Assembly: GCA_041649715.1 (NCBI GenBank)
Contig: JBAZMP010000001.1
Location: 146,741 to 210,740, forward strand
Direction: 5' to 3'
DNA length: 64,000 nucleotides
Source: Patescibacteria group bacterium
GTDB lineage: Bacteria; Patescibacteriota; Patescibacteriia; JAXHNJ01
Shown here: positions 1 through 64,000 of the stretch, piece by piece
How the letters are laid out: every line of letters begins with the position of its first letter
How positions within the stretch are numbered: position 1 is the first letter of the stretch
Translations under genes and position numbers: made by a program
Notes under the pieces: model-generated
The model's input: the letters and a program-made list of their open reading frames with translations, nothing else
The model's database searches: none
Told to the model about the DNA's origin: nothing

Positions 1-1274
1 GCGGCGCCGCGGCTGATCAAGATAAATTCCTTGTCCTTTTGAACGATGACGCTGTTGCGTCGGCGCTCGGGATCAAAAGGAATTTCTTCGATTTGCCCGT
101 ATTGTTTTATATTTATTTTCTCTTCGGCGGGAAGATGGCCGATAAGCGCCTGGTCAAAAGCGTCGCCCGGCTCATCATCATCCTTAATATTTGGCGCGGC
201 CAGGTTGGCCAACCAAAGAGCGGGCCGGTCTTGAAAGGCATATACTTGATCAACGGTAAGCTTGTTTTCGGTGAGCGTGCCGGTTTTATCCGTGCACAAG
301 ATTTCTACGCTGCCTAAGTCTTCAATGGCCGCCAGTCTTTTTACTACCACTTTATTTTTGGCCAGGCGCAAGGCGCCGCGCGAAAGGGAAAAAGTGGTGA
401 CGACCGGCAAGGCTTCCGGAATGACACTGATGGCCAGAGCGATGGAGAAAATAACCAGTTCCGCCAGATCCGACAAACCCTTAATGAAAAGATTGGCCAG
501 AAAAACCGCCACTAAAGTGATGGAAATAAGGCGCAGAATAAAAGTGCTGAATTTGGCCAGATTTTTTTCGAAAGCGCCGATATGGATCGTTTCCCCGGTC
601 ATTTTGGCGATTCTTCCGATTTCAGTTTTGGCGCCGGTGGCAAATATTATTCCCTTGCCTTCACCGGTCATGATATGGGTGCCGGAAAAACCGATATTGG
701 TCGCGGCAAAGATCGCATTGCTTTTTTCTTTTTCCGTTTCGGCAGATTTTTTCGCTGGGGCGGATTCGCCGGTCAAGACCGATTCATCGACCATTAAGTC
801 GTAAGCGGCAAAAAAACGCAGATCGGCCGGCAGAATATCGCCCGGTTTAACCAGTATTATGTCACCGGGGACAAGAGAGGCGCTTTCCACCGTTTCCTCG
901 CGGCCGTCACGCAGAGTTCGTAGACGGTGGACCATGTATCTTTTCAGGAGTTTCACGGCGTTTTCCGAATGGTATTCCTGAATAAAGCCCAAAAAAGTAT
1001 TAATGGCGACAAAGAGAAGAATCATGCCGCCGTCAATAAACTCCCTTAAAATAAAAGCCAGCCCCACGGCTCCCAGCAGAAGCCAAATAAAAGGGGAAGT
1101 GAATTGCCTTTTTAGGATCTGCCAGCCGTTGACCTCGCGGCCACTGATTTTATTCGGGCCGTAAGAGAGGAGCCTTTTTTCTGCTTCCGCCTTCGATAAG
1201 CCCTTGTTTAAATCGACGGAGAATTCTTTAGATAGTTCTTCTGGCGATTTGTTGGTATAAGCTGAATATTCCAT
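1..1274 (-). CDS. Cation-transporting P-type ATPase (N-terminal part; runs off the left edge of the window)
   Basis: The reverse strand translates as MEYSAYTNKSPEELSKEFSVDLNKGLSKAEAEKRLL... It continues to PEALPVV and to the phosphorylation motif ICTDKTGTLTENKLTV (DKTGT), around 250-300 on the + strand. No stop codon appears before position 1. The ORF is absent from the track because it is truncated. Confidence 0.85.
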   Translation of the reverse strand, partial: MEYSAYTNKSPEELSKEFSVDLNKGLSKAEAEKRLLSYGPNKISGREVNGWQILKRQFTSPFIWLLLGAVGLAFILREFIDGGMILLFVAINTFLGFIQEYHSENAVKLLKRYMVHRLRTLRDGREETVESASLVPGDIILVKPGDILPADLRFFAAYDLMVDESVLTGESAPAKKSAETEKEKSNAIFAATNIGFSGTHIMTGEGKGIIFATGAKTEIGRIAKMTGETIHIGAFEKNLAKFSTFILRLISITLVAVFLANLFIKGLSDLAELVIFSIALAISVIPEALPVVTTFSLSRGALRLAKNKVVVKRLAAIEDLGSVEILCTDKTGTLTENKLTVDQVYAFQDRPALWLANLAAPNIKDDDEPGDAFDQALIGHLPAEEKINIKQYGQIEEIPFDPERRRNSVIVQKDKEFILISRGA

Positions 1275-1432
1275 AAGTATTTCTTAATATAATTATAGCG
1301 CCGATCAGCTTAAAAAACCACTTTCTCGTTTATTCTTGACAGATAAACAGTCATCATTTAAAATAAGGCCATTATTGTCACGGATAAATAAGCGGATTTG
1401 GTCGATCGTTGCCTTTACCAAAGGAGGAAGAG

Positions 1433-1828
1433 GTGAAAGAAATCATTGTGACGGATAAGGCGCCGAAAGCCATCGGTCCCTATTCACAGGCGGTCAAGGT
1501 TGATACGTTCGCGACCTCCTATGTGGTTTTCACTTCCGGCCAGCTGCCGGTTGATCCAGCCACCAATAATATGGTCAAGGGAGGCATCAAGGAGCAGACC
1601 GAGCAGGTGATTAAAAATCTTATCGCGGTCCTTGAAGCGTCCGGCGCTGATTTAGAGAGTGTGGCCGATGTCATGGTCCTTCTGGCCGATATCAACGATT
1701 TTGCGGCTATGAACGAGGTCTACCGCCAGTATTTTGCCCAAGATTGCCCGGCGCGCGTCGCTTTTCAGGCGGCGGCTTTGCCTCTCGGCGCGAAAGTCGA
1801 GATAAGAGCCATCGCGTTTACCGAGTAA
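1433..1828 (+). CDS. ridA: RidA/YjgF/TdcF-family reactive enamine/imine deaminase
   Basis: Translation KEIIVTDKAPKAIGPYSQAVKV...ARVAFQAAALPLGAKVEIRAIA is typical of the RidA family. GGAGG lies 5 nt upstream of GTG at 1433. The ORF-track start at 1409 is a TTG. Confidence 0.85.
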   Translation: MKEIIVTDKAPKAIGPYSQAVKVDTFATSYVVFTSGQLPVDPATNNMVKGGIKEQTEQVIKNLIAVLEASGADLESVADVMVLLADINDFAAMNEVYRQYFAQDCPARVAFQAAALPLGAKVEIRAIAFTE

Positions 1829-1850
1829 TCGGATAGGAAGTAAAGGTCAT

Positions 1851-1880
1851 CGCCACTTGCGCAAACAAGTGGCGATTTTT
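1851..1880 (+). terminator. Rho-independent terminator downstream of ridA
   Basis: Hairpin cgccacttg-cgcaaa-caagtggcg followed by ATTTTT. Confidence 0.5.
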
Positions 1881-1890
1881 CATAATATAA

Positions 1891-1921
1891 AAAACCCCAC
1901 GAGTGATCGCGGGGTTTTTCC
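1891..1921 (-). terminator. Terminator-like hairpin (bidirectional) downstream of the minus-strand gene 1943..2437
   Basis: aaaaCCCCacgagtgatcgcGGGGttttt: a GC stem with an A-run on one side and a T-run on the other. Confidence 0.4.
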
Positions 1922-1942
1922 CTTTCGGGGTGTTTGAAATGA

Positions 1943-2437
1943 TCAGCGTTGGCGCAGCGAAACGCGGCCTTGAGCGTCGAAGCCGAATCTTCGGTCGTGA
2001 CTGAGAGTGAACTTGAAGTTGCCCTTGAAGTTCATACCCGGCTTTTTCCACCATTTCGCGACGACCTGCGTCGCCAGGGTTTCCAGGCTCATCGGCCGGC
2101 TGTGTTTCGCAAGGATCAGATAGGCGATCTCCGCCACGTTCTTCGCCTGCTTGAAATGCTCGAGGCGTATCCGGCGGATTCGGACCTTTCTGATTCGGTC
2201 GATCTTGCGGACACGGACGCGCCGACCCTTGGCCTGCTTGGCCTTTTTCTCGATCTTCTGCAGCCTGGCGGCCCGCTTCTGTTCCACCTTGACGTAGCCG
2301 AGCAGGCTTTTCAGGTATCGCTCCATCCTTTTCAAATTCTGGAGGCTGGCGCGGGAGACGAAGCGAGAACGGCGTTTGCGCTTTGGAGTGCCCTTTTCTG
2401 ACTGTTTGACACTCACCTTTTTCTTGGCGTTTTTCAT
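1943..2437 (-). CDS. Lys/Arg-rich DNA-binding protein with a C-terminal HARE-HTH-like winged helix (histone H1/Hc1-like nucleoid protein candidate)
   Basis: GGAGG RBS precedes the ATG at 2437. The N-terminal ~100 aa are extremely basic (KKKVSVKQSEKGTPKRKRRSR...RVRVRKIDRIRKVRIRRIR). The C-terminus VAEIAYLILAKHSRPMSLETLATQVVAKWW...FTLSHDRRFGFDAQGRVSL matches the HARE-HTH pattern (DxRFxxxGxGxWxL). The two overlapping ORFs 1818..2468(-) and 1949..2401(+) are shadow frames. Confidence 0.6.
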   Translation of the reverse strand: MKNAKKKVSVKQSEKGTPKRKRRSRFVSRASLQNLKRMERYLKSLLGYVKVEQKRAARLQKIEKKAKQAKGRRVRVRKIDRIRKVRIRRIRLEHFKQAKNVAEIAYLILAKHSRPMSLETLATQVVAKWWKKPGMNFKGNFKFTLSHDRRFGFDAQGRVSLRQR

Positions 2438-2565
2438 GCATTCCTCCTTTGCTAAGCCAAGATTTCAAAGAAAAAGATCTGACTTTTTAGGATAAATTAA
2501 CTTAGCACGAAAGTTTGCGGCTGTCAAGGTATTAAATCCCGCAAGAAATGCGATTTCTAACGGAA

Positions 2566-2606
2566 TAAAAAAACCGTCCCAAAATATTATAAAGAGACGG
2601 TTCTTT
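2566..2606 (-). terminator. Rho-independent terminator for gene 2616..2855
   Basis: On the minus strand: stem ACCGUC/GACGGU followed by UUUUUU (plus strand aaaaaaccgtccc...gagacggttcttt). Confidence 0.5.
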
Positions 2607-2615
2607 AATCTCTTA

Positions 2616-2855
2616 TTATTTGTTTTCTTCGTTGAGGCCCGCTTTTTCCGCGAGCTTCCCAAGCTTAGCGGTGATCAAGACCACCGCGATGGTTACGATC
2701 ACGGCATAGACAAAAAGCGAGATGATGCCACTTGCCTCTCCGAATATCTTGGCAAAAAGGGCGGTGATGGCGCCGTTCCAGGCCAAAGCCGCCACTAAGC
2801 CAAAAGCGGTGGTGGCCAGCGAGATCATGGTTTTGAGATAGTTTTTTCCGAGCAT
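2616..2855 (-). CDS. Small hydrophobic membrane protein (two predicted TM helices)
   Basis: 79 aa and hydrophobic throughout (ISLATTAFGLVAALAWNGAITALFAKIF...IISLFVYAVIVTIAVVLITA). It sits compactly with its neighbours and has a terminator downstream. Confidence 0.55.
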   Translation of the reverse strand: MLGKNYLKTMISLATTAFGLVAALAWNGAITALFAKIFGEASGIISLFVYAVIVTIAVVLITAKLGKLAEKAGLNEENK

Positions 2856-2869
2856 AGTTTTTTTGTTAA

Positions 2870-3694
2870 TTACATATTGATTATTTGATAGTCTCTTTCA
2901 CTTTTCGCCCCCAGATTCAATTCCGCCGCTCGTTTAATCGTCGGAAATTCCCAGGGTTCAAAATTCAATTTATTTTTGGCCGGGTAGCTTTTTAATATCT
3001 TTAAGCCTTCCACATCCATGGCGACTCGGTCGGTTCCGGCCATTAATATATTTGGTTCAACTAAATCACCTTTATCAGGGCCATGAGTAATAAAAGCTTT
3101 TCGGCCGTCCATTATTATTAAGGCGGGCGTATAGGCCAGATTGATTTCCGCGATTTTTTCTTCTAGATGGTTCATGTGCAAAAAAGTCCGCTCAATTTTT
3201 TTCATGATCCCGACTCCTAACTTTAAGGACATGGTAAAGCGGGCAAAGCGGTGGACTTTTAAACAAGGCAAAAGAATCAATTTATCCACTTCTTCCAAGA
3301 CAGCGGGAATACTAATTGATTTTAAATATTTTCCCGGAATTTTCTTCTTGATATATCCACCATGATCAAAATTTATGGCTCTGACGCCATAATCTTTTTC
3401 CAAGGCAGAAAAATTCAAACAAGCCATTACTTTGCCAGTGTCTAACATCAGAGTACAGGAATCACCTATTAATATCTCGGACGGTTTGGCCTCTTTGACG
3501 ATTTCAATTACTGTCCTTAAAAACTTCGGATCGGAAGAGGCGGGGTATGGGTCGGCCGTGTTTAAATTCGGTTTTAATAAAACTTTATCCCCGGGTTTGA
3601 TAAAAATGGAAATCCCGCCCAGGGGCTGCAAGATTTTCAAGATATCGGCTTTTAAATCGCCGGAAGCTTTTGTTTTAGCAACAATGTTTGTCAT
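2870..3694 (-). CDS. DUF362-domain protein
   Basis: N-terminal pattern ...LGGISIFIKPGDKVLLKPNLNTADPYPASSDP is characteristic of DUF362 (PF04015). Confidence 0.75.
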   Translation of the reverse strand: MTNIVAKTKASGDLKADILKILQPLGGISIFIKPGDKVLLKPNLNTADPYPASSDPKFLRTVIEIVKEAKPSEILIGDSCTLMLDTGKVMACLNFSALEKDYGVRAINFDHGGYIKKKIPGKYLKSISIPAVLEEVDKLILLPCLKVHRFARFTMSLKLGVGIMKKIERTFLHMNHLEEKIAEINLAYTPALIIMDGRKAFITHGPDKGDLVEPNILMAGTDRVAMDVEGLKILKSYPAKNKLNFEPWEFPTIKRAAELNLGAKSERDYQIINM

Positions 3695-3775
3695 AAGTTT
3701 ATTATAGCGCGTTTTTTCAGATATAAAAATCCGCGAGAGAATTATCTCTCGCGGAAAATAAGATTCAGCCGTGTA

Positions 3776-4096
3776 TCAGTAGCCGAAACGCCTGATGAGG
3801 CGAATCGAAGGTATTTCGGGACGCCGGCCGGTCGCCGCGAACGTGGCGGAACTGCTTCGGAAAAAAGAGTTGTTTGGCGGCGGGACGGAGGGTTTCACCT
3901 TGGCTTTCTTCGCCTGCGGATCCGGCGGAATGGGTATCTTGTGGGCCATCAGCCAGGCCCGGGCTTCGACGCCTGTTTGGCCCAGCCAATGAGCATGAGC
4001 CAGGCAGAAAGCCTTGCGGCGCCGGTACTTGGCCAAACCCTTTCCATGTCTGCCATGAATTCGTCCGAATTTCACGAACTGTTCGTCCATTCTCAT
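3776..4096 (-). CDS. Hypothetical basic protein (GC-rich ORF)
   Basis: AAAGGAGG lies just upstream of the ATG (MRMDEQFVKFGRIHGRHGKGLAKYRRRKAF...). I recognise no family. The ORF-track start at 4147 is an upstream extension. Confidence 0.35.
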   Translation of the reverse strand: MRMDEQFVKFGRIHGRHGKGLAKYRRRKAFCLAHAHWLGQTGVEARAWLMAHKIPIPPDPQAKKAKVKPSVPPPNNSFFRSSSATFAATGRRPEIPSIRLIRRFGY

Positions 4097-4546
4097 TACC
4101 TGCCTCCTTTTCTTACCCAAAGGTTTTAGAGGGAGAAAGAGCGTCAAAATAATGTCCTTAGCTTAGATAAAGATTATTTTTTTGTCAACGGGATTTTTAT
4201 TCTGTAGATTTGCCGGATGATGGCTAGCGCCTTGACTTTTTTTGAAAAACGCCGGCGGAAAAACTTGGTTCACCTCAAAAAAAGGCGAGAACACCATATT
4301 TTGCGCTTCTTTTCCGCTCACCGGCATGAAGAAAAAAGCCGGTACGAAACAACTTACCTGACAGCGATATAAATAAAAAACGGACAAAAAAATTGTCTGT
4401 TTTTTGTCGCCACTGGCGCAATTTTTTGCTTGACAAAAGAATAAAAATAGTTCACAGTTTAATGGGGATAAAAAATATATGGGAGGCGGGAAAAGCGGGC
4501 AGGTAAACATATCTTATAAGGCCATTTTTTGGTCTTTTTTTAAAAC

Positions 4547-6937
4547 ATGATTAAAGTAAATAAAAATCAATCTGAGCCTACGGGCGAGCAACAAATTCCC
4601 TTGCATTGCATAAAGACCTTGGTAAATACGGCCAGGGAACCGTTTTTAATCCTCGATTTTAGTTTGAGGGTAATTTCGGCTAATGACTCTTTTTGCCGGA
4701 CCTTTTCGGTCAGCCGGAAAGAAACGGAGAAAAAGACGTTTTACGATATCGGCAATCGCCAGTGGGATATTCCCGAGCTACGGCGGTTATTAGAAAAAAT
4801 ATTACCCGAGAAGAAAATAATCAGGGATTATGAATTCAAATATAATTTTTCGGAACTTGGAAAAAAGGTACTTCGGCTTAATGCCCAGCTGATTGAGTCG
4901 ACAAGATTTATTGTCGTCAGCTTTGAGGATATCACCGCTAAAGAACAATTGGCCGAGAGCGAAGAATTTCACAAGGCTCTCGTTTACGCGGCTGACCGGG
5001 CCGGCATTGGCATCGCCATTTTGCAGAACGTTAAGGGCAGAGAAGCCGCGATAGTCTCGGTCAATAACCATGCGTGTTATATATCCGGCTATACGCGGGA
5101 AGAGTGTTTGAAACTGTCCATTTCCGATGTTATTCCGGTTGATATGCTCAGCCAGATTTTGGAAAGGTATCGGAAAAGACAGCAGGGGAAATCGGTACCA
5201 TATTTCTATGAAACCGATATTATCCGTAAAGACAAAAAAAGAGTGCCTATCTTAATCAGCTTGGCAATCACGAAAATTAAGGGGGAGATAGCGACGATTG
5301 TTTATTTTAGGGATATAACGGAGATTAAGCGCGTCGAGCTTATGCTCCAGGAGAGTGAAAATAAACTGAATGCGACCATCCAGGGTTCCCCCATTCCTAA
5401 ATTTGTCATTGACCAGAACCATAAAGTTATTCATTGGAACACGGCCTTGGAGAAATACAGCGGGATAAAGGCCAAAGAAATTTTGGGCACGAATCAGCAG
5501 TGGCGGGCGTTTTATCTCAAAAAACGTCCTTGTCTGGCGGATCTTCTAGTTGATGGAGCCATTGAAAGAATCCCGCAATGGTATACCGGTAAATATACCA
5601 AATCAAAGCTCATTCCGGACGCCTATGAAGCGACCGACTTCTTTCCCCAGATGGGTGAGAATGGTATTTGGCTTTATTTTACCGCCTCGGTCATCCGGGA
5701 TGCCAAGAGCGATGTCATCGGGGCCATGGAAACTCTCGAGGATATCACGGAACGCAAAAAAGCCGAGGAAGAACTAAAAAAGCATGAGGAGGAATTGGAG
5801 AATACTCAGAAGGCCCTTCTTCGCCTAATGGATGGTTTGGACCGAGAAAAAATAAAGCTCATAAACGAAAAAGCCAAGGACGAGGCGATTTTAGGCAATA
5901 TTGCGGACGGCGTGGTCGTGGTCGACAAAGAGGGCAAGATAATCGTGATCAATCAGGCGGCCAGAAAGATGCTGGGTTTTGAAAGTAGCGAGGCTTTAGG
6001 TAAACCTTGGTCTGAAATTTTGCGGCGTCAGGATGAAGAAGGCCATTTCATTTCTTCAGATACCGGCGCCGTTCAGGCGGCGCTTTTGAAAGAAAAAGTC
6101 ACCCGGGCGGATTCGTATTATTACGTCCGAAAAAATAAAACCAGATTTCCCGTTTTGCGAAGCGTTTCGCCGATCATCCTGGACAAAAAAGTGGTGGGGG
6201 CGGTTAATGTTTTCCGCGACATCACCCGCGAAAAGGAGATAGACCGGATGAAAGATGAATTTATCAGCGTGGCTTCCCATGAATTAAGGACCCCGATGAC
6301 CGCGATCATGGGAAATATTGACATGGTTCTAAAAGGGAAAGCCGGCCAGGTTAGTCATGAAGTAAAAGAATATCTAAAAGATGTGGCGATTGCTTCCGAT
6401 CGGTTAATCAAGCTGGTTAATGATATGTTGGACGTTTCTCATATTGAAGTGGGTCGATTAATGTTTAATCCCAAGCCTATCGATATTTCTGTTTTAATAC
6501 ACTCAGTGGTAAAAGAATGTCAGGCGATGGCTAAAGAAAAAAATCTTATCTTGAAATATAATCCCGGGAAGAATTTGCCCAAGGTTTCGGCTGATCCGGA
6601 TAAAGTCCTGCAAGTGCTGAACAATATTATTGGTAATGCCATTAAATTTACTCCCGAAGGATCAGTGACCATTACTACTAAACAAAAACAAAATAAGGTA
6701 ATTGTCCAGGTTAAGGATACGGGTATCGGTATCAGACAAGAAGACAAGGATAAGATATTTCAAAAATTCTTTCAGCTGGATACGAGTTTATCCAGAGAAA
6801 TCAAGGGGACTGGATTGGGGTTATACATCAGCCAACAGATGGTGAAAAAAATGGGTGGCGAGATTTGGCTGGAAAGCGAAGGGCTGGGCAGGGGGACGAT
6901 TATCAGCTTTTCTTTACCCAAGGCTAGCAAAAAATAA
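4547..6937 (+). CDS. Multi-PAS sensor histidine kinase
   Basis: Several PAS-like segments are followed by the H-box FISVASHELRTPMTAIMGNIDMVL and a C-terminal HATPase region (NAIKFTPEG...DTGIGI...GTGLGLYISQQMVKKMGGEIWLESEG). Confidence 0.9.
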   Translation: MIKVNKNQSEPTGEQQIPLHCIKTLVNTAREPFLILDFSLRVISANDSFCRTFSVSRKETEKKTFYDIGNRQWDIPELRRLLEKILPEKKIIRDYEFKYNFSELGKKVLRLNAQLIESTRFIVVSFEDITAKEQLAESEEFHKALVYAADRAGIGIAILQNVKGREAAIVSVNNHACYISGYTREECLKLSISDVIPVDMLSQILERYRKRQQGKSVPYFYETDIIRKDKKRVPILISLAITKIKGEIATIVYFRDITEIKRVELMLQESENKLNATIQGSPIPKFVIDQNHKVIHWNTALEKYSGIKAKEILGTNQQWRAFYLKKRPCLADLLVDGAIERIPQWYTGKYTKSKLIPDAYEATDFFPQMGENGIWLYFTASVIRDAKSDVIGAMETLEDITERKKAEEELKKHEEELENTQKALLRLMDGLDREKIKLINEKAKDEAILGNIADGVVVVDKEGKIIVINQAARKMLGFESSEALGKPWSEILRRQDEEGHFISSDTGAVQAALLKEKVTRADSYYYVRKNKTRFPVLRSVSPIILDKKVVGAVNVFRDITREKEIDRMKDEFISVASHELRTPMTAIMGNIDMVLKGKAGQVSHEVKEYLKDVAIASDRLIKLVNDMLDVSHIEVGRLMFNPKPIDISVLIHSVVKECQAMAKEKNLILKYNPGKNLPKVSADPDKVLQVLNNIIGNAIKFTPEGSVTITTKQKQNKVIVQVKDTGIGIRQEDKDKIFQKFFQLDTSLSREIKGTGLGLYISQQMVKKMGGEIWLESEGLGRGTIISFSLPKASKK

Positions 6938-6972
6938 TCATAAATATATTTATAACAAGAAAGGTAAAAAAT

Positions 6973-7359
6973 ATGACAAAAATATTGCTTATTGAGGATG
7001 ACGTCCTGATGCGGAGAATGTATCAGCGTATCTTTACCGAAAAAGAAGGTTTTCAGTTTGAGGCCGTGGAAACTGGCGAAGAGGGACTTGATAAAATTAA
7101 AAAATCAGAGCCAGACCTTGTTCTTTTGGATTTAATGTTGCCTAAAATGCCGGGCGAACAAGTGCTCAAGAACATGAATGACGCGGATTTGTTAAAAAAG
7201 ATTCCGGTGATTGTTCTTTCGTGTAAAGGCGATGAAACAACCGTCGAGCATTGTCTAAATCGGCTGGGCGCCAGTGATTATCTGCATAAAAGCGGTCTTA
7301 AGCCCGAAAAAGTCATAAAGAGAGTGAAGGGCGTTTTAAAAAAATTTGAGAGCGGATAA
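6973..7359 (+). CDS. Response regulator, receiver domain only (CheY-like)
   Basis: MTKILLIEDDVLMRRMYQRIF...PDLVLLDLMLPKMPGEQVL...KIPVIVLS shows the acidic pocket and the phospho-Asp context. There is no output domain. Confidence 0.85.
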   Translation: MTKILLIEDDVLMRRMYQRIFTEKEGFQFEAVETGEEGLDKIKKSEPDLVLLDLMLPKMPGEQVLKNMNDADLLKKIPVIVLSCKGDETTVEHCLNRLGASDYLHKSGLKPEKVIKRVKGVLKKFESG

Positions 7360-7381
7360 ATTCAGAATTAATTATAATATT

Positions 7382-7750
7382 ATGAATAAAGTTTTACTTA
7401 TCGATGATGAGGCCTTGGTCCTTCGTCTTTTTAAAAGAATTTTTACGCCAGTCACCGGTTTTGAATTGTCGACTGCCTGGGATGGCATGGAGGGTTTGCA
7501 AAAAATCAAAGAAGTAAAACCAGATTTGGTTTTGCTAGACATCCGGATGCCGAAAATAGATGGCCTTGAGGTTTTGAGGCGAATAAAGGCGGATAAAGAG
7601 ATAGCACGTATTCCGGTGATAATGTTGACCAATCTTAGTGACACAAAGCTGGTGTCTGAAGCCGTTTCTCTGGGAGCGAGAGGTTATCTAATTAAGACTA
7701 ATTATAAGCCGGATGAAATCTTGGAGTTGGTCAGGAGTACTTTGAATTAA
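7382..7750 (+). CDS. Response regulator, receiver domain only (CheY-like)
   Basis: MNKVLLIDDEALVLRLFKRIF...PDLVLLDIRMPKIDGLEVL...IPVIMLT. The ATG at 7382 is preferred over the upstream track start at 7346, which overlaps the previous gene. Confidence 0.85.
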   Translation: MNKVLLIDDEALVLRLFKRIFTPVTGFELSTAWDGMEGLQKIKEVKPDLVLLDIRMPKIDGLEVLRRIKADKEIARIPVIMLTNLSDTKLVSEAVSLGARGYLIKTNYKPDEILELVRSTLN

Positions 7751-7929
7751 TGATATTTCTTAGTTTATTGAATGGATTGAAGCGAAATAGAAAAATTGTA
7801 TTGGCCATTTTATTTTAAATAAATTGGAAAAAAGGGGGAGTATAGACGGTTTAATTTTTACAATAACCGTGGTTTTCTGCTGGTTATTTTCTCTTTCCAA
7901 AAGATTGATTAAACTATATAATTAACACG

Positions 7930-9156
7930 ATGAAGAAATACGACATTATTATTATCGGTGGCGGCGCCGCCGGGATGATGGCCGGCATTAGCTCTTCCCG
8001 GGACGGTAGATCGGTTTTGATCGTGGAAAAAAATTATAAATTGGGCCGGAAGGTTCTGGTCACGGGCAACGGCCGGTGCAACGTGACCAATCGGTTCGTG
8101 GACAAATCACGCTACTACGGAGCCAGCCCAGAATTCGTGGAAAAAGTATTATCATATTTTGATCAGTTTCGGGTAATGGAGTTTTTTGAAAGTTTGGGCG
8201 TGATGTTGAAAGAAGAGGATAACGGCCGGATGTTCCCCCGGACCAATCAGGCGGAAACGATTGTCAATGCTTTGACGGAAGAGTTAAAAGAGAAAAAGGT
8301 AAAGATAATCTCGGATCAACCGGTCGTTAGTTTAATAAAAAAAGAGAATATTTTTCAGGTTAAGCTGAAAAATAACGAAGAATTTTCGGCCGAGAAAGTG
8401 ATATTAACCACGGGCGGCCGGGCCAGCGGACAATACGGTTCAACCGGCGATGGATTTAGGTGGCTTGAAAATTTAGGGCATCATATTCTTTTTCAATATC
8501 CGGCACTCGTGCCCCTAGAGACGCAAGAACGCTGGCCCAAAGGTTTGGCGGGTTTGAAAGTGGCTGGAAGAGTAAAAGCAGAGAGTGAGGGCAAGATACT
8601 GGCGGAAAAAGAAGGAGAGGTTTTATTCACTCACTTCGGCTTGTCCGGGCCGCCGATACTATTTTTATCCAGTTTCATCAGCCCGATTTTAGGGAAAAAT
8701 AAAGTCAAAATCAATTTGGATTTATTTCCGGAAAGTACGGCCAAGGATTTGGATGTACGCCTGGAAAAAATATTTGAAAGTAGCGGAAAAAAATCGGTGA
8801 AGAACGCCTTGGCTGGTATGCTGCCCGCCAATTTTATTCCCGTTTTCTTAAAAAATATAAACATCCAGCCGGAGAAAAAAACAGCGGAGATTTCAAAAAC
8901 CGAGCGCTTGAAAATCGTTGACGGTCTTAAAAATATCACGCTTACTGTTACGGCCACTCGGCCTTTTTCCGAAGCGCATATCACCGCCGGAGGAGTGGAT
9001 ACAGGCGAAGTTAATCCGGCTACCCTAGAGTCAAAAATCATCCCCGGACTTTATCTAGCCGGCGAGATTTTAGACGTGAACGCGGATTCCGGCGGCTTCA
9101 ACCTACAGTGGGCCTGGTCTTCGGGTCGTCTGGCCGGGTTTAACGCGGCAAGTTAA
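7930..9156 (+). CDS. HI0933/YhiN-like FAD/NAD(P)-binding flavoprotein (BaiN family)
   Basis: MKKYDIIIIGGGAAGMMAGISS...VLIVEKNYKLGRKVLVTGNGRCNVTN and the C-terminal ...TAGGVDTGEVNPATLESKIIPGLYLAGEILDV are typical of this family. Confidence 0.9.
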   Translation: MKKYDIIIIGGGAAGMMAGISSSRDGRSVLIVEKNYKLGRKVLVTGNGRCNVTNRFVDKSRYYGASPEFVEKVLSYFDQFRVMEFFESLGVMLKEEDNGRMFPRTNQAETIVNALTEELKEKKVKIISDQPVVSLIKKENIFQVKLKNNEEFSAEKVILTTGGRASGQYGSTGDGFRWLENLGHHILFQYPALVPLETQERWPKGLAGLKVAGRVKAESEGKILAEKEGEVLFTHFGLSGPPILFLSSFISPILGKNKVKINLDLFPESTAKDLDVRLEKIFESSGKKSVKNALAGMLPANFIPVFLKNINIQPEKKTAEISKTERLKIVDGLKNITLTVTATRPFSEAHITAGGVDTGEVNPATLESKIIPGLYLAGEILDVNADSGGFNLQWAWSSGRLAGFNAAS

Positions 9157-9402
9157 AATCTGCTATAATGGAAAGAGGGTTAATATATTATCTGACGCGT
9201 ATGTGTAACCAAGAAAAGGGAACCTTTCAGGCTAAGCCGAAAGAGGCCGAGTGGCCGTTTTGATTTTCGGCGGCTTATGGCCGGTAATCCAGTAAATAAT
9301 CAGTTGATATTATCGATATTATGAACGGATATTTGAAAAAATATAAAAATGCATATAATACAAAAAATCGAAGAGAATTTTTAATATTAATTTTAAAAAA
9401 TT

Positions 9403-9876
9403 ATGCAGCTAAAAGATCATCAAATAGATACTTTACGTTTGCTGGCCCAATACGAAGAAACTATCGGCTCGCTTTACCAGCTCTACAGTCATAAATTCCC
9501 GGCCGAAAAAGAATTTTGGGAAGGTTTGTTTAAAGACGAATCTGACCACGCGACCTGGATCAAAAAATTTTCCGGCAGCATAGAAGAAGGCCAGGCATAT
9601 TTCCAGGAGAAAAGATTTAATATCCCGGCCATTGAAAGCAATATTAATTACGTCAAAGAAAAATACCGCGAGGCGGAAAAGGGAAACATCCCCCTGATTA
9701 AGGCCGTCGCTTTAGCCCTGGATCTTGAAAAGTCACTGCTGGAGAGCAAATACTACGAGGTTTTTAATGCCGACTTGTTTGAGTTCAAGAACTTGCTACA
9801 GAAGTTGACGGACGCGACGAAAATCCATGCTCAAAAAGTTGAGGTGATGTTAAATAAATACCGGGCAAAAGAATAA
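9403..9876 (+). CDS. Hypothetical protein (helical; possibly ferritin-like four-helix bundle)
   Basis: Clean 157-aa ORF predicted helical, with a single ExxH (DESDH). No secure family assignment. Confidence 0.5.
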   Translation: MQLKDHQIDTLRLLAQYEETIGSLYQLYSHKFPAEKEFWEGLFKDESDHATWIKKFSGSIEEGQAYFQEKRFNIPAIESNINYVKEKYREAEKGNIPLIKAVALALDLEKSLLESKYYEVFNADLFEFKNLLQKLTDATKIHAQKVEVMLNKYRAKE

Positions 9877-9945
9877 TAGATATACGATAATAAAAAGAGA
9901 AGAAGGCTTCTCTTTTCAATCAATATTAGTGAAGTAACTCTCTTT

Positions 9946-10332
9946 CTATTTTGGGGGAATAATTTTTCGGCAATTTTTGCTGCCACACCGGCATAGAAAG
10001 GTAATCGGCGCCGTCTTAGCGGTGTAAAATGAAGTTATTTCCTCCCCCTTTTTAATATTTTTTGAGGCGACGTCGCACATATTTTTTACCCGCGTGTTCG
10101 CCTCGCAGGAGTGGTTTACATAGCGTTCCGGCGGCTGCATCAGAATATACCGGTTCTTTGATTTTCCCACTAGGTAATTTTTTTCGCCAGGTGGTAATTT
10201 GCTAGCCCGTGATTTTGTAATAATCCTTGGTTTTTTCCATTTAATAACTGTTTCGCCTTTTTTAAAATTCCGGCCGGCAAAAACCCCTCTACCGCAGATT
10301 TTTGATTTTTTTACGAAAATACTTTTAGGCAT
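9946..10332 (-). CDS. SET-domain protein (putative protein-lysine N-methyltransferase)
   Basis: GRGVFAGRNFKKGETV...RYVNHSCEANT...EITSFY...CRCGSKNCRK matches the SET core (GxG, NHSCxPN, post-SET Cys cluster). Preferred start is the ATG at 10332 (MPKSIFVKK...). Confidence 0.8.
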   Translation of the reverse strand: MPKSIFVKKSKICGRGVFAGRNFKKGETVIKWKKPRIITKSRASKLPPGEKNYLVGKSKNRYILMQPPERYVNHSCEANTRVKNMCDVASKNIKKGEEITSFYTAKTAPITFLCRCGSKNCRKIIPPK

Positions 10333-10591
10333 ATTATTTCTCAAGTATAACAAAAAACCGCCGTATTGGCGATTTTTTATAACCAGCAAATATTATTTAT
10401 GAAATTTCTTGGCCTTGGCTTCTAACATAAGCCTTTTTATTTCTAGCCTCTTTTTCGTTTTGTGGGAATGTGATCTTTGCCTTCGGCCCACCGCGTGCGC
10501 TCTTTTTGCCATAAAAAAATCGTTAATAATTATTATAAGCCATTCTAGCTGATTATATCAATAAAATCAATAGCTATGAATATTTATCAAA

Positions 10592-10620
10592 AACCATTCC
10601 CTTTGAGAATGATCTGCTTG
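10592..10620 (+). repeat. Degenerate copy of the tRNA-His terminator hairpin (about 29/33 identical to 18447-18475)
   Basis: aaaccattccctttgagaatgatctgcttg compared with aaaccattccttatgggaatgatttctgatg. The hairpin cattc...gaatg is preserved through compensatory changes. Confidence 0.6.
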
Positions 10621-10804
10621 AAATCCTAATTTCTAATGTCTAATTTCTAAACAAATTCGAAATTATAAATTCTAAACTTTTTGAAAATTGTCACCCTACG
10701 GGTGATTTCCCGCAGGGAGAGAATTTCGGATTTTGGATTTGCCTTCGTCGCCGCTCAGGCCGGCGGTTTGTGATTTGGTGCTTGGGATTTGGGATTTAAG
10801 TCGG

Positions 10805-10872
10805 TGGGGTGACTAGAGGTCCCGATACTTGCGTCGCTAACGCTTCCGGGTACGGGGTAAAGATTTGCACCT
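10805..10872 (+). repeat. Scrambled partial copy of the tRNA-His 3' half (att-like direct repeat)
   Basis: tggggtgactagagg (10805-10819) is identical to 18478-18492, the tRNA-His CCA end plus acceptor 3' strand. tcgctaacgcttcc and gatttgcacc (T-loop) are also shared with the tRNA, but re-ordered. Confidence 0.65.
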
Positions 10873-10956
10873 TTTTAAAAATACGTTTCCGGCGGTGACT
10901 ACCCTTGCTAAAATCACCTTGTTGTGTGATGATAGGCAATTGTTTATAATGTCCTT

Positions 10957-12897
10957 ATGGAATCCGAAAGACTACATCATGAACACGAAAGGGCGGAAAC
11001 CGCTCCTTTTACGCCTCCGGTTGTCGAGTTGTTTTTGGATCCGTCTCGGGCGGGCGAAGTCTGGCCGGAACATATCGCAGAAAATGAGGCTTTTAAGGTC
11101 CAAATAGAGACACGCCGGGAGCTGAACGAAAGGCTTGAGACTATTTTTTCACATCTGCCCCGGCCGGATATCTCGCTTCAAGAGGCGATCAAGCAAGGTG
11201 AGATCACGGAAAGCCAAGTGGCGGATCTCTTTGCTTCATTAAACCCTTTACTTGAAGATAAGGATTATCGACGGATCGCCCTTTACCTTCCTTTTGAATT
11301 TTTCCCCGAAAAAGGGAAACCCTATTCGGAAACGCTTCAGCCGGCCGCGGATCAATTTCAGAAGGCCTATATGTCGGCCTGGAAATCACTCCTTCATACC
11401 CATGATGTGCGCGCCAACTTCGTGGACGGCGATGTTCTTGAAACAGAATCCCGCGTTACCGATCTGCCGCGGGTGGTCAAGGCCGCGCATCTGATACCGA
11501 AACTGGTTAAGCATGGTTTTCTAAAAACGGGAGACGCGATTAAGCTGATGGAAACAAGCGACGATGAAATGCTTGAGGGAAGCATCGCGGACACGCTCCC
11601 TGTTTTAGCGGACATGGGATTTATCGGAGAAGCAGAACTTAAGCGGATGAAAGCCTCTGATGAGGCATCTGCCCGCGATATGGCTGAGCATATTATTGAG
11701 GAGAAAAATAGACCGGAAAAGAAAGAGGCGGAAGGAGTTGAAACGCCGGAAATAAAACTATCATCACTTCAAGGAAGGCTCCGCGATGAATTCGATGACA
11801 TTGAGGCCGAACAATATGACCACGTGACGGAAAAAAGGGCAAACTGGCTGAGACAAGAAAAAAAACGAAAAGCTATTGAATCCGCGGGCGACGCCATCCA
11901 GTCCGCGATTGCCGGCCGGACTGTCTCTTCCGAAACGGTCGCTCAATTTGTTTCTGCCGAAGCAAATGCTACCAGCCAACAAGCGCTGGTTAATGGTCTC
12001 CGAAAAACGATTGAATCCGCGCCGCCGGAAGAAGCGAATAACATTTACAAACAATATCAGGACACTTTATTATCTCTCTGGAAAAATGAGACGCCTGAAC
12101 TTCAGGCCGAGCTGGCAAAAACTTTCTGTCGGCTGAACAAACTTGGCGTGGTGGAGGATGAGCAGCTGGCCGCCCTCGGCCTTAAGATACCCGAACTGGC
12201 CGGCCCGTTCTCAAAAAATTTAGAGACCATGAAAGAAGAAATGCATGAGGTAAGAGATATCGCCGTGGCCATAGAATCAGATCCGGAGCTGTCAAAAAAG
12301 ATTTATCCCGTGGTTTCCGTTTTCGGTTCCCGGCTCAAAGGCTACGGAGACAAGAATGCCGATATTGATGTCGGGGTGTTTGTCCGGCCGGAGACATCGA
12401 TAAGCGAGCGGGAGACTCTTACAGCTTCAATCAAACAACTTTTCACTCATGAAAAGATACAGGGAAAAGTCGTGGAATTCTGGTTGGAAGAAACTAAAGA
12501 TGGTCTCGCTGTCCGTGACTTCGGCAAGCCCGATGTGACGCTAGGCGAAAGTTATTGGACGCATGTCCTCTTTGGCGCCGCGTCAGAAGGGAACAAAAGC
12601 GCGATCCGCGAACTGCGCGAAAAACTTCTTGTTCCCTATATGAATGACCAGAAAAAAGCCATCCATGGCCGAGAGGCGCGGGGACTCTATCTTGAAGAGA
12701 TGGAACGGGATACACTGCAATATCGGCTGATGCACAAGGGTTATGAACAATTCAATCCTTCTTTTGGCGGCATAAAGACACCCCACGCCGATCTGATCGA
12801 TGGCCAAAGCGCTTTCTGGGATTCAGGCTACCGTCAGACCGCCACCAAATTGTTCGCCAGCCGGGTTTTTATCCCGAAGATTTCTCATACAAAATAA
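10957..12897 (+). CDS. Large protein with a C-terminal Pol-beta-type nucleotidyltransferase domain
   Basis: Residues ~450-470 read VVSVFGSRLKGYGDKNADIDVGVFV, matching hG[GS]x9-13DhDh. Further acidic residues follow (VEFWLEETKDG). The N-terminal ~430 aa have no recognisable motif. Confidence 0.65.
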   Translation: MESERLHHEHERAETAPFTPPVVELFLDPSRAGEVWPEHIAENEAFKVQIETRRELNERLETIFSHLPRPDISLQEAIKQGEITESQVADLFASLNPLLEDKDYRRIALYLPFEFFPEKGKPYSETLQPAADQFQKAYMSAWKSLLHTHDVRANFVDGDVLETESRVTDLPRVVKAAHLIPKLVKHGFLKTGDAIKLMETSDDEMLEGSIADTLPVLADMGFIGEAELKRMKASDEASARDMAEHIIEEKNRPEKKEAEGVETPEIKLSSLQGRLRDEFDDIEAEQYDHVTEKRANWLRQEKKRKAIESAGDAIQSAIAGRTVSSETVAQFVSAEANATSQQALVNGLRKTIESAPPEEANNIYKQYQDTLLSLWKNETPELQAELAKTFCRLNKLGVVEDEQLAALGLKIPELAGPFSKNLETMKEEMHEVRDIAVAIESDPELSKKIYPVVSVFGSRLKGYGDKNADIDVGVFVRPETSISERETLTASIKQLFTHEKIQGKVVEFWLEETKDGLAVRDFGKPDVTLGESYWTHVLFGAASEGNKSAIRELREKLLVPYMNDQKKAIHGREARGLYLEEMERDTLQYRLMHKGYEQFNPSFGGIKTPHADLIDGQSAFWDSGYRQTATKLFASRVFIPKISHTK

Positions 12898-12950
12898 AAA
12901 AATACATTAAAGTATGCCCTTTCGTTAAAGCGGGTATCTTTTGCGTATAA

Positions 12951-12988
12951 AAAAAGGGGCCAGACAACAGAGTGTCTGGCCCGGCCCA
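12951..12988. terminator. Bidirectional terminator hairpin between convergent genes
   Basis: aaaaaaGGGGCCAGACAacagagtGTCTGGCCCGGCCC forms a perfect 9-bp stem (ggccagaca/tgtctggcc). It lies between the stops at 12897 (+) and 13015 (-). Confidence 0.55.
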
Positions 12989-13014
12989 CAAAGTGGGGAA
13001 AGAACGTGAATTGA

Positions 13015-14220
13015 TCAGAGTTTGCGGCCGCCGATACCGGAGAGCCGACCGCCACGGGTTCCGCCAAGCGAATCCCAGGGAATCTGGGACCCGAGCATGA
13101 ACAGCGTACCGAAGTACTGCAGCTCTTCGTTGCCGGCCGGCTGGTCCTTCACCTGCATGACCGCCAGTACGAACCGGGTGAGGTTCGTTTCCAGCCGCGG
13201 GTAGGTGGCGGAAACCGCCACGTTCAGCTGCCGGAGCATCTGGTCGCGGTTAGCTGCCCCGATCAAGGACGGCAGACGGGGATTCTCCAGCGTCTCCTTG
13301 ATCTTGGTCGCGTCGTAGGCGACGGCGGCCGTGATCTGGACTCCGGTTCCTGCGAATACGCGGTTGACGGCGTCGGCCACGGCGTCGGCGTGATCGCGAA
13401 GCACGCCGGTGTCCGGAGGCTGCATCATACCCGGAGGCATGACGCCGGCGCTGCCGGAAGCCGCCATGATCGCACTCATCATCATCGCCGGATTGGCCGC
13501 CCCCTGCATCCAGGCTTCCTGCCAGGACTTGAGCTGGTCGTAGAAGCTGATGATCGCCGGCCACAGGTGCTCGTCGATTCGCGCGAAGAGCTTTTCCTTG
13601 CGCCCCTCGGTGACATACGAGCCGTCGAAACCAGGGATGGCTTCGAAGATCTCGGCGTAGGAACGCCTGGTCATTTGTTTCCGGAGTTTGAAGAACTCCT
13701 GATCGACTTGTTCGTCGTTCTCATCCGCGAACTTCTCCATCAGTTTCACGAGACCCTCCGGAATACTGAAGAGGCCGGCCCGGTGCGCGAGGGCCGCCCG
13801 GATCGCGGAAATGACGGTCGACTGCTCGACCTTGAGCACGCCGCCTGCCCGAAGCGCTTCCAGCCAGGAGGCGTCACTCGGGACCGACGGAAGGATGTCG
13901 AACGACATGGGGCTCATGGCGCTGGCCGCCGCCGCGGGTTCGGCCGGAGCGAGTGCCTTCAGCAGGTTTCTGGCCGGTATCTTCTTCATTCCGATGCCGA
14001 CCAGGTCTCCTTCGGTGAGGCCGGACAGATCGGCGAGCGTCTCGGCGCCGATTTCCGACTTGATCTTGGTGATCATCTCGTCGTTGACGCCCAGCTCGGC
14101 CAGCTTTGCCCCCACGGGATCAACCGTGGTGGCTGGACCTGTGTCGGCGGCCGCCGAGGCCGAAGCTTCGGCCGTTCCATCGACTGCGGGATCTTTCTTG
14201 TCCTTGTCGTCTCCGTTCAT
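13015..14220 (-). CDS. Hypothetical protein (GC-rich island gene 1): acidic/Ala-rich N-terminus and an HhH/SAP-like segment
   Basis: 401-aa ORF with strong GC skew relative to the flanks. LAELGVNDEMITKIKSEIGAETLADLSGLTEGDL resembles helix-hairpin-helix/Rho-N-like motifs. The rest has no recognisable family. Confidence 0.6.
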   Translation of the reverse strand: MNGDDKDKKDPAVDGTAEASASAAADTGPATTVDPVGAKLAELGVNDEMITKIKSEIGAETLADLSGLTEGDLVGIGMKKIPARNLLKALAPAEPAAAASAMSPMSFDILPSVPSDASWLEALRAGGVLKVEQSTVISAIRAALAHRAGLFSIPEGLVKLMEKFADENDEQVDQEFFKLRKQMTRRSYAEIFEAIPGFDGSYVTEGRKEKLFARIDEHLWPAIISFYDQLKSWQEAWMQGAANPAMMMSAIMAASGSAGVMPPGMMQPPDTGVLRDHADAVADAVNRVFAGTGVQITAAVAYDATKIKETLENPRLPSLIGAANRDQMLRQLNVAVSATYPRLETNLTRFVLAVMQVKDQPAGNEELQYFGTLFMLGSQIPWDSLGGTRGGRLSGIGGRKL

Positions 14221-14236
14221 CGATATCTCCTTTCAA

Positions 14237-15622
14237 CTACTGGAAGAGTTTGTCTCGCTCGGTCGGTCCGAACGAGACCAGGCGAACCGGAACTCCAACT
14301 CTCTCATTCAGAACGCCGGCACAAAGCGCGAATAAGTCTTCTCGCTTGGCGCCGGGTGAAAGGCCGTAGGTTGTAATCTCGGGCGTGCAGACTTGAAGTT
14401 GCTCCCCGAGGGCTTCTTGATAGGCAAGTTGTTTTGCATCGTCTCCGTATCGGACTATCAGGTTGCCAGAGGGTGAAAAGAAAGTCCGATCATCAACGTT
14501 GCGGTAACGATCGCACAGGAGCCAGGCGCCGTTGGTCTGAATTTGGTCAAACCACGTGATCGCTAGGCCATTAAACGCGGTCGGACCGCCGCAGACTTCG
14601 ATTGCATAACGAAGCAATGTCAGGTCAAGCGGACCGACACGCACTTTTCCCTGGTAGCGGTTTTTCTCCTTGTGACTGCCAGGGAGAAGATTTTCAGCCA
14701 TGGCCGGATCGAAGGTTGGCATCGGGCCGGCTCCATGACGGATCTGATAGGCTCGGGTTACCCCGAGGTTGATGACTGTTCCGCTGTAGCCGGCGTCTTT
14801 CAGCATCGCCTGCGTAAAACGCGGCAATATCCGAATGGCGCTGGTATGCGGATGGAAACCGTGGAAGCAATCGTTGAGTACTCCATGCGAGCTTTCCACA
14901 ATAACCACGCCGTCTCGGGAAAGAATTTCTCTTCCCAAGAATTCGTGGTCAACGATGGTCAGCCGTCGATTGGCTTCTTGAAGTCGCCTTAAGACGTAGT
15001 TAAGGAAATCGTCGTCGTGCAGACGTTCGATTTCTTTGGCCGCCGTCTCGCGATCCTCCGGGAGAAATTCTCCGGGAAAGACCGTGGCGAGATCTTGAAG
15101 TATCTGTTCTCGAATGGCAACCAGTTTCTCGCGCAGATCGGGCCGCTTCAGATCGCGAACGAAAAGCGCAAGTTGAGGAAATCGTTGGGCCCCACGATAA
15201 GCTTCGCCAACGCCGGTGCCGATCGTACCCCGAGGATTGTTTCTTCTCGCCATTTCTTTCAGGCGCGAAGCGATTCCGTGATACGGCGTGGCACACAGTG
15301 CTTCTTCATCCACGGTTAATAGACTAAAGGGGTCGTGAATGCCGCCGGTGTAACGGAGAGCGTCGGCTTCGTTGAGCAAGCCTTCCGGTGAAACCACCAT
15401 CCGGGACGAAATATGCGTCTTCGTCCCTTCAAATGTGCCACACCCCCACTGGCTGAACGCGAAGCGTTCGCCTCTGGAAGTTGCGACTCCGTGGCTGCCC
15501 TGGGCGCCGCCGACTTTAACGATCGTGTGCGGCTTCATCCTTGTCGAGATAGCGTGTACCACGCCACCTTTACCACCATCACCCGGACCGAGATCGGTGA
15601 CGGTGTAGACTTTTTTGGTCAT
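14237..15622 (-). CDS. Adenylosuccinate synthetase family protein (divergent PurA/PurZ-like)
   Basis: Start [23 protein letters not shown] matches the PurA P-loop [20 protein letters not shown] corresponds to [19 protein letters not shown] corresponds to [26 protein letters not shown] corresponds to [38 protein letters not shown] corresponds to TRVGAGPFPTE. The ORF-track start at 15865 is a non-homologous N-terminal extension that overlaps the upstream gene. The ATG at 15622 has an RBS. Confidence 0.8.
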   Translation of the reverse strand: [461 protein letters not shown]

Positions 15623-15665
15623 AGTCACCTTTTTCGGTTTTAGGGTGATAGGCGGAAAAAACGGC

Positions 15666-16784
15666 TTAGAGCCATTCTCCCGTTTTCTCTTCGGGATTGT
15701 CTCCCGCGGGCTTTTCTTTTCCGATCTCTTTCGGATCGACCGGCCAGAGGTCGGTCTTTTCCCGGAAGAGGTCGCCTTTGACGGGACGCTTGGAAAAGTT
15801 CGGCAGCGCCGCCTGGGCCCCGATGGGGATGTTGGCGACGGAGCGAGCGATTTTCGCGACGTCATCCTTGTCGACGTTGTGCTCTTTGAGGAAGGCGGCT
15901 ACCTCTTTGAGGCTCAGCGTTCCTTCCGTCAGCCCGATGATCGTCGCCTGCACCTGCGGCAAAAGCTCGGTGCTGGGCAGGACGACCACGCGCTCACGGC
16001 CGAAAATCTTGGTCCAGTATTGGGTGGTGCGAGATCGTTCTTCCACCTGAAGGAAAAAGGCATGCGCCCGAGTCAGGAGATCTTGTACCATCTCTTTCGT
16101 TGTCGGGAGAGACCTGATATCGAGCTGATAGCTGTTTTCCTTCACCTTTTCGAAGACTTCGTCCCCGAAAATCCGGCGGAGCTGGCGTTCATCGAGCCCA
16201 TCGTGCGCCGTGGCGTCCGAGACCGTGAAATCATAGCCTTTCAGTCCGAGGGCGCAGATGTGCGCCGCGGTCAGATAAGCGGCGCCGAAAAGTCCGTAGT
16301 GCGGATCTTCCGGTTCGTCGCCGCCGTCCCGTTCCGGCACCATCAGGGTGAGCTGTTCGACGATTTTCTCGGCGACCATCTCAAACTGCGGCCGGCAGAG
16401 CACGAATAGGTCGGTGACGTCGGCGAAGATCCCGGTGGCGATCTGAAGATCGTAGCCGGGCAAAACAAGGCTGCTTAGCTCGTGGGCTTTGGGCAGGACA
16501 CGGAGGGCGATATCTACGTTGTTACCCATGCTGCCCGTGGTGTCGACCCGGGTTTCGATAGGTATTGGCGTGCCGACTGTCAGTTCCCAAAGGCCATCCT
16601 CTCGTTTCTCAAGCCGGGGCAGGGATCGGCGGATGACGCCGAATCCTTTGGGATCGACGAGCGGATTAAGCTCGCCGGTCTCCCGCGCTTTCTGCTCGGC
16701 CCGAGCGGTGGCCGGACCTTTTTCCGGCGCGAAATGCCGAACCGATTTTGCAAAAGCATCTCGTGAAAAAGTGTCATGTCCCAT
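15666..16784 (-). CDS. Hypothetical protein, possibly vWA-like (DTTGSMG MIDAS-like motif)
   Basis: ETRVDTTGSMGNNVDIALRVL fits the vWA DxSGSM beta1 motif, with downstream Thr and Asp candidates (TGIFADVTD). The GC-rich codon usage is like that of the neighbouring island genes. Confidence 0.5.
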   Translation of the reverse strand: MGHDTFSRDAFAKSVRHFAPEKGPATARAEQKARETGELNPLVDPKGFGVIRRSLPRLEKREDGLWELTVGTPIPIETRVDTTGSMGNNVDIALRVLPKAHELSSLVLPGYDLQIATGIFADVTDLFVLCRPQFEMVAEKIVEQLTLMVPERDGGDEPEDPHYGLFGAAYLTAAHICALGLKGYDFTVSDATAHDGLDERQLRRIFGDEVFEKVKENSYQLDIRSLPTTKEMVQDLLTRAHAFFLQVEERSRTTQYWTKIFGRERVVVLPSTELLPQVQATIIGLTEGTLSLKEVAAFLKEHNVDKDDVAKIARSVANIPIGAQAALPNFSKRPVKGDLFREKTDLWPVDPKEIGKEKPAGDNPEEKTGEWL

Positions 16785-16802
16785 GCAACGCTCCTTTCTC
16801 GT

Positions 16803-17615
16803 TTAGGAATTCAACGGAAACGACGTGAACGGGTAAAACTCCCGCCGCCAGAGCCCGTCGATGAGCTCGTAGAATTTAGCGTGAGCCCGTTTTGCTTCGC
16901 GCAGATTTTCGTCCGCCAGATCCAGAAGAAAAGCGGTATATTCATTATTGTCCGGGAAAAGTCTTCTTTCGAGATCACCTCCTAGCAACGTAATAATCGC
17001 TTTCGCGACCTGCGAAATTTCGGTACCGGCTATCTCGGCCGGCACGTTTTCCGGATACAGGTGCGCTTTCGACCAGTCGTAGAACACCACGTAGTGTTGG
17101 TCCGGCTCGATCAGAATATTCGCGTCATCCAGGCGCCCGACGGCGATCCCCTGGCTGTGCGCGAACACCAGGAGTTTCAAACTCTTTCCCAGTATCCACG
17201 CGCTGGTCCGCAAGTCTACTCGGCGCCGATCGCGAACCGTGATGTTGCGTAACGGCACCATCTTGGTTACATCCTCGATTTTTCTGAAGGCGAGGATGTT
17301 GATCCAGCGCCCGCCCTGCGGCTGGCATGAGAAACTGTCTACCAGCTCAGGGAATCCCAGGCCATAATTCAGAAGAACTTTCGGATCCGTCCGCACTTTT
17401 TCATACTCCGCTTCAAGCTCATCCGCCAGGCGTTTAAGCTCTTGCAGAAGGTATGAAGAGCGGCTTAGCGGGCCGTTTTGGCTCGTTTCAGCCGCGATTT
17501 GGAGCAGGCACCGGCGTCCCGTCTTTTCCTGTTTGCACAGGTAGAGTCGGTACTCGCCGGCATCCGCCACTTGGTCGCCAACGACATAGTTGTCTAACAT
17601 TCCTTCAACAATCAT
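16803..17615 (-). CDS. Atypical protein-kinase-like fold protein (Kdo/RIO-like catalytic-loop resemblance; possibly pseudokinase)
   Basis: The N-lobe-like segment is GEYRLYLCKQ...RRCLLQIAAE. FAHSQGIAVGRLDDANILIEPD...VVFYDWSKA resembles HxDLxxxNILh plus DFG-like motifs. GGGGG RBS before the ATG at 17615. Confidence 0.45.
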   Translation of the reverse strand: MIVEGMLDNYVVGDQVADAGEYRLYLCKQEKTGRRCLLQIAAETSQNGPLSRSSYLLQELKRLADELEAEYEKVRTDPKVLLNYGLGFPELVDSFSCQPQGGRWINILAFRKIEDVTKMVPLRNITVRDRRRVDLRTSAWILGKSLKLLVFAHSQGIAVGRLDDANILIEPDQHYVVFYDWSKAHLYPENVPAEIAGTEISQVAKAIITLLGGDLERRLFPDNNEYTAFLLDLADENLREAKRAHAKFYELIDGLWRREFYPFTSFPLNS

Positions 17616-17961
17616 AGATTATCCCCCTTTCAACGGGTTGGTGGCAAAACCGAAATAAATAAAACTACTAATCAATTTGTCAAAGTACCTCCTTTTATCC
17701 CCAAATTATGGATTAAGGAGATGAATCAATGTAACATATTTATGAAAAATGTCAAGGGTTTCTAAGATTACATAAAAATAACATCAAAAACACAAAAACT
17801 CGTTCTTTAGAACATGCTTATGTGTTTGGGGTTCCGACCGTACGCTTTTTTTAACTAATTTTATGGCGGTAATAAGGGATAAACAGTATTTTCGGGTAGC
17901 CATTAAACATCTACAGATGATACAGGCGTGTTACTGGTGGGCCGCGGCTGGAAGTCTGTTT

Positions 17962-18414
17962 TTAATAATTATTTGTCTGCGATTTGAAAGAATGGGTGCG
18001 GATATTTACAATTATTTGAATGATAAATAGGGCAAGTATAATAATTCCTCCTGTTTGAAAATAGTATTTCCAGACCATAACCACAAAACCATAATTCATG
18101 GCATAGTATAGGGCCAAATAGGGTATGGCCGGCCGCCAATACTTTTTCATATTCTCACGGAAAGGAATCTTTAAAATATAGTCGTACAAAAATTCCAGAA
18201 TTAAGAAGGCTAAAAATATCCCCAAGAATATACTGTAGCGAACCGTTTTTTGTTCCTGGTGCACTAAAAAAATTCCATAAACAGCCGGAATTGCCAAAAG
18301 AAAATAAAACTTGCCCACTCGTTGCAAAATGGACATTTTTTTCCGGATTAAAAAAATGTAAATTAAGAATAGATTATTTAGAATTCCGAGCCCGAAAAAT
18401 AATTTTTCTAACAT
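17962..18414 (-). CDS. Polytopic membrane protein (hypothetical)
   Basis: 150 aa containing 4-5 hydrophobic helices. Confidence 0.55.
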   Translation of the reverse strand: MLEKLFFGLGILNNLFLIYIFLIRKKMSILQRVGKFYFLLAIPAVYGIFLVHQEQKTVRYSIFLGIFLAFLILEFLYDYILKIPFRENMKKYWRPAIPYLALYYAMNYGFVVMVWKYYFQTGGIIILALFIIQIIVNIRTHSFKSQTNNY

Positions 18415-18446
18415 AAATTATAGTTTAATCTTAATACAAGTATACC

Positions 18447-18475
18447 AAAAACCATTCCTTATGGGAATGATTTCT
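18447..18475 (-). terminator. Rho-independent terminator of tRNA-His
   Basis: Immediately 3' of the tRNA on the minus strand: CAUUCC-CAUAA-GGAAUG followed by GUUUUUG. Confidence 0.6.
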
Positions 18476-18477
18476 GA

Positions 18478-18553
18478 TGGGGTGACTAGAGGGATTTGCA
18501 CCCTCGCTAAAGCCTCCACAGGGCTCTGTGCTAACTACTACACTATAGTCACC
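18478..18553 (-). tRNA. tRNA-His (anticodon GUG), with encoded G-1 and CCA
   Basis: The reverse complement folds as a cloverleaf: 8-bp acceptor stem including G-1:C73, anticodon loop CUGUGGA, T-stem GAGGG/CCCUC, CCA encoded. Unusual features are a T-loop reading UGCAAAU (G at position 55) and a D-loop with no GG. Confidence 0.85.
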
Positions 18554-18562
18554 ATGATTGCT

Positions 18563-19150
18563 TTATTCGTTCGTTTGATGCTTGTGTTCCACCTCACGGA
18601 TTTTATTAAGAATCTCGCGCGGCAGTTCGCCGTATAATTGCTTGTCCGATTCCGTTAAACCATCTTGGAACATTTCGATTAACAGATCCCGTAAACTGCG
18701 GTATTTATACTGGATTTTTTGGGAAAGAATGCCTTTAGCCTCTTCGTCTTCTTCGCTGATTTTTTCCGCGTCCTGTCGCGTCGCTTTGACTTCTTCCATT
18801 ATATCAATTAATCTTGGTTCAAATTTTTGGTATTTTTCTTGTTCAAAAAAGTGTTCAAGATTAACCCCGACCTGGCCCGCGATATCTTCAAGAGTTTTAC
18901 TGGCGCTTAAAAGTGATTGGCGATCATAGACATTTTCCCGGACCATTTCTCTTTGAAAGGCTTGGGCGATGGGGATATATTCTTTAATTATTTCCTTGCT
19001 GTCGGGCAATAGCCCTTCTGATTTTTTCTGAATAAAAATATTAAGTTCCGTTTCTTTCTGATTAAGCTGTCCTAGCTCTTCTTCAACTTTTTCCTTCACC
19101 AAAGCATCGGACAGGGCTTTTTCTATATTGTCGTTTTCTCTTTCCGGCAT
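18563..19150 (-). CDS. Hypothetical acidic coiled-coil protein
   Basis: 195-aa ORF between the two tRNAs. It is Glu/Lys-rich and has no recognisable family. Confidence 0.55.
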   Translation of the reverse strand: MPERENDNIEKALSDALVKEKVEEELGQLNQKETELNIFIQKKSEGLLPDSKEIIKEYIPIAQAFQREMVRENVYDRQSLLSASKTLEDIAGQVGVNLEHFFEQEKYQKFEPRLIDIMEEVKATRQDAEKISEEDEEAKGILSQKIQYKYRSLRDLLIEMFQDGLTESDKQLYGELPREILNKIREVEHKHQTNE

Positions 19151-19164
19151 AAAATTTTTAATTT

Positions 19165-19239
19165 TGGTACCCTCGACAGGAATCGAACCTGTGTCCGCAG
19201 CTTAGAAGGCTGCTGTTCTATCCACTGAACTACGAGGGC
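19165..19239 (-). tRNA. tRNA-Arg (anticodon UCU)
   Basis: The reverse complement GCCCUCGUAGUUCAGUGGAUAGAACAGCAGCCUUCUAAGCUGCGGACACAGGUUCGAUUCCUGUCGAGGGUACCA folds canonically: D-stem GUUC/GAAC, anticodon stem GCAGC/GCUGC, loop CUUCUAA, T-loop UUCGAUU, CCA encoded. Confidence 0.9.
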
Positions 19240-19456
19240 TATTAATATAAATAAATTTTTCAATGAGTAATCTTATTTTCCGTGATTTTATCCATCTTTC
19301 TCTGTAGGATAGATGATAGGAATTTTTGCTTATAGTGAATTCTTTTGAAAGGCGAGTTGCGACGGAGCCTTACTTTATTTCATTTATGGGGCGGGACGAC
19401 GAGGGTGTTAAAAACTTTGTAAGGTATACTAATTTTAGCAGAAAACGATGATGCCG

Positions 19457-20164
19457 TCAATCTAGCGGTGGTTTTCTGAAGCTTTCCGGCGTGATTTTTT
19501 GGGCAAAACCGATTTTTTTGGCGTAACCGGCCACGATCCTTTGAATAGAACGGGGGGTCAGGGGCTTCAGACTTGATTTTCCGCTGGCCCGGTCGTGACG
19601 GATGAATATAAATTCACATTTATCTTTTCTTTCATTTAGATATTCTTTTAGCCAGTAATTTCCTTGTTGGCCGAGACCCAGATCATAAAGACCTTTTCGT
19701 TTTAACCGGCAGATTTCCGAGACCTTTAATTGGGAAGAAAAAAGAAGTTCTAGGAGCAATCTGTCTCTTTTCCGGATAATGGCGGCGATTTTTTGTTCTT
19801 CCGGCGCCGCCATGATTTTTTCCAAATCTTTTCTAGACACTATCTCATTTGTTTTATTTTTCACCGGATATAGAGAAATTTTTTCGGGGTCGAGGTTATT
19901 GATATTTTCTTTATTCAAAAACTTTAAAAAAGCCCGCAAGGCGATAAGATGATAGTTCTGGGTGCTTTGATTCAGCTTGAGTCGATTGAGTCTTAGGCGA
20001 AAGGCGCGGATGGCCGGATAATTTAATTCTTCGGTTTCTGATATATCCATCAAGTCAATAAATCGGCCGAGGTAAAATTTATAGTTATTAAGGGTGGCCG
20101 GGCTTATTTCTTGTTTTTTGGCCCTTATAAAATCCGCCAATAAATTTGTTAACTCTTTTCTCAT
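19457..20164 (-). pseudogene. Tyrosine recombinase (XerC/XerD/phage integrase family), degenerate and C-terminally truncated
   Basis: An N-terminal SAM-like core-binding domain is present, followed by the LRKRDRLLLELLFSSQLKVSE region. Box I Arg appears replaced (QLKVSE). The protein ends at ...KITPESFRKPPLD, before the HxxR...Y catalytic segment, so no catalytic Tyr is encoded. Confidence 0.55.
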
Positions 20165-20318
20165 ACAATAATATTTTACGACACAAAGCTTGGATCGGCA
20201 AGGTAATTGACTGAAAAGCGACTTTATGTTATTTTTATCTTGCTAATAACTAACTACGTTTTCTTGGTGAAAGCCCTTTTCGGACTTCACTCGGGAAGCG
20301 CGGACAAGGGAAAAAGTA

Positions 20319-20585
20319 ATGCCTTTATCAAAACAGCAAAAGGACAGGATTATTGAAAAATTCAAGACCCATGCCTCCGACACCGGCTCTTCCGAGGTGC
20401 AGATCGCTATTCTTTGCGAAGAGATCCGCCAGTTGACGGACCACCTAAAGACCCACAAGAAAGATTTTTCTTCCCGGAGGGGTCTGCTCCGCAAGGTGGG
20501 CTTGCGCCGCCGGCTGCTCAAGTATCTGGAAAAGGACAATCTAAAAAGCTACGAAAGTCTGGTTAAGAAATTAAAACTAAAATAA
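20319..20585 (+). CDS. rpsO: 30S ribosomal protein S15
   Basis: 88 aa: MPLSKQQKDRIIEKFKTHASDTGSSEVQIAILCEEIRQLTDHLKTHKKDFSSRRGLLRKVGLRRRLLKYL is canonical S15. Confidence 0.95.
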   Translation: MPLSKQQKDRIIEKFKTHASDTGSSEVQIAILCEEIRQLTDHLKTHKKDFSSRRGLLRKVGLRRRLLKYLEKDNLKSYESLVKKLKLK

Positions 20586-20586
20586 T

Positions 20587-21117
20587 ATGCCGAAGCACGC
20601 AGAACAGCGCGTCGGCGTTTTCGTCGACGTTTCCAACATGTATCATTCCGCCAAAAATCTTTACGGCGCGAAAGTAAATTTTGGCAAAGTTTTGGAAGAA
20701 GCGGTTTCGGGGCGGAAACTGATCCGGGCCATTGCCTATGTCATCAAGGCGGCCAGCCAGGAAGAGCAGAATTTTTTTGAAGCCCTGGACAAGCAGGGGT
20801 TTGAGGTGAAGATGAAGGACCTGCAGGTTTTTTGGGGGGGGGCGAAAAAAGGCGACTGGGATGTCGGCATCACCATTGACGCGGTGTTGCTGGCCAATAA
20901 AATGGACGCGGTGATCTTGGTCACCGGCGATGGCGATTATCTGCCGCTGGTCAATTATTTGAAGACCAATAAGGGTTGTTTTGTGGAAGTGATGGCTTTC
21001 GGTGAATCCTGCTCCACCAAACTGAAGGAAACCGCCGATGAATTCACCGATTTATCAGCCAATAAAAAGAAATATTTGCTGCCGATCAGCCCCCGCCGTC
21101 TGGCCAGAAGAAGATAA
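20587..21117 (+). CDS. NYN-domain (LabA/YacP-like, PIN-related) protein
   Basis: VGVFVDVSNMYHSAKNLYG...GDWDVGITIDAVLLA...VILVTGDGDYLPLV matches the NYN-domain conserved acidic positions. Confidence 0.8.
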   Translation: MPKHAEQRVGVFVDVSNMYHSAKNLYGAKVNFGKVLEEAVSGRKLIRAIAYVIKAASQEEQNFFEALDKQGFEVKMKDLQVFWGGAKKGDWDVGITIDAVLLANKMDAVILVTGDGDYLPLVNYLKTNKGCFVEVMAFGESCSTKLKETADEFTDLSANKKKYLLPISPRRLARRR

Positions 21118-21132
21118 TTAATTTTTAAAAAT

Positions 21133-21855
21133 ATGTCGAATTATAATGAGTCCGTCGGTGAAAGTCTGGGAACCGGCCCAGCGGAATCAGGCTACGAGCC
21201 CGATCTATATTTTCGACCACCGGCCACGGAACAAGATTACGAGCGATTTTCCATCGCTGACTCTTTGGATAAAAGTTTTAACGAGATAGATGAAATGCCG
21301 GCGATGCCCGATATCGTTATAAGTCCGGAGGAAATAAAAGATATTTCCGAACGGGAAGCCCTGCAAAAATATTTAAAAGAGATTTTGACCGAATTGTTCG
21401 CCAATTCGAGAATTAAAGATTTTCGGCGGCAAACAAAAAAAGAAGGCTATACGGTCCTAAGTCGCCTGGAAAAAGAAGAGATATTCAGAATATATGACCG
21501 GATAAAATCCCAGGCGCGGGAGAAAATCGGCCCTCTTTTAACGCCCAAATTGCTGAACGAAGTCAAATTTATCACGGGCAGCGACCTGAATCATTCTTTG
21601 CGGTCAAGAATCCTGGAGGGGGGCGATGCCGAACCCTGGATGATATTAAACCCCATTAAAAAGGGGCGTTTCAATCGTTTGGTCGACTACATGGATTCGC
21701 GAAAATTACGTCTCTTTTTGAGAAATTCTTTGAGCAAAAAAGGCGATATTAAGTTCATTCGGCAGTCCGTGAAGGAAGGGACGGGAACTGAAGCGATGGC
21801 CGAAGTGGCCAAAGATTTTCCCGACGTGGAAGAAGAAGCCGCTGAAGCCAAATAG
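21133..21855 (+). CDS. Hypothetical acidic protein
   Basis: 240-aa ORF immediately downstream of the NYN gene. No recognisable family. Confidence 0.55.
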   Translation: MSNYNESVGESLGTGPAESGYEPDLYFRPPATEQDYERFSIADSLDKSFNEIDEMPAMPDIVISPEEIKDISEREALQKYLKEILTELFANSRIKDFRRQTKKEGYTVLSRLEKEEIFRIYDRIKSQAREKIGPLLTPKLLNEVKFITGSDLNHSLRSRILEGGDAEPWMILNPIKKGRFNRLVDYMDSRKLRLFLRNSLSKKGDIKFIRQSVKEGTGTEAMAEVAKDFPDVEEEAAEAK

Positions 21856-22018
21856 CCCGTTGGTCTGGACAAATAGGCGAAAATAAGCTAGAGTATCTAT
21901 ATTCGCAACTTAATAATTATCTTGGCCGTCAGACAGGTGGACTATCAAAAACAGGCAAATATAAGCCATTTTGCGTAGTCTAAAGCCTGCCGGCCAAACA
22001 TTCGGAAAGGAATTTTTT

Positions 22019-24262
22019 ATGTCCGTGCAAAGATTTGAAACGGAATTGGCCGGAAAAAAACTAATCATCGAGACGGGTAAGCTCGCCGCACAGGCCCACG
22101 GCTCCTGCACCTTGCAGTACGGCGAAACCGTCGTTTTGGCGACCGCTGTCATGAGCCAGAATGTCCGGGAAGGGATAGACTACTTCCCGCTTTTGGTTGA
22201 CTACGAAGAGAGGCTGTACGCCGCCGGCAAGATCAAAGGCTCGCGCTTTATCAAGAGGGAGGGCCGGCCTTCGGATGACGCCATTTTGGTATCCCGGCTG
22301 GTGGATCGGGCCATCCGGCCTTTTTTCAACCAAAAAATGCGCAATGATGTGCAGGTCGTCATCACGGTTCTCTCCGTGGATATGGAGAACGATTCCGATA
22401 TTTTCTCTCTCATCGCCGCTTCCTGTGCCCTGCATATTTCCGACATTCCCTGGGCCGGGCCCTTGGGTTGCGTCCGGGTCGGCCAGATTTCAGGTGAATG
22501 GGTTTTAAACCCCACTTATGCCGCCCGGGAAAAAAGCGATTTTGACCTGGTTGTGGCCGGCACCGCGGAAAAGGTGGTCATGATGGAAGCAAAAGCGAAT
22601 GAAACCCCGGAAAAGACCATCGTGGAAGGGATCGCCTTCGGCCACAAAAATTTGAAAAAGATAATTGATCTGATCGAAGAAGTCAGAAAAAAGGTCGGTT
22701 CGGAAAAAATCAAGCCGGATTTTGAAGAATTGACCGATGAGGAAAAGTCCGCTTTTGAAAAAGTGCAAAGCAAGGTCAAGACTTTTACCGCCGGAAAACT
22801 GAAGGAATTGCTGACGATCAAGGAAAAGGCCAAACGCGAAGAAGAACTGACCCGCTTAAAAGAAGAGTTGGACCAGGCCTTAAAAGATGATAACGAAGTA
22901 TCTAAAGAAATGCGAGAAGAGGCTTCGGATATTTTAGAGGATTTTTTGGACGCGGAAGGCCAGCGCTTGGTTTTGGAGGAGAACAAGCGGGTGGATGGCC
23001 GGGCCCTGGATGAGATCCGGCCCATTTCCTGTGAAGTGGGGTTGCTACCGCGTACCCATGGTTCGGGACTTTTCAACCGCGGCGAAACGCAGGTACTTTC
23101 CATTGTAACCTTGGGTTCCCCCGGCGACGAGCAGACTCTGGATACGATGGAGGAATCCGGCAAGAAAAGATACATGCATCATTATAATTTTCCCGGTTTT
23201 TCCACTGGCGAAGTCGCGCCCTTAAGAGGGGCGGGACGGCGGGAAATCGGGCACGGGGCGTTGGCGGAAAAATCGCTTGAACCGGTCTTGCCCTCCAAGG
23301 AAGACTTCCCCTACACCATCCGCGTTGTCTCGGAGGTTTTATCCTCCAATGGCTCAACCTCCCAGGCCTCGGTCTGCGGCTCATCCTTGGCTTTAATGGA
23401 CGCTGGCGTGCCAATAAAGAAGCCGGTGGCCGGCATTGCCATGGGTTTGGTTATGGATGAAGCGAGCGGTAAATATAAGATTATCACCGATATTCAGGGG
23501 CTGGAAGATCATTCCGGCGGCATGGATTTTAAGGTGGCGGGCACGCTTTCAGGCATTACCGCCATCCAGCTCGATGTTAAAGTTTCGGGCCTGACCCTAA
23601 AGATTTGCGAGGAGACTTTAGCTAAAGCGAGAACGGCCCGCGAGTATATCCTTCAAAAAATAACGGCAGTGATCAGCCAGCCCCGGAAAGAATTATCGCC
23701 TTACGCGCCTCGTATTTATTCTTTGAGGATCGATCCGGAGAAGATCCGCGACGTGATCGGCCGCGGCGGCGAAGTTATCAACAAGATCATCGATGAATGC
23801 GGCGGACGCGACGTGACCAAAATAGATATTGAAGACGACGGTCTGGTCATGATCACTTCTCACAATCCGGAGATGGGCGTAAAAGCCCTGGAGTGGGTGA
23901 AAAACCTGACACGTGACGTGGCGATTGGCGAGATCTATGAAGGGACCGTGACGCAAATCATGCGGGACAGGATGAATGAGGCGAAAGAGATCGGCGCTAT
24001 TGTCGAACTTTTCCCCGGCCACGACGGCATGGTTCATGTCTCGGAGTTTTCCTATCAGAGGATTGACAAAGTAAGCGACGTGGTTAAAGTCGGCGACAAA
24101 TTAAAAGTTAAAGTGGTTGACGTAGATAAGGAAAGAGGCCGGGTTAGCCTTTCGGTTAAAGCTTTGTCCCAGGCGCCGGCCGGTTACGAGAATTTTTCTC
24201 GTGATTCGCGCCCTTCTGATAACAGAAAAAGAAAGCCATTCGGCTTCCGTAAAAGATTCTAA
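22019..24262 (+). CDS. pnp: Polyribonucleotide nucleotidyltransferase (PNPase)
   Basis: MSVQRFETELAGKKLIIETGKLAAQAHGSCTLQYGETVVLATAV..., two RNase PH-like cores, and C-terminal KH and S1 regions (VAIGEIYEGTVTQIM...). The ATG at 22019 follows a GGAAAGGAA RBS. Confidence 0.95.
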   Translation: MSVQRFETELAGKKLIIETGKLAAQAHGSCTLQYGETVVLATAVMSQNVREGIDYFPLLVDYEERLYAAGKIKGSRFIKREGRPSDDAILVSRLVDRAIRPFFNQKMRNDVQVVITVLSVDMENDSDIFSLIAASCALHISDIPWAGPLGCVRVGQISGEWVLNPTYAAREKSDFDLVVAGTAEKVVMMEAKANETPEKTIVEGIAFGHKNLKKIIDLIEEVRKKVGSEKIKPDFEELTDEEKSAFEKVQSKVKTFTAGKLKELLTIKEKAKREEELTRLKEELDQALKDDNEVSKEMREEASDILEDFLDAEGQRLVLEENKRVDGRALDEIRPISCEVGLLPRTHGSGLFNRGETQVLSIVTLGSPGDEQTLDTMEESGKKRYMHHYNFPGFSTGEVAPLRGAGRREIGHGALAEKSLEPVLPSKEDFPYTIRVVSEVLSSNGSTSQASVCGSSLALMDAGVPIKKPVAGIAMGLVMDEASGKYKIITDIQGLEDHSGGMDFKVAGTLSGITAIQLDVKVSGLTLKICEETLAKARTAREYILQKITAVISQPRKELSPYAPRIYSLRIDPEKIRDVIGRGGEVINKIIDECGGRDVTKIDIEDDGLVMITSHNPEMGVKALEWVKNLTRDVAIGEIYEGTVTQIMRDRMNEAKEIGAIVELFPGHDGMVHVSEFSYQRIDKVSDVVKVGDKLKVKVVDVDKERGRVSLSVKALSQAPAGYENFSRDSRPSDNRKRKPFGFRKRF

Positions 24263-24275
24263 AACATTAGTCTTT

Positions 24276-24833
24276 ATGATAATATCACTTTCCGGCGCGC
24301 CCGGCAGTGGCAAATCAACGGTCGCCAAAAAATTGGCGGACCGTTTGGGATACAAGCGTTATTATATGGGTGAGATTTTGCGGCTTAAGGCGAAGGAGAA
24401 AAATATGACTCTGGCGGAATATTTGAAACTGGGCGAGACGGATTTTTCAGTTGATAGGGAAGTCGACCAGTACATGAAAGAATTGTCCAAAAAAGAAGAT
24501 AATTTCATTATAGAAAATCGTACTGCTTTTCACATTCTTCCTCAATCTTTGAAAATCTATTTAGATATTCAAGAAAAGGAAGGAGCTAAACGGATATTCT
24601 CGGACTTGAAAATTAATCCTACGAGAAACGAAGCCAGAAATCTAAATTCGGTCGAAGCGGTTATTAAAGCCAATAGAGAGCGCCGGATAGGTGACCAGAA
24701 AAGATACCGACAATATTATCAAATCGACCTGTTTAACCCCAAGAATTATGATTTTGTCCTGGATACCACGAATTTAAATCCTGAGGAAGAATTCCAAGAG
24801 GTGTGGCGCTTCGTTAAGAGTAAATTAGGCTAA
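24276..24833 (+). CDS. cmk: Cytidylate kinase, archaeal-type (type 2 Cmk-like P-loop NMP kinase)
   Basis: MIISLSGAPGSGKSTVAKKLADRLGYKRYYMGEILRLKAKEKNMTLAEY... resembles short archaeal-type Cmk, not bacterial Cmk. Confidence 0.7.
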   Translation: MIISLSGAPGSGKSTVAKKLADRLGYKRYYMGEILRLKAKEKNMTLAEYLKLGETDFSVDREVDQYMKELSKKEDNFIIENRTAFHILPQSLKIYLDIQEKEGAKRIFSDLKINPTRNEARNLNSVEAVIKANRERRIGDQKRYRQYYQIDLFNPKNYDFVLDTTNLNPEEEFQEVWRFVKSKLG

Positions 24834-24947
24834 TTATAGCAAAAAAATTTAATCTGTGGATAAAGTCAACTGTTTAACGGATTATTTTGAAATATCTATA
24901 ATAAATAAATAGCTATATTAAGCCATTTTTTTGATTTTTCAACAACT

Positions 24948-24983
24948 TGACAACAGGCAATAAGTTTGATATACTAGTTATGT
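24948..24983 (+). promoter_or_regulatory. Canonical sigma70-like promoter (TTGACA-17-TATACT) with no ORF immediately downstream
   Basis: ttgaca acaggcaataagtttga tatact. Confidence 0.35.
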
Positions 24984-25642
24984 AAATATTCGCGAACTGA
25001 TTAGGTAGGAAAAGATTTTGGCTAATTTTAGCCTAATGAGTTAAAATCTTTTCTTAACTATTCGTCAAGGGTAGCTGGGTACCCGTTTGAAAAATTGTAA
25101 ACAAAAACAAAAAGGTATGTCTTTGGGTCAAACCAGGGATAATACCAGAAGAATGGTTAAGAATATTTTAGATCTTTTTACCCCAGCAATAAAGATTAGT
25201 CGGGAGGGAAAATCATCATATTTTATTCTGCCGTTAATCCGTTCTCTTGAAAAAGGGAGCCGGCTATCGGCGGAATAGAATTGGATCTTTCACTAACTCC
25301 CATAGGCGCATGTCGCCTTTAAAGCAACAATGTTTTTCAAGGTGCCACATGCGCCTTTTCTTTTTGCATTCAAAATCATCGCGATCAATTTCTGTAGGCA
25401 GTTTTTTAGGCTTTTTTATTGACAAAAGGCAAAAATAGGAGTATAATAATAGCATAACTATATAGATTTACCGTTAATATAAGCCGTTTAATGTATAATT
25501 TCGGTAAAATTAATTTAATAAATCAGGAGGGCGAGTAAACCGCTATTTTTAGCGGTCTTTTTTTGTTTAAAACAACCTATTTAATATATTTAACATTAAT
25601 CTTCCGTCTTTTGACGGTTTCTAAAAAAATAATAATAAAAAA

Positions 25643-28600
25643 ATGAAGAAAAAATTATATATTATCTTAAATTTTCTCACCGTTCTTTCCCTCGTCGGTC
25701 CTTTTTCTTTTATGAATGTGAATTTCGCGCAAGCAATAACCGCCGGTCCAAGCATATCAGTATACGCCGGCGACACCACTTTGGATGAAACTACCAGCTA
25801 TATTATTACTTTAAATCACATTCCTGAAATGACCACGACCGAAGTTTGGCATAACATCCAGTTTTTTACGGGAATTAATTACCGCGGGGCAGAAAATCCG
25901 AATGCAGAAATCGATTTTTCGAATGCCACTCTGACTGGCGGTTACGTCCGTGTTTACACGGGCGAATCCTATGTGACCGTGCCCGCGGGACAAACGGAAT
26001 TGCAGACTAGTGCCGATAATATCAGAAATTTTGATTTGATCATTAATGGTGCCTACAGTATACCCGAAAATGCCCTGATTAAGATTAAAATAAATAATGT
26101 GGTTAATCCCAGCGTCGCCGGCACTTTCAGCGCCTGGTTTAACGGCGGCTTTTCAGATAATGTAGGTTGGAACGACATAGGCGGCGCACAAAATGATAGT
26201 GCCCTGCTTCTAGGGATCGATAAATTCATTAACGGTGACGTGACGTATAAGACGGGAGGGGCGGTTACCACTTGTGCGATCAACGCCAATAAACAGGGGG
26301 CGCAGGAATGGGCAAACGCCGATTGCGACGGTAGCGGCCACTATAACTTGGGCTTGACTTCCGCTGGTACCTGGCAGGTTCATCTTGATGCCAAAAATAT
26401 CAACGGCCAAAGAGTGACGACGGACTGGATTTATGAAGGATCCGATTCTTATGTTGAGGCTAATGTCGCGGGCACTTATACTCAAAATTTTTCGGTGGTT
26501 AAAGCCACTTCTTCGGTTATGGGGAAAGTACTTTTGGCAAACGGCGCCGTCCCCGCTAACCCATGGGAATATCGCGTGGACATCAGGAATCAGCAAGGAC
26601 AGGGTTCCGGGACTAATTTGGGTAATGATGGCGCGTTCAGTGTTCCGGTTTTAGCCGGCACCTACAACCTCAGCGTCAATTCGCAGAACGCGCAATTTTA
26701 TGTTGATCCTCTAAACATAACGATCGGAAATGATCAAACAAAGAATGTCGGTACTTTAACCCTGAAAGAGAAGACGGCTGCCATCAAGGGTAAGGTGACC
26801 GATGACTCCGGTTCACCGGTCAGCGGCCTAAGGGTGAATATGTGGGGCCAGAATGGTTGGGGAGAAGGCCGGACGAACGCCAATGGAAATTACACCATCT
26901 GGACTTATAAAGGTGACTGGGAAATAATGGTTGATCAGATGGAGGCCGGCCAGCAGGGTTTGATCCAGCAGGGCGAGCCAAACCGGATTTCCATTACTGA
27001 AAATGATCAGATTGTGACCGGGGTTAATTTCAGGTTGATTCAGACCGATGCCACGGCCAAACTGACCATTCTTGATATGAACGGGGTTAAAGCCGGCAAC
27101 ATAAATGGTTACGCTTATTGCCGCAAAGCCGACGCGATGCCCGGTCCGGGCAGTGATTTTGGCATGGGTTTGGGCGGTCAAAGCGCGAACCCCGTTTCCA
27201 TACCGGTTATCGGCGGCGAGACCTACGTCTGCGGCGTGAACGTACCCTCCGAAATGAACTTAGCTTTGGATAAGGAGGTCGAGGCGTATATCGGTGTCGG
27301 CCAAACCAAATCCATCAGCGTTGTTTTGCTTCATAATGATTCGGAAATTGTCGGCTACTTGAGGGATGCGTCAAGCGGCGCCGTGATTACCAATGTCGAG
27401 GGCGATGTCTTCGCCCAAGGCGAAATGAAGGGCATGGGTTATCATTCTTTCATCAATGCCGATGGAAGCTACCGTTTGTCAGTCAAGGGCGGCAGCTCAT
27501 ATTTCTTGGGATATAATATCAGAACAGCCGGCTATGTTCAGGGCCAGCCGGATCAGTCGCCGGTCGTCGTACCGGCCAGCAGCCGCGTGGTGAAGACCTT
27601 GAAAGTGCATAAGGCTAACGCCAATCTAAATATCACGGTGCTTGATCCCGACGGGAGTAAGGTGACATATGCCTGGGTGTGGTGTGATAACATGAAACAA
27701 AAAGAGAACGAATTAAAAGGTTCTTTTGAGGGCGGAGAGGTTTTGCATGCCGGCGGAGAAACCAATCTTTCGGGCGTGGCCAAACTGCCCATCGTCGCCG
27801 GGGAGTATACTTGCGGAGCCGGTCTGCCGCCCAACATGGCGCAGTACATGCCGCCAGAGAATGCGGAGATAATGATTGTGTCCGGGGCGACGGAAAACAT
27901 CACTTTGCAATTCAGGGAATCGGAAGGGACGGTTAAGGGCAGTGTCACGGATGAGAACGGCAGCGAAATGTCAATGGGTTTTTGCCATGCCTGGAATCCG
28001 GAAGGCGGTTTTTCCGGGGGCCAAGTCTTTAACGGTTCATACAGCATTCCTCTGACCCGCGGCACCTGGTATGTCGGCTGCGACAGCATGAACGGCCAGG
28101 AATTTTTCCGATCGGATGAAATGCAGATCAATCTTGAGGCGGTGGGCGATAATATCAGCAAAGATTTTGTCTTAAGAAAATCAAGTTTTGAGATTCCGCA
28201 GGGCATCAGCCAGAGTTTTGATGCCAGCACTTTAACGGTTATTAATTTGCCGGACGGCTCAATGATCACTATTCCCGCCAATGCCGTCGCGACTTCCGGC
28301 ACCTACACCTTGACCGCTTCACCGAATATTAATCTTTACCATACGCCAGAGGCCAAGCCAGCTTTAGGCTTTGCCTGGTCTTTTGAACTGACCGATTCAA
28401 GCGGCCAGTCGGTAACCACGAACTTCAACAGCAATGTTACCATCACGATAAAATATGATGAGGAGATATTGCGAGAAATGGGTATTGATGAGGCAAAGAT
28501 CATCGGCCGCTATTGGGATGAGGCTTCTTCCACCTGGAAGATGCCGGATAATATCGTGCAAGATACGGAAAACAATATTATCAATATCATGATCGATCAC

Positions 28601-29713
28601 TTTACTGATTTCGCGGTGACCACCGGTACTGATGATATTGGCGGCGTGACCGAAAAGAACATTGTGACCGCACCTAAGGTCGGCGGCGGACCCCAGGTGA
28701 CGACTTGGGATTCGAATGGAACCAGGCAGGCTGGTTTTATGGCTTACGCTCCTACCCTAAGAACGGGCGTCAAGGCGGTAATGGGCGATTTGGACGGGGA
28801 CGGCAACGATGAAATTGTCACCTTGCCTTCTGGTCTAGCGGCGCCCCATTTGCGCGTCTTTACTTCTTCCGGTGAGGTTTTGGCCGGCACTTTTATCTAC
28901 GCCACGACTTTTCGCGGCACTTATTCATTGTCTCTAGGCGATGTAGATGGCGATGGCAGTCAGGAAATTATAGTTGCTCCTACCGCCAACGGCGGTCCGC
29001 AAGTGAGAGTGTATAAGTATGCCGCTGGCGTTCTCTCATTGCATTCTTCTTTCTTCGCTTACGCCCAGACTTTAAGGACCGGGATAAACGTTTATGCCGG
29101 CGATGTCAATGGTGATGGCGAGGATGAAATTATCACGGCCACTCGTCAAGGTGCCGCCCCGCATGTCAGGATTTTCAGTGGTACCGGTGGATTGGTCAGT
29201 CAGTTTTTCGCCTTCCCGACCGGATTTCGTGGAGGCGTTAATATCGCTTTAGGTGACTACAACGGTGACGGTTCGCAGGATTTAGCCTTGACTCCGGCGG
29301 GAAACGGCGGCCCGCAGTATCGAGTAGTGAATTATGAGGGAACGACTTTGTTATCAGGTTTTGCCTATAACACTGCCTGGCGGATGGGCTTAAAGGCAGG
29401 GATCGGCGATGTTGATGGCGATAATCAAGCTGAAGTTGTCGTTGCCCCGGTACTCGGCGGAGCCCATATCCAGGTTTACGGTCCAAGCGGCTTGGAAAAA
29501 CAATTCTTCGCTTTTCCCACCACTTTCCGCGGCGGCGCTGACCTAAAAGTGACGGATGTTGATGCCAACGGCACGGCCGATATTATCATTACGCCGATGA
29601 CGGGTGGCGGTCCTCAGGTTAGAGTGATGAACAGTTCTGGCACCGTCCTCTATCAGTTCATGTCTTTGCACCCGGGCTTTAGGGGTGGCGTCAACCTTGA
29701 AGTTAGTAAATAG
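25643..29713 (+). CDS. Giant secreted protein with a C-terminal FG-GAP/VCBS-type beta-propeller
   Basis: Signal peptide MKKKLYIILNFLTVLSLVGPFSFMNVNFAQA. The C-terminal 400 aa contain about 7 repeats of the form GDxDGDGxxEIVxxP...GPQVRVY, which is the FG-GAP pattern. Confidence 0.8.
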   Translation: MKKKLYIILNFLTVLSLVGPFSFMNVNFAQAITAGPSISVYAGDTTLDETTSYIITLNHIPEMTTTEVWHNIQFFTGINYRGAENPNAEIDFSNATLTGGYVRVYTGESYVTVPAGQTELQTSADNIRNFDLIINGAYSIPENALIKIKINNVVNPSVAGTFSAWFNGGFSDNVGWNDIGGAQNDSALLLGIDKFINGDVTYKTGGAVTTCAINANKQGAQEWANADCDGSGHYNLGLTSAGTWQVHLDAKNINGQRVTTDWIYEGSDSYVEANVAGTYTQNFSVVKATSSVMGKVLLANGAVPANPWEYRVDIRNQQGQGSGTNLGNDGAFSVPVLAGTYNLSVNSQNAQFYVDPLNITIGNDQTKNVGTLTLKEKTAAIKGKVTDDSGSPVSGLRVNMWGQNGWGEGRTNANGNYTIWTYKGDWEIMVDQMEAGQQGLIQQGEPNRISITENDQIVTGVNFRLIQTDATAKLTILDMNGVKAGNINGYAYCRKADAMPGPGSDFGMGLGGQSANPVSIPVIGGETYVCGVNVPSEMNLALDKEVEAYIGVGQTKSISVVLLHNDSEIVGYLRDASSGAVITNVEGDVFAQGEMKGMGYHSFINADGSYRLSVKGGSSYFLGYNIRTAGYVQGQPDQSPVVVPASSRVVKTLKVHKANANLNITVLDPDGSKVTYAWVWCDNMKQKENELKGSFEGGEVLHAGGETNLSGVAKLPIVAGEYTCGAGLPPNMAQYMPPENAEIMIVSGATENITLQFRESEGTVKGSVTDENGSEMSMGFCHAWNPEGGFSGGQVFNGSYSIPLTRGTWYVGCDSMNGQEFFRSDEMQINLEAVGDNISKDFVLRKSSFEIPQGISQSFDASTLTVINLPDGSMITIPANAVATSGTYTLTASPNINLYHTPEAKPALGFAWSFELTDSSGQSVTTNFNSNVTITIKYDEEILREMGIDEAKIIGRYWDEASSTWKMPDNIVQDTENNIINIMIDHFTDFAVTTGTDDIGGVTEKNIVTAPKVGGGPQVTTWDSNGTRQAGFMAYAPTLRTGVKAVMGDLDGDGNDEIVTLPSGLAAPHLRVFTSSGEVLAGTFIYATTFRGTYSLSLGDVDGDGSQEIIVAPTANGGPQVRVYKYAAGVLSLHSSFFAYAQTLRTGINVYAGDVNGDGEDEIITATRQGAAPHVRIFSGTGGLVSQFFAFPTGFRGGVNIALGDYNGDGSQDLALTPAGNGGPQYRVVNYEGTTLLSGFAYNTAWRMGLKAGIGDVDGDNQAEVVVAPVLGGAHIQVYGPSGLEKQFFAFPTTFRGGADLKVTDVDANGTADIIITPMTGGGPQVRVMNSSGTVLYQFMSLHPGFRGGVNLEVSK

Positions 29714-29743
29714 CTTGAAGATATAGTCAAAAACAAAAAAACT

Positions 29744-29776
29744 AAAAAATCCTCTATAAATAAAGAGGATTTTTTA
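29744..29776 (+). terminator. Rho-independent terminator
   Basis: aaaaAATCCTCTataaataaAGAGGATTtttt. Confidence 0.55.
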
Positions 29777-29899
29777 GTTGCTTAACTGTGATTATTGACA
29801 AAAATATAGACTATCTTTATAATTAAGCTAGAAAGTGATTAAATTATTTCTTTTTTGTCACAATATAACTCACTTTTTTTATTTTTAAAAAACAAAACT

Positions 29900-30256
29900 A
29901 TGGATGCGAATTTTATCACCGAGATGAAAGAAAAATTGGAAAGCGAGCGCACGGATTTAAGAAAAAGACTCGGCCTTTTGGGCCCGGAAGACAAGAAAGT
30001 TAAGGACGATTTTCACGCGAAATTTCCGCAATACGGCAGTTCCGAAGAAGATAACGCCACGGAAGTCGCGCAATATCAGGATAATGTGTCGCTGGAAGGA
30101 AATTTAGAGGGAAGATTAAAGGAAGTGGAAGAAGCTTTGGTAAAAATTAACAAGGGGGGTTATGGCCGATGCGAAAACTGTCAGGAAGAAATTCCCCGGG
30201 AAAGACTGGAGGTCAATCCGGCGGCGGCGATTTGCGTCAAATGCAAGGATCTATAG
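29900..30256 (+). CDS. DksA/TraR-family C4 zinc-finger protein
   Basis: The coiled-coil N-terminus is followed by GGYGRCENCQEEIPRERLEVNPAAAICVKC. Confidence 0.75.
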   Translation: MDANFITEMKEKLESERTDLRKRLGLLGPEDKKVKDDFHAKFPQYGSSEEDNATEVAQYQDNVSLEGNLEGRLKEVEEALVKINKGGYGRCENCQEEIPRERLEVNPAAAICVKCKDL

Positions 30257-30257
30257 A

Positions 30258-30722
30258 ATGCGGCTTTTAAGAAATATATATTTTTTATTGGCCGTTGTTT
30301 TTTTTACTTTTATATTGGACCGGTTGTTTAAAAACCTTGTTTTAAACAAAGGTGGTTTTTCTGCCCTCCATGATTTTCTAAAAATCAATCTTTACCCCAA
30401 CGGAGGCATCGCTTTGAGTTTGCCGGCCAGCCGTTTTATTATTTATCCCTTGATTATTCTGATCCTGATCATTGTTTTTTATTTTCTTTTCCTGGGCCTT
30501 AAGAAACATGATTATTTGTTGATCTGGGGCATGGCTCTTATTTTTGTCGGCGCGTCTTCTAATCTGATCGACCGCCTCCGCTTCGGTAATGTGATTGATT
30601 ATCTTAATTTTAGCGGATTTTTTCCGGTGTTTAATTTCGCCGACGTGATGATCGTGGCGGGCGCGGGGCTGTTTCTTCTCAAAAGTCTGGGGAAGGATCA
30701 TTTGACAAATATATTAGAATAA
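30258..30722 (+). CDS. lspA: Lipoprotein signal peptidase (signal peptidase II)
   Basis: Four TM segments, with FPVFNFADVMIVAGAGLFL matching the LspA catalytic Asp region. The ATG at 30258 abuts the dksA stop. Confidence 0.8.
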   Translation: MRLLRNIYFLLAVVFFTFILDRLFKNLVLNKGGFSALHDFLKINLYPNGGIALSLPASRFIIYPLIILILIIVFYFLFLGLKKHDYLLIWGMALIFVGASSNLIDRLRFGNVIDYLNFSGFFPVFNFADVMIVAGAGLFLLKSLGKDHLTNILE

Positions 30723-30774
30723 ATTATCTTTAAATAAGTTAAGGGTGGCTTTTAAAAGAAAGCGACCTTATTTT

Positions 30775-32292
30775 ATGTCCTCAAAAATTTATTCGGCGGC
30801 CCTGATCGGCCTTAATTCATCCTTGGTCGAAGTGGAAGCGGATACCTCAAGCGGTTTGCCGAAATTTACCATTGTCGGCCTGCCCGACGCCGCCGTGCAG
30901 GAAGCCACGGAAAGAGTGCGGGCCGCGGTAAAAAACAGCGGTTTTAATTTTCCCTATGGCCGTCAGACGATAAATCTGGCGCCAGCCGATATTAAAAAAG
31001 AAGGGCCGTCTTATGATTTGCCCATTGCCTTGGCGCTGCTTGTGGCCACCAGGCAGCTGTCTTTTTCCTACCGAGAGAGCATCTTTATTGGTGAACTTTC
31101 ATTAGACGGCGGATTGAGGCCGGTGAACGGCATCCTGTCATTTGTTCAGCTGGCTCGCGAAAAGAGGATAAAAAATATCTTTTTGCCGGCGGAAAATGCC
31201 AATGAAGCCTGTTTAATCCCCGGCCCGAAGATTTTTCCTTGTCAGAGTCTCGGCCAGGTGGTTAATCACTTGGCGAAAAAGGAATCGATTCCTTCCCATC
31301 GTTATGTCTGGAAAACTATAGATTTGGCGGTGGATTCGACTTTGGACATGGCTTATATCAAAGGTCAGGAGCACGTGAAAAGAGCGTTAGAAATCGCGGC
31401 CGCCGGGCATCATAACATCGTGATGTCTGGTCCGCCCGGTTCAGGCAAAACTTTGCTGGCCAAATCTCTGACCACTATTTTGCCGGAAATGGATCTAGGC
31501 GATGCCCTGGAAGTGACAAAAATTTACAGCGTGGCCGGCCTCATAAAGCCGGACCAGCCCCTGATCGTCAAAAGACCGTTTCGTTCCCCGCATCACACCG
31601 CTTCGGCCGCTTCTATTATCGGTGGCGGCCGGATCCCTCGGCCCGGGGAAGTCTCCTTAGCCCACCGCGGCATTTTGTTTTTGGATGAATTGCCGGAATT
31701 TCAGCGGGGGGTCTTAGAGAGTTTGCGCCAGCCTTTGGAAGAGGGAGAAGTGACGGTGGCCCGCGTGGCCGGCAGCCTGACCTATCCCGCCCGTTTTATG
31801 CTCGTGGCCGCCTTAAATCCCTGCCCTTGCGGCTATTATTCCGATCCGGAAAAGGAATGCACTTGTTCGCCGTCGCAGATTATCCGTTATCGCAAAAAAA
31901 TTTCTGGGCCCTTGCTTGACCGCATTGATCTGCACCTTGAAGTACCGCGCTTAAAAACGGAAAAGCTCCTGTCGGAAAAACTAGGGGAATGCTCCAGTGA
32001 GATAAGAAGGCGGGTTTTGAAGGCTCAGGCTGTTCAAAAAGCAAGATTTAAGAATCTTTCGTGCAAGCTTAATTCAGAAATAAAAGCGCCAGACGTGGAA
32101 GCATTCTGCCGATTGGATGAGCCCGGCCGCCAGTTGATTAAAAATTCGGCGGTGCAGCTTAATCTTTCCGCTCGCGCCTATCATAAGATTTTAAGGCTTT
32201 CCCGGACCATTGCCGATCTGGAAGGATCAGAAAAAATAGAAATCAAGCATTTGGCGGAGGCCCTGCAGTATCGGCCGAAAGGAAACGATTAG
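30775..32292 (+). CDS. comM: YifB/ComM-family Mg-chelatase-like AAA+ ATPase
   Basis: MSSKIYSAALIGLNSSLVEVEADTSSGLPKFTIVGLPDAAVQEATERVRAAV..., Walker A GPPGSGKT, and ILFLDELPEF. Confidence 0.9.
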   Translation: MSSKIYSAALIGLNSSLVEVEADTSSGLPKFTIVGLPDAAVQEATERVRAAVKNSGFNFPYGRQTINLAPADIKKEGPSYDLPIALALLVATRQLSFSYRESIFIGELSLDGGLRPVNGILSFVQLAREKRIKNIFLPAENANEACLIPGPKIFPCQSLGQVVNHLAKKESIPSHRYVWKTIDLAVDSTLDMAYIKGQEHVKRALEIAAAGHHNIVMSGPPGSGKTLLAKSLTTILPEMDLGDALEVTKIYSVAGLIKPDQPLIVKRPFRSPHHTASAASIIGGGRIPRPGEVSLAHRGILFLDELPEFQRGVLESLRQPLEEGEVTVARVAGSLTYPARFMLVAALNPCPCGYYSDPEKECTCSPSQIIRYRKKISGPLLDRIDLHLEVPRLKTEKLLSEKLGECSSEIRRRVLKAQAVQKARFKNLSCKLNSEIKAPDVEAFCRLDEPGRQLIKNSAVQLNLSARAYHKILRLSRTIADLEGSEKIEIKHLAEALQYRPKGND

Positions 32293-32293
32293 A

Positions 32294-32662
32294 GTGTCTC
32301 AAATCCGGCGAATTTATGATCCGTATTATCCATATTATTTTGTCACCGTCAAAACATTTGAGAATAGAAAAATTTTTGGTGATTACAATAAATGCCGGTT
32401 ACTTTACCGAGTTTTTAATCATTTAAAGAGTGAGGGTTATATAAATCTTTTTGCTTGGGTGATTTTGCCCGATCATTTTCATTTATTGTTGGAAATTACC
32501 GGGATGAAAAATATTTCCGAGGTGATACATGATTTGAAAAGTTATTCTGCTAATCAAATATCAAAATTGATATTATCGAGCCGAGGCGCGGTGGCCTCGG
32601 CTCCGCGGGCGGGGAATAATCAAAAAATCGTAGGCGAGGCCTCCGCGCCTCGGCTTACATAA
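32294..32662 (+). pseudogene. REP-associated tyrosine transposase (RAYT/IS200-like Y1), N-terminal fragment ending in REP-like palindromes
   Basis: YFVTVKTFENRKIFGDY...LFAWVILPDHFHLLLEITGMKNIS carries the HuH motif. The reading frame then runs into GC-rich palindromes (ccgaggcgcgg...ccgcgcctcgg) and loses RAYT similarity. The catalytic Tyr region is absent. Confidence 0.6.
32575..32655. repeat. REP-like GC-rich palindromic elements
   Basis: gagccgaggcgcggtggcctcggctccgcgggcgg...ggcgaggcctccgcgcctcggc. ccgagg/cctcgg and gccgaggcgcgg/ccgcgcctcggc are inverted repeats in an AT-rich context. Confidence 0.55.
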
Positions 32663-32820
32663 TCGGCGGACAGAATCAACGGTGAATGTGTCTGTATACA
32701 ATAAATCAAATGACCTCAGGATATTTAAAAAGTTTTGATTTTTAAGATCTCTCGTAGATATTGAGGAAAACAGGGGGTGCATGTGATACGTATATATCTG
32801 TTTAAGTAGGGAAAACCCTG

Positions 32821-32852
32821 AAAATAAAAAAAGGCGCCAGTCTTTGACGCCT
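32821..32852 (-). terminator. Rho-independent terminator of the T9SS-CTD gene
   Basis: On the minus strand: AGGCG-loop-CGCCU followed by UUUUUUAUUUU. Confidence 0.5.
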
Positions 32853-32863
32853 TTATATAGTTA

Positions 32864-33481
32864 TTACCTGAGAAGTACGATCTTTCGGGTTTTTATCTGC
32901 TCCCCACAGATCAATTGAGCAAAATATACGCCCGAAGCCATTTTCTGTGAATTCCATGGACATTGGTAATTATCTGAATTCTGTTCTTTGTCAATCAGGT
33001 TTTCGACGAGTTCGCCCTTTACATTGAATATTTTTAGTGAAACGTGTGATTGGCTCGGCACATTGTAGCTGATATTAACTACAGAATTAAAGGGATTCGG
33101 ATAGACCTGAAAAACAATATTCTTGCTATCGGGTATTTCTTCCACTGCCGTGGCTTCCCATAATGTTGGATAAATATACCAACCTGTAGGTCCACCTTGT
33201 CTCCAACCATTCCCAGCAATATCAGTAAATGAATGGCATTCCCAAAATGCAATTGAATCGACGGGAATGGGAGGATCGTCAGCAGCTTCTCGAAGCCAGT
33301 AAGGTTCCGGATCAACGCCACTCATCATATATACTTCACCATTTGAGGTAAGTATACAAATGGAATTACCATCACTCATAGATGTGGTGGCAACGATAGG
33401 ACCACCCATTACTACTGCAGAGCTTTCCGCCTGAGAGACAAAAACCAGTAAACACAATAGTACCAAAAACACGGTTTTCAT
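32864..33481 (-). CDS. Secreted protein with a T9SS (Por) C-terminal sorting domain
   Basis: Signal peptide MKTVFLVLLCLLVFVSQA. The C-terminal ~80 aa (FQVYPNPFNSVVNISYNV...VSLKIFNVKGELVENL...ASGVYFAQLICGEQIKTRKIVLLR) match the type-A T9SS CTD. Codon usage is visibly more A/T at third positions than in the neighbours. Confidence 0.75.
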   Translation of the reverse strand: MKTVFLVLLCLLVFVSQAESSAVVMGGPIVATTSMSDGNSICILTSNGEVYMMSGVDPEPYWLREAADDPPIPVDSIAFWECHSFTDIAGNGWRQGGPTGWYIYPTLWEATAVEEIPDSKNIVFQVYPNPFNSVVNISYNVPSQSHVSLKIFNVKGELVENLIDKEQNSDNYQCPWNSQKMASGVYFAQLICGEQIKTRKIVLLR

Positions 33482-33673
33482 TTCACACCTCCTAGAATGA
33501 AAAAAGAACTTACTTTATAATTTGACCCTATATAATTTGACCCTAACAGATAAGTTTAATTTTGTCAATAATAAGAAAAACCCCTTGCGGGGCTTTTCTT
33601 CCAGACAAAATTTGTCTATAAAATTAAATCTTTACAGTATTTAATTATTTAATACAATTATTAAAATATTCAT

Positions 33674-34098
33674 TTGCATCTTTTTGCTTGGGTGATTTTG
33701 CCCGATCATTTTCATTTATTGTTGAAGATTACAGGTATGAAAAACATATCAGAGATTATGAAAAGTATTAAGGGAAATTACAGTTGGATAATCAACCATT
33801 CCGTCCAGACTGGAAAGTCTGGACTTCGTTTTGGAAATGATATTAATTATAATACCGGAGGGCAGACTTTTCCCGCCCCCAAAGGATATATCATATGTTT
33901 TGCGGGACCCCGCAAAGCGGTGGCCAGTCTGCCCACAAAAATGTAAATCAAATCTGGCAAACTTCTTTTTATGATCACATAATCCGTAATCAAACGGATT
34001 TTAATAACCACGTCAATTACATCCATTACAATCCAGTAAAACACGGTTACGCGCAGAAAATAGAAGATTGGCTGTGGTCGAGCTATAATAATTTGTAA
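33674..34098 (+). pseudogene. RAYT (REP-associated tyrosine transposase), 5'-truncated and frameshifted C-terminal fragment
   Basis: Frame 1 reads LFAWVILPDHFHLLLKITGMKNISEIMKSIKGNYSWIINHS. Frame 2 (33895..34098) reads IWQTSFYDHIIRNQTDFNNHVNYIHYNPVKHGYAQKIEDWLWSSY, the catalytic-Tyr region. A 9-bp perfect palindrome, gtccagactggaaagtctggac, sits at the frame break. Confidence 0.6.
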
Positions 34099-34127
34099 TA
34101 ATAAAATTGAAATTACTTTATAATACT

Positions 34128-34158
34128 CTTGACTTTTCCCTGATTTTGCGCTATAATT
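34128..34158 (+). promoter_or_regulatory. Canonical sigma70-like promoter (TTGACT-17-TATAAT)
   Basis: ttgact tttccctgattttgcgc tataat. Confidence 0.4.
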
Positions 34159-34211
34159 AGGTTATAAAGAGGTGAAAAGTCCTCTTTTTGTTTGCTAAAA
34201 CAAAAACAAAA

Positions 34212-34412
34212 ATGCTTTTAACAAAAGAAACTTTAATAGAACTGATCTTGTATACCCGGCGCTTGATGAATCTTCCCACGGATGACCAAACCGTTGATTT
34301 TATCAGAGGATCAGGCGTCGAAAGCGTCAAACAGATTTGGTACGGCCTGGATGAGTTGGCGCGGATTTTCCAGAATTTCGGCCAAAAGACTTTTGCCGGC
34401 CAGAATGCATAA
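34212..34412 (+). CDS. Small hypothetical protein (66 aa)
   Basis: ATG ORF MLLTKETLIELILYTRRLMNLPTDDQTVDFIRGSGVESVKQIWYGLDELARIFQNF..., lying between the canonical promoter and a T-rich terminator hairpin (34417-34455). No strong RBS. Confidence 0.35.
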   Translation: MLLTKETLIELILYTRRLMNLPTDDQTVDFIRGSGVESVKQIWYGLDELARIFQNFGQKTFAGQNA

Positions 34413-34485
34413 GAAAAAACCCCCCTTGTCTTCATCTACTGAGGGGCTTTTTTTACTGGTCTTTTTGCGCTAAAATTAATAAGCC

Positions 34486-35370
34486 ATGAAAAATGATTTA
34501 AGATATTTTTTAATCTTGAATCCCGCCGCCAATCAGGGCCGGGCGGCTAAGATAATTCCCATAATCCAGGAATTTTTTAATAAATGGGACCAGAAATATG
34601 AACTCGCGGTCACGAAAAGGCCGAAAGAGGCGGTAACTTTGGCAAATCAGGCGGCAAAAAAGTACGATGTCGTGGTGGCAATTGGCGGCGATGGGACAAT
34701 CAATGAAGTCGTAAACGGTTTGATGGGCAGCCGGGCGGTTTTTGGCCTTATACCGGCGGGGGCCGGCAATGATTTCAGTAAAGCCTTAGGCCTCAAAAAT
34801 AATTTATCAGAAAACCTGGAAATAATATTAAGGGGCCATGTTAGGGAAGTGGACGTGGGAAAAGTGAATCATTTGTATTTTATCAATATCTTGGGTACCG
34901 GTTTTGACGCCCTGGTGGCCGAGTCAATGGCCAGCCGGCCAAAAATGTTGAAAGGCTTGGCCGCTTATCTCTGGGGGCTGGCCAAGACCTTAAAGAGATA
35001 TCGATTTACTCGTTTAAAGCTGAAAACCGACGGCTGGTCGGAAGAAAAGGAATATTTGATGGTGGCCGCCGCCAACGGCGAATTTTTTGGCGGTGGTTTT
35101 CATCTCACCCCTCACGCCTCCATCCGGGACGGTTTTTTGGATGTTTTGCTGGCCGATAAAATGTCGAGAAAATATTTATTAAAAAATTTGAACAAAGTGA
35201 TAAAAGGCACCCATGAAAATTTGCCGGAGATCAGAATAATTAAGACTAAAAAATTATCTATTGAATCTGAAGGCGAATTGCTCTGCGAGTACGACGGTGA
35301 ACTTCTGCGCGGTCAAAAAAAATTGGAAATTGAAATTCTGCCCAGGGCAATAAAGATTATCGGTAACTAA
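34486..35370 (+). CDS. Diacylglycerol-kinase-family lipid kinase (YegS/BmrU-like)
   Basis: DVVVAIGGDGTINEVVNGL...GLIPAGAGNDFSKAL is the DAGK catalytic-domain signature. Confidence 0.85.
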   Translation: MKNDLRYFLILNPAANQGRAAKIIPIIQEFFNKWDQKYELAVTKRPKEAVTLANQAAKKYDVVVAIGGDGTINEVVNGLMGSRAVFGLIPAGAGNDFSKALGLKNNLSENLEIILRGHVREVDVGKVNHLYFINILGTGFDALVAESMASRPKMLKGLAAYLWGLAKTLKRYRFTRLKLKTDGWSEEKEYLMVAAANGEFFGGGFHLTPHASIRDGFLDVLLADKMSRKYLLKNLNKVIKGTHENLPEIRIIKTKKLSIESEGELLCEYDGELLRGQKKLEIEILPRAIKIIGN

Positions 35371-35410
35371 AAACGAAAGAGATTTTATTTTATCCCGGTT
35401 TTTTTGCGGT

Positions 35411-36688
35411 CTAAAGATAGCTTAAGGGATTTACTTTCGTGCCGTTAATGATCACTTCAAAGTGAAGATGAGTGCCCGTGCACCAGCCGGTGCAGCCCAT
35501 CATGCCGATGGTCTGGCCCTTTGAGACCGATTGGCCTTGTTTAATAAAGAATTTGCTTAGATGAGCATAGACGGTTTTTTTGCCGCCGCCATGGTTGACA
35601 ATAATGACATTGCCGTAGCCCGTACCCTGACCGACTTTTTCCGCGGTGCCGTTTTCGGCGGCATAGATAGGCGAAGAATAGTTGCCGTCTATATCGATAG
35701 CCGCATGCCTCCATTTATAGTATTGATTGATTTTATGGCTGGGCGTGGGCCAGAGCAGCCGGGAGCCTTCGGGGACGCGGGCCGAAGGCGGCGCATTTCC
35801 GGAAAAAATGGAAGCGAAAGAGGTTGATTTTTTCGGGGTGGGGGCCGGCGCCTCTATTTGGCCGCCGGGGATCATGATCTGGTCATCGATGTCAATCGCC
35901 GAAGCGTCAGCCAGAAGATTGAATTCCATGATGGTATTCTCATCGGCTTTGAATTTTTTGGCGATACTGGACAGAGTATCGTTTTTTTGGACTTTATAAA
36001 ACACGCCCGAGACCGGCGGGATAGTCAGGGTTTGGCCGGGTTTAATATAATCCGTATCATTCAAACCGTTGGCCCAAAGAATTGTGTTGGTGGAAATGCC
36101 GAATTTACCGGCGATGGTGCTTATCGTGTCGCCACCTTTGACCTGGTAATATTCAATCGCTTCGCGCGGCTGGCCAGCAGAAGAAGTGTCCGGCAGGGTA
36201 TTTTTTACCAGAACACTGCCGCCCTCCGTGGTGATCAGGGGGTTTTCGGCGGTGATCACCGCATATTCCGTGATGGGGCGGCTGATCAAAGCGCCTTTTT
36301 GTTCCTGATATTTATTTTGTCTCACAACAGTTTCGACCGTTTCTGTGGTCTCTTCGTTTAGGTCAGAAGTGAGCAGGGCGGAAAAAAGGGTCTTTTGGCC
36401 GAATTGCCCCAGTTTAACTTCCCGGGCGCTTAAGCTGTTGCTTGAGATCGAGAGGGCGATTATGACGATCAGGAAGTGAATCAGGTACCGGTGGGTTAGA
36501 AGATGGTAGAATTTTTGGCCGGTGGGCAGGTTCAGCTTTAAATATTCTTTTTTCAGGAGCCGGTAAAATTTATACAAAGTAATCGCGACCGGTTTAAGCA
36601 GGAGATCGGCCAGATAGAGCAAGGGCCGGCCCAGGCCGTAAATGAAAAAAAGCCTTAAACCTCGGCCGAATAAATTTAAGACCTTCAT
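35411..36688 (-). CDS. LysM-domain M23-family peptidoglycan endopeptidase
   Basis: An N-terminal TM segment, then two LysM-like segments (YQVKGGDTISTIAGKFGIS and YKVQKNDTLSSIAKKF), then the C-terminal M23 motif region ...YAHLSKFFIKQGQSVSKGQTIGMMGCTGWCTGTHLHFEVI. Confidence 0.85.
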   Translation of the reverse strand: MKVLNLFGRGLRLFFIYGLGRPLLYLADLLLKPVAITLYKFYRLLKKEYLKLNLPTGQKFYHLLTHRYLIHFLIVIIALSISSNSLSAREVKLGQFGQKTLFSALLTSDLNEETTETVETVVRQNKYQEQKGALISRPITEYAVITAENPLITTEGGSVLVKNTLPDTSSAGQPREAIEYYQVKGGDTISTIAGKFGISTNTILWANGLNDTDYIKPGQTLTIPPVSGVFYKVQKNDTLSSIAKKFKADENTIMEFNLLADASAIDIDDQIMIPGGQIEAPAPTPKKSTSFASIFSGNAPPSARVPEGSRLLWPTPSHKINQYYKWRHAAIDIDGNYSSPIYAAENGTAEKVGQGTGYGNVIIVNHGGGKKTVYAHLSKFFIKQGQSVSKGQTIGMMGCTGWCTGTHLHFEVIINGTKVNPLSYL

Positions 36689-36875
36689 TATTTTCGCCAG
36701 GATAATAACCGCGATTTTTTTGAATTGATAGCTAATAGTTTTTTTGGTTAATTATTAGCGTTTTTTCCAGGGCTGACCCGGAATTTTGGGGATAGGCACT
36801 ATCATACCAGGGGGGGCGGAATGTGTCAAGATTTTCCATTTGTGAAAATAGCAAAATAATGATAAAATTTAAAAT

Positions 36876-39338
36876 ATGAATAATGGTTATCGTCCGCGGG
36901 AAATCGAAAAAAAATGGCAAGAATTATGGGCTGACGGAAAATTATCCGCCGCCTCCGACAAGAAAAAAAATAAATACTATTGTTTGATTGAGTTTCCCTA
37001 CCCTTCCGGCGATGGTCTGCATGTCGGGCATCTAAGGAGTTATACGGCTTTGGATATTGTCGCCCGGAAAAAAAGAATGGAAGGCAGGGACGTTTTATTT
37101 CCTATCGGTTTTGACTCTTTCGGCCTGCCCACGGAAAATTACGCCATAAAAGTCAAAAGAAAACCGCAGGCTATAACGCGCGAAAATATCGTCAATTTTA
37201 CCCGGCAGCTGAAAGCCATGGGCTTTTCTTTTGATTGGAGCCGGGCGGTTGACACCTCCGACCCGAAATATTATAAATGGACCCAGTGGATTTTTTTGCA
37301 ACTGTACAAAGCCGGTCTGGTTTACCAGAAAGAAATGCCGATCAATTGGTGTCCTGCCTGCAAGATCGGTCTGGCGAACGAAGAAGTGGTGGGTGGCAAA
37401 TGCGAACGTTGCGGTTCGGCCGTAACCAAGAAAAATCAGAAACAATGGCTTTTTAAAATCACTAAATATGCCGATCGTCTTATCTCCGATCTGGACAAAG
37501 TTGATTATCTGGAAAAAATCAAGCGGCAGCAGATAAATTGGATCGGCCGGTCAGAAGGAGCTAACGTTAAATTCCAAATCACAAGCACCAAATCCCAAAT
37601 AAATTCTAAATCTCAAATTCAAAACTCCAAACAAATTATTGAAGTGTTTACCACTAGGCCAGACACTCTTTACGGCGTGACTTACGTGGTTTTGTCGCCG
37701 GAACATGAACTTATTAAGAATTTAAAAAAGAGGATTGATAATTATCCGGAGGTAAAAACGTATATTGAAAGCGCGGCTAAAAAGTCAGATTTAGAAAGAA
37801 CGGAAAGCAAAGAAAAAACCGGCGTGGAATTAAAAGGAATTAAAGCCATAAATCCGGTTAATCAGGAGGAAATTCCCATTTTTGTAGCGGATTATGTTTT
37901 AACCGGTTATGGGACAGGTGCCATTATGGCCGTGCCGGGGCATGACGAGCGGGATTTTGAATTCGCAAAAAAGTATAATCTTGAGATTAGAATTGTGATA
38001 TTACCGTCAGTAGGTAAGAACGAAAAAGAGTTATTTGCTCAGCGAGAGGAAATCAAGAATAAAAATGAGTGTTTTTGCGGAATTGGCAATTTGATTAATT
38101 CGGGCGGGTACAACGGCTTTAATTCAGTGCGAGCGAGTGAAAAAATAACAGATTGGCTGCAAAATAACAGTTTCGGCAGAAAAGCCGTCAATTACAAGCT
38201 TCGCGACTGGATTTTTTCCCGCCAGCATTATTGGGGCGAGCCGATCCCTTTAATTCATTGTGAAAGATGCGGAGAGGTTCCTGTACCGGAAAAAGACTTG
38301 CCGGTAGAATTACCCGATGTTAAGGAATACGAGCCGACTAATACCGGTGAGTCACCACTGGCTAAAATTACCGATTGGGTGAATACAAAGTGTCCGCAGT
38401 GCGGCGGGAAGGCCTTGCGCGAGACTGATACCATGCCCAACTGGGCCGGTTCAAACTGGTATTTCATCCGTTATTGCGATCCGCATAATGACAAGGCTTT
38501 TGCCGACATGAAAAAGATGAAGCACTGGCTGCCGGTGGATTTGTACAACGGCGGTATGGAGCATACCACTCTGCATCTTTTATATTCCCGCTTCTGGTAC
38601 AAAGCCTTATATGATTTAAAACTGGTGCCGACAGACGAGCCCTATCAAAAGCGGGTTTCCCACGGTATGGTTTTGGCGGAAGACGGACAGAAAATGTCCA
38701 AGTCGCGCGGCAATGTCATTAATCCCGATACGGTGGTTAAGGAATTCGGGGCGGACGCGGTCAGGCTTTATGAAATGTTTATGGGGCCTTTTGACCAGGC
38801 GATCAACTGGTCAGCCGACGGTTTGCGGGGGACAAAAAGATTTTTGGATAAAATTTTCAAGATTTTTTCTGAAAATAAGAAAGGTGAAACAAGCGCCGCT
38901 TTACATAAAACAATTAAGAAAGTAACGGAAGATATCGATAATTTGAGATTTAATACCGCAGTTTCCTCGCTCATGATTTTAGTAAATGAAATATCAGAAA
39001 AAGGCGCGGATAAAAACACATGGGAAAAATTTTTAGTTATCCTTTCGCCTTTTGCTCCTCATCTGGCCGAAGAACTCTGGGAGAAATTAGGGCATAAACA
39101 GTCTGTTTTTAAAGAAAAATGGCCTTCTTTTGACCCAAAACTGGTTAAAGACGAAGAAGTGGAATTTATTATTCAGGTTAATGGTAAATTGCGCGATAGA
39201 TTAAAATTGCCAATTGATATTTCGGAAAACGAAGCAAAAGAAAAAGCCTTGAACTCCGAGAAAGTCAAAAAATACGTGTCAGGCGAGCCGAAAAAAGTAA
39301 TATTCGTCAAAGGAAGATTAATTAATTTTGTCGTTTAA
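36876..39338 (+). CDS. leuS: Leucyl-tRNA synthetase
   Basis: HVGHLRSYTALDIVARKKRMEG (HIGH), TTRPDTLYGVTYVVLSPEH (CP1 editing domain), KMSKSRGN (KMSKS). The protein is 820 aa and contains a low-complexity insertion QITSTKSQINSKSQIQNSKQ. Confidence 0.95.
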   Translation: MNNGYRPREIEKKWQELWADGKLSAASDKKKNKYYCLIEFPYPSGDGLHVGHLRSYTALDIVARKKRMEGRDVLFPIGFDSFGLPTENYAIKVKRKPQAITRENIVNFTRQLKAMGFSFDWSRAVDTSDPKYYKWTQWIFLQLYKAGLVYQKEMPINWCPACKIGLANEEVVGGKCERCGSAVTKKNQKQWLFKITKYADRLISDLDKVDYLEKIKRQQINWIGRSEGANVKFQITSTKSQINSKSQIQNSKQIIEVFTTRPDTLYGVTYVVLSPEHELIKNLKKRIDNYPEVKTYIESAAKKSDLERTESKEKTGVELKGIKAINPVNQEEIPIFVADYVLTGYGTGAIMAVPGHDERDFEFAKKYNLEIRIVILPSVGKNEKELFAQREEIKNKNECFCGIGNLINSGGYNGFNSVRASEKITDWLQNNSFGRKAVNYKLRDWIFSRQHYWGEPIPLIHCERCGEVPVPEKDLPVELPDVKEYEPTNTGESPLAKITDWVNTKCPQCGGKALRETDTMPNWAGSNWYFIRYCDPHNDKAFADMKKMKHWLPVDLYNGGMEHTTLHLLYSRFWYKALYDLKLVPTDEPYQKRVSHGMVLAEDGQKMSKSRGNVINPDTVVKEFGADAVRLYEMFMGPFDQAINWSADGLRGTKRFLDKIFKIFSENKKGETSAALHKTIKKVTEDIDNLRFNTAVSSLMILVNEISEKGADKNTWEKFLVILSPFAPHLAEELWEKLGHKQSVFKEKWPSFDPKLVKDEEVEFIIQVNGKLRDRLKLPIDISENEAKEKALNSEKVKKYVSGEPKKVIFVKGRLINFVV

Positions 39339-39340
39339 CG

Positions 39341-39946
39341 ATGGCTGATAATATTATTCTCAATGATAAAATATATAATTTAATCGACAATGATTTACCC
39401 TGTCTTGTCGTTTATAGCGAAAAGGCCGGCGGCTCTCACTTTACCGTGACCATGATTACCGATCTATTTTTACAGGGAAAAAAGATACTGTTTTTGACGG
39501 CTTATCCGATGGCAAAGGATAATTTTTTAGAACAAATAAAAGATTTTTTTGGTAAAACCATTTATATTACCGATAAAAAACAGCTTGACGATACGCCAGG
39601 GATCATTATAGAGAGCGGAAACGAGGAATTATTTTTGGAAGCCTTGAAATTACTGCCGGACATTAAGGAGCGGATTATTCTGATCAAAAACATGGAAGTA
39701 TTTAGCCAGACTGTTTTTGATGCCTGCCTTGATTTTCCGAATCTTATCCTTTCCGGGGATATTGACAAGTGTGTCGCTAAGGAGCAAATCATTAAAAAGG
39801 TTTACAAAACTATTGTCGTTTTTTCCAAGCCTCAAATTAAACTAGGTTTTGAAATTCCCGCGCTTGAAAAATACGTCGGTTATTGGTGGAACCAAGACAA
39901 TAAAGGTTTAGTGAAAATAAAGATGGGAGAAAGAAAGATTAATTAA
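39341..39946 (+). CDS. Hypothetical protein
   Basis: 201-aa ORF immediately after leuS. No recognisable family. A degenerate P-loop-like segment reads EKAGGSHFT. Confidence 0.5.
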   Translation: MADNIILNDKIYNLIDNDLPCLVVYSEKAGGSHFTVTMITDLFLQGKKILFLTAYPMAKDNFLEQIKDFFGKTIYITDKKQLDDTPGIIIESGNEELFLEALKLLPDIKERIILIKNMEVFSQTVFDACLDFPNLILSGDIDKCVAKEQIIKKVYKTIVVFSKPQIKLGFEIPALEKYVGYWWNQDNKGLVKIKMGERKIN

Positions 39947-39964
39947 TTTTGTCGTTTAATTAAT

Positions 39965-40657
39965 ATGGAAGAAAGAGAACATGAATTAGGAAACAAGGAG
40001 GAATTGAAGGATGCTTTTGGCGTCGATTTGGAGCGGCGAAAAGAGATGATGGATCTGGATGCCGAACTAGTTGTCAGGCGATGCCTGAGAAAGAAGTTGC
40101 AGCCTCGTGAACTGCTGAAATTAAAATTTGACCCCACTGATCCATTTATGATCGGGCGTTACAGCGAAGAAAAAATTCATGAAACCCTGGAATCAGTCGA
40201 TAATCTCAGGGATTATGATCTTAAAGAAAAAACAGATTATGAGCAGGCCGTAGACGCGGTCGGCCTTATCTTTAATAATTTGGCGGAATTTGAGTTTGCC
40301 GATCAAGGACGGCTCAGGCATGCTTCAGAAGGAATAATGGAATCCATGAAAAATCAAAAAGAGGCTGGTATCCTCCAGTATGAACTTAGAAATAAAGATG
40401 GACACATATCGCTTATGATCCATGTGCCGCCCCAGGCGGAGAATTTAACCAGAGGAAAACTTAGAGAAGCGCGCCAAAGACTGGCTGAAGTGGTCAAAAA
40501 CGATGTATCAATTGAAGAAATCGAAGGCAGCTCCTTGCTGCTTGAGCATCCCCTTGTCAGAAAATTGGGTTTTGAAATTGACCAGGAATCGGATGAGGGT
40601 TTTACTCCCAATTTTCATATGGCGAGAGAAGAATTTTTAGAAAGATTTACTCACTAA
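39965..40657 (+). CDS. Hypothetical protein
   Basis: 230-aa ORF. No recognisable family. Confidence 0.5.
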   Translation: MEEREHELGNKEELKDAFGVDLERRKEMMDLDAELVVRRCLRKKLQPRELLKLKFDPTDPFMIGRYSEEKIHETLESVDNLRDYDLKEKTDYEQAVDAVGLIFNNLAEFEFADQGRLRHASEGIMESMKNQKEAGILQYELRNKDGHISLMIHVPPQAENLTRGKLREARQRLAEVVKNDVSIEEIEGSSLLLEHPLVRKLGFEIDQESDEGFTPNFHMAREEFLERFTH

Positions 40658-40660
40658 AAT

Positions 40661-41209
40661 ATGGATTTCTTTGAAACCATTTTAAAGCGCCATTCCGTCC
40701 GGGCTTATCTTTCTAAGCCAGTGGAGGAAAAGAAGCTTAAAAAAATCATGGGGGCCGGCCTCCATTCCGCCTCCGCCCATCACCGCCAGCCATATAAAGT
40801 TTTTGTGGTCAAGGAGAAGAAATTAAGGCAGGGGATTGTCAGGGCCAATCACCCGATTAATTTTTGGTTAAAAGAAGCGCCGGTTATCATGGTCATCTGC
40901 CTCGCCGGCGGGAAAAAAGAAGATAAAAAGTATCCGCTAATCGACGCCGGAATAATGTTGGCAAATATAATGCTGGCGGCCACGGCCCTGGGTTTAGGCT
41001 CCTGCGCCTGCGGGGCTTTCAAGGCAGAAAAAGTCAAAAAAATCCTAAAGTTATCCATCAATCTCAAGCCCATCATCTGTCTGCCTGTGGGTTATCCGCG
41101 AAATAAAAGAAAAAGAATGATTGATCTGTCCAAGGATTATGAAAAATTAAGCCGCGCCCTGCTTCATTACAAAGACAAGAAAATAGATGATATTTTTATT
41201 CCCCGATAA
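40661..41209 (+). CDS. Nitroreductase-family protein
   Basis: MDFFETILKRHSVRAYLSKPVEEKKLKKIMGAGLHSASAHHRQPYKVFVV...IMLAATALGLGSC is typical nitroreductase. Confidence 0.8.
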   Translation: MDFFETILKRHSVRAYLSKPVEEKKLKKIMGAGLHSASAHHRQPYKVFVVKEKKLRQGIVRANHPINFWLKEAPVIMVICLAGGKKEDKKYPLIDAGIMLANIMLAATALGLGSCACGAFKAEKVKKILKLSINLKPIICLPVGYPRNKRKRMIDLSKDYEKLSRALLHYKDKKIDDIFIPR

Positions 41210-41215
41210 AACTAA

Positions 41216-41614
41216 ATGAAAAGAACGATAATAACGATAATAATTTTAACCTTCTCCTTATTTATCATCGGTTGTCAAGAAGAGACGTCGGTTATTAATA
41301 ATACGAATCCGTCGAATTCAGCCGCCCGTGATTTAGACGAGGTAAAAGAGCCGATTTTTTTCTACAGCAATGGCTGCGGCCATTGCCAGAAGGTAAAGGA
41401 ATACATCGCTGAAAATAATATTAAAAATGCCGTGTCTTACCGTGAAGTGGAGGCCTTTGCCACCCAAGAAAATTTGGACCTATTCAACGAAAAATCGGCC
41501 GCCTGCGGTATCGCGGAAAATGAACGGGGCGTGCCCCTGGTTTTTGAGAATGGTGAATGTTATTTCGGTCAATTTGAAGCGATAGATTTTTTTAAGAAAA
41601 AAGCCGGTCTTTAA
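41216..41614 (+). CDS. Thioredoxin-fold lipoprotein with a CxxC motif
   Basis: Lipoprotein signal MKRTIITIIILTFSLFIIGC, then FFYSNGCGHCQKVKEYI (glutaredoxin/thioredoxin-like CxxC). Confidence 0.6.
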   Translation: MKRTIITIIILTFSLFIIGCQEETSVINNTNPSNSAARDLDEVKEPIFFYSNGCGHCQKVKEYIAENNIKNAVSYREVEAFATQENLDLFNEKSAACGIAENERGVPLVFENGECYFGQFEAIDFFKKKAGL

Positions 41615-41624
41615 ACCCAAAAAA

Positions 41625-42200
41625 TTGGAAATCATAAAGCGAAAAGCTAAAAATTTCTGGCCGAAGGTCATTGCGGTCTTAAAAAACAAGGGCGTGATTG
41701 TTTTTCCCACGGACACCGCTTATGGGCTGGGCGCCGATTTTCTCTCAAACCGGGCCATAAATAATATTTATCGGATAAAAAACCGGCCGAAGTCAAAAAA
41801 AATCGGGCTCGTGGCCGCTTCGCTTAAGCAGATAAAAAAATTTTTCCGCCTTAATCCCAAGGAATTATCTTTGGCAAAAAAACACTGGCCCGGGCCGCTG
41901 ACCATTATCCTGCCCTTAAAAAACAAAAAAATAAAATTAGGCGTGCGGGTGCCCAGACTGGCCTTGGCCAGGCAAATTTGCGGGCGTTACGGCCGGCCTC
42001 TAACCGCTACTTCCGCCAATATCGCCGGAGAAAATGAGAGCTACGCTCCAAGCGAAGTTTTAAAACAATTTCGCCGCCGGAAATATCAGCCCGACCTGCT
42101 GATAGACGCCGGCCGGTTAAAAAAAGAAAAACCCTCCACCTTGATTGTCTGTAAAAATAATCAAATAAAAACAATAAGACCGGGTCCCATAAAAATATGA
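41625..42200 (+). CDS. tsaC: L-threonylcarbamoyladenylate synthase (TsaC/YrdC/Sua5 family)
   Basis: VIVFPTDTAYGLGAD...IKNRPKSKKIGLVAASL...LTIILP...RVPRLALARQIC...PLTATSANIAG matches YrdC. The start is a TTG at 41625, so the exact start is uncertain. Confidence 0.8.
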   Translation: MEIIKRKAKNFWPKVIAVLKNKGVIVFPTDTAYGLGADFLSNRAINNIYRIKNRPKSKKIGLVAASLKQIKKFFRLNPKELSLAKKHWPGPLTIILPLKNKKIKLGVRVPRLALARQICGRYGRPLTATSANIAGENESYAPSEVLKQFRRRKYQPDLLIDAGRLKKEKPSTLIVCKNNQIKTIRPGPIKI

Positions 42201-43357
42201 ATTTAAAAATGATCAGTTATAACGTTTCCCACTATTTTTCCAAGAGAGTGCCGCGGCAGCTCGAAGAACTTTACGCCTCCGTGGCCATCATGGATTTTGC
42301 CATTTCTTCCATCGCCATTTTTGAGCCGATTTACTTGTGGAAAATCGGCTACTCCCTGCAAAGCATCCTCATTTTTTATTTGATGGTTTACGGTCTTTAT
42401 TTTTTGCTGGTTCCCCTGGGCGGCAAATTAATCGGCCTTATCGGCTATGAGCGGACTATTTTATACAGCTGTTTTTTTCTCATCTTCTTCTACTTGAGCC
42501 TGTTTTTAATCCCTCATCATCCGGTTTTCTTACTCCTGGCGGTTTTTATGTATGCCATGCAAAAAAGTCTGTATTGGCCGGCTTATCACGGGGATTTCGC
42601 CGAATATTCGCAAAAAGAAGACCGGGGCAAAGAAACGGCCGGGCTGATGGATATTTCTCTGGTCGTTTGCGTCTTTGGGCCCTTGGCCGGGGGTTTTATT
42701 ATCAAATTCTTCGGGTTTAACGCCTTATTTTTCATTGTTTCCCTCTTGATCCTTATTTCGAACATCCCGCTGATGGTAACCAAGGAAGAATTCAAAAAAG
42801 TCGGGTTTCCCTATTTATCAACCTATAAAATGATCTTAAAAAAAGAAAATGTTAAAAGCTTCCTGGCCTACCTGGGTTTCGGCGAGGAATTGATCGTGAT
42901 GGTGGTCTGGCCGATTTTTATATACTTGGTGATAAAAGATTTTCTTACTCTGGGTGGCCTGGTCGCTTTATCCACTCTGGTGACGAGCCTGTTGATTCTT
43001 TATATCGGTAAACTGACGGATAATAAAGATAAAAAGAAATTGATCAGGACCGGTTCGGTTTTTTATTCCGCGGCCTGGTTCATCCGTCTTTTAGCCGTCA
43101 GCGGCTTTCACGTTTTTTTTATTGATGCTTTTTCGCGCATATTCAAAAGCGTAATTTATGTGCCGGTCGTGACCACCACTTATGACCGGGCGAACAAGTC
43201 CGATATCGTCAGGACGGTTGTTTTTTTTGAACAAAGCCTGGCTTTAGGCAAAGTAATCGCCTGTCTTATCGCCTACTTTCTCCTTTTCTTTTTCAGCGGC
43301 TGGACCGCCGCCTTCGTGATTGCCGGCTTGATGACCTTTCTCTACGTGCTGTTATAA
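42197..43357 (+). CDS. Polytopic membrane protein, MFS-transporter-like
   Basis: About 12 hydrophobic segments, with an MFS-like loop motif LVPLGGKLIGLIGYERT. Confidence 0.55.
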   Translation: MNLKMISYNVSHYFSKRVPRQLEELYASVAIMDFAISSIAIFEPIYLWKIGYSLQSILIFYLMVYGLYFLLVPLGGKLIGLIGYERTILYSCFFLIFFYLSLFLIPHHPVFLLLAVFMYAMQKSLYWPAYHGDFAEYSQKEDRGKETAGLMDISLVVCVFGPLAGGFIIKFFGFNALFFIVSLLILISNIPLMVTKEEFKKVGFPYLSTYKMILKKENVKSFLAYLGFGEELIVMVVWPIFIYLVIKDFLTLGGLVALSTLVTSLLILYIGKLTDNKDKKKLIRTGSVFYSAAWFIRLLAVSGFHVFFIDAFSRIFKSVIYVPVVTTTYDRANKSDIVRTVVFFEQSLALGKVIACLIAYFLLFFFSGWTAAFVIAGLMTFLYVLL

Positions 43358-43368
43358 TAAATATTTGC

Positions 43369-44211
43369 ATGCTAAATTTATCAAAAGAGCTTATTCAGAC
43401 ACTTTGTCGTAAGATCGGTTTTTACCCTCGGCGTTCGTCGGGGCAGAATTTTTTGTATAATCAGGATACAATCCGGAAAATTTTGGACGAGTCGGACCTG
43501 TCGAAAGACGACATTATACTGGAGATCGGGCCAGGCCTCGGTTTTTTAACAGAAATGATAGCGACCCGGGCAAAAAAGCTGGTCGCCGTAGAGCTGGATA
43601 GGCGTTTAGCCGGCTTTTTGAAGGATAAGCTGTCCGCCTACAAAAATACGGAAGTGATCCGGGCGGATATATTTGAAATCGATTTAAAAAAACATTTCAA
43701 GGATAACGAATATAAACTGATCGCCAATCTGCCTTATAATATCACTTCTCTTGTCTTAAGAAATTTTTTGGCCCTGCCGCCGCGGCCCAGAGAAATGCTA
43801 CTGCTGGTACAGAAAGAAGTGGCGGAAAGAATTTGTGCTCGCCCCGGGGAAATGAGCCTCCTTTCTCTGGTTTGCCAGTATTATTCTTCGCCCCGGATCA
43901 TTAAAAATATCGGACGGGAAAATTTCTGGCCGGAACCCAAGGTTGATACCTGTTTGATCAAGTTGAAAAATATCGGAGCAAGAAGTAAGATGGCGGGGGG
44001 AGAAAGAGCTTTTTTTAAACTGATTAAGGTCGGTTTTAGCGCCAAAAGAAAGAAATTAACCAATAATTTAAAGAATGGGTTAGGAATTTCCGCTGAAATT
44101 AGCCAAAAAGCCCTAAAAAAACAAAATCTTGACCCGCAAATCAGACCGCAACAACTCTCTTTGGAAAATTGGCTGTTGTTAAGCAAATATTTCTTTGACA
44201 TTTTGATTTAA
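43369..44211 (+). CDS. rsmA: 16S rRNA (adenine1518/1519-N6)-dimethyltransferase
   Basis: RRSSGQNFLYNQDTIRKIL...IILEIGPGLGFLTEMI...LIANLPYNITS matches KsgA/RsmA. Confidence 0.9.
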   Translation: MLNLSKELIQTLCRKIGFYPRRSSGQNFLYNQDTIRKILDESDLSKDDIILEIGPGLGFLTEMIATRAKKLVAVELDRRLAGFLKDKLSAYKNTEVIRADIFEIDLKKHFKDNEYKLIANLPYNITSLVLRNFLALPPRPREMLLLVQKEVAERICARPGEMSLLSLVCQYYSSPRIIKNIGRENFWPEPKVDTCLIKLKNIGARSKMAGGERAFFKLIKVGFSAKRKKLTNNLKNGLGISAEISQKALKKQNLDPQIRPQQLSLENWLLLSKYFFDILI

Positions 44212-44258
44212 ATGTGCTATAATTGATAGGTCTAATACTGTTATTTTCGTCAAAAATA

Positions 44259-45131
44259 ATGCCTGATATAATTCGGCAAAATCCCCCTGATTCAAGCCCC
44301 GATAAAGGCGACCGGCCCGATAAGATAAATGAAAGGAAAATTTTTGCCTTGGTGGGTTTAATAGGTGTCGTGGCTCTTTTTTTAGGATTTATGCAGCTTT
44401 TGCAACAGATAAGAAGTCCTTTCTTACCCGAGGATGTGACTTTAAGCAATGCCGCCCTTCTTACCAACGAACAGTTAAGCGAGATAAACAATTTAAGATC
44501 GGCTGATACCGACGGTGACGGACTTTTCGACTATGACGAACTTTATGTTCATAACACCAGCCCTTATCTTAAAGATTCGGATTCGGACGGCATTTCTGAC
44601 AAGGAAGAGGTTACAAACGGCACCGATCCGAATTGTCCGTCCGGCCAGGATTGCACCGGTTCTTCCAATACCAATAGCGTTAAGACAAATTCAAGTTCTG
44701 CCGGCCAAAATAACACCAATTCTGGGCTCTTAGCCGGCAACATGTCCGCGGATACTTTGCGCGTAACTTTGAAAAACGCCGGCGTGCCGCAGAGTGTTCT
44801 GGACGGCACGAGCGACGAAGACTTACTGGCCGTCTACAATCAGACGATCAGCGAAACGAAGAATGCCAACACAAATTCCAGCGTAAGCGCGAACAATAAT
44901 CTTAATATCAATTTGAACACTAATACGGCCGCTGATACCAATATATCTGTCAGTGATTTAAACAGCGCCCTGCAAGATCTTACGCCGGCCGAAATCAGAG
45001 AGCTGCTGACGGAATACGGTTTGGAAGAAAGCATGCTTAATAACGTGGATGACGACACTTTGCAGGCGATCTTTCTTCAGGCGATGGCCGAGCAAGAGCA
45101 GACTGAAACGAACACCAATATAAACCAATAA
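44259..45131 (+). CDS. Membrane-anchored protein with thrombospondin type-3-like Ca-binding Asp repeats
   Basis: One TM segment (IFALVGLIGVVALFLGF), then DTDGDGLFDYDE...DSDSDGISDKEE and an Asn/Thr-rich low-complexity tail. The ATG at 44259 is preferred over the TTG at 44223. Confidence 0.55.
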   Translation: MPDIIRQNPPDSSPDKGDRPDKINERKIFALVGLIGVVALFLGFMQLLQQIRSPFLPEDVTLSNAALLTNEQLSEINNLRSADTDGDGLFDYDELYVHNTSPYLKDSDSDGISDKEEVTNGTDPNCPSGQDCTGSSNTNSVKTNSSSAGQNNTNSGLLAGNMSADTLRVTLKNAGVPQSVLDGTSDEDLLAVYNQTISETKNANTNSSVSANNNLNINLNTNTAADTNISVSDLNSALQDLTPAEIRELLTEYGLEESMLNNVDDDTLQAIFLQAMAEQEQTETNTNINQ

Positions 45132-45137
45132 TTTAAT

Positions 45138-48100
45138 ATGCCCCGTTCACCCGTGGGTAAAAACAAGAAAAAGCAAACAATCAGTAGCTATTTTATGCTA
45201 CTTTTTTTTGTGTCCGTCATTGTGATCCCCTTCTTGCTTAAGCCGGAAAGAGCCGACGCGCAAATGGTCGATCCGACCGGCTGGCCGCGGACGATTTTTA
45301 CGGAAATAAAACAAGCCTACCGCTGGGTTAAGGATAATATTTATAACAAGCTCCAGGGCACGCTGAAAGAGGCGGCGGCCGTCGCTTTTAAGAATTCAAT
45401 GAAGGTATTTTTCGGCCGGCTCGCCGAAGATACGGCTGTTTGGCTGGCTTCGGCCGGCACCGGCCAAAAACCGCTTTTTTTGTCCGATCCCGGGCAATAC
45501 TTTAAAGATGTGGGCGACGCCGCTTTGGGTGACGCCCTTTATACTTTAGGCGCCAACACTTTCGGGGTCAATGTCTGCGAGCCGGACCTTTCGGCCAAGA
45601 TCAGCATCACTTTCGCCTTGGGAAAAACCTTTAATCCTTCGACCTGGTGCCAAGATTCCTGCCGGAGCACAAACAGTACGCAGAGCAAGGCGGTAAGTGC
45701 CAAATATATCATGACCTCCGATATGACCGAAGAACAAAAAGAGCGGACGATTGATTATTTTAAGGCGTTTGATTCGGAGGCAGGAATAGAAAATTTTAAA
45801 GATCTTAAGCCGGGGTCTTTCATCTGTCCGGTCACTTGCCCGACGGGCATAGGCAGAATGGGATTTATTCCAAATTGTTCGAACCCAGCCTATGCCGACG
45901 AGGGAGGAACGCCTCTCAATACCGAACGGGTTAATCTTCAGGCTTGTATCACGACTATGCAGTTTTTGTACGACTCCGAGTTACAAAAATCGCAGACGGA
46001 TTTGAACCTGTGCCTGCGTAACTGCACTAAGGGTGCCCGCAAGGCCCAATGTACGGCCTCCACTGTCCTGAAGAATGTCAAAAACTTGAAGGATCAAAAA
46101 ATAATAGGGACCCAGGTCGGTTTATATTTTCAGCCCGAACAGAACGATCTGGGCCAGCTTTTGACCCTGTATGGCGTGCTGCAAGAGAAAAAACAATCGG
46201 AAATTGATGCAGAAAGACTTTTGTACCAGAATCAGATCGGCCCCGTCACTTCAAAAGTGACCCGGGAAGTGCTGACTCCTTCCGAACTTGTCCAGGCGCG
46301 GGGAACGGTTTCTCTCCAGCAGGCGACGGCGACCGAAGAGGTTTACACCGGTTCTATCAAGGCCGATGTTGTTACCATATTCACCAATACTTTGATTAAT
46401 AAATTGATTCAGCGGTTTTACGGGGGCAAGTGCGCCCTCAACCCTTCGGCGGAAGCCTGCAAGGGTCCGTCTGGCGGTTCCAAATTGAGCCAGCTGATTT
46501 TTGGCGGCGGCGGGCCATCCGGCATCGCGGCGGCTAAACTGCAGTTCGCCTCTATTGCCAAGCTCAATTTTACCCGCGGTTCACCCGGCCAGGACCCGAT
46601 AGCCATCAATGACCTGGTCGCCAAGGGAATTGTTGATTCGGGTTTTCAAACGGCCATTGACCAGATGCTGACAGTCAAAGAAGCGATTGATAAAGGCCTG
46701 GTCGGCGGGACTTTTGGCTTTGACGTGGAAGGCCGCGAACCGAACCTTGATTCCGGCGTGCCCTACCAGACGATCGTCTATTTGCGCAAATATCGGGTGG
46801 TGCCCGTCGGCTGGGAACTGGCAGCCGAGTGGATAAGGGATCATCCGCAGAACATCACTTTAGAAAAACTGGTCAGCGAAGAATTCAGCCGTTGCGACTC
46901 GGACAAGCATTTTTGCAGCAATAATAATACGAGAAGCTGTCAGGCGGACAGTGATTGTTACGACGAAAATATTTACCCGGCCTGCACTGGCAATAGCCAG
47001 TGTCCCGGACAGATCTGTTTGTCGGCGACCGAAGGGGCTAAATCGGTTTGCTACGACAGTTGTGATCCGGACGTGCCACCCGAGGATCTTCCCTGCGGCG
47101 ACGGCCGGGAGTGCCGGACGACGGCGACCGGCACCGGTTACTGCGTGAGAACGGATGAACCTTTTTGCCAGCCGGAAAGCGGCGTTTCGCCTTTTTGCGG
47201 CCTGGTGGATCCGAACTGGGTCTTAAAGATGCCGGAAACTTATTGCGAGAAAAGAGGCGCTTCGGATACTATCCTGGCCAAGGATTTTATCTGCGATGAG
47301 GACACCAACGGCGACGAAAAAGTGGATTGTAATAACGGAGATATCGGTCATTGGCAGATCAGTCGCGACTCCGAGACTTGCGTGGACGAAGTGGCGTGTT
47401 TGAAGGAAGACAGTCAGGGTAAATGCCAAGCTTACGGCTATTGTTTCGAGGAAAAACCTATCTGGCGTTTCAACGGCGACGAATGTTCTCGCGTCTATGC
47501 CTCCTGCCAGAGTTATACGGCGGCGGACGGCTCCACGGTTTCCTATTTAAAAAATACTTTAGATACCAATGGTTGTGACGCGACCAATGCCGGCTGCCGC
47601 TGGTACTGCGCCGAGCCGGCTTATGACACGGCGACCGGCCAGTGGTCTTGCACCCGCGATAACGCGAGCAACAAGATACGCTTTGACCGCGATGTCGCCG
47701 AGTGCGATGAAACCGAAGTCGGCTGCCAGGAATATATCACTACCGGCGAAAGCAGCGGCGCTAATATTTTTGCCAACAGCAGCTTCGAATACTATACCGT
47801 CCAAATTGATGACGGCGTTCCTGATTTATACTCGGATTACACCCCGGGCTATCCGAGCGTGTGGGTAGGTAATCAAAACATTCTTTCGCCGTGTGGCGCG
47901 GCGGCGGAAGCGGTGAGCGACGCTTATACCGGCGGAGCCGCCCTCAAGCTTACTTGGCGAGACACTTGCTCCGCGACAGACTCCGGCCATTACATGGTAC
48001 TGAACGACATTAACACCGGCCACTCGGTGTTGAATCGGACTTTCACTTTTTCTTTTTACGCCAAAGCGGATGCGGCTACGGTATTGACTGTTAACGCCAG

Positions 48101-50747
48101 CCAAGGCCGCGGCGGTGAGGTGTTCAGATATCCCGTTAAAGATTTTAATCTTACGACTGAATGGCAGCGTTTTTCTTTCACCGAAATTTTCAATACGCTC
48201 TATCTCGAAGGTGGCGTCCCGAAATATCCGAATTTAGTCGTGGTCGCTTTCCGGCCGGTGGAAGGACGCGTCCTGTACTTTGACGGTATGCAGGTGGAGG
48301 AAGGTGGTTTATCCAATTATAAAGACTATGGCTCGGAGAATAAGATTTATCTGAATAAAAACCGTCTGGCTTGCGAAGCCAAAGACGTCGGCTGCGACAA
48401 ATACACGCCGGTAAAGGGAGGCCTATCCGTTCCCGGCGTGGTCTATGGTCAGAACATGTGTTCGGCGGACAAAGTCGGCTGCCAGTCTTTCAGGGAAACG
48501 GCCATTGATAATATTCCCAAGAGAAGTGGTCAGGATCCGGTTTACTTCATCTCCGGCACGGGCACGAGTTGTCCGAACACGGCGGTCGGCTGCGAAGAAT
48601 ATACCAATCTTGATGAAGTGGCAAGAGGCGGAGAAGGCAAGGAATATTTCCAGCAAATCAGGCAGTGCATCAAGCCGAATACGCCCAGTATTCCGATCGC
48701 AAATTATTATACTTGGGAAGGCAGCGATACGGCCGGCTATCAGCTAAGAGCTTTCCGTTATCTAGTCAGTAATTTAAACAATTATAACGGTGAAAGCGGT
48801 AACGCGCCCTGCACGAATTTAAGCATCGAGGCGGGCGGCACGACTCCCTCCTGTGTCGATGTTAATACCCTTGATGAAACGGAAAGCTTAAGACCGGCTT
48901 TCTGCACGGCGGACGATCTGGCGTCTAACCCCGACTGCACCGAGTTTTACGATACCGCCGGCCATATTTTTTACCGGCTGAGATCGCGCATTATCGTGGA
49001 GACGGACAAATGTTATTCTTACCGCAATACCACGGACGCCCAGGAAGATCCGGCCTCGAATAAAATATACTTTATCAATGCCGATACCAGCGTTAGGTGC
49101 GCGGCCAGCCAGGCGGGTTGCCGCGAATACAAAGGCAACACCGGGGAGGTGACCCGCGACATCTTTAAGGATGATTTTGAAAAAGTGGAAACTGGCGCGG
49201 TTAACTGGGTGACCGGCAATGTCAGCAATGAATCTTTGCGGGCCAATGAGCATTCTCTCCACGTCACGGGCAATACCACGGCGACCAGCACGAACGTTCC
49301 CAATGTTTTGAAAGAGGGCAAGATGGCCAACGGCCAATACTATAAGATTTCTTTTTGGTTGAAGCCGGATACAGCGACGACCATTAATAGTGTCTTTATC
49401 CAAGATAATTTGCCGTCCGGGCCGGCTGGCCGACTGGATTTCCCGGGTTTGGCCGTTCCCTTGGCTGTTACTTCTGACTGGAATAAATACACATTTGGCC
49501 CCTTATTGTTCGACCGCAGCCCGGCAAGCCCCGGTGATTACGAACAACTGGTGATCAGCCTTAACGGCGCCTATTATCTGGACAATGTGTCGCTGGAAGA
49601 GGTGAATGATACTGTTTATCTGATCAAGAATACTTATCTAAGTTGCCAGGCGGCCGACCTGGGCTGTCAGGAATATAAGAATAGCAGGGGAATAAGCAAA
49701 TTTATCAAATCCTTTGACCATTTATGTGCCGAGAAGTTTATCGGCTGCCAGGCGATGATCAATACCCGAAATTCCACTAATCCGTATCAGACGACGGTCA
49801 AGGGCATTGTTACGCCGGCGGACACATTTGAGACATACGTGAACAACAGCGCTAATTATTGCTCGGCTTCGGCCAAAGGCTGCCAGCGTTTTGGCTTGCC
49901 GGCCTTAGACTCGACTAATCAGCCGACGGCCTGGCAGACGAAATACTTGATTAATGATCCGGATAAGTATCAATACATAGACAGCGAAGGCAATGACAAG
50001 TCTATTGCTTGTGTGGCGTCTGAGGAGGGCTGCGACGAATTTAATTACAGCAATGGAACGGGGGTCAGCTGGTTTAAGGATCCCCAGGGCAAGACCTGCG
50101 AGTATAAACAAACGCCGGATTCAACCGAATACCGCTGGTATAAGAAAAACACGAATCTTCTCTGCCCGTACGTGACGCCGCCGCTGGAAACTCAGCCTTC
50201 AGGTAAGGCTTGTGTTATGACTTGTGCCGCCGGGATATACGCCGGTCAGGCTTGCGTTTTGAATAGCGATTGCCCGAACAGCTATTGTAATGGTGACGCC
50301 ACCGATGTCGGCAAGGCCTGCACGTCAGACGCTAACTGCAAACCGGGCAACAGGTGCGATTACTGGGCGGGTTTATGTCCCGAGGCCCAGAGCGGCTGCA
50401 ATGAATATCGCGATCCTTCTGATCCGGAAAATTGCCGGTCGCAGTGCCCCTTAGAGGAGATTGGGGGAGAGCCGGTGCCGATGGATGAAAATTGTAAATA
50501 TACGGTTTGTGTAGGAGGCACCAAAAACGGAGAGAGTTGCTATTCCAGCGGAGATTGTCTGGGCGGCGGCACCTGTGTGGCCTCCGGCGTGTCGGCCATC
50601 GGTCTGCCCGGCTGCCATTCTTATTACTACATTAAAGACAGCGTGGAGGCCAACCAGGAAGAGTGCGGCAATACCGTCAATGTGGAAGAAGGTTGCCTGC
50701 CCTTTAACGATACCTCTAATCCGGTCTTAAACATGAGAGGTCAGTAA
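45138..50747 (+). CDS. Giant (1869 aa) Cys-rich secreted/membrane-anchored protein
   Basis: N-terminal TM/signal segment (ISSYFMLLFFVSVIVIPFLL), then hundreds of Cys in CxxxC/GC-containing modules. It is the first of five tightly packed co-directional genes. Confidence 0.8.
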   Translation: MPRSPVGKNKKKQTISSYFMLLFFVSVIVIPFLLKPERADAQMVDPTGWPRTIFTEIKQAYRWVKDNIYNKLQGTLKEAAAVAFKNSMKVFFGRLAEDTAVWLASAGTGQKPLFLSDPGQYFKDVGDAALGDALYTLGANTFGVNVCEPDLSAKISITFALGKTFNPSTWCQDSCRSTNSTQSKAVSAKYIMTSDMTEEQKERTIDYFKAFDSEAGIENFKDLKPGSFICPVTCPTGIGRMGFIPNCSNPAYADEGGTPLNTERVNLQACITTMQFLYDSELQKSQTDLNLCLRNCTKGARKAQCTASTVLKNVKNLKDQKIIGTQVGLYFQPEQNDLGQLLTLYGVLQEKKQSEIDAERLLYQNQIGPVTSKVTREVLTPSELVQARGTVSLQQATATEEVYTGSIKADVVTIFTNTLINKLIQRFYGGKCALNPSAEACKGPSGGSKLSQLIFGGGGPSGIAAAKLQFASIAKLNFTRGSPGQDPIAINDLVAKGIVDSGFQTAIDQMLTVKEAIDKGLVGGTFGFDVEGREPNLDSGVPYQTIVYLRKYRVVPVGWELAAEWIRDHPQNITLEKLVSEEFSRCDSDKHFCSNNNTRSCQADSDCYDENIYPACTGNSQCPGQICLSATEGAKSVCYDSCDPDVPPEDLPCGDGRECRTTATGTGYCVRTDEPFCQPESGVSPFCGLVDPNWVLKMPETYCEKRGASDTILAKDFICDEDTNGDEKVDCNNGDIGHWQISRDSETCVDEVACLKEDSQGKCQAYGYCFEEKPIWRFNGDECSRVYASCQSYTAADGSTVSYLKNTLDTNGCDATNAGCRWYCAEPAYDTATGQWSCTRDNASNKIRFDRDVAECDETEVGCQEYITTGESSGANIFANSSFEYYTVQIDDGVPDLYSDYTPGYPSVWVGNQNILSPCGAAAEAVSDAYTGGAALKLTWRDTCSATDSGHYMVLNDINTGHSVLNRTFTFSFYAKADAATVLTVNASQGRGGEVFRYPVKDFNLTTEWQRFSFTEIFNTLYLEGGVPKYPNLVVVAFRPVEGRVLYFDGMQVEEGGLSNYKDYGSENKIYLNKNRLACEAKDVGCDKYTPVKGGLSVPGVVYGQNMCSADKVGCQSFRETAIDNIPKRSGQDPVYFISGTGTSCPNTAVGCEEYTNLDEVARGGEGKEYFQQIRQCIKPNTPSIPIANYYTWEGSDTAGYQLRAFRYLVSNLNNYNGESGNAPCTNLSIEAGGTTPSCVDVNTLDETESLRPAFCTADDLASNPDCTEFYDTAGHIFYRLRSRIIVETDKCYSYRNTTDAQEDPASNKIYFINADTSVRCAASQAGCREYKGNTGEVTRDIFKDDFEKVETGAVNWVTGNVSNESLRANEHSLHVTGNTTATSTNVPNVLKEGKMANGQYYKISFWLKPDTATTINSVFIQDNLPSGPAGRLDFPGLAVPLAVTSDWNKYTFGPLLFDRSPASPGDYEQLVISLNGAYYLDNVSLEEVNDTVYLIKNTYLSCQAADLGCQEYKNSRGISKFIKSFDHLCAEKFIGCQAMINTRNSTNPYQTTVKGIVTPADTFETYVNNSANYCSASAKGCQRFGLPALDSTNQPTAWQTKYLINDPDKYQYIDSEGNDKSIACVASEEGCDEFNYSNGTGVSWFKDPQGKTCEYKQTPDSTEYRWYKKNTNLLCPYVTPPLETQPSGKACVMTCAAGIYAGQACVLNSDCPNSYCNGDATDVGKACTSDANCKPGNRCDYWAGLCPEAQSGCNEYRDPSDPENCRSQCPLEEIGGEPVPMDENCKYTVCVGGTKNGESCYSSGDCLGGGTCVASGVSAIGLPGCHSYYYIKDSVEANQEECGNTVNVEEGCLPFNDTSNPVLNMRGQ

Positions 50748-50753
50748 AGACCT

Positions 50754-53700
50754 ATGTTTACTGCCAAAAAATTTCTTTCCATAAAAATAGTTTCTTTGAT
50801 AATTTCATCAGCCGTTTTTCTGATTTTTACCGCGTTGGCGGGGGAGGTAAAAGCGATCAGCATTTCTTCCGGTCCAACCGCATCTAGTCTGACAACGACC
50901 ACGGCCAATATTTCCTGGCAGACGAACGAAATCGGCAATTCCCAGGTGTATTACACGGATAACGGCAATCCCGGCTGGATCACGAGCAAGGTGGAATCAT
51001 CCACTTTTTCCTTTTTATCTGTTGACGGCTTGAGTAGAAAAAATTTGTGGGCTTTGGGTATCGGTGACGGGGTCAGTAAAATATATCATTATGATGGCGC
51101 TTCTTGGGTTCTTCAGTATTCAACCGCCGCCATCACTCTGCATTCAATTGCGGTCATCGATTCCACTCACGCTTGGGCCGTGGGCAGCGGAGGCAACATT
51201 CTTTTTTATAACGGTTCAAGTTGGTCCCTTCAGGCGACCCTGGGCGGGTATCTGAACAAGGTTTACGCTCTTGACTCTTCGCACGTGTGGGCGGTCGGTG
51301 ACAATGCCGCCGACCAGGGCGCTTTATTCTTTTTTGACGGGTCCGCCTGGAGTGTCAAAGCCACGTATTCCGAAACCCTAAAAAGTCTCTGGGTCAGCGA
51401 TGCGACTCATATTTGGGCGATTACGCAATTAGGCGAAATTCTGTTCTATAACGGCAGTTCAATGGTTAGCCAGGCGAGCTACTCTTATGCTCTGTATGAT
51501 ATTGACGGCTATGACTCAAGTCATGTCTGGGTGGTGGGACAGGGAGGATATATTGTTTTTTTCAACGGTACTAGTTGGCAACTTCAATCTACGGCTTCAG
51601 GTGTTTTATTTGCGGTGCACGTGGTCGGTCCCGGCAGTGTCTGGGCGGTAGGCGGTACCCAGGCTTACCATACCGAAAACGGCGGGGCAAACTGGAGTGC
51701 GGTTAGCCCGCCGGTAGGCAGCATGTATGCCGTATTTCATTTCTCGGCAAATCAAGTATGGGTCGGCAGTTATTTAGGCAACATTCATTATTACGGGTTA
51801 AATTATAATTATTCATATTATACCGCGCCCGAAGTCACTAATCATCAAATGACCCTTTCCAGTCTGGCTCCTTCGACAACCTATTATTATTACGTCTGCT
51901 CGGCAAGCTCTGGTCAAGAAGTGTGCAGCAATGATTATAGCTTTACTACCCTGGGAGTTTGTCCGGACGGCACGTATGCCGGTCTGTGCAGCGGTACCCG
52001 ATATTGCGATCCGGTCCTTCTGACACTTGTTGATAATTGCATCCAGTGCAGCTACGTCTGTCCTTCGGCCACGCCTTACTGCAATACTGCCAATGGCCAA
52101 TGTCTGGCTGGCTGTAACCTGACAACTCCGGTCGGCAGCTGTTACAACACGCAATACTGCGCCAGCGCCAATACCTTTGTCAATGATTGCCGGCAGTGCG
52201 GTTATACTTGCCCTTCCGGCACGCCTTACTGCAATACGGCCAATGGCCAATGTCTGGCTGGCTGTAACCTGACAACTCCGGTCGGCAGCTGTTACAACAC
52301 GCAATACTGCGCCAGCGCCAATACCTTTGTCAATGATTGCCGGCAGTGCGGTTATACTTGCCCTTCCGGCACGCCTTACTGCAATACGGCCAATGGCCAA
52401 TGTCTGGCTGGCTGTAATCTAACAACTCCGGTCGGCGGCTGCTCCGGCACCCAGTATTGTCAAAGTGCGAATAATCTCGTGAATAATTGTTTACAGTGCG
52501 GATATACCTGCCCCAGCGGAACAAATTTCTGCAATAACGGCACTTGCGAAGCCTGGTGCGCGACGGATATCAGTGTAGGTGAGTGCCGCGGCGATCAGAT
52601 GTGCACTTCCAGTTTGGCCTTTGAAAATTGGTGCAATTACTGCGGCTATTATTGCCCCGCCACCGAATATTGTGATGGAACGACGCATCAATGCGATAAT
52701 ACCAAATGTTCCGACGGCACGGCCCGCGGCACCTGCAATACCAACCAGCAATATTGCTGCGGCGATACCGATACATTTTGCACGCCGGGCACCCTGACTA
52801 ATAAATGCACCAAATGCGGCTATACTTGTTCTTCCAGCGAACCTTATTGCAATGCCAATTTTGATTGCGAACCAAGCTGTCCCGACGGCACCCCTTTTGG
52901 CCAGTGCAATACTGCTACCAAGTGGTATTGCGCAGATGGCGCATATTACCCGGCCGACGGCCCGAATTGCTACGTTTGCGATTTTGACTGCTCTTTAACA
53001 CCCGGTACTCCTTATTGCGACGAGGATGAAACTCAAGCCTGTATCAATCGCTGTTCCGACGGCACGGAAGCAAGTCAGTGTTCCAATACCAGTACCAAAT
53101 ACTGCAATGATTCTTACCAGCTGGTCGATGATTGCCGGCAGTCCTGCGGTTATACTTGTTCTGGCGCCACGCCGCAATGCAACGACTTGACGGGCGTTTG
53201 CGAGGCGGACACCACGCCGCCGGTCATTAATAATATCAATGTGGTGCCGGATATTAATAGCGCCGTTCTGACCTTTGACACTTCCGAGCCGACGCAGGCT
53301 TTCATCCTTTTGAACTCGACGCCGTCCTGCGACGGAGACGTGACCGCGATCGGGCTTTTGGGCTTTGCTTCCAGCCGGACTATCGAATTTTCCGATTATG
53401 CCGGTCAGCTTGCTCCCTTAACGACTTATTATTTCTGCATAACGGTTTATGATGCCGCCTTTAATTACGCCGCGACAACCGAGCCTTCTCCTTGGTTTTT
53501 TACCACTCTGGCCGCTCCTGATACGACGCCCCCAACCGTTGATATTATCGCCCCGCAGGAAGGGGAAAATATTTCCACCCCGACCTATACGATTACGGTA
53601 CAAGCCAGTGATGATAACAGTGTTAGTTACCTTGATCTTGGTTTTGACGGCGCTGTCGATGATTTTTCTTTCGCCCATTTGACCACGGCCCCTTATGAAT

Positions 53701-54125
53701 ATGATTTTGACGTCAGCCTCTATAGTACCGGCGAACATACTTTACGGGCGAGGGCGACTGACGGGGCGGGTAATTCCGCCCTTGCCGAACGCCATTTTAC
53801 CATCAGTTTTGACGCCAAACCGCCGGTCATTGACAATATCTCCGACCAAGTGCAGATCGGCGCCAACGATATTCCCTATGCGGTCATCACCTGGCGGACG
53901 AACGAGCCGGCCACTTCACGAGTGGATTTCACCCTGGAAAATTTGGACGGCACTTATGACGGAACTTACGGCGGCGACACAAATTGCGCCAGCCTAACTG
54001 ATTGCGTCAAAGACGACACTTTGGTCACTGACGGGCACAGCATAACGTTGCCCAATTTGGAAAAAAACCGGCGCTATCATTATCAGATTACTTCCTGCGA
54101 CAGTAATAATTATTGCAGCCACTAA
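50754..54125 (+). CDS. Giant (1123 aa) secreted protein: FN3-like domain, Ycf48/BNR-like beta-propeller repeats, tandem Cys-rich modules
   Basis: Signal peptide, then SISSGPTASSLTTTTANISWQT (FN3-like). About 6 repeats follow of the form HxWAVGxxGxILFYNGSSWSLQ. Then come tandem ~50-aa Cys modules of the form CPSGTPYCNTANGQCLAGCNLTTPVGSCYNTQYCASANTFVNDCRQCGYT. Confidence 0.8.
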   Translation: MFTAKKFLSIKIVSLIISSAVFLIFTALAGEVKAISISSGPTASSLTTTTANISWQTNEIGNSQVYYTDNGNPGWITSKVESSTFSFLSVDGLSRKNLWALGIGDGVSKIYHYDGASWVLQYSTAAITLHSIAVIDSTHAWAVGSGGNILFYNGSSWSLQATLGGYLNKVYALDSSHVWAVGDNAADQGALFFFDGSAWSVKATYSETLKSLWVSDATHIWAITQLGEILFYNGSSMVSQASYSYALYDIDGYDSSHVWVVGQGGYIVFFNGTSWQLQSTASGVLFAVHVVGPGSVWAVGGTQAYHTENGGANWSAVSPPVGSMYAVFHFSANQVWVGSYLGNIHYYGLNYNYSYYTAPEVTNHQMTLSSLAPSTTYYYYVCSASSGQEVCSNDYSFTTLGVCPDGTYAGLCSGTRYCDPVLLTLVDNCIQCSYVCPSATPYCNTANGQCLAGCNLTTPVGSCYNTQYCASANTFVNDCRQCGYTCPSGTPYCNTANGQCLAGCNLTTPVGSCYNTQYCASANTFVNDCRQCGYTCPSGTPYCNTANGQCLAGCNLTTPVGGCSGTQYCQSANNLVNNCLQCGYTCPSGTNFCNNGTCEAWCATDISVGECRGDQMCTSSLAFENWCNYCGYYCPATEYCDGTTHQCDNTKCSDGTARGTCNTNQQYCCGDTDTFCTPGTLTNKCTKCGYTCSSSEPYCNANFDCEPSCPDGTPFGQCNTATKWYCADGAYYPADGPNCYVCDFDCSLTPGTPYCDEDETQACINRCSDGTEASQCSNTSTKYCNDSYQLVDDCRQSCGYTCSGATPQCNDLTGVCEADTTPPVINNINVVPDINSAVLTFDTSEPTQAFILLNSTPSCDGDVTAIGLLGFASSRTIEFSDYAGQLAPLTTYYFCITVYDAAFNYAATTEPSPWFFTTLAAPDTTPPTVDIIAPQEGENISTPTYTITVQASDDNSVSYLDLGFDGAVDDFSFAHLTTAPYEYDFDVSLYSTGEHTLRARATDGAGNSALAERHFTISFDAKPPVIDNISDQVQIGANDIPYAVITWRTNEPATSRVDFTLENLDGTYDGTYGGDTNCASLTDCVKDDTLVTDGHSITLPNLEKNRRYHYQITSCDSNNYCSH
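52035..52485 (+). repeat. Tandem 150-bp direct repeats inside gene 50754..54125 (about 3 copies; copies 2 and 3 nearly identical)
   Basis: gattgccggcagtgcggttatacttgcccttccggcacgccttactgcaatacggccaatggccaatgtctggctggctgtaa... recurs at 52185 and 52335. A reverse-strand ORF repeating RIAVRRAGRASITALPAIIDKGIGAGAVLRVVTAADRSCQVTASQTLAIG is a by-product. Confidence 0.8.
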
Positions 54126-54139
54126 CGATAAATTTTCTT

Positions 54140-57100
54140 ATGAATAAGCTAAGAGAAAAAATTAAAGAGAGAAAAATTTTAAGCTTTAAGCGAGCCCTTG
54201 TTTTAGGTTTTTGTCTCGTTATTCTTTTTGCGGCCGCAAATCTTTGGGCTTCATCTTTTATTAATGCTTTGCCAAAAATAATTTCGCCGGCCAAAGCCCA
54301 GACGACTTCTCTTTATTTGGTCAATATCAATGTTACCGCCATCACTTCCACGACGGCGACCATCACCTGGGAGACGAATTTACCGGCTAATTCAAGCCTT
54401 AAATACGGGCTGACCGATGCCTATGAATTGACCAGTACTTGTGGCTCCTGCCAGGCCACCGATCTGGTCACCACCCACCGCCTGACCGTCGGCAATTTGA
54501 ACGCGGCCACCACTTATCATTTTCAGGTGATCTCCGCCACCGCCTCCGAGACAAAAACGAGCCAGGACCGCAATTTCGCCACCGCCAGTCCTTCCGGCGG
54601 GTCTGACACGACCGCTCCTTTTGTCACTTATATCAAGGTGGATTCCACCAATACGCAGGCCATCGTGAATATTAATACCAACGAAGAGACGCACGTGACG
54701 GTTTACTATAGCCTGACTCCCGGCGTTACCCAGGCCACGCCGACTTATGTCGCCGAAGATCCAGACCAGCCCTACCGGATAAGTCATGCCCCGGCTTTTA
54801 CGGTTACCGGCGGCACGCGCTATTATTACCGGATCTACTCGGTTGACCGGAACGGCAACAGTTCCCTTACCGCCGAGTTTGATTTTACTTCCTCCACTTC
54901 CACCGATCACGTTTTTTCCACCGGCCTGTGTCCGGGCAATGTGCCCCTGGGCGCCTGCACGGCTGACGGCAATTACTGTGATGTCGGTACCGGCACTTTG
55001 GTAAAGAACTGCGAACAGTGCGGCGCCAGCTGTGCGGCCGGTCAGACCTGCCGGCCGGGCGGCGAATGCACTAATGATCCTTCTTTGTCCGGCGATCCCT
55101 ACCAGTGCAATTCTTCCGCTTGTTACGATGCCGCCAATCAATTTACGCCGTCGGCGACGGTAAATTGCTACGCCAGCTATCCGAGATGCGACGCTAACAC
55201 CATCCTGAAAGTGAAAAGGGATCGCGAATGCGCCAAGTGGTTCACCTGCGGGACGGCGATCGATCAGAACAATCCGACGACCGGCCAAAGCGAAGAACTC
55301 TGTCTTAATTCCGCCGTCTGTACTTCCTTGGGCGAGAACGGGCAATGCAACAGTTATGTGGAACTGCCGAAAGCGGAAATGACCTACCGGACCCCGGCCG
55401 AAATAAGCAAAATAAAATATCTGACCGGCTCGCTAAACGCCGGCCTGGACTGGCAATACCAGTCAGGCGCCCCGGTCATCAGGGGCTATTACCCCTGGTC
55501 AGCCATGGAAGAAGTGGGCGGCAAGATCAGTATTGAAAATTATAATTTTGAAAATACGACCAGCCCGCGGGCCGTGGATAATGATCCGGCTTCATCAAGT
55601 GTTTTGACCTACGATATCCGGCTTTGGCCGGCCTGGCAGACTTACGCTGATCCCGTCTCGGAAACAAATCCGGCGATCTCCAGTGAATGGGATCCGGAGA
55701 CGGCCAATAAAAAAGATAACCATGTGCTGGCGGTCCAGCAAATTTCCGCCCTTAATCAAGGGGCGGTGGTTAAGCTGGGGGCCGCCACTTCCACGGGCTT
55801 CCAATACGTCTTAAGCCTGAAAATAAAGTCATCCGCCCCCCAGGAGCAGAAAGTCACTTTCGCGCTGGCCAACAACACCAACCCCGGCGGCAGCTCACCG
55901 GACGTGAGCTCTTTCGGCGAATACGCGCTTACTACCGGCTGGCAGACTATTTTGACCCGGGCGACGGCGGGCGTCGGCGGCAGCGTCAATTATCTGCGGA
56001 TCTATGTTTCTGGCGGCAGCCTCCAAACTTTTTATATTGATGAGGTAAAAATTCAGCCAGTCTTAGAGGCGGGTTCGGGGGTTTATCTTTCCCGTTCCTG
56101 CCGGCTTTATCCCAAGGAAGATTCGCCGGCCTGCGAATACACCGACGATAACGGCATCACTAATAAGGGCTGGTACGGCTATTGCCTGGAGCGCGACCCG
56201 AAGAACGAAAGCCTTTGCCTTTCCTGGTGGCCGGTGGATATTCTTTTCGGCGAATCCAATCTTTTCGGTTCGGAACAAACCGCCGGCTACACCGGCCGGA
56301 AGCCCCTGTATTATTGCTTGGAAAGCCGGGGCAGAGGCAATTATCAACCCTGGGGATTTCAGCCAGACTTTAATGAAGCTGTTTCCAATTGGAATATCTT
56401 TAATTCAAGGGGTTGGGTAAGAACCGCAACGTGGGATAAGATACCGTCAGACCTATTGGATGTTTATCTTTATGATATTGCGAGTATAAGATTACAGACT
56501 GATCCTGACAATGATCACTATCATCCGAGAGGATCTAACGGTAACCCCCCTTATTTGGGGTGGACGAATAATAATCAAGTGGATGGTTGGCAGGCAGATG
56601 ATCTGCAATTTTCCAATAATTATTTTTGGACAATGAGCAATACAACAGTTTCGGAGGATGGGCATCACGGTGACTGGATCCGTTTGCAGGTAGATAATAA
56701 AAATATGGGAGATTTTGACGCGGCACTAAGAATAGCCTTTTATTTTAATCGCACCACATTAAAGTTAGAGCTTTTCGGCTATGTTTGGGCGTATAATAAA
56801 AATAATGTAACTCATTATTCGCCGCCTTACCTGCGTATATACATGTATTTTAAAGATAGATGCGATAAAATCGTGCAGGTGGTGGATGAGTTCGGAAATA
56901 ATGCCGCTTGGGCGGAAACCATAAATTCTTCCGTTACTCCGGTTCTGAATCTTAATTACGGAAAAACCAGCGATTTGGATCCTTATGGCGGCGCCGTGAC
57001 CTCTTCCAGCGATCCGACCAGCTGGTCATTGCCTCTCTTTGCCCAGGACGCCAATGATTATACGATTGGTCTCGGGACGCCTTTTCAACTGCGTTCAGGG

Positions 57101-58054
57101 CGGCCTTACGCTTGTTTTGGCCCTTGTTCGCAGAAGGTATGTTCAGGCGGAGGAAAAGATGGCCAGTCTTGCCATAACAATACTGATTGCTTGGGCGCCA
57201 ATAATACCGGACAGGGTCTTTGCGTGGGCGTTGGCTCTTGCTTTTCAACCGCTCAAGCCTGCACGAATGATTCCCAGTGTCCTGGCGATATCTGTATCGG
57301 CGGCGCGGCCAGCAGCCGAGGCGCCCAATTGGTCAATGACGCGCCAGCAGTCGCGGATTCATATTTTGCCATGCTTAGATTGCGCGGTCTTTTTGCCAAG
57401 ACTTACGGCTTTTGGCGGTGGGATACCGCCACCGGGCATTATGCCGGAGTATATAGTACTCCTCCGGCGGAAATAGAGAATCCAATATTTTATTCCTGGA
57501 ATCCGCCGACGGATAAATGTTCAGGCACAACGCGCCAATACAGCCCGACCGATCTCAACAGTTACTGCGGTTACGCCCCGCAGATCAGAAATATCAAGTT
57601 AGGTGACGGAAGCTCCAATACGGTTAAGCTTGGTTTGGACGGCGGCAAGATAAAATTATCCTTTAACACCGTGGTGGACAGCCAGCAGCAGCCGCTGAAG
57701 ACTTTTTACATTGACTGGGGCGACGGTAATGTGGACGCGATACCATTTGGCTACAAATCAAAAGACAGTCCCGATAGTCCCCATGTTTATAATCATGCTT
57801 ACGGCAGTTGCAGGAGCGCTAGTTGCACATATGTCATTAAGATATTGGCCGAAGACAGCTGGGGCTGGTGTTCTGCTCGACCGGAAGGCCGGACTGGCTC
57901 TTGCGAAGATATTTCTCTTGAAGGAAACAAGGCTCGCTGGGATCCGGTGGACAGCAATGCCTGTTCTGGCGGGACCTGTATCGACGGTATCTGCACCGAC
58001 GGGGTGGACGGCGGCCGGTCCTGCGGCGCTTTAACCGTGGAATTAAAAGATTAA
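54140..58054 (+). CDS. Giant (~1300 aa) secreted Cys-rich protein with an N-terminal FN3-like domain
   Basis: TM/signal (ILSFKRALVLGFCLVILFAAANLWA), then ITSTTATITWETNLPANSSLKYGLTD (FN3-like), then a Cys-rich body. The ATG at 54140 is preferred over the TTG at 54113. Confidence 0.8.
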   Translation: MNKLREKIKERKILSFKRALVLGFCLVILFAAANLWASSFINALPKIISPAKAQTTSLYLVNINVTAITSTTATITWETNLPANSSLKYGLTDAYELTSTCGSCQATDLVTTHRLTVGNLNAATTYHFQVISATASETKTSQDRNFATASPSGGSDTTAPFVTYIKVDSTNTQAIVNINTNEETHVTVYYSLTPGVTQATPTYVAEDPDQPYRISHAPAFTVTGGTRYYYRIYSVDRNGNSSLTAEFDFTSSTSTDHVFSTGLCPGNVPLGACTADGNYCDVGTGTLVKNCEQCGASCAAGQTCRPGGECTNDPSLSGDPYQCNSSACYDAANQFTPSATVNCYASYPRCDANTILKVKRDRECAKWFTCGTAIDQNNPTTGQSEELCLNSAVCTSLGENGQCNSYVELPKAEMTYRTPAEISKIKYLTGSLNAGLDWQYQSGAPVIRGYYPWSAMEEVGGKISIENYNFENTTSPRAVDNDPASSSVLTYDIRLWPAWQTYADPVSETNPAISSEWDPETANKKDNHVLAVQQISALNQGAVVKLGAATSTGFQYVLSLKIKSSAPQEQKVTFALANNTNPGGSSPDVSSFGEYALTTGWQTILTRATAGVGGSVNYLRIYVSGGSLQTFYIDEVKIQPVLEAGSGVYLSRSCRLYPKEDSPACEYTDDNGITNKGWYGYCLERDPKNESLCLSWWPVDILFGESNLFGSEQTAGYTGRKPLYYCLESRGRGNYQPWGFQPDFNEAVSNWNIFNSRGWVRTATWDKIPSDLLDVYLYDIASIRLQTDPDNDHYHPRGSNGNPPYLGWTNNNQVDGWQADDLQFSNNYFWTMSNTTVSEDGHHGDWIRLQVDNKNMGDFDAALRIAFYFNRTTLKLELFGYVWAYNKNNVTHYSPPYLRIYMYFKDRCDKIVQVVDEFGNNAAWAETINSSVTPVLNLNYGKTSDLDPYGGAVTSSSDPTSWSLPLFAQDANDYTIGLGTPFQLRSGRPYACFGPCSQKVCSGGGKDGQSCHNNTDCLGANNTGQGLCVGVGSCFSTAQACTNDSQCPGDICIGGAASSRGAQLVNDAPAVADSYFAMLRLRGLFAKTYGFWRWDTATGHYAGVYSTPPAEIENPIFYSWNPPTDKCSGTTRQYSPTDLNSYCGYAPQIRNIKLGDGSSNTVKLGLDGGKIKLSFNTVVDSQQQPLKTFYIDWGDGNVDAIPFGYKSKDSPDSPHVYNHAYGSCRSASCTYVIKILAEDSWGWCSARPEGRTGSCEDISLEGNKARWDPVDSNACSGGTCIDGICTDGVDGGRSCGALTVELKD

Positions 58055-58057
58055 TCA

Positions 58058-61000
58058 ATGCCGAGTATTTTCCAAAACAAAAAAATCAGGTCTCTGGCCG
58101 TTTTTTCCGGCCTGGTTTTGGTCATCGTCGGAATCGGTCTTATCTGGCCGCAGGGCGCCGCTTTAGCCGATGACGGCATGAATTTTATCGAAAGCGCCAT
58201 ATCATGGATCCTGATGCGGATCGTCGGATTTTTGGCCAATCTCCTTGTTCAGATCATCAATATTTTGGTCGCCGTGGCCAAATACAACGATTTTATCAAC
58301 GCCACGGCGGTGGTCAAGGGCTGGGTGATTGTCCGCGACGTCTGCAACATGCTTTTTATCGCCATTCTGCTCGTGATCGCTTTCGGCACGATCTTCAAAT
58401 GGGAGGCTTATCGTTACACCCGTTTGCTGCCCAAGTTCATCTTGATGGCCGTCCTGATCAATTTTTCCAAGTTCATCTGCGGTTTTTTCATTGATTTTTT
58501 CCAGGTGCTGATGATGACTTTTGTCAATGCTTTCGCCGGCGTGGCCGCCGGCAATTTCATCAACGGCCTGCATCTTCGGGAAATGGTGTCGTTTAGGGAA
58601 GATGCCGGCACCGACGTCAGCCTAAGCGGTGTGTTCGGCGCTTTGCTTTTAGCCGTCACCCTTTTGTTGATCGCGGTGGTGGTCATGCTGGTTATCACCA
58701 TTTTTTTGCTGTTCAGGATAATGATGCTCTGGATCCTGGTGGTGCTTTCTCCGCTCGCTTTCGTCCTGCGGGCCTGGCCCGGCAAGGGCGAGCGTTACGC
58801 CTCGGAGTGGTGGGACCAATTCACCAATAATCTGACCTCGGGGCCGATCCTCGCTTTCTTTATCTGGTTGTCCTTATCCGTCATGACCTTAAGTTCCGGC
58901 GACCCTGAAACGACCTGTCAGGGCACCAATCCAAACGTCGCCGGCATCCCCTGTGTTGATACCACCGAGCAGACGGCTTCAACGACCGCTCCTACCACCG
59001 GTGTCAGCGGCAAGGTCGCTTCCACTATTTCCGCGATCTCTGAATCCGATACTCTTTTAAGCTATATAATTTCCATCGCCATGCTCATGGGTTCTTTAAT
59101 GATGGCCCAGAAAATGGGCGGCATGGGCGGGCAGCTGGCCGGCCAAGCTTTAGGCGGCGTCCAGAAGCGTCTTAGCACGGCCCTTAAATACGGCGCGGCC
59201 GGCGCGGCCGGCGGTGCTTTGGGTGTGGCTTTATGGAAGGGTCGGGGTGTTATCAGTAAAGCGCCGGGCTGGGCACGCCGCAAGGTCACTGGTGGAATTG
59301 TCAGCACGGCCGCCAGCAGCAAAGTATTACAGGGAGCCATGGGCTATGCTACCCGCGCCCCGATTATCGGCGCATTGGCCGGACAAGGCTTAAGCCGGAT
59401 GCAAAGACGGCAAAAGGCGGATAAGGCGAAAGCTGAAGAATATGTAAATAGTTTTGATCAAAATACCAAGGCCGGCGCCCGTGCCCTGACCAACATGGCT
59501 AATGCCCCTTTGATTGGGCGGCTAACGGATTCTCGCCGAAAAATCCGTTCCGCGGCTCGCAATATCATGCCTACAAGTATTAGGGATCCAAGGAGAAGAC
59601 AGGAGCAGATTAATAGAATGGACGTGAAAGCAATAGGCGCGCTTAGCATCCGTGAACAACAGAATCTTGGGCGGGAGCACTCGTTGGGCAACATAGATCT
59701 TTTCCAAAATCAAGACCTGATAGACTACGCCCAGAGGAACCAGAACTTTAGAGGTAATTTAAGCCGGGGATCGGTGAGGGATGTTGTTGATCGGAGGGGT
59801 ACTCCTGTTCCTGGTATTGTCAATCCCGCTACCGGTGAAGCGCTCTTAGGTCTCGCGACAGGTGGCGTGCCATTTGGATGGGGACGCGGATCGGTCGGTC
59901 CGGGTACTAATTTGCCTCCACTCCGGCGCCTCGCTTCGTGGTGGGAGCGCAACAAATCACAGGGAGATGGGGATTGGAGCCTTAATGCCCTGAACCGCGG
60001 GCAGAAAAATGAGATCGGCCTGGATTTTAGCAAGTTCGGTGATAAGTTTCAGCAACGTTTGCTTGAGGGTTCCGGCAGAAGAGACGTTAAGCATATTAAG
60101 GGCGCGGACTTAACCAGAGGCGATATTAATAGGGCGGCAACAGAATTAGTGCCTATTTTGGATAAGGAAATCGCCCGCCTGAAAGAAGAAGGCGGCAGCC
60201 AGGAAGAAATAGACGAGGCGCAAAAGACGCGTGACATTTTTGCTAACCCGGAAGCCGTAAAAAACATGGATCATCTTGATCTTATTAATACTTCCGCCGT
60301 TAATTATAAACGCGGACAATTAAGAATAACTAAGCCCCATGAAGAAATTCACGGTGAGGGAGTGACTGACGAAAAGTCCGTTGATCAGATCGTAAAAATA
60401 TTAGCCGAAAACAAGATGCGTAGTTTGGCGCCGGTGATGGCGCGTTACGTGCGTTCGGGTTTATCCCCCAAACAAGCCGCCAAAGAGCTTCAGCCGGTGA
60501 TGGATAAAATAAATTCCGAAAGGGCCAAGAGTAATCGCGGCGAAAAAGGCATGAGACCGGAAGAGGTCATTGAGGAGATGACAGGCTTTAAGACCGGTTA
60601 TTTGAAGGAACGGATTATCCGGCCCGAACGGCAAAAATCACCGGAAGAAATTGCCCAAATCGAAGCCGAAGATAAAGCGCAAAAAGAAGCCGCCGCCGCC
60701 GAAGATAAAGCGCAAAAAGAAGCAGTTATTAAAGAGGAGGAAGCCAAACGTAAAAGTGCCGCTTTTGCCGAGGAATTGGGCGTTAAGCCTGGTATTATTA
60801 GCGAGGAAGAACGTCAACCGTCCAGGTATTCTCAGACTATTGGTCCGGGGACAGCGAAACTGGAAAGAGAAATGGCGGAAGAAGCAAGGAGAAAAGTCCA
60901 GGAAGCGGCGGTTCGCTTTGGCGTCAAGCCCGAGTCTTTAGGCGAGGAAACAGCCGCCCCTAAATATTCAAAAACTTATGGTCCGGCGGCGGAAAAGATG

Positions 61001-61684
61001 GAAAGAGAAATTGCGGAAGAGCAGGCTCGCAAGCGGGAGGAGAAATTCGGCCGAGCGGTTAAACCCGCCCCGAAACCGACCGCCCAAAAAGCGGAGAAAA
61101 AGTCCACTATTCTTTATAGCGCCAGCGGTGCCCCGATTAATCCGGAGGAATATAGCCCCGCGGCCGAGCAAGAAGAAAAAGCCGTATCCGAGGAAAAACC
61201 AGCCGTTAGTGTCGGTCAGCCGGCTCCGTCCGCGACCGTTGTGCCCCCTGAATTAAAACAGAATGCCGGCCTTAACAGCCAACTGGACAAGCTTGGCAGT
61301 TTCCTGGAACAGATGGAAGGCAATCTAAAACCTGATTATGAAAAATTGTCTTCGGCGTTAGAAAAACTGAGACAGGAGATCAATAAAAGTAAAACGTCTT
61401 CCGCCGCTAATATTTCTAAAAATATGGTTGATCCCCTTTTGCGGGCGACAAGCCTCGGCCCTAATTTGACCGCGTCTGAGTTCGTAAGATTGTCGGATAA
61501 TCTAAAACGTTTAGTAGAAGTCTTTAATAAAAAAAGTGTGCCGGAAGCGAGTAAGGGGGAAAAGCCGGCAAAAAAAATAGGACGGGAAGAAGAAAAAACT
61601 GGGAACGAGACTGTTGGGTTTGAAGAAAGAACGTCCAAAAATCCGCTTTCTTCACGCGCGGACGATAATAAAGATAATTATTAG
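58058..61684 (+). CDS. Polytopic membrane protein (1208 aa) with a long Lys/Glu/Ala-rich repetitive C-terminal tail
   Basis: The N-terminal ~330 aa contain ~6 TM helices (e.g. LAVFSGLVLVIVGIGLIW and LLLAVTLLLIAVVVMLVITIFLLF). The C-terminal ~450 aa are charged, with internal repeats of the form AEDKAQKEA. Confidence 0.75.
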   Translation: MPSIFQNKKIRSLAVFSGLVLVIVGIGLIWPQGAALADDGMNFIESAISWILMRIVGFLANLLVQIINILVAVAKYNDFINATAVVKGWVIVRDVCNMLFIAILLVIAFGTIFKWEAYRYTRLLPKFILMAVLINFSKFICGFFIDFFQVLMMTFVNAFAGVAAGNFINGLHLREMVSFREDAGTDVSLSGVFGALLLAVTLLLIAVVVMLVITIFLLFRIMMLWILVVLSPLAFVLRAWPGKGERYASEWWDQFTNNLTSGPILAFFIWLSLSVMTLSSGDPETTCQGTNPNVAGIPCVDTTEQTASTTAPTTGVSGKVASTISAISESDTLLSYIISIAMLMGSLMMAQKMGGMGGQLAGQALGGVQKRLSTALKYGAAGAAGGALGVALWKGRGVISKAPGWARRKVTGGIVSTAASSKVLQGAMGYATRAPIIGALAGQGLSRMQRRQKADKAKAEEYVNSFDQNTKAGARALTNMANAPLIGRLTDSRRKIRSAARNIMPTSIRDPRRRQEQINRMDVKAIGALSIREQQNLGREHSLGNIDLFQNQDLIDYAQRNQNFRGNLSRGSVRDVVDRRGTPVPGIVNPATGEALLGLATGGVPFGWGRGSVGPGTNLPPLRRLASWWERNKSQGDGDWSLNALNRGQKNEIGLDFSKFGDKFQQRLLEGSGRRDVKHIKGADLTRGDINRAATELVPILDKEIARLKEEGGSQEEIDEAQKTRDIFANPEAVKNMDHLDLINTSAVNYKRGQLRITKPHEEIHGEGVTDEKSVDQIVKILAENKMRSLAPVMARYVRSGLSPKQAAKELQPVMDKINSERAKSNRGEKGMRPEEVIEEMTGFKTGYLKERIIRPERQKSPEEIAQIEAEDKAQKEAAAAEDKAQKEAVIKEEEAKRKSAAFAEELGVKPGIISEEERQPSRYSQTIGPGTAKLEREMAEEARRKVQEAAVRFGVKPESLGEETAAPKYSKTYGPAAEKMEREIAEEQARKREEKFGRAVKPAPKPTAQKAEKKSTILYSASGAPINPEEYSPAAEQEEKAVSEEKPAVSVGQPAPSATVVPPELKQNAGLNSQLDKLGSFLEQMEGNLKPDYEKLSSALEKLRQEINKSKTSSAANISKNMVDPLLRATSLGPNLTASEFVRLSDNLKRLVEVFNKKSVPEASKGEKPAKKIGREEEKTGNETVGFEERTSKNPLSSRADDNKDNY

Positions 61685-61687
61685 CGC

Positions 61688-63049
61688 ATGAACTATTTAA
61701 AGGACATAATGCAAAAGTTTAATCAGCTGCCGGAGGCCGTTCGGGAGAGGGTTGATAATCCGGCGGCGGATGAAGTCATAAAAGAAATTGAAGACCGATA
61801 TCAAATTAGTCTAAAACTTTTGATAGTCTTGGTTATGGTCGGTGAAATTGAATTTGACGATATACCCGATTATCTTTATCACCAATATCATCTGGATGAA
61901 GAAGTAGCGGCCGACATCAGAGACGAGCTGGTCAAAAAGATTTTTGTTATGTTTCTTGACGAACAAGACAGGCAAGTGGCCAAGCCGGCTGAGGCGGTAA
62001 AAAACATTTTTAAAAGAAATCTAGTGGCATTCTTGAAGGCTACGGAAGATAATAGGCATGATATAAATGAGCGAATTATTTACATGATGGAAACCGACGA
62101 AACCATAAACGAGGAGGAGTTAGTGAAGCAGATCTTAGCTAATTCGGAGGAGTTAACGACTAAGCCGTTTTTAATCAACGGGCAGGAGGCGGCCCCCTCC
62201 ATCGCCAATTGGTTGCAGGATTTTATTAAATACCAGGGTTTTGATGATTTTGATAATTTTAGGATAGTTGAATATGTTTCCTCATCGCCGAACGCAAAAA
62301 TTCTGGACAAGGACGAAAAACAAATCCTCATGGATTTGATTCAGCTTTATCGCAATATCAAATTTTTTCCCACTCCGCAGGAAGGCGATCCGCGGGACTG
62401 GGAGGTTTTTCCTTTAGCCAAAGAGGAAAAAGAGTTTAAGGCGCTTTCTATCCCGGGCGGTCTAGAAAATGTTTCATCGTCCACGCCGGCCGGCCAGGTT
62501 TTGTCCTGGCAGGAAAAATTGAAAAAGATCAATGAAAAAAACGAGCCGTTCCTGTCCCGCCTGAAAAACTTGGCGGATATGACGCAGGCCCAAACAAAAG
62601 GGGATTTGCCCTCCATCATCATGACTTTGCTGAACGATTTTGAGGCGAAAAGGCAAGAGCCGTTTTTAGCCGGACTTTTCCTCCTGGTGAAAATGGAAGC
62701 CTGGCCGGCGGTCATGCAAGATGAGAACATAAAAAATCTATTGATAAAGACTGTATTGCCGCTTTTGAAAAAACAAAAAGCGGACATAAATCTAGAAAGA
62801 ATAATCGCTGATTTCGAGCAATCGTCAAATAGCGGCCTTTACGGAAAAATACTGCTTAAGTATTTTTTAAACGTGATAATGCCGGCGCAACTTCAGACTT
62901 CCGCCTATCTCGCCTCGCAGCTGGAAAATATTTTCGCCGCTTCAGGGCAAAAGGAATACTTGGGTCTGGCCTATTTCAATCTGTTAAGCGAAGAGTACGA
63001 ATGGGCAAACGTCGATTTCACGGCGGACGGCTTTTTAAAGATGGAATAA
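61688..63049 (+). CDS. Hypothetical protein (453 aa)
   Basis: Last gene of the co-directional cluster, with a 3-nt gap after the previous stop. No recognisable family. Confidence 0.65.
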   Translation: MNYLKDIMQKFNQLPEAVRERVDNPAADEVIKEIEDRYQISLKLLIVLVMVGEIEFDDIPDYLYHQYHLDEEVAADIRDELVKKIFVMFLDEQDRQVAKPAEAVKNIFKRNLVAFLKATEDNRHDINERIIYMMETDETINEEELVKQILANSEELTTKPFLINGQEAAPSIANWLQDFIKYQGFDDFDNFRIVEYVSSSPNAKILDKDEKQILMDLIQLYRNIKFFPTPQEGDPRDWEVFPLAKEEKEFKALSIPGGLENVSSSTPAGQVLSWQEKLKKINEKNEPFLSRLKNLADMTQAQTKGDLPSIIMTLLNDFEAKRQEPFLAGLFLLVKMEAWPAVMQDENIKNLLIKTVLPLLKKQKADINLERIIADFEQSSNSGLYGKILLKYFLNVIMPAQLQTSAYLASQLENIFAASGQKEYLGLAYFNLLSEEYEWANVDFTADGFLKME

Positions 63050-63124
63050 AGAATGGCGAAAAAGGCGGAGACAAGATTTTCCGCTTTTTCTTTTGCCTTA
63101 TCATAAAGAAATAATCCCGCGTTT

Positions 63125-63451
63125 ATGAAAATTTACCTAAAAAAAACTTTTGCCGACAATACGCCGACGCTTCTTAAAAAATGCGGCTATCACTATACCG
63201 GCGAATTCAGGGGGGAATCCGGTTTTGCCCGCCGGGCGGGGGCAGGCATTTATCCGCAATTTCATATTTACGTTAACCAAGACACGGACGAAGAATTAAT
63301 CCTGAATCTGCATTTTGACGCCAAGAAGCCTTCTTACGCCGGCTCTTCCATGCATTCAGGCGAGTATGATACGGAAATTGTAAAAGATGAGGCCGACAGA
63401 ATAAAAAATTTTATCGCCAGGGTCGCCGAGGAAAGCGGTAATCAGACTTAA
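63125..63451 (+). CDS. Hypothetical small protein (108 aa)
   Basis: ATG ORF MKIYLKKTFADNTPTLLKKCGYHYTGEFRGESGFARRAG... with no recognisable family. Confidence 0.45.
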   Translation: MKIYLKKTFADNTPTLLKKCGYHYTGEFRGESGFARRAGAGIYPQFHIYVNQDTDEELILNLHFDAKKPSYAGSSMHSGEYDTEIVKDEADRIKNFIARVAEESGNQT

Positions 63452-63589
63452 TTTTTTTGCTGGTTTAAGGGGTTATCAACCGAGAAAATAGGTTTATTCT
63501 TTTATTTGTGAAAAATGGCTAGTTATGTTATAATCATAACAAGATTTCACTCCGTTTTTCCCTAATTTTAACAATATTTTGTCTAAGAT

Positions 63590-64000
63590 ATGGGGGGTCA
63601 AACCATTTATTTGCTCTCGGAGCAAGCTTTAAAGGAAAAATTGGCCAATAATTTGCCGGAGATTCTCAGTTTGCCGGCCGTGGTTAAGGATTTTCGTTTA
63701 AAATTTTTAGGCTTAAGCCCTTCTCCCCGTCAAACTCTCGCCCAAGATATTATCGCCATATTAAAAGCTAATAATCAGGCCATCGGTCAGGCGTTAGTCA
63801 CGCAAAATGGTTTGAGATTACCGCCGACCTTGGCCAACTGGCTAGCTGATTACGCGGATTTCGCCGGCCAGTATTTTTCGCCAGAAAAAAGAGAAGAATA
63901 CCTTAAAACGGCGGAAAAAGATAATCTCGCCGGTAACGAACGGGTAGTTTTGGCAAATTTGTTTGATCTTTATGGATTTTTTTCTCAAATAACCAATGAT
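63590..64000 (+). CDS. Hypothetical protein, 5' part (runs off the right edge); paralogue of 61688..63049
   Basis: MGGQTIYLLSEQALKEKLANNLPEILSLPAVVKDF...LANWLADYADFAGQYF...VVLANLFDLYGFF. The ORF is open to the window end and shares ...NG..A.PS/TLANWL.DF... and ...L.DL..LY..F.FF motifs with 61688..63049. Confidence 0.4.
   Translation, partial: MGGQTIYLLSEQALKEKLANNLPEILSLPAVVKDFRLKFLGLSPSPRQTLAQDIIAILKANNQAIGQALVTQNGLRLPPTLANWLADYADFAGQYFSPEKREEYLKTAEKDNLAGNERVVLANLFDLYGFFSQITND

Follow-up and report, generated by a model that had tools for sequence, protein, structure and literature searches.

A probably old and immobile gene array bounded by copies of a tRNA-His 3′ end and its terminator in a Patescibacteria genome

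The window analysed here, a 64-kb stretch of a Patescibacteria genome whose coordinates are used throughout, contains an intact tRNA-His(GTG) gene with an unusual T loop (TGCAAAT). This gene is the anchor of the array described below, and its last 15 nt are the core of the repeat. A strong terminator hairpin, T, stands one nucleotide past the CCA (Table 1), and two independent assemblies are concordant at the tRNA-side junction. On the upstream side the orphan ORF O195 is wedged between tRNA-Arg(TCT) and tRNA-His, two genes that are spaced by 140 nt in a Buchananbacteria relative; a single homologue of O195 (48%) was found, on a 926-bp contig. The nearest genomes in the collections have a PNPase identity of 57-63% and show no synteny at the tRNA-His locus.

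Downstream of the tRNA gene lie an orphan membrane-protein gene, M150, and a cluster of five genes, four of which form an operon, while the fifth, encoding the nucleotidyltransferase NT646 (orthologues at 43-74%), is transcribed divergently. One operon gene encodes a PurA-like protein that matches Pfam PF00709 with 120 bits (cut-off 27) and fails the NCBIfam PurA equivalog (86 bits versus a cut-off of 402). Its match to PHROG 1211 (160 bits, E=1.5e-46) scores above that to PF00709, the two profile libraries being different. To judge from its sequence, this product is a distinct adenylosuccinate synthetase (PurA) paralogue. The promoter and leader of the operon are conserved in L132, the closest relative that was found (positions 1090-1296 there; 73% identity over 213 nt, E=4e-28).

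Table 1. Features of the array and its surroundings, in window coordinates
Feature	Position	Strand	Remarks
Terminator copy T′	10585-10620	−	hairpin and U tract; fold −11.4 kcal/mol
Spacer between relic CCA and T′	10621-10804	−	about 185 nt; two hairpins; AAATCC(C) heptads resembling T loop and T stem
Outer boundary, composite tRNA-His relic	10805-10871	−	colinear copy 10805-10847 and partial relic 10848-10871
NT646 promoter/operator region	10896-10950		conserved; about 90% identical to L132
NT646, Pol-beta-type nucleotidyltransferase	10957-12897	+	fifth cluster gene, divergently transcribed; Pfam PF01909/PF18765
Four-gene operon	13015-17615	−	GC 54-64%
S401	13015-14220	−	SAM-like N-terminus
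PurA/PurZ-like ligase	14237-15622	−	Pfam, PHROG, NCBIfam
U372	15666-16784	−	vWA-like fold; AF2 and Foldseek
K270	16803-17615	−	kinase-like; PDB profile
Operon promoter and leader	17616-17755	−	conserved; TTGACA-16-TACATT at 17755-17728, leader about 110 nt; promoter scan
Inner boundary	17786-17847	−	decayed tRNA-His-tail copy AAGCGTACGGTCGGAACCCCA 17827-17847, then terminator T3 17786-17816
M150, orphan membrane-protein gene	17962-18414	−	ORF; GC 33%; GC3 0.39
Terminator hairpin T	18443-18476	−	1 nt past tRNA-His CCA; fold −17.0 kcal/mol, z=−4.8
tRNA-His(GTG)	18478-18552	−	intact, CCA-encoded; ARAGORN; Rfam RF00005, 62.2 bits
O195, orphan ORF	18563-19150	−	between tRNA-Arg and tRNA-His
tRNA-Arg(TCT)	19165-19239	−
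Xer-like tyrosine recombinase	19457-20164	−	degenerate; outside the array, upstream of tRNA-Arg

At the far side of the cluster the last 15 nt of tRNA-His, TGGGGTGACTAGAGG, recur exactly, with other pieces of the tRNA adjoining, as an earlier note on this DNA had observed. In the 64 kb this sequence is present only at 18478-18492 and 10805-10819 (0.04 occurrences expected), GATTTGCACC only at 18493 and 10862 (0.16 expected) and TCGCTAANGCNTCC only at 18504 and 10834 (0.00 expected). The repeat had been described as scrambled, which is an overstatement: when the left region is aligned with the tRNA-His end, tRNA positions 36-76, which reach from the anticodon loop to the CCA, have a colinear counterpart at 10805-10847, with 12/14 matches followed by a degenerate T arm with indels and then 15/15 matches. 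Immediately upstream, at 10848-10871, lies a second, partial relic, which contains the exact T-loop 10-mer and TTTACCCCGTACCC. The colinear copy carries a CGGGA arm that is absent from tRNA-His, and the relic sites share the arm CGGGACC where the resident tRNA has AAATCCC instead. Copying is confined to the 3′ half of the tRNA (p<0.001), with nothing from the 5′ half (p=0.6), which argues against a pseudogene of the whole gene. Elsewhere in the window there are no other pieces of tRNA-His, nor are there equivalent copies of tRNA-Arg.

The relic is followed by T′, a copy of the terminator that had likewise been noticed. Positions 10585-10613 match 18443-18471 at 25/29 without gaps (86%), a longer alignment gives 27/31 (87%), and both sequences fold into a hairpin followed by a U tract. 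The gap between CCA and terminator, 1 nt in the intact gene, is about 185 nt here. On its own, the resemblance of this spacer to the 3′ half of the tRNA does not reach significance (p=0.15); the spacer possibly consists of leftovers of older events. Beyond T′ lie a strong promoter (10561-10532), a basic 39-aa ORF (10393-10512) and a SET-domain gene.

Between these ends the earlier note had seen one island of 7.7 kb. A third copy, missed there, splits the region at about 17786-17847 into at least two site-bounded segments, one with M150 and one with the five-gene cluster. This inner boundary is colinear with site-2 and terminator T′′ of L132 (Smith-Waterman z=6.6, p<0.001; also by blastn); it resembles the tRNA tail and T of the window itself only weakly (p=0.034). 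Its terminator, T3, folds at −12.4 kcal/mol. M150, which the boundary divides from the remaining cargo, is the sole gene of the tRNA-proximal segment; it has no family match in profile searches and no tblastn match across 40 loci, and none of the other loci with the cluster contains it. Overall, three spots in the window, and site-2 of L132 as well, pair a tRNA tail with a terminator. Each of the four terminators folds, and the stem sequences differ among the window copies, yet the hairpin is retained.

Profile searches confirm that the region holds no integrase: none was found within 10.6-18.5 kb by Pfam, PHROGs, NCBIfam or PADLOC. Integrase, excisionase and transfer genes are absent from the array and from about 15 kb around it, where the sole recombinase, the Xer-like gene beyond tRNA-Arg, appears to be dead. 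As had been suggested, this gene is degenerate: lysine replaces the arginine of box I, TPHxLR reads TPESFR (ESFR for HxxR), and the frame stops about 60 aa short of the catalytic tyrosine, which is lost. On its sequence the protein is predicted to be incapable of activity. The gene is co-directional with the array, with two tRNA genes and O195 in between.

The window was compared with L132. For all five cargo proteins the two genomes show 73-78% identity, and tRNA-His-like sites lie at matching positions around the same cluster. The tRNA-proximal gene differs, being an aldose epimerase in L132 and M150 in the window, and this combination of homologous sites with a different tRNA-proximal gene is exactly what accretion at the tRNA predicts. 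The outer composite relic is homologous to the K-end of L132 (z=7.7), and terminator T is homologous to T′ and to T′′ of L132 (z=9.3, scored jointly with the tRNA tail). The 20-mer CGGGACCTCTAGTCACCCCA is found with 19/20 and 17/20 matches at two L132 sites and nowhere else in 2.15 Mb, whereas in the adjoining genes window and L132 agree at only about 54% of four-fold degenerate positions; the sites are therefore either younger than the split of the genomes or constrained. The far-end copy of L132 and the inner copy of the window are both visibly decaying. Site-1 of L132 is followed by no terminator, and its 10-kb contig carries no intact tRNA-His. The next-closest clusters, L134 and L135 (72-74%), have no tRNA-derived sites, so that the sites are a derived feature of the lineage of the window and L132.

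Other retrieved loci provide a wider frame. A direct downstream copy (at least 11 nt) of the gene's own 3′ end accompanies 6/41 tRNA genes, an upstream copy accompanies one, and 5′-end copies were not found among the 41 beyond D-arm matches to neighbouring tRNAs and one ambiguous 11-mer. The enrichment of downstream copies in these loci involves five different tRNAs. In the Buchananbacteria locus L016, from a distant relative, a large serine recombinase gene (559 aa) overlaps the tRNA-His 3′ end, which suggests that tRNA-His is a target of insertion elsewhere in the phylum. In 7/29 loci the cluster itself lies shortly behind a tRNA gene, a different one each time; counting the other loci only, tRNA genes stand within 1.3 kb upstream of it in 6/28, a 6.8-fold enrichment.

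The cargo is not demonstrably foreign, and the cluster behaves like a Patescibacteria resident. The earlier note would have doubted an insertion if relatives carried the same genes between the repeats with native composition. That condition is nearly reached: the same five genes, in the same order, do occur in more than 30 Patescibacteria loci, often among NAD-metabolism genes behind an NrtR-like regulator, but lie between such repeats in L132 only; no integrase stands beside the cluster in those loci, and tRNA-derived repeats are absent from them, L132 excepted. As for composition, the window reaches its GC maximum (0.56-0.63) at 13-17 kb, and the GC3 of the operon genes (0.65, 0.70, 0.58 and 0.80) contrasts with 0.36-0.64 for the rest of the window. 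The cluster is also GC3-rich in two of three other genomes checked: L008, with values of 0.60, 0.71, 0.58 and 0.81, and L003 show the same excess in the orthologues. High GC3 thus probably belongs to the genes and need not mark a transfer. The composition of M150 and NT646 is quite unlike that of the operon. The five-gene cluster appears to be an old Patescibacteria gene set and no recent import from another phylum.

The reading that we favour, on balance and with some reserve, is accretion in tandem: site-specific integration at tRNA-His would have left segments that lack an integrase and lie between attachment sites, as do cis-mobilizable elements (CIMEs) and the Dehalococcoides ssrA islands. 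Incoming DNA would bring its own tRNA-His 3′ part, from anticodon loop to CCA, together with a terminator, so that insertion rebuilds a working tRNA, while the earlier 3′ part and terminator would end up beyond the insert and decay there. Two such segments would be left, M150 beside the tRNA and the five-gene cluster behind it, and the cluster would have come to lie inside the array in the common ancestor of the window genome and L132. The responsible recombinase would have been lost from the region, which would leave the segments site-bounded and integrase-less, either fixed or movable only in trans. Of the integration footprint claimed previously, the intact tRNA and the displaced 3′ part with its terminator hold up; the single island does not, and a foreign origin of the cargo is not supported. 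The repeats, the inner boundary, the L132 sites, the lack of an integrase and the spread of the cargo are observed, while the recombination itself, its sequence of events and any former movement of the cluster are inferred. The array is ordinary, old and probably immobile, because no integrase is left and the main cargo is common in relatives.

Some observations sit badly with accretion. Integrase, excisionase and transfer genes are missing, the cargo looks resident and shows its GC3 excess in other hosts too, and the L132 contig has no intact tRNA-His. The outer copy (15/15 and 27/31) is better preserved than the inner one, whereas decay with the newest segment beside the tRNA would give the reverse; T and T′ agree at 87% even though the simple model has one come from an element and the other from a host, which requires a long identity block or an origin in the same lineage; and the 185-nt spacer is left without an explanation. 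The good preservation of the outer repeat pair, together with the GC peak and a GC3 of up to 0.80, would suit a single recent integration of a 7.7-kb island from a GC-richer donor that later lost its integrase. That scenario is very doubtful in view of the inner boundary, the Patescibacteria-wide cluster with its 73-78% identity to L132, the near-equal operon GC3 in L008, the strongly differing compositions of M150 and NT646, and a degenerate T arm and 185-nt insert that show the copy to be old. If tail-terminator units had instead spread by duplication, unequal homologous exchange or gene conversion within the locus and then decayed, no site-specific recombination would be needed; the missing recombinase, the likeness of T and T′, easily had by duplication within a genome, and the spacer heptads, suggestive of slippage, would all follow. 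We regard this as unlikely, since it gives no reason why copying should start at the anticodon loop and take in the 3′ part alone, why a CGGGACC arm absent from the tRNA is conserved in two genomes, why the tRNA-proximal gene differs between them, or why downstream 3′-end copies are enriched for five different tRNAs.

The tail copies could also be no scars at all but tRNA-like processing or termination modules that insulate operons and are kept by selection. Their conservation (19/20 against about 54% at synonymous sites), the folding terminator at each window site with its changed stem and preserved hairpin, and the enrichment of tRNA genes upstream of the cluster all speak in this direction. 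However, the copies have no Rfam match and no secondary structure conserved between window and L132, which differ by a 12-nt indel in the stretch between the arm and the A piece; the inner window copy and the far-end copy of L132 are decaying, and the left copy, with no gene before it on the same strand, would have nothing to terminate or process, so that we give this explanation little credence. That the left element is simply an independent, decayed second tRNA-His gene, with no insertion boundary, is scarcely credible: several tRNA-derived pieces do cluster there with a terminator copy, but the 5′ half is undetectable, what looks like a 5′-acceptor piece (GGTGACTA at 10894) falls within the conserved NT646 promoter region, neither ARAGORN nor Rfam reports a pseudo-tRNA, and the same partial unit stands at segment boundaries in L132.

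Accretion at tRNA-His shares with classical tRNA islands the intact tRNA at one end, the displaced 3′ part at the other, the copy that begins at the anticodon loop and the inclusion of downstream sequence in the repeat. The anticodon loop is reportedly a classical crossover position for tRNA-targeting integrases, and in islands and prophages the identity block begins at the anticodon loop or the T loop and extends to the tRNA 3′ end; the attP of phage HP1 carries a long stretch of a host tRNA operon. Unlike in those islands, there is no tRNA-adjacent integrase and there are no phage, plasmid or transfer genes, and the cargo is not sporadic in the phylum. The ssrA islands of Dehalococcoides form a stack behind a single small RNA gene, with 3′-end direct repeats and a conserved motif beside the repeat that mismatches the target gene; many lack an integration module and have been proposed to be cis-mobilizable or fixed, and the serine recombinase DsiB is found in 16 of them (McMurdie et al. 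2011, PMC3146451). Stacking, 3′-end repeats, a non-target motif by the repeat (here the CGGGACC arm) and integrase-less segments are common to both systems. In our case, however, the target is tRNA-His and not tmRNA, none of the segments, of which there are only two, has an integrase, the repeat unit includes the terminator, and the cargo is a phylum-wide conserved cluster as opposed to strain-specific genes. The array also resembles the CIMEs and site-specific accretion described in a streptococcus host (Pavlovic et al. 2004; review PMC5704250), being bounded by candidate att sites (tail and T; relic and T′; inner relic3 and T3) and devoid of integration and transfer genes. It differs from them in its Patescibacteria host, in its partly decayed sites, and in having no known functional partner element or integrase.

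Integron cassette arrays, too, consist of integrase-less units that end in a recombination site and share one insertion point, and the recombinase gene nearby is Xer/integron-like by a weak NCBIfam match. As an integron the locus was rejected: the recombinase is truncated, points the same way as the array and is set apart from it by tRNA-Arg and O195, and the sites are tRNA-His 3′-end copies with a CGGGACC arm in which no attC-like palindrome is seen. Moreover, the segments have their own promoters and terminators, unlike integron cassettes. A bolder idea, speculative and rather improbable, is that Patescibacteria possess a cassette-like system in which integrase-less segments with a tRNA-3′-end mimic (with an element arm such as CGGGACC) and a terminator are stacked and reshuffled behind tRNA genes by a recombinase encoded elsewhere that would move near-core modules too, the PurA-like/vWA/kinase-like/NTase cluster among them. 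If true, it would account for the position of the cluster behind seven tRNA genes and for the common short tRNA-tail duplications.

The mobile elements and gene flow of Patescibacteria are poorly charted, because their genomes are metagenome-derived and integrases are scarce. The array offers concrete candidate attachment sites, the 15-nt core and the 20-mer, which can be searched for in reads, as circles and empty sites, and in genomes. It also warns that GC content by itself is no ground for calling an island foreign, its GC-rich genes being GC3-rich in two of the three other hosts checked. Finally, the cargo, a very widely conserved, uncharacterised and NAD-linked five-gene cluster, is probably a more rewarding object than the array that holds it.

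The tRNA-His(GTG) gene of this Patescibacteria (candidate phyla radiation) metagenome-assembled genome stands at one end of an old, integrase-less array of two segments, whose main cargo is a gene cluster conserved in Patescibacteria. Reading leftward on the minus strand, the order is tRNA-His, its terminator T, the membrane protein gene M150, a relic of the tRNA tail with terminator T3, a promoter, the five-gene cluster, a composite relic, a 185-nt spacer and T', a copy of T (see table); the putative attachment-site sequence is CGGGACCNNTRGTCRCCCCA. The proteins adjoining tRNA-His are identical to those of NCBI 'MAG: Patescibacteria group bacterium' WC528_00850 and WC528_00830. An ENA assembly (221-kb contig) shows the same arrangement, and the tRNA-side junction is also found in an independent Logan assembly.

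Features of the tRNA-His array and of comparison loci (L numbers denote fetched loci)
Feature	Position	Strand or remark
Dead Xer-like gene	20164-19457	minus
tRNA-Arg(TCT)	19239-19165	minus
O195, orphan ORF (195 aa)	18563-19150	14 nt from tRNA-Arg, 10 nt from tRNA-His
tRNA-His(GTG)	18552-18478	minus
Terminator T		after tRNA-His, minus-strand reading
M150, orphan membrane protein gene	17962-18414	after tRNA-His, minus-strand reading
Inner boundary, decayed tail copy	17827-17847	between M150 and the conserved promoter
Terminator T3	17786-17816	inner boundary
Promoter and leader of the kinase-like gene	17616-17755	L132 1090-1240
Four-gene GC-rich operon, then nucleotidyltransferase gene (NT646)	10957-17615	operon minus, nucleotidyltransferase plus
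Second partial relic	10848-10871	beyond NT646, minus-strand reading
Relic of tRNA-His tail	10805-10847	beyond NT646, minus-strand reading
Spacer	10621-10804
Terminator copy T'	10585-10620	beyond NT646, minus-strand reading
39-aa ORF with promoter	10393-10561	beyond NT646, minus-strand reading
SET-domain gene		beyond NT646, minus-strand reading
Short-range tRNA 3'-end copies	L006 221-865; L008 6635-6805; L018 2092-2164 and downstream; L122 2389-2541; L129 15353-15613
Large serine recombinase gene	L016 5352-7096	overlaps tRNA-His 3' end by 12 nt

The tRNA-derived pieces that the earlier note listed at the left end are all present, beyond chance: copies of the 15-mer, of the T-loop 10-mer and of the 14-nt pattern are confined to the tRNA and the left end (expected 0.04, 0.16 and 0.00, respectively), and the terminator copy is genuine, with 86% ungapped identity and with both T and T' able to fold. 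Words of at least 8 nt shared between the two regions number 7 against 0.57 expected, and tRNA-Arg has no such copies in the window. The left copy of the tRNA-His tail is real but not scrambled, as it had been described, since it is colinear with tRNA positions 36-76 (12/14 matches, then an indel-garbled T arm, then 15/15); the exact T-loop 10-mer that appeared out of order is part of the second partial relic directly upstream. About 185 nt lie between the copy of the CCA end and T' (27/31). The copy of the tRNA 3' half is highly significant; the 5' half has no detectable copy at the left end (p=0.6). A candidate 5'-half relic, GGTGACTA...TGCTAA...TCACC at 10894-10918, is not significant and falls within the NT646 promoter region (TGACTAyCCwTGyTAAAATCACCTTGTTGTG), which is about 90% conserved with L132, the closest relative found. 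That the relic might be a conserved motif preceding the nucleotidyltransferase gene was considered and rejected: L003, L006 and L008 lack it. No RNA family was found at the left relic in a gathering-threshold Rfam search of the window or a permissive search of 10400-11100, and folding of 10585-10905 on both strands yielded local hairpins only. AAATCCC/AAATCC heptads and TAATTTCTAA repeats occur in the spacer together with a pair of GC-rich hairpins (GTCACCC-tac-GGGTGAT and CGCCG-ctcaggc-CGGCG). The spacer has no Rfam match, and its minus strand, taken whole, folds better than shuffles (z=-3.3).

Several features of the surroundings deserve mention in their own right. The resident tRNA-His has the T loop TGCAAAT (18493-18506) with G at position 55, where U (as pseudouridine) is almost universal in tRNAs; this is not a sequencing error, because the relic carries the same 10-mer at 10862-10871. 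O195 has a single homologue in 5.8 billion proteins (48% identity) and may have been inserted between the two tRNA genes, which are neighbours in a relative. A TATAAT box lies 3-6 nt before the ATG of both M150 (18414-18440) and NT646 (10896-10956), which suggests that their mRNAs are leaderless. The 39-aa, very basic ORF (MAKRAHAVGRRQRSHSHKTKKRLEIKRLMLEAKAKKFHK), preceded by a near-consensus promoter (TTGATA-18-TATAAT), may encode a small ribosomal-type protein.

The two-segment structure emerges from comparison with L132 (Logan SRR22388171, 10.1 kb), in which all five cluster proteins are 73-78% identical to those of the window and four-fold degenerate sites are about 54% identical. Between the aldose epimerase stop codon and the cluster promoter, L132 carries CAAATTTTTACCCTGAACCCGGGAAGCGGGGCGGGACCGATAGTCGCCCCA followed by a terminator; the site is homologous to the left composite relic of the window (z=7.7) and, together with its terminator, to the tRNA tail plus T (z=9.3). 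A second L132 site, CGGGACCTCTGGTCACCCCA, upstream of the epimerase gene at the contig start, matches window 10805-10824 at 19/20 positions, and a weaker relic lies beyond the nucleotidyltransferase gene (p=0.04). With up to 4 mismatches allowed, the 2.15 Mb of fetched loci contain no further occurrence of the site 20-mer. It is this comparison that allowed the inner boundary of the window to be recognised: the decayed tail copy and T3, missed by the earlier note, are colinear with L132 (z=6.6). The order in L132 is site, epimerase, site and terminator, promoter, cluster, relic, BacA; set against the order in the window, the distal segment is common and the tRNA-nearest segment is different. 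In both, the kinase-like gene follows a conserved promoter and a leader some 110 nt long, whose hairpin shows a compensatory change (CTCCTT/AAGGAG in the window, CTCCC/GGGAG in L132). A second box, CTTTGACAAnT, found in most loci about 60 nt before the kinase-like start codon, may serve as an operator or as another promoter.

How these repeats arose is best explained by serial site-specific insertion at the tRNA gene, a reading which fits the copying of 3' parts only, their start in the anticodon loop, the terminator that travels together with the tRNA tail, the CGGGACC arm that is common to the relics and absent from the resident tRNA, and sites whose conservation far exceeds that of synonymous positions. 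The 185-nt spacer and the state of the repeats agree less well with this reading: the outer repeat pair has decayed less than the inner one, and T is closer to T' than to T3. This suggests either that the latest event was the outermost, the composite having been moved or duplicated whole, or that the outer sites have been maintained. The array holds no integrase, and the nearby recombinase is degenerate, as had been supposed: in the Xer-like gene upstream of tRNA-Arg, the Arg of box I, the HxxR motif and the Tyr region have been lost. Among published systems, the nearest parallel is the tandem ssrA islands of Dehalococcoides, in which 20-bp repeats of the ssrA 3' end flank stacked islands and are adjoined by a conserved motif that does not match ssrA; 15 of those islands lack an integration module and were proposed to be either fixed or cis-mobilizable (PMC3146451); the terms CIME and accretion are defined in PMC5704250.

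While insertion at the tRNA remains the best available idea, a fresh foreign island is unlikely, given the conserved Patescibacteria cluster and the two segments. The PurA-like protein has hundreds of homologues at 64-77% identity, nearly all in Patescibacteria, and the 372-aa protein U372 more than 1000, all unnamed. Wherever the flank suffices, in more than 30 distinct loci (window; L003, L006, L008, L092-L135; identity 45-78%), the gene order is kept: first the kinase-like gene, then those for the 372-aa, PurA/PurZ-like and SAM-like proteins, and beyond these the gene for a Pol-beta nucleotidyltransferase, divergent in the window and convergent in nearly every locus; none of these contexts contains an integrase. 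The GC3 of the four operon genes (0.65, 0.70, 0.58, 0.80) is closely paralleled in L008 (0.60, 0.71, 0.58, 0.81), and the excess recurs in L003 and is absent only from L006, a uniformly 50% GC genome; GC richness is therefore probably a property of the genes and no sign of recent import. The cargo looks resident: clusters with another tRNA upstream (L003, L008, L092, L109, L121, L122) have no tRNA-derived repeats at their far end after correction, and such sites are wholly lacking from the next-closest clusters.

The site 20-mer is absent from viral contigs. The tRNA-His tail matches only an unrelated phage tRNA array; a viral contig (L133 66-1373, IMGVR_UViG_3300049491_000083) has 15 tRNA genes in an array, and the 20-nt 3' end of its tRNA-His is the same as in the window. 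The PurA-like gene has one IMG/VR match (56% identity), on a putative viral contig that also has K270- and U372-like genes (K270 being the kinase-like protein). Among phage and plasmid records, U372 has no phage match and distant plasmid matches (26-28%) in Rhodococcus and Tsukamurella. The Rhodococcus opacus megaplasmid pR1CP1 (NZ_CP009112.1, 336-340 kb) carries a distant relative of the cluster core, in which genes for a hypothetical protein and a U372-like protein (26% identity) stand with one annotated as adenylosuccinate synthetase and one for a NUDIX hydrolase, with an adjoining Lsr2 gene; further U372-like matches lie on three more plasmids of Rhodococcus and on one of Tsukamurella.

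An empty site was sought through the neighbouring genes. As an anchor, O195 has almost no homologues, and no record was found for the SET-domain neighbour. The collections contain no close relative: PNPase-anchored loci from 185,579 species reached a best identity of 63%, and only one, L016 (Buchananbacteria), keeps the tRNA-Arg/tRNA-His neighbourhood, with S15 and PNPase; there a gene for a large serine recombinase of 559 aa overlaps the 3' end of tRNA-His. This recombinase has Resolvase, Recombinase and Zn-ribbon domains, and in L016 only 140 nt separate tRNA-Arg(TCT) from tRNA-His. Among 41 tRNA genes of the fetched loci, direct copies of at least 11 nt of the 3' end occur downstream of 6 and upstream of 1, and no credible copy of a 5' end was found. 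Together, the downstream copies and the L016 recombinase make an insertion mechanism plausible for the phylum. The short-range copies (11-23 nt) follow tRNA-Asn, Pro, Arg, His and, again, Asn at distances of 47-560 nt and are preceded by T-arm-like hairpins unlike the resident tRNA; the hairpin CCCG(G)TCGAATGAC(C)GGG is common to L008 and L132, and in L006 a copy pair brackets a single dCMP deaminase gene. In 7 of 29 loci (L003, L008, L092, L114, L120, L122 and the window), co-directional tRNA genes are found within the 1.3 kb upstream of the cluster, about a 6.8-fold excess over the rest of the flanks; they represent seven identities (Ala, Asn, Ser, Trp, Gln, Gly/His, His). Beyond the nucleotidyltransferase end there are only two tRNA genes. 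A phylum-wide system of tRNA-tail-bounded cassettes is a more unusual and less likely possibility.

The cluster itself is linked with NAD genes. In several genomes (L130, L006, L008) it is embedded among NAD biosynthesis and salvage genes, in L130 in the order NadB, NadA, cluster, NadE, NadK, NadD-like, PncB, PncA, and a NUDIX/NrtR-like regulator often precedes it. The 270-aa protein resembles a protein-kinase catalytic core with altered HRD and DFG positions. The fold predicted for U372, which has a DTTGSM motif, is vWA-like (AF2 pLDDT 65, pTM 0.70), and in Foldseek the model matches NorD VWA and integrin beta-I domains. The PurA-like enzyme passes Pfam, falls below the PurA equivalog cut-offs and scores higher with the PHROG PurZ model than with Pfam PF00709. 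The fourth gene exists in two forms (window 13015-14220 versus L003 11412-12395 and L006 11407-12405) that have only the first ~60 aa, a SAM-like domain, in common; over the C-terminal 300 aa, members of one form share 70-78% identity, against about 28% across the two. PADLOC defence-system models gave no credible match, and a literature search found no paper on this cluster in Patescibacteria. The function of this NAD-linked PurA-like/vWA cluster is among the more unusual prospects that the array offers.

Follow-up and report, generated by a model that had tools for sequence, protein, structure and literature searches.

A Pol-beta-type nucleotidyltransferase with a family-specific helical domain is part of a conserved gene cassette of Patescibacteria

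The stretch of DNA analyzed in this study (64,000 nucleotides from a Patescibacteria group bacterium, hereafter called the window) carries a forward-strand gene at positions 10957 to 12897 that encodes a nucleotidyltransferase (NTase) of 646 amino acids, and four conserved partner genes lie immediately 3′ of it on the opposite strand. The NTase is composed of a helical, family-specific N-terminal domain (aa 1–445), a Pol-beta core (aa 446–533), and a helical C-terminal subdomain (aa 534–646). Its catalytic motif, VFGSRLKGYGDKNADIDVGVFV (aa 455–476; 12319–12384, forward strand), follows the pattern hG[GS] with DxD 9 to 13 residues further on, and the residues that define it (G457 and S458, then D469-x-D471) are found in at least 97% of 172 homologues with identities down to about 28%. 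A preliminary description of this DNA had already named the open reading frame and the GS…DxD motif and had made its assignment dependent on the spacing of the motif, which is indeed kept among homologues. A candidate third catalytic carboxylate, E507 (12475–12477, forward strand), is located in the next beta-strand after the motif (residues 505–513) at a position with glutamate in 151 of the 172 homologues and glutamine in 14 (8%).

The C-terminal Pol-beta NTase motif proposed earlier was recovered in profile searches: At aa 452–513, Pfam NTP_transf_2 scores 23.6 bits (above its cutoff of 21) and Polbeta 25.6 bits (just under its cutoff of 26.9), and these families matched 67 and 74 members, respectively, in a scan of 74 homologues. 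Judged by its sequence, the protein is a nucleotidyltransferase of the Pol-beta superfamily with an intact catalytic signature that is probably catalytically competent, and its core resembles minimal NTases as well as non-canonical poly(A) polymerases. Sequence and profile matches in the PDB are limited to the motif region, with HI0073 as the best (E 0.0056) and GLD-2 as the second-best hit. The latter would fit an enzyme that tails RNA 3′ ends in the manner of GLD-2, Cid1, or MTPAP and holds the RNA with its helical N-terminal domain, as would an MTPAP-like_central palm match in 52 of the 74 homologues (under the Pfam cutoff; best 5.5e-5), the helical repeat-like fold of the N-terminal domain, and an HhH-type nucleic-acid-binding domain in one of the partner proteins. 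We regard such a role as quite improbable, given that these matches do not extend beyond the universal GS…DxD region, that the PAP-associated domain (PAP_assoc) was not detected in the NTase family, and that the genomic context holds no pointers to RNA metabolism.

The large N-terminal region had been called uncharacterized, and its 445 amino acids indeed have no match in Pfam, NCBIfam, PHROG, or the PDB; a weak match to Legionella Lpg2149 (E 0.023) was taken as chance. This domain is confined to the NTase family, which amounts to 463 clusters at 50% identity, and the homologue alignment shows its most conserved block at aa 89–236 (11221–11664, forward strand), where Y110, P112, F113, E114, R152, F155, G158, K175, and H178 are present in at least 97% of homologues. 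The same degree of conservation is seen for E583, R590, H593, G595, Y596, D615, S618, D622, and R626 of the C-terminal subdomain (12556–12894, forward strand), which probably forms the pocket for the NTP or the acceptor. An AlphaFold model of the full-length NTase is confident (pLDDT 91.6, pTM 0.91). Searches with the whole model gave no significant match in BFVD and only ARM/HEAT-like matches in the PDB that are so weak (TM <0.2) that the architecture is without structural precedent.

The partner operon is convergent with the NTase gene, and the 117-nt gap between them contains a terminator-like GC-rich hairpin followed by a T-run (12957–12982, reverse strand, as are all features of the operon). 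The first operon gene, K270 (16803–17615), lies downstream of two promoter-like sites (17618–17755) and encodes a protein-kinase-like fold. Equivalents of the VAIK Lys and the HRD Asp are missing, for which reason we rejected an active kinase; K270 would instead be a pseudokinase or an atypical kinase. It is followed by V372 (15666–16784) with a vWA or integrin-beta I-like domain, identified by fold search (integrin beta I-like domains; E 6e-8, probability 1.0), which carries an invariant MIDAS-like D81-T-T83-G-S85 together with D190. The third gene (14237–15622) encodes a PurA-like ligase of 461 amino acids whose start we place at 15622 rather than at 15865, the start of a 542-aa open reading frame. 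Its profile matches are strong (Pfam 1.3e-34; PHROG 1211 1.5e-46), and it retains the P-loop Asp and Lys, the catalytic His, and the guanine-specific Asp, but its contacts to IMP are altered (N38Q, T129I, Q224H, and loss of R143), as are the aspartate loop and contacts. It scores far under the NCBIfam equivalog cutoffs of PurA (86 against 402 bits) and PurZ (14.6 against 300), and we therefore rejected its identification as PurZ. The last gene, H401 (13015–14220), encodes 401 amino acids with an HhH/SAM-like N-terminal domain, an A/G/P/M-rich linker after it, and a conserved C-terminal tail [ST]GIG.

The NTase had been taken for a lone gene without adjacent partners, and this reading of an orphan NTase in an island is corrected by the cassette in which it resides. 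Convergent PurA-like and vWA genes are found downstream of the NTase in 60 of 62 GTDB species-level loci, the NTase is present in 36 of 39 metagenome loci anchored on the vWA gene, and hundreds of Patescibacteria, as well as one phage contig, carry the NTase next to the same partner genes. The NTase, transcribed on its own, is an almost obligatory cassette member. It forms the conserved core together with a vWA protein that bears a MIDAS and a PurA-like ligase of the GTP type whose substrate contacts are altered, and the pseudokinase-like and HhH-domain proteins are usual companions. Cassette variants are modular (the operon of variant B includes an AAA+ ATPase), and the location in the genome differs even among close relatives. 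Full-text literature searches revealed no description of this NTase cassette, and it appears to be undescribed so far.

The NTase and its surroundings show none of the features of CD-NTases, AbiEii, or MNT-HEPN modules. PADLOC searches with both cassette variants yielded no known defense family and nothing past generic NTase or AAA matches, an HEPN gene was not found in about 140 cassette loci, and neither an AbiEi nor a Cap gene is located next to the NTase. The toxin option of the preliminary description is therefore unlikely, and an NTase of toxin–antitoxin or abortive infection systems of the MntA-HepT or AbiEii type would be a most implausible reading that its context has largely refuted already: HI0073 as the best PDB sequence match and a weak match to NCBIfam MntA (E 2.5e-4; 20.9 bits against a cutoff of 60) speak for it, but the protein has 646 residues rather than about 100–300, the expected HEPN or AbiEi partner is replaced by quite different conserved neighbors, and the PADLOC matches are far under significance. 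Among the options raised earlier, a modification enzyme is the most compatible with our data.

In the window, the cassette lies within a 7.7-kb segment (10805–18492) bracketed by an exact 15-nt repeat of the tRNA-His 3′ end. The left, att-like copy, TGGGGTGACTAGAGG (10805–10819), heads what reads in the alignment as a degenerate tRNA 3′ half of about 43 nt, and the right copy is the 3′ terminus (18478–18492) of tRNA-His(GTG) on the reverse strand (18478–18552). The view of the NTase as first cargo gene of a tRNA-His island thus stands as far as this bracketing is concerned, but the gene belongs to a five-gene cassette and its GC content of 0.50 is host-like. The four partner genes are GC-rich (0.54–0.64), most of all H401 (GC3 0.80), which is also the most mosaic gene. 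A recent acquisition of just the operon by horizontal transfer was rejected as a sufficient cause of this high GC content, since divergence of the NTase runs parallel to that of the PurA-like ligase and the pseudokinase (pairwise-identity matrices correlate with r of about 0.8). A cassette-spanning repeat was seen in the window alone, and tRNA adjacency was rejected as a general cassette trait (any tRNA within 10 kb in 15 of 60 loci).

These signs of mobility bear on the idea of a signaling NTase that would produce a nucleotide second messenger in the style of OAS, cGAS, or CD-NTases and act via the operon, with the cassette as a mobile island of defense or counter-defense. The relocation between close relatives, the tRNA-His repeats, the modular variants, the mosaic HhH-domain gene, the copy on a phage contig, and the odd composition of the operon are all consistent with it, and the combination of vWA and Nudix-HTH proteins recalls predicted ADP-ribose-responsive conflict systems (PMC9503650). 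We nevertheless consider it unlikely, since the cassette contains no recognizable effector (nuclease, TIR, SIR2, pore, or protease), its five proteins are highly conserved rather than fast-diversifying, CD-NTase-specific features were not detected, and PADLOC returned generic matches alone.

A different kind of context emerged from the upstream regions of the partner operon. A 21-bp palindrome, TTAGTGT-N7-ACACTAA, is found upstream of this operon in at least 22 of 55 loci as well as upstream of nrtR, pncA, and nadE, and it agrees with the published GT-N7-AC core of the NrtR operator (PMC2330246). An NrtR-type operator at the NTase promoter was seen in 4 loci. Recurrent neighbors of the cassette are nrtR (20 loci), pncA (10), pncB (6), nadE (5), an NAMPT-like gene (4), and an ADP-ribosylglycohydrolase gene (3). 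NrtR is an ADP-ribose-sensing regulator of NAD metabolism, and the NrtR-type operator together with the adjoining NAD-salvage genes suggests that the partner operon is probably switched on by ADP-ribose in many relatives. In the window, NrtR operator matches occur at chance level alone, no nrtR gene is located near the cassette, and an Rfam search of positions 10300–18600 revealed no riboswitch and tRNA-His as the sole match; we infer the NAD link of the window cassette from its relatives.

One phage contig carries the cassette with a shortened NTase that retains the N-terminal block (aa 89–236). Neither the NTase nor the vWA protein had a tblastn match among the INPHARED phages, and IMG/VR contained no close NTase relative and partner genes on two contigs only. 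On contig L084, the cassette is adjoined by genes for adenylosuccinate lyase, a PRTase-domain protein, and a small Pol-beta NTase.

The NAD-related context could mean that the NTase and the PurA-like enzyme form an alternative pathway for rebuilding NAD, with the NTase as a non-orthologous NaMN/NMN adenylyltransferase in place of NadD/NadM (or adenylylating an intermediate derived from ADP-ribose) and the PurA-like enzyme in a GTP-driven amination or amidation. Besides the NrtR operator and the NAD-salvage neighbors, such a route is suggested by annotated neighbor clusters that lack an adenylyltransferase family yet contain pncA, pncB, and nadE, by the genes at the cassette of contig L084, and by the phage-borne copy, which may be compared with NARP1-3 on phages (PMC13464706). 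We rate it as rather unlikely: Two enzymes would leave the vWA, pseudokinase, and HhH proteins without a part in the pathway, amidation would be redundant given that nadE often co-occurs, and one locus (L005) has a faint CTP_transf_like gene nearby. To our knowledge, NTases of the Pol-beta fold moreover transfer nucleotides to hydroxyls and not to phosphates.

We tentatively favor, with a probability of roughly 0.4, that the NTase nucleotidylates a protein or product of its own cassette in a system linked to NAD or ADP-ribose. D469, D471, and E507 would hold two Mg2+ ions for the reaction with an NTP, and the nucleotide would be moved to a hydroxyl of a substrate specific to the cassette, which the conserved N-terminal block would bind together with the C-terminal subdomain. 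The likeliest substrate would be a partner protein, so that the PurA-like enzyme or its scaffold might be controlled in the style of GlnE or MntA; alternatively, the nucleotide product of the PurA-like ligase could be modified. A protein-centered system is favored because the operon proteins are mostly interaction modules (vWA, pseudokinase, and the AAA+ ATPase of variant B), though the polar N-terminal residues E114, R152, N154, K175, and H178 would fit a small-molecule pocket equally well as a protein interface. Since the NTase usually lacks an operator of its own, it would precede operon induction and already be present when the partners are made.

A more far-reaching version, which we see as distinctly unlikely, casts the whole cassette as an ADP-ribose-inducible machine of Patescibacteria for rebuilding or repairing NAD+ that has been borrowed by phages. 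With GTP, the PurA-like enzyme would activate an oxygen, be it of ADP-ribose, of a ribose phosphate, or of the nicotinate carboxylate, so that a nitrogen nucleophile can attack, and completing or gating the dinucleotide would then fall to the Pol-beta NTase. If true, this would be a so far unrecognized, fourth NAD reconstitution route, and its enzyme folds would be new to NAD synthesis.

Patescibacterial genomes are tiny, and these bacteria rely on salvage; that hundreds of them keep the cassette makes it likely to matter for their physiology or their conflicts with phages. With an NTase of unique domain composition, a repurposed PurA-family ligase, and NrtR in many relatives, it offers a testable hypothesis on NAD and ADP-ribose handling in an uncultivated phylum. 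The PurA-like ligase is a candidate for new enzyme chemistry of the PurA fold, and the TTAGTGT-N7-ACACTAA motif can be used to reconstruct the NrtR regulon of Patescibacteria.

Among known systems, the minimal NTases (HI0073 and MntA of type VII toxin–antitoxin systems) share the hG[GS]-x(9–13)-DxD core with the cassette NTase and came out on top when its sequence was compared with the PDB (E 0.0056) and NCBIfam. They are, however, roughly 100–140 aa long and paired with HEPN toxins, whereas the unique 445-aa N-terminal domain and the extra C-terminal subdomain are found in the cassette NTase only; its size, its MntA score, and the absence of an HEPN gene place it outside the MNT-HEPN (MntA/HepT) group. 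Likeness to GLD-2, Cid1, and MTPAP includes the helix ahead of the GS motif and a helical domain after the palm, but scores stay under the Pfam cutoff, no PAP-associated domain was detected, and the setting is bacterial, operon-linked, and that of an NAD regulon. GlnE and GlnD are likewise large Pol-beta NTases composed of several domains, helical accessory ones among them, and they control a metabolic ligase; this parallel would be a functional analogy only, as domain order differs and no sequence or fold match extends past the core. Membership in CBASS or among CD-NTases is contradicted by the lack of a CBASS family in PADLOC and by pseudokinase-like, vWA, PurA-like, and HhH genes as neighbors, and assignment to AbiEii/AbiEi by the lack of a Pfam or PADLOC match and a different context.

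The PurA-like ligase is homologous to PurA and PurZ over its full length and keeps their catalytic and guanine-binding residues, but its scores and altered IMP and aspartate contacts set it apart from both equivalogs. With NrtR-regulated NAD salvage (pncA, pncB, nadE, nadV), the operon shares the 21-bp GT-N7-AC operator and gene clustering, and the partner operon belongs to the NrtR regulon in 22 of 55 relatives, whereas the window copy is operator-free. The five cassette proteins have no homology to known NAD-pathway enzymes. One cassette copy is phage-borne, which recalls the phage NAD reconstitution pathways NARP1-3; NARP3, composed of PnuC and NadR (PMC13464706), is unrelated. Finally, the cassette has a vWA "chaperone," a regulator like NrtR, and now and then an ADP-ribosylglycohydrolase neighbor in common with the predicted ARG-centered, Nudix-HTH-regulated anti-ADP-ribosylation systems (PMC9503650, section 3.8), but these are built around ARG and a phosphatase, whereas the core of the cassette in Patescibacteria pairs a PurA-like ligase with a Pol-beta NTase.

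Comparative sequence analysis presents the protein encoded at 10957-12897 (+) as a Pol-beta nucleotidyltransferase (NTase) that is probably active, carries a family-specific domain, and is a member of a conserved gene cassette. The open reading frame of 646 aa is real, and the Pol-beta motif that the preliminary description had placed in its C-terminal part lies at aa 455-476, the sole region that Pfam recognizes (NTP_transf_2, 23.6 bits versus a cutoff of 21; Polbeta, 25.6 bits versus a cutoff of 26.9; an MTPAP-like palm, E 0.007). MntA of NCBIfam matched the NTase weakly and far under its cutoff, and neither PHROGs nor PADLOC gave a meaningful match. In an alignment of 172 NTase sequences reaching down to ca. 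28% identity, G457, S458, D469, and D471 of the catalytic GS...DxD signature are conserved in at least 97%, while E507 on the strand after the motif is retained in 88% and replaced by Q in 8%. Equally conserved are residues of the C-terminal part (E583, R590, H593, G595, Y596, D615, S618, D622, and R626) and of the N-terminal part (Y110, P112, F113, E114, R152, F155, G158, K175, H178, R294, W297, and E353), and this joint conservation indicates strong selection on the motif and rules out a chance match.

A protein-database search returned 309 relatives, the best 120 of which share 44-74% identity over 87-100% of the query and, where the source names an organism, are without exception assigned to Patescibacteria lineages or to unclassified bacteria. 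The AlphaFold2 model built with 120 homologs (pLDDT 91.6, pTM 0.91) predicts a long run of N-terminal helices (aa 20-445) followed by a beta-alpha-beta NTase core and a helical C-terminal subdomain. Foldseek comparison of the whole model to the PDB yielded nothing beyond weak ARM/HEAT-like matches (TM <0.2), the sole relevant match in BFVD was a viral Pol-beta NTase aligned over 91 columns, and sequence profile searches of the PDB gave matches confined to the GS...DxD region (HI0073 and GLD-2). With the N-terminal 445 aa as query, we retrieved 463 clusters among 1.84 billion representative proteins; the best 150 of these comprised proteins of ca. 560-680 aa matched N-terminally, gene fragments, or two longer forms, a composition that makes the N-terminal domain look family-specific.

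The idea of a lone gene did not survive the search for conserved partners, which were found at homologous loci when we scanned 6 metagenome places and 77 GTDB species loci with HMMs built from the neighboring genes. In a fixed arrangement, the NTase gene converges on an operon of the opposite strand that encodes, in this order, the pseudokinase-like K270 (16803-17615), the vWA protein V372 (15666-16784), a PurA-like ligase (14237-15622), and the HhH-domain protein H401 (13015-14220; all on the minus strand in the window). The PurA-like and V372 genes are on the opposite strand in 60 of 62 species loci with enough downstream sequence, and K270 and H401 are present in 45 and 42, respectively, of the 55 with more room; anchoring on V372 in 80 metagenome loci recovered the NTase in 36/39 with room. 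When pairwise-identity matrices were compared, r was ca. 0.8 among the NTase, the PurA-like ligase, and K270, ca. 0.6 for V372, and just 0.24-0.47 for H401; the core thus diverges together as one unit, and H401 is mosaic. A second architecture (L035, L047, L050, L055, and L074; e.g., L047:11966-19782) keeps the NTase, PurA-like, and vWA genes, lacks K270 and H401, and gains a pyruvate-kinase-barrel-like protein, an AAA+ ATPase of 644 aa, and two unknown proteins.

The GC-rich island signal is confined to the four operon genes (13015-17615 in the window), which lie 6-15 points above flanking GC across 62 loci, with H401 GC3 23 points above the flanks. NTase GC instead follows that of the flanks (difference -0.3 points, slope 0.97). 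The excess of the operon genes over their genomes is seen in 62 species (loci L001-L083), is most marked in GC3, and ranks with mosaicism (H401 > V372 > K270 and PurA-like). Recent transfer of the operon alone was rejected as a sufficient cause because the cassette genes co-diverge.

V372 had no match in Pfam. Fold comparison of its AlphaFold model (pLDDT 89.4) retrieved vWA domains of the integrin beta I-like type (E 6e-8, probability 1.0), and the MIDAS-like residues D81, T83, S85, and D190 of V372 are invariant. K270 is weakly protein-kinase-like (PHROG, 1.2e-7; CK2, E 0.015), and equivalents of the VAIK Lys and HRD Asp were absent in comparison with kinases. H401 consists of an N-terminal HhH/SAM-like domain, a middle part that can be replaced, and a [ST]GIG tail that is conserved. 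The PurA-like gene starts at 15622 (MTKKVY), a start common to all homologs; the mechanical 542-aa ORF (14237-15865) is over-extended, and its apparent overlap with the vWA gene thus vanishes. The product of the PurA-like gene is homologous to PurA over the full length, yet scores far under the equivalog cutoffs: D13, K16, H41, the guanine-specific D333, and the SxGP motif of E. coli PurA are kept in the alignment, whereas N38 is replaced by Q, T129 by I, and Q224 by H, R143 is lost, and the aspartate loop is altered. We read it as a putative GTP-dependent ligase with a different acceptor.

The NTase would nucleotidylate a cassette-specific substrate. We favor a partner protein in this role, given that protein-interaction modules make up most of the cassette and that the NTase is transcribed separately; a nucleotide made by the PurA-like enzyme would be almost as probable a substrate. 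Signaling, RNA-tailing, and toxin-antitoxin roles rank lower, and no PADLOC, CBASS, HEPN, or AbiE features were found for the cassette.

The 3'-terminal 15 nt of tRNA-His (18478-18492) are repeated exactly at 10805-10819, where they may head a degenerate duplicate of the 3' half of this tRNA, and a 29-nt hairpin after the tRNA (18443-18471) recurs with 86% identity at 10585-10613, with ca. 190 nt of extra sequence between the two repeats at this left end. The five-gene cassette therefore shares with a small membrane-protein gene a 7.7-kb segment whose ends are att-like and in which no integrase is encoded. In the closest relative (74% identity), the same cassette is flanked by other genes than in the window, and tRNA adjacency is not general across cassette loci. 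Exact repeats of tRNA 3'-terminal 14 nt ca. 170-190 nt downstream were also seen at three unrelated loci (L005:16630-16870, L009:8980-9240, and L049:18339-18596), which points to small insertions at these 3' ends or to tRNAs partially duplicated there. Just beyond the left repeat, 9946-10389 (-) encodes a 147-aa protein with a SET domain (Pfam, 7.8e-14), a eukaryote-type methyltransferase domain here in a Patescibacteria genome, and four successive very large ORFs (1869, 1123, 1313, and 1208 aa) occupy one strand at 45138-61684 (+). Two IMG/VR contigs carry cassette genes: L085 (IMGVR_UViG_3300028454_000294, 1206-14911) is phage-like with terminase, endolysin, and ParB-methylase, and its 394-aa NTase has only the N-terminal block, catalytic motif, and C-terminal subdomain, the middle helical region missing. 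At a contig end, L084 (IMGVR_UViG_3300042731_008311, 58-12571) has pseudokinase, vWA, and PurA-like genes; upstream of these it encodes adenylosuccinate lyase, a PRTase-domain protein of 375 aa whose match to polynucleotide-kinase-like proteins is weak, and a Pol-beta NTase of 248 aa.

Relatives tie the cassette to a predicted regulon of NrtR, the ADP-ribose-sensing NAD regulator. Clustering all remaining neighbor genes over ca. 75 loci and annotating recurrent clusters revealed nrtR (20 loci), pncA (10), pncB (6), nadE (5), NAMPT-like (4), and ADP-ribosylglycohydrolase (3) genes. A de novo search uncovered the palindrome TTAGTGT-N7-ACACTAA (87 sites with at most 1 mismatch in 1.42 Mb; e.g., L038:16713-16729, L006:7910-7926, and L048:5115-5131) upstream of the K270 operon in 22/55 loci, some without adjacent nrtR, as well as upstream of nrtR itself, pncA, and nadE; at 4 loci, it lies in a divergent promoter common to the NTase and another gene. 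The window has no palindrome site and no nrtR nearby. Full-text searches turned up no paper describing the cassette; the NTase superfamily is known, and the surrounding gene cassette is apparently undescribed. The palindrome, a putative Patescibacteria NrtR operator, could serve regulon reconstruction: NrtR operators have a reported GT-N7-AC core, and ADP-ribose relieves NrtR binding (PMC2330246). The same core is found in the 21-bp cassette palindrome, and this match, together with the placement of the palindrome, argues that the partner operon belongs to the NrtR regulon in many Patescibacteria.

Follow-up and report, generated by a model that had tools for sequence, protein, structure and literature searches.

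Adenylosuccinate synthetase (PurA; EC 6.3.4.4, PF00709) acts on IMP, Asp and GTP, and a phage-carried member of its family, PurZ, is found in phages with Z genomes such as phiVC8 and S-2L. PurZ is an enzyme of about 340 aa that makes precursors of 2-aminoadenine (the Z base) from dGMP and works with DatZ and MazZ; in phiVC8, a dATP triphosphohydrolase adjoins PurZ. An arrangement of another kind is the TerY-P triad, which Anantharaman, Iyer and Aravind reportedly described in 2012 as a von Willebrand A (vWA) protein together with a Ser/Thr kinase and a PP2C phosphatase. A locus in a Patescibacteria genome recalls all of these, as it encodes a kinase-fold protein (K), a vWA protein (V), a divergent PurA-family protein (A) and a Patescibacteria-specific protein (U). 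Like PurA, protein A has the full-length fold, the P-loop, Asp13, Lys16, His41 and the guanine-binding Asp333; unlike A, PurA keeps its ligands for aspartate and for the phosphate of IMP and has no vWA partner gene. PurZ falls in the same PHROG as A, but it has Ser at position 13, where the A clade (350-460 aa) has Asp13, and the operon of A contains V instead of DatZ and MazZ. The likeness to TerY-P is that a vWA protein and a kinase-fold protein occur together; in contrast to the triad, there is no PP2C gene in the operon or its flanks, the catalytic residues of K are not conserved, and the constant partner is the PurA-family enzyme. As an earlier note on this DNA had stated, the combination corresponds to no described system: PADLOC-DB gave no matches for K, V, A and U, and no account of this gene cluster was found in the literature.

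The window, a stretch of 64,000 nucleotides, carries the four genes on its minus strand in the order K-V-A-U, forming a block at 13015-17615. K (16803-17615) encodes 270 aa, V (15666-16784) 372 aa, A (14237-15622) 461 aa and U (13015-14220) 401 aa. The full open reading frame of A spans 14237-15865; the ATG at 15622, which gives the 461 aa product, is most likely the start, since a Shine-Dalgarno-like AAAGGTG precedes it and public gene calls agree. With this start, the intergenic gaps are 18, 43 and 16 nt. A sigma-70-like promoter is predicted on the minus strand at 17755-17728 (TTGACA, a 16 nt spacer and a TG-extended TACATT, with 10 of 12 positions in a consensus scan), within an AT-rich 345-nt leader 5′ of K. 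At the other end, a scan places a GC-rich hairpin terminator on the minus strand at 12957-12982, with a 10-bp stem, 7 GC pairs and a T-tail. This hairpin lies between U and a convergent gene, NT (10957-12897, plus strand, 646 aa), and probably serves both directions, being flanked by an A-run at one end and by a T-run at the other. The promoter and the terminator thus bracket the four genes as one predicted operon. Within 2.5 kb there are also genes for tRNA-His and tRNA-Arg as well as a short integrase-like gene.

Protein A belongs to the PurA family, as the earlier note had recognized. It matches PF00709 with an E-value of 1.3e-34 across profile positions 8-411 of 416, aligns with PDB PurA chains over residues 11-421, and has its best PHROG match in phrog_1211 (E 1.5e-46), which also holds PurZ. 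It is 25% identical to E. coli PurA, 24% to phiVC8 PurZ and 34% to gp252 of the mycobacteriophage Catera. In MAFFT alignments at 24-34% identity, in which positions 38-41 shift by one column in one alignment, A retains D13, K16, H41 and D333 (E. coli numbering). In its own numbering, D15, K18 and H44 do not vary among 21-78 orthologues, and the P-loop reads GDGGKGG where PurA has GDEGKGK. By these alignments, A is shown to keep the PurA residues for transfer of the NTP gamma-phosphate to the purine C6 carbonyl and for acid/base catalysis (D13, K16, H41, the P-loop and D333). Since both the PurA fold and the catalytic residues are kept, NTP-dependent O-phosphorylation followed by attack of an amine is likely for A too.

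The substrate-holding positions have taken a different course. The L-aspartate ligands of PurA, which we take from the structural literature to be V273, T300, T301, R303 and R305, correspond in A to V273H, T300 to W or Y, T301Q, a deletion of R303 and R305V, all invariant or nearly so in an alignment whose least certain part is loop 298-306. At the positions that hold the 5′-phosphate of IMP, the alignments place N38Q, T129 to I or V, and R143, a residue of the partner subunit, to E, D or Q. All residues that hold L-aspartate and the IMP 5′-phosphate are thus shown, at the level of alignment, to be replaced. Patescibacteria and phages have this signature in common across 55 sequences, which retain D13, K16, H41 and D333; N38Q, V273H, an aromatic residue at 300 and T301Q recur, R303 is deleted, R304 and R305 are non-basic, R143 is lost, T129 becomes C, V or I, and K331 becomes H, C or W. 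The alignment shows R303 missing from PurZ as well, although PurZ uses aspartate, so the loss of a single ligand is no proof of a changed substrate. In a neighbor-joining (NJ) tree, the V-associated PurA-like proteins all group together, separate from phiVC8 PurZ and the PurA of E. coli. The Patescibacteria A proteins form one subclade nested among phage sequences. No PurB was seen among the window annotations obtained (64 kb of genome; locus fragments up to 21 kb).

The vWA protein V has a predicted metal site that is intact and invariant. Searches against Pfam, including the VWA models, returned no family at E<=0.01, so membership rests on the Rossmann-like vWA fold that was found and on the motif. 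The MIDAS motif D81-T-T83-G-S85-M, which the earlier note had picked out, is invariant, with Thr in place of the first Ser of DxSxS, and so are D122 and D190, which correspond to the downstream Thr/Asp of the MIDAS. In vWA MIDAS domains, those of integrins included, the usual ligand is a protein carboxylate.

K resembles kinases at the level of fold, in agreement with the earlier note, whose quoted motifs are all present in the open reading frames. It matches phrog_3043 (‘kinase’, E 1.2e-7), carries the motif HSQGIAVGRLDDANILI...YDW, and its family profile matches the catalytic-loop region of the CK2 C-lobe in the PDB (7.8e-6 over 45 residues); no match to Pfam was found. Among 47 Patescibacteria orthologues, none of the β3 Lys, the HRD Asp and the DFG Asp is conserved in 70% or more, and K of the window reads GRLDDAN, with Arg at the position of the HRD Asp. 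K is therefore a probable pseudokinase, with a predicted kinase fold in which the catalytic residues are not conserved. In one natural protein, P0414, K and V are fused.

U has a disordered N-terminus and, at residues 35-90 approximately, a SAM/(HhH)2-like domain, which a low-complexity linker joins to a novel domain of all-alpha type. NT is a fifth conserved member of the cluster, lying convergent and directly 3′ of the operon in almost every locus whose flank is long enough. Its C-terminal domain is a Pol-beta-type (MNT-like) nucleotidyltransferase, which matches PF01909 (E 7e-5, above the cut-off), PF18765 (E 1.4e-5) and an NCBIfam MntA-type model (E 2.5e-4) and contains a G457-S458...D469-x-D471 motif that is invariant or nearly so. 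In PADLOC-DB, NT has only weak matches at E>=5e-4. The N-terminal region of about 400 aa has no domain assignment. The earlier note had missed NT, the lack of conserved catalytic residues in K and the core shared with phages.

The cluster is a deeply conserved Patescibacteria operon whose core is common to many large phages. A pattern scan matched it in 466 species genomes across Patescibacteria, and in at least 80 loci inspected from these, K-V-A-U is followed by convergent NT, which answers the earlier suggestion to search other genomes for the synteny. V adjoins A in all Patescibacteria loci inspected. Flanks vary between loci, and the five genes K, V, A, U and NT are their only common content. 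Pairwise identities of A and K correlate with those of NT (Spearman rho 0.81 and 0.80); for V and U, the correlation with the remaining genes is weak (rho 0.3-0.5). Conservation is very high by the standards of Patescibacteria proteins, with identity of 42-77% among distant classes, which fits purifying selection. The module is not universal in Patescibacteria, and it was not found in the text and supplements of a Southlakia Tn-seq study.

In phages, V and A, often with K, form a widespread gene module. In 62 of 65 IMG/VR viral loci, the gene directly upstream of A is V, and the adjacent pair is often preceded by a J-domain-kinase-like gene (a K-like gene in 28 loci). Among cultured phages, V is found in 203 Cluster C mycobacteriophages, 10 phages of Rhizobium and 6 of Vibrio, with the same genus counts for phages that carry this PurA-like clade. 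Cluster C (Bxz1-like) phages encode homologues of K, V and A, arranged in that order and sharing the active-site signature (Catera gp249-gp252), though a small extra ORF separates V and A. In hhalign comparisons, V matches Catera gp250 with probability 98.8 and K matches gp249 with probability 98.8 and E 7e-17. The Catera genes are annotated as ‘serine-threonine kinase’ and ‘PurA-like adenylosuccinate synthetase’, their function being uncharacterised there too. Phage K homologues carry PF00226 DnaJ and PF00069 Pkinase; in Cluster C, the N-terminal region is J-domain-like with an HPD motif, and gp249 matches PF00069 above the cut-off. K of the window has neither Pfam match; it is the Patescibacteria version of the phage protein, minus its J-domain. 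Phages also lack U and NT, which are present in the Patescibacteria cluster. One phage copy harbors an intein, as is typical of functionally important genes, and the phage neighborhoods are rich in genes of nucleotide and NAD metabolism, not in structural genes.

We give somewhat better than even credence to a chromosomal, vertically maintained cluster, K-V-A-U with convergent NT, whose products form an enzyme of several subunits with a divergent ligase of the PurA family at its center. The best reading of the module is an uncharacterised heteromeric ligase of this family with a putative non-aspartate substrate. Within it, A would be the only clearly catalytic subunit. Synteny and the K-V fusion suggest that A, V and K form a complex, in which A would phosphorylate an oxo-purine-type or analogous carbonyl substrate and then couple a non-aspartate amine. 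The MIDAS metal of V may bind enzyme or substrate. K may act as scaffold or regulator, and the J-domain of the phage version would recruit host Hsp70. U, with its SAM/HhH-like domain, and NT may be accessory or regulatory parts specific to Patescibacteria.

A mainly non-metabolic machine, with A as a nucleotide-dependent switch or protein-modifying enzyme in a chaperone-linked assembly of J-domain-kinase-like and vWA proteins whose client would be a protein or nucleic acid and not free nucleotides, is improbable but the strongest of the alternatives. Loss of R143 and T129 would be expected if the substrate were not a free mononucleotide, and J-domains occur on the phage K proteins. The protein carboxylates that MIDAS domains usually bind, the SAM/HhH2-like module of U, of a kind that binds nucleic acids or proteins, the MntA-like character of NT, whose family nucleotidylates proteins, and the unusually high conservation would also suit such a machine. 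However, A retains the complete PurA fold along with the acid/base pair for catalysis, which points to chemistry of the small-molecule type; no client is identifiable, and the phage neighbors are rich in nucleotide and NAD metabolism genes, not in structural ones.

It is less likely still that A is a housekeeping adenylosuccinate synthetase that has merely diverged next to unrelated genes. Public annotation names it so, PF00709 is matched over its full length, it retains the catalytic D13, K16 and H41 together with D333, the ligand of the GTP base, and Patescibacteria live on scavenged nucleotides (bioRxiv 10.64898/2026.06.21.733656), for which interconversion enzymes would be useful. The same study, however, finds nucleotide biosynthesis modules missing in 93% of Patescibacteria genomes, which speaks against such a role (bioRxiv 10.64898/2026.06.21.733656). 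In addition, A falls below both NCBIfam PurA equivalogs (86 bits against a cut-off of 402 for NF002223, and 82 against 395.6 for TIGR00184), all aspartate ligands and R143 and T129 are replaced invariantly, and the adjacency of V in nearly all viral and all inspected Patescibacteria loci argues against unrelated neighbors.

The composition of the block led the earlier note to propose a recent horizontal acquisition, possibly a defense or toxin module, and a genomic island of this kind now appears very unlikely. The four tightly packed, GC-rich genes and their AT-rich borders were confirmed: block GC is 0.580 against 0.464 +/- 0.036 in 502 other windows of the same size (maximum elsewhere 0.524; z = 3.2), with flanks at 0.336 (17616-18480) and 0.436 (12898-13014). 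GC3 reaches 0.80 in U, 0.70 in V, 0.65 in K and 0.58 in A, and other long ORFs range over 0.36-0.64. The tRNA genes and integrase-like gene nearby and the occurrence of the core genes in phages would also suit an island. Across the compared loci, though, the integrase-like gene and the tRNAs are not conserved neighbors, and the same five genes recur throughout the phylum between unrelated flanks. Block GC exceeds flank GC in 61 of 65 loci (mean +0.092) while NT has a host-like GC (0.45 against a flank average of 0.43-0.44), and A and K co-diverge with NT. The identity of 42-77% among distant classes, in keeping with purifying selection, also speaks against the island. No evidence of a defense or toxin role was found, PADLOC having no match for the four proteins. 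The high G+C, GC3 above all, may instead be a selected property of these genes rather than the trace of a recent transfer.

That A is a PurZ-type enzyme is the least credible alternative, for although its best PHROG holds PurZ, its relatives are phage-borne and position 129 is non-polar and 331 aromatic as in phiVC8 PurZ, A reaches only 14.6 bits with the PurZ model NF038379, whose cut-off is 300, differs from PurZ at position 13 and in the NJ tree, lacks an HD (DatZ) or MazG (MazZ) partner, as the earlier note had observed, with none found among the four proteins, NT and the called neighbors, and belongs with V, which was looked for in phiVC8 and is absent.

For Patescibacteria, the nesting of their A proteins among phage sequences in the NJ tree would be consistent with one ancient event in which a phage module was captured. 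A wider proposal, which we hold only tentatively and consider rather doubtful, is that vWA-partnered PurA-like proteins are a new enzyme class in two kinds of nucleotide parasite, large phages and Patescibacteria, with a reaction not in the books, and that a kinase-fold scaffold, which in phages would hijack host Hsp70, assembles or controls their activity. The proposal is compatible with the kept catalytic core, the remodeled aspartate and phosphate sites and the NAD and nucleotide-metabolism genes that recur as neighbors in phages. If it is true, the candidate reactions would include a PurB-independent, direct amination of a 6-oxopurine compound, the re-amination of a deaminated adenine compound, whether nucleotide, NAD-type dinucleotide or a base in nucleic acid, and a reaction joining a purine nucleotide with an amine on a protein.

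The minus-strand operon at 13015-17615 consists of four genes, encoding a kinase-like protein (K, 16803-17615, 270 aa), a vWA protein (V, 15666-16784, 372 aa), a PurA-like enzyme (A, ORF 14237-15865) and a further protein, U (13015-14220, 401 aa). The likeliest start of A is the ATG at 15622, which is preceded by AAAGGTG on reading the sequence and yields a protein of 461 aa, the length found in public gene calls and in more than 100 homologues. With this start, the intergenic gaps from K to U are 18, 43 and 16 nt, and a purine-rich ribosome-binding site precedes every start. A scan-predicted sigma-70-like promoter before K (17755-17728, minus strand) and a predicted strong hairpin terminator after U (12982-12957, minus strand) bracket all four genes. 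In the operon and its leader, Rfam models matched no riboswitch or other known RNA except a tRNA.

A is a full-length member of the PurA family (PF00709, E 1.3e-34) with 25% identity to Escherichia coli PurA, 24% to PurZ, the Z-base enzyme of phage phiVC8, and 34% to gp252 of mycobacteriophage Catera. Its active site was mapped in E. coli numbering across 55 Patescibacteria and phage sequences through low-identity alignments, with catalytic, aspartate, IMP and GTP contacts assigned to roles that we take from the PurA structural literature. Asp13, Lys16, His41 and the P-loop, which serve phosphoryl transfer and acid/base catalysis, are kept throughout the clade, as is the guanine-binding Asp333. 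Among the aspartate (hadacidin) contacts, V273 is replaced by His, T300 by an aromatic residue and T301 by Gln, while R303 is deleted and R304 and R305 have become non-basic. Of the residues contacting the IMP 5′-phosphate, R143 is lost, T129 is changed to Cys, Val or Ile, and N38 to Gln. K331 in the GTP site is His, Cys or Trp. Patescibacteria A sequences further show Q224 changed to His and a P-loop reading GDGGKGG.

From this residue pattern, we infer that A is an active enzyme whose amine partner would be something other than L-aspartate, and whose acceptor may perhaps be no simple 5′-mononucleotide. A role directed at proteins or nucleic acids, or that of a switch, is also possible. It is unlikely that A is a housekeeping PurA: despite the full-length family match, its substrate pockets are remodelled, it scores 86 bits against a curated PurA cut-off of 402, and it has an obligate vWA partner. 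A reading of A as a PurZ-type Z-base enzyme fails, as A lacks the defining features of PurZ and reaches 14.6 bits where the PurZ cut-off is 300.

In cultured phages, the nearest relatives of A are annotated as ‘PurA-like adenylosuccinate synthetases’ in Cluster C (Bxz1-like) mycobacteriophages (E 4e-42). In Catera, gp249 (‘kinase’) and gp250 are followed by a small ORF and then the PurA-like gp252; gp250 is a homologue of V (hhalign probability 98.8, E 5e-17) and gp249 of K (probability 98.8, E 7e-17). Homologues of V are present in 203 Cluster C mycobacteriophages, 10 Rhizobium phages and 6 Vibrio phages, and a search for PurA-like proteins in cultured phages gives genus counts equal to these. 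Vibrio phage phiKT1024 and Rhizobium phage RHph_TM21B both have the V and PurA-like genes side by side. The Z-genome phage phiVC8 encodes PurZ beside a dATPase and lacks V. A tblastn search of cultured phages with V, U and NT (a nucleotidyltransferase encoded convergently at 10957-12897, plus strand) matched nothing, the homology of V to phage proteins being visible only by profiles or with a phage V as query.

Relatives of A are encoded at 68 viral loci in IMG/VR. At 62 of 65 loci, A is immediately preceded by a V-family gene, and a K-like gene stands upstream of V at 28. A natural K-V fusion is found in the database protein P0414 (679 aa), in which the N-terminal 352 aa match the K family (hhalign probability 99.6) and residues 348-668 the V profile (E 2e-52). 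A neighbour-joining tree, which lacks support values and is only indicative, separates all V-associated PurA-like proteins as one group from E. coli PurA and PurZ; within it, the Patescibacteria A proteins make up a single subclade inside the phage sequences, beside a group with J-domain kinases that includes Catera. The phage neighbourhoods of V and A are rich in genes for nucleotide and NAD metabolism (Nampt, NMNAT/NUDIX, NadE, nicotinamidase-like, NADAR, dNMP kinase and NrdDG) and also contain replication genes. NAD-salvage genes, including an isochorismatase-type nicotinamidase and an NrtR-like NUDIX protein, recur within a few kb of V-A at viral loci L101, L104/L106, L108, L110, L155 and L156. 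On one IMG/VR contig (L113:3400-5925, plus strand), an intein bearing a LAGLIDADG homing endonuclease splits the A gene near its N-terminal nucleotide-binding region.

Across Patescibacteria, the module is widespread and its order fixed. The window belongs to a metagenome-assembled genome of Patescibacteria, and proteins matching at 100% identity are encoded on a 608-kb contig. Database relatives of A number more than 1,700, of which the best 120 show 64-77% identity and are nearly all labelled Patescibacteria; V and U belong to similarly deep families that lack annotation. With one genome taken per GTDB species, a pattern scan detected a relative in 466 genomes. According to tblastn on 80 fetched loci, K, V, A and U follow one another on one strand, and then comes the convergent NT gene, encoding 646 aa. 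This five-gene order is kept even in gut and rumen Saccharibacteria with A identities of just 42-47%, and no gene beyond these five is common to the flanks. U is absent from a few Patescibacteria loci (L011, L018, L032, L035 and L050), where NT directly follows A. Some metagenome-assembled genomes labelled Gammaproteobacteria, Fibrobacteres, Omnitrophota or ‘Fimivivens’ bear a Patescibacteria-type five-gene cluster at 54-70% identity (L003, L004, L007, L010, L011, L013, L018, L038 and L050), which suggests mislabelled or mis-binned records.

The earlier note described four tightly spaced, GC-rich genes amid AT-richer flanks and read them as a recent horizontal acquisition. The description is borne out: GC is 0.580 in the block against 0.464 ± 0.036 in 502 other equally sized stretches (maximum 0.524; z 3.2), and 0.336 in the upstream leader. 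The excess is greatest at third codon positions, with GC3 of 0.80 in U, 0.70 in V, 0.65 in K and 0.58 in A versus 0.36-0.64 in other long ORFs. The recent acquisition is not upheld, given the phylum-wide synteny. K-V-A-U exceeds its own 5-kb flanks in GC at 61 of 65 loci from the L003-L082 set (mean +0.092), NT is close to flank GC across loci, and U is the GC-richest member (mean 0.58). When loci are compared in pairs, identity in A and in K rises and falls with that in NT (Spearman 0.81 and 0.80, respectively); V and U follow the other genes less well (0.3-0.5). Because its constant neighbour NT has host composition, the genes diverge together and the block is GC-rich in nearly all genomes, K-V-A-U is not a recent import here, and the GC excess belongs to the genes themselves. 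An assembly chimera is unlikely, since the same block between the same flanks occurs in two independent assemblies (Logan SRR8542065 and ENA ERZ27247363). For this phylum-wide, gene-specific GC excess within AT-rich genomes, the simplest candidate explanation is codon selection tied to high expression, as S15, PNPase and the NYN gene in the window are likewise GC3-rich. The proposal of an island, defence or toxin module, raised by the earlier note, fails on its distribution and composition pattern and on the lack of any match of K, V, A or U to defence models.

Among the partner proteins of A, Pfam gave no match for V, and Pfam, NCBIfam, PHROG and PADLOC scans yielded nothing usable for V or U. 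V carries a DxTGSM motif of the metal site of vWA proteins (MIDAS), and this motif, D122, QFE133-135, G154, E159 and D190 are invariant in the Patescibacteria set and 63 phage homologues. DTTGSM was also considered as a HAD or P-type ‘DKTGT’ motif but, given the fold of V, is taken as an ordinary variant of the vWA DxSGSM motif. The sole match of K in the same scans is phrog_3043, a phage ‘kinase’, and its family profile matches the catalytic-loop region of CK2 among PDB sequences. Neither the beta3 Lys nor the HRD and DFG Asp residues are conserved across 47 K orthologues, and K in the window has Arg in place of the HRD Asp; judged by its sequence, K is best called a pseudokinase-like scaffold. 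Several phage K proteins carry an N-terminal J-domain before the kinase-like domain (PF00226, E down to 3e-15), unlike those of Patescibacteria. Phage homologues with this DnaJ-type HPD domain lie at L091:5867-6913, L092:4820-5968, L095:5024-6112, L127:5481-6479 and L083:3610-4683, and gp249 of Catera combines an HPD motif with a kinase domain above the Pfam cut-off.

U has an all-helical predicted structure (pLDDT 74.6), and no viral counterpart was found by tblastn against cultured phages or in the viral loci. NT has some 400 N-terminal residues besides a C-terminal Pol-beta/MNT-type nucleotidyltransferase core with a conserved GS...DxD motif, and this core was the only significant match of the V, U and NT profiles among PDB sequences. 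The stretch ‘HDVRANFVDGD’ in the N-terminal region of NT was rejected as an HD domain, as its His is unconserved and no profile matches.

In the proposed mechanism, A would use an NTP to activate a carbonyl, which an amine would then attack. The strict adjacency of V and A, the natural joining of K to V in one protein and the unvarying MIDAS point to a heteromeric enzyme, with V possibly binding the catalytic subunit or the substrate via its metal site. K could act as scaffold or regulator, and phage K might additionally connect the complex with Hsp70 of the host. The Patescibacteria-specific additions would be U and NT. GlnE regulates glutamine synthetase by nucleotidylation; by analogy, and speculatively, the MntA-like NT could control the complex in this way.

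Just past the operon leader lie tRNA-His(GTG) (18478-18552) and tRNA-Arg(TCT) (19165-19239), followed by a tyrosine-recombinase-like gene (19457-20164, 235 aa) with an N-terminal SAM-like domain and part of the catalytic domain, all on the minus strand and none a conserved cluster neighbour in other genomes. A SET-domain protein of 147 aa (9946-10389, minus strand; PF00856, E 7.8e-14) is encoded just upstream of NT in this bacterial genome. Plus-strand ORFs of 1869, 1123, 1313 and 1208 aa (45138-61684) and an FG-GAP-like protein of 1356 aa (25643-29713, plus strand) have faint domain matches only (CBM_4_9, FG-GAP) and are presumably surface proteins. S15, an NYN-domain protein, PNPase and a cytidylate-kinase-like gene (20319-24833) lie a few kb from the operon; a 2026 preprint (bioRxiv 10.64898/2026.06.21.733656) identifies PNPase and Cmk as the RNA-scavenging nucleotide route of Patescibacteria.

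The module was absent from the literature found on Patescibacteria or Saccharibacteria adenylosuccinate, phage PurA-like proteins, and vWA with adenylosuccinate, a search of incomplete coverage that gives absence of evidence only, and it goes unmentioned in the Southlakia Tn-seq paper and its supplements. Within that literature, the earlier view that the combination matches no described system stands. The module appears to be a PurA/PurZ-family variant with a partner set not previously described, and its function is a proposal drawn from sequence.

Much of bacterial diversity falls within Patescibacteria, most of which lack nucleotide biosynthesis. Hundreds of their species nevertheless keep an operon that is highly conserved and stands out in composition, centred on an enzyme of purine-biosynthesis type with rebuilt substrate pockets. 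Public ‘adenylosuccinate synthetase’ labels in these genomes are thus no evidence of a purine pathway, and neither is a local GC peak alone evidence of recent transfer. Many large phages also carry the pair of enzyme and vWA protein in their auxiliary metabolism regions, among them more than 200 well-studied, engineerable mycobacteriophages, whose copies offer a tractable experimental route to the function of the module. That function may be central to purine management by nucleotide-dependent parasites, or may constitute a new nucleotide modification.
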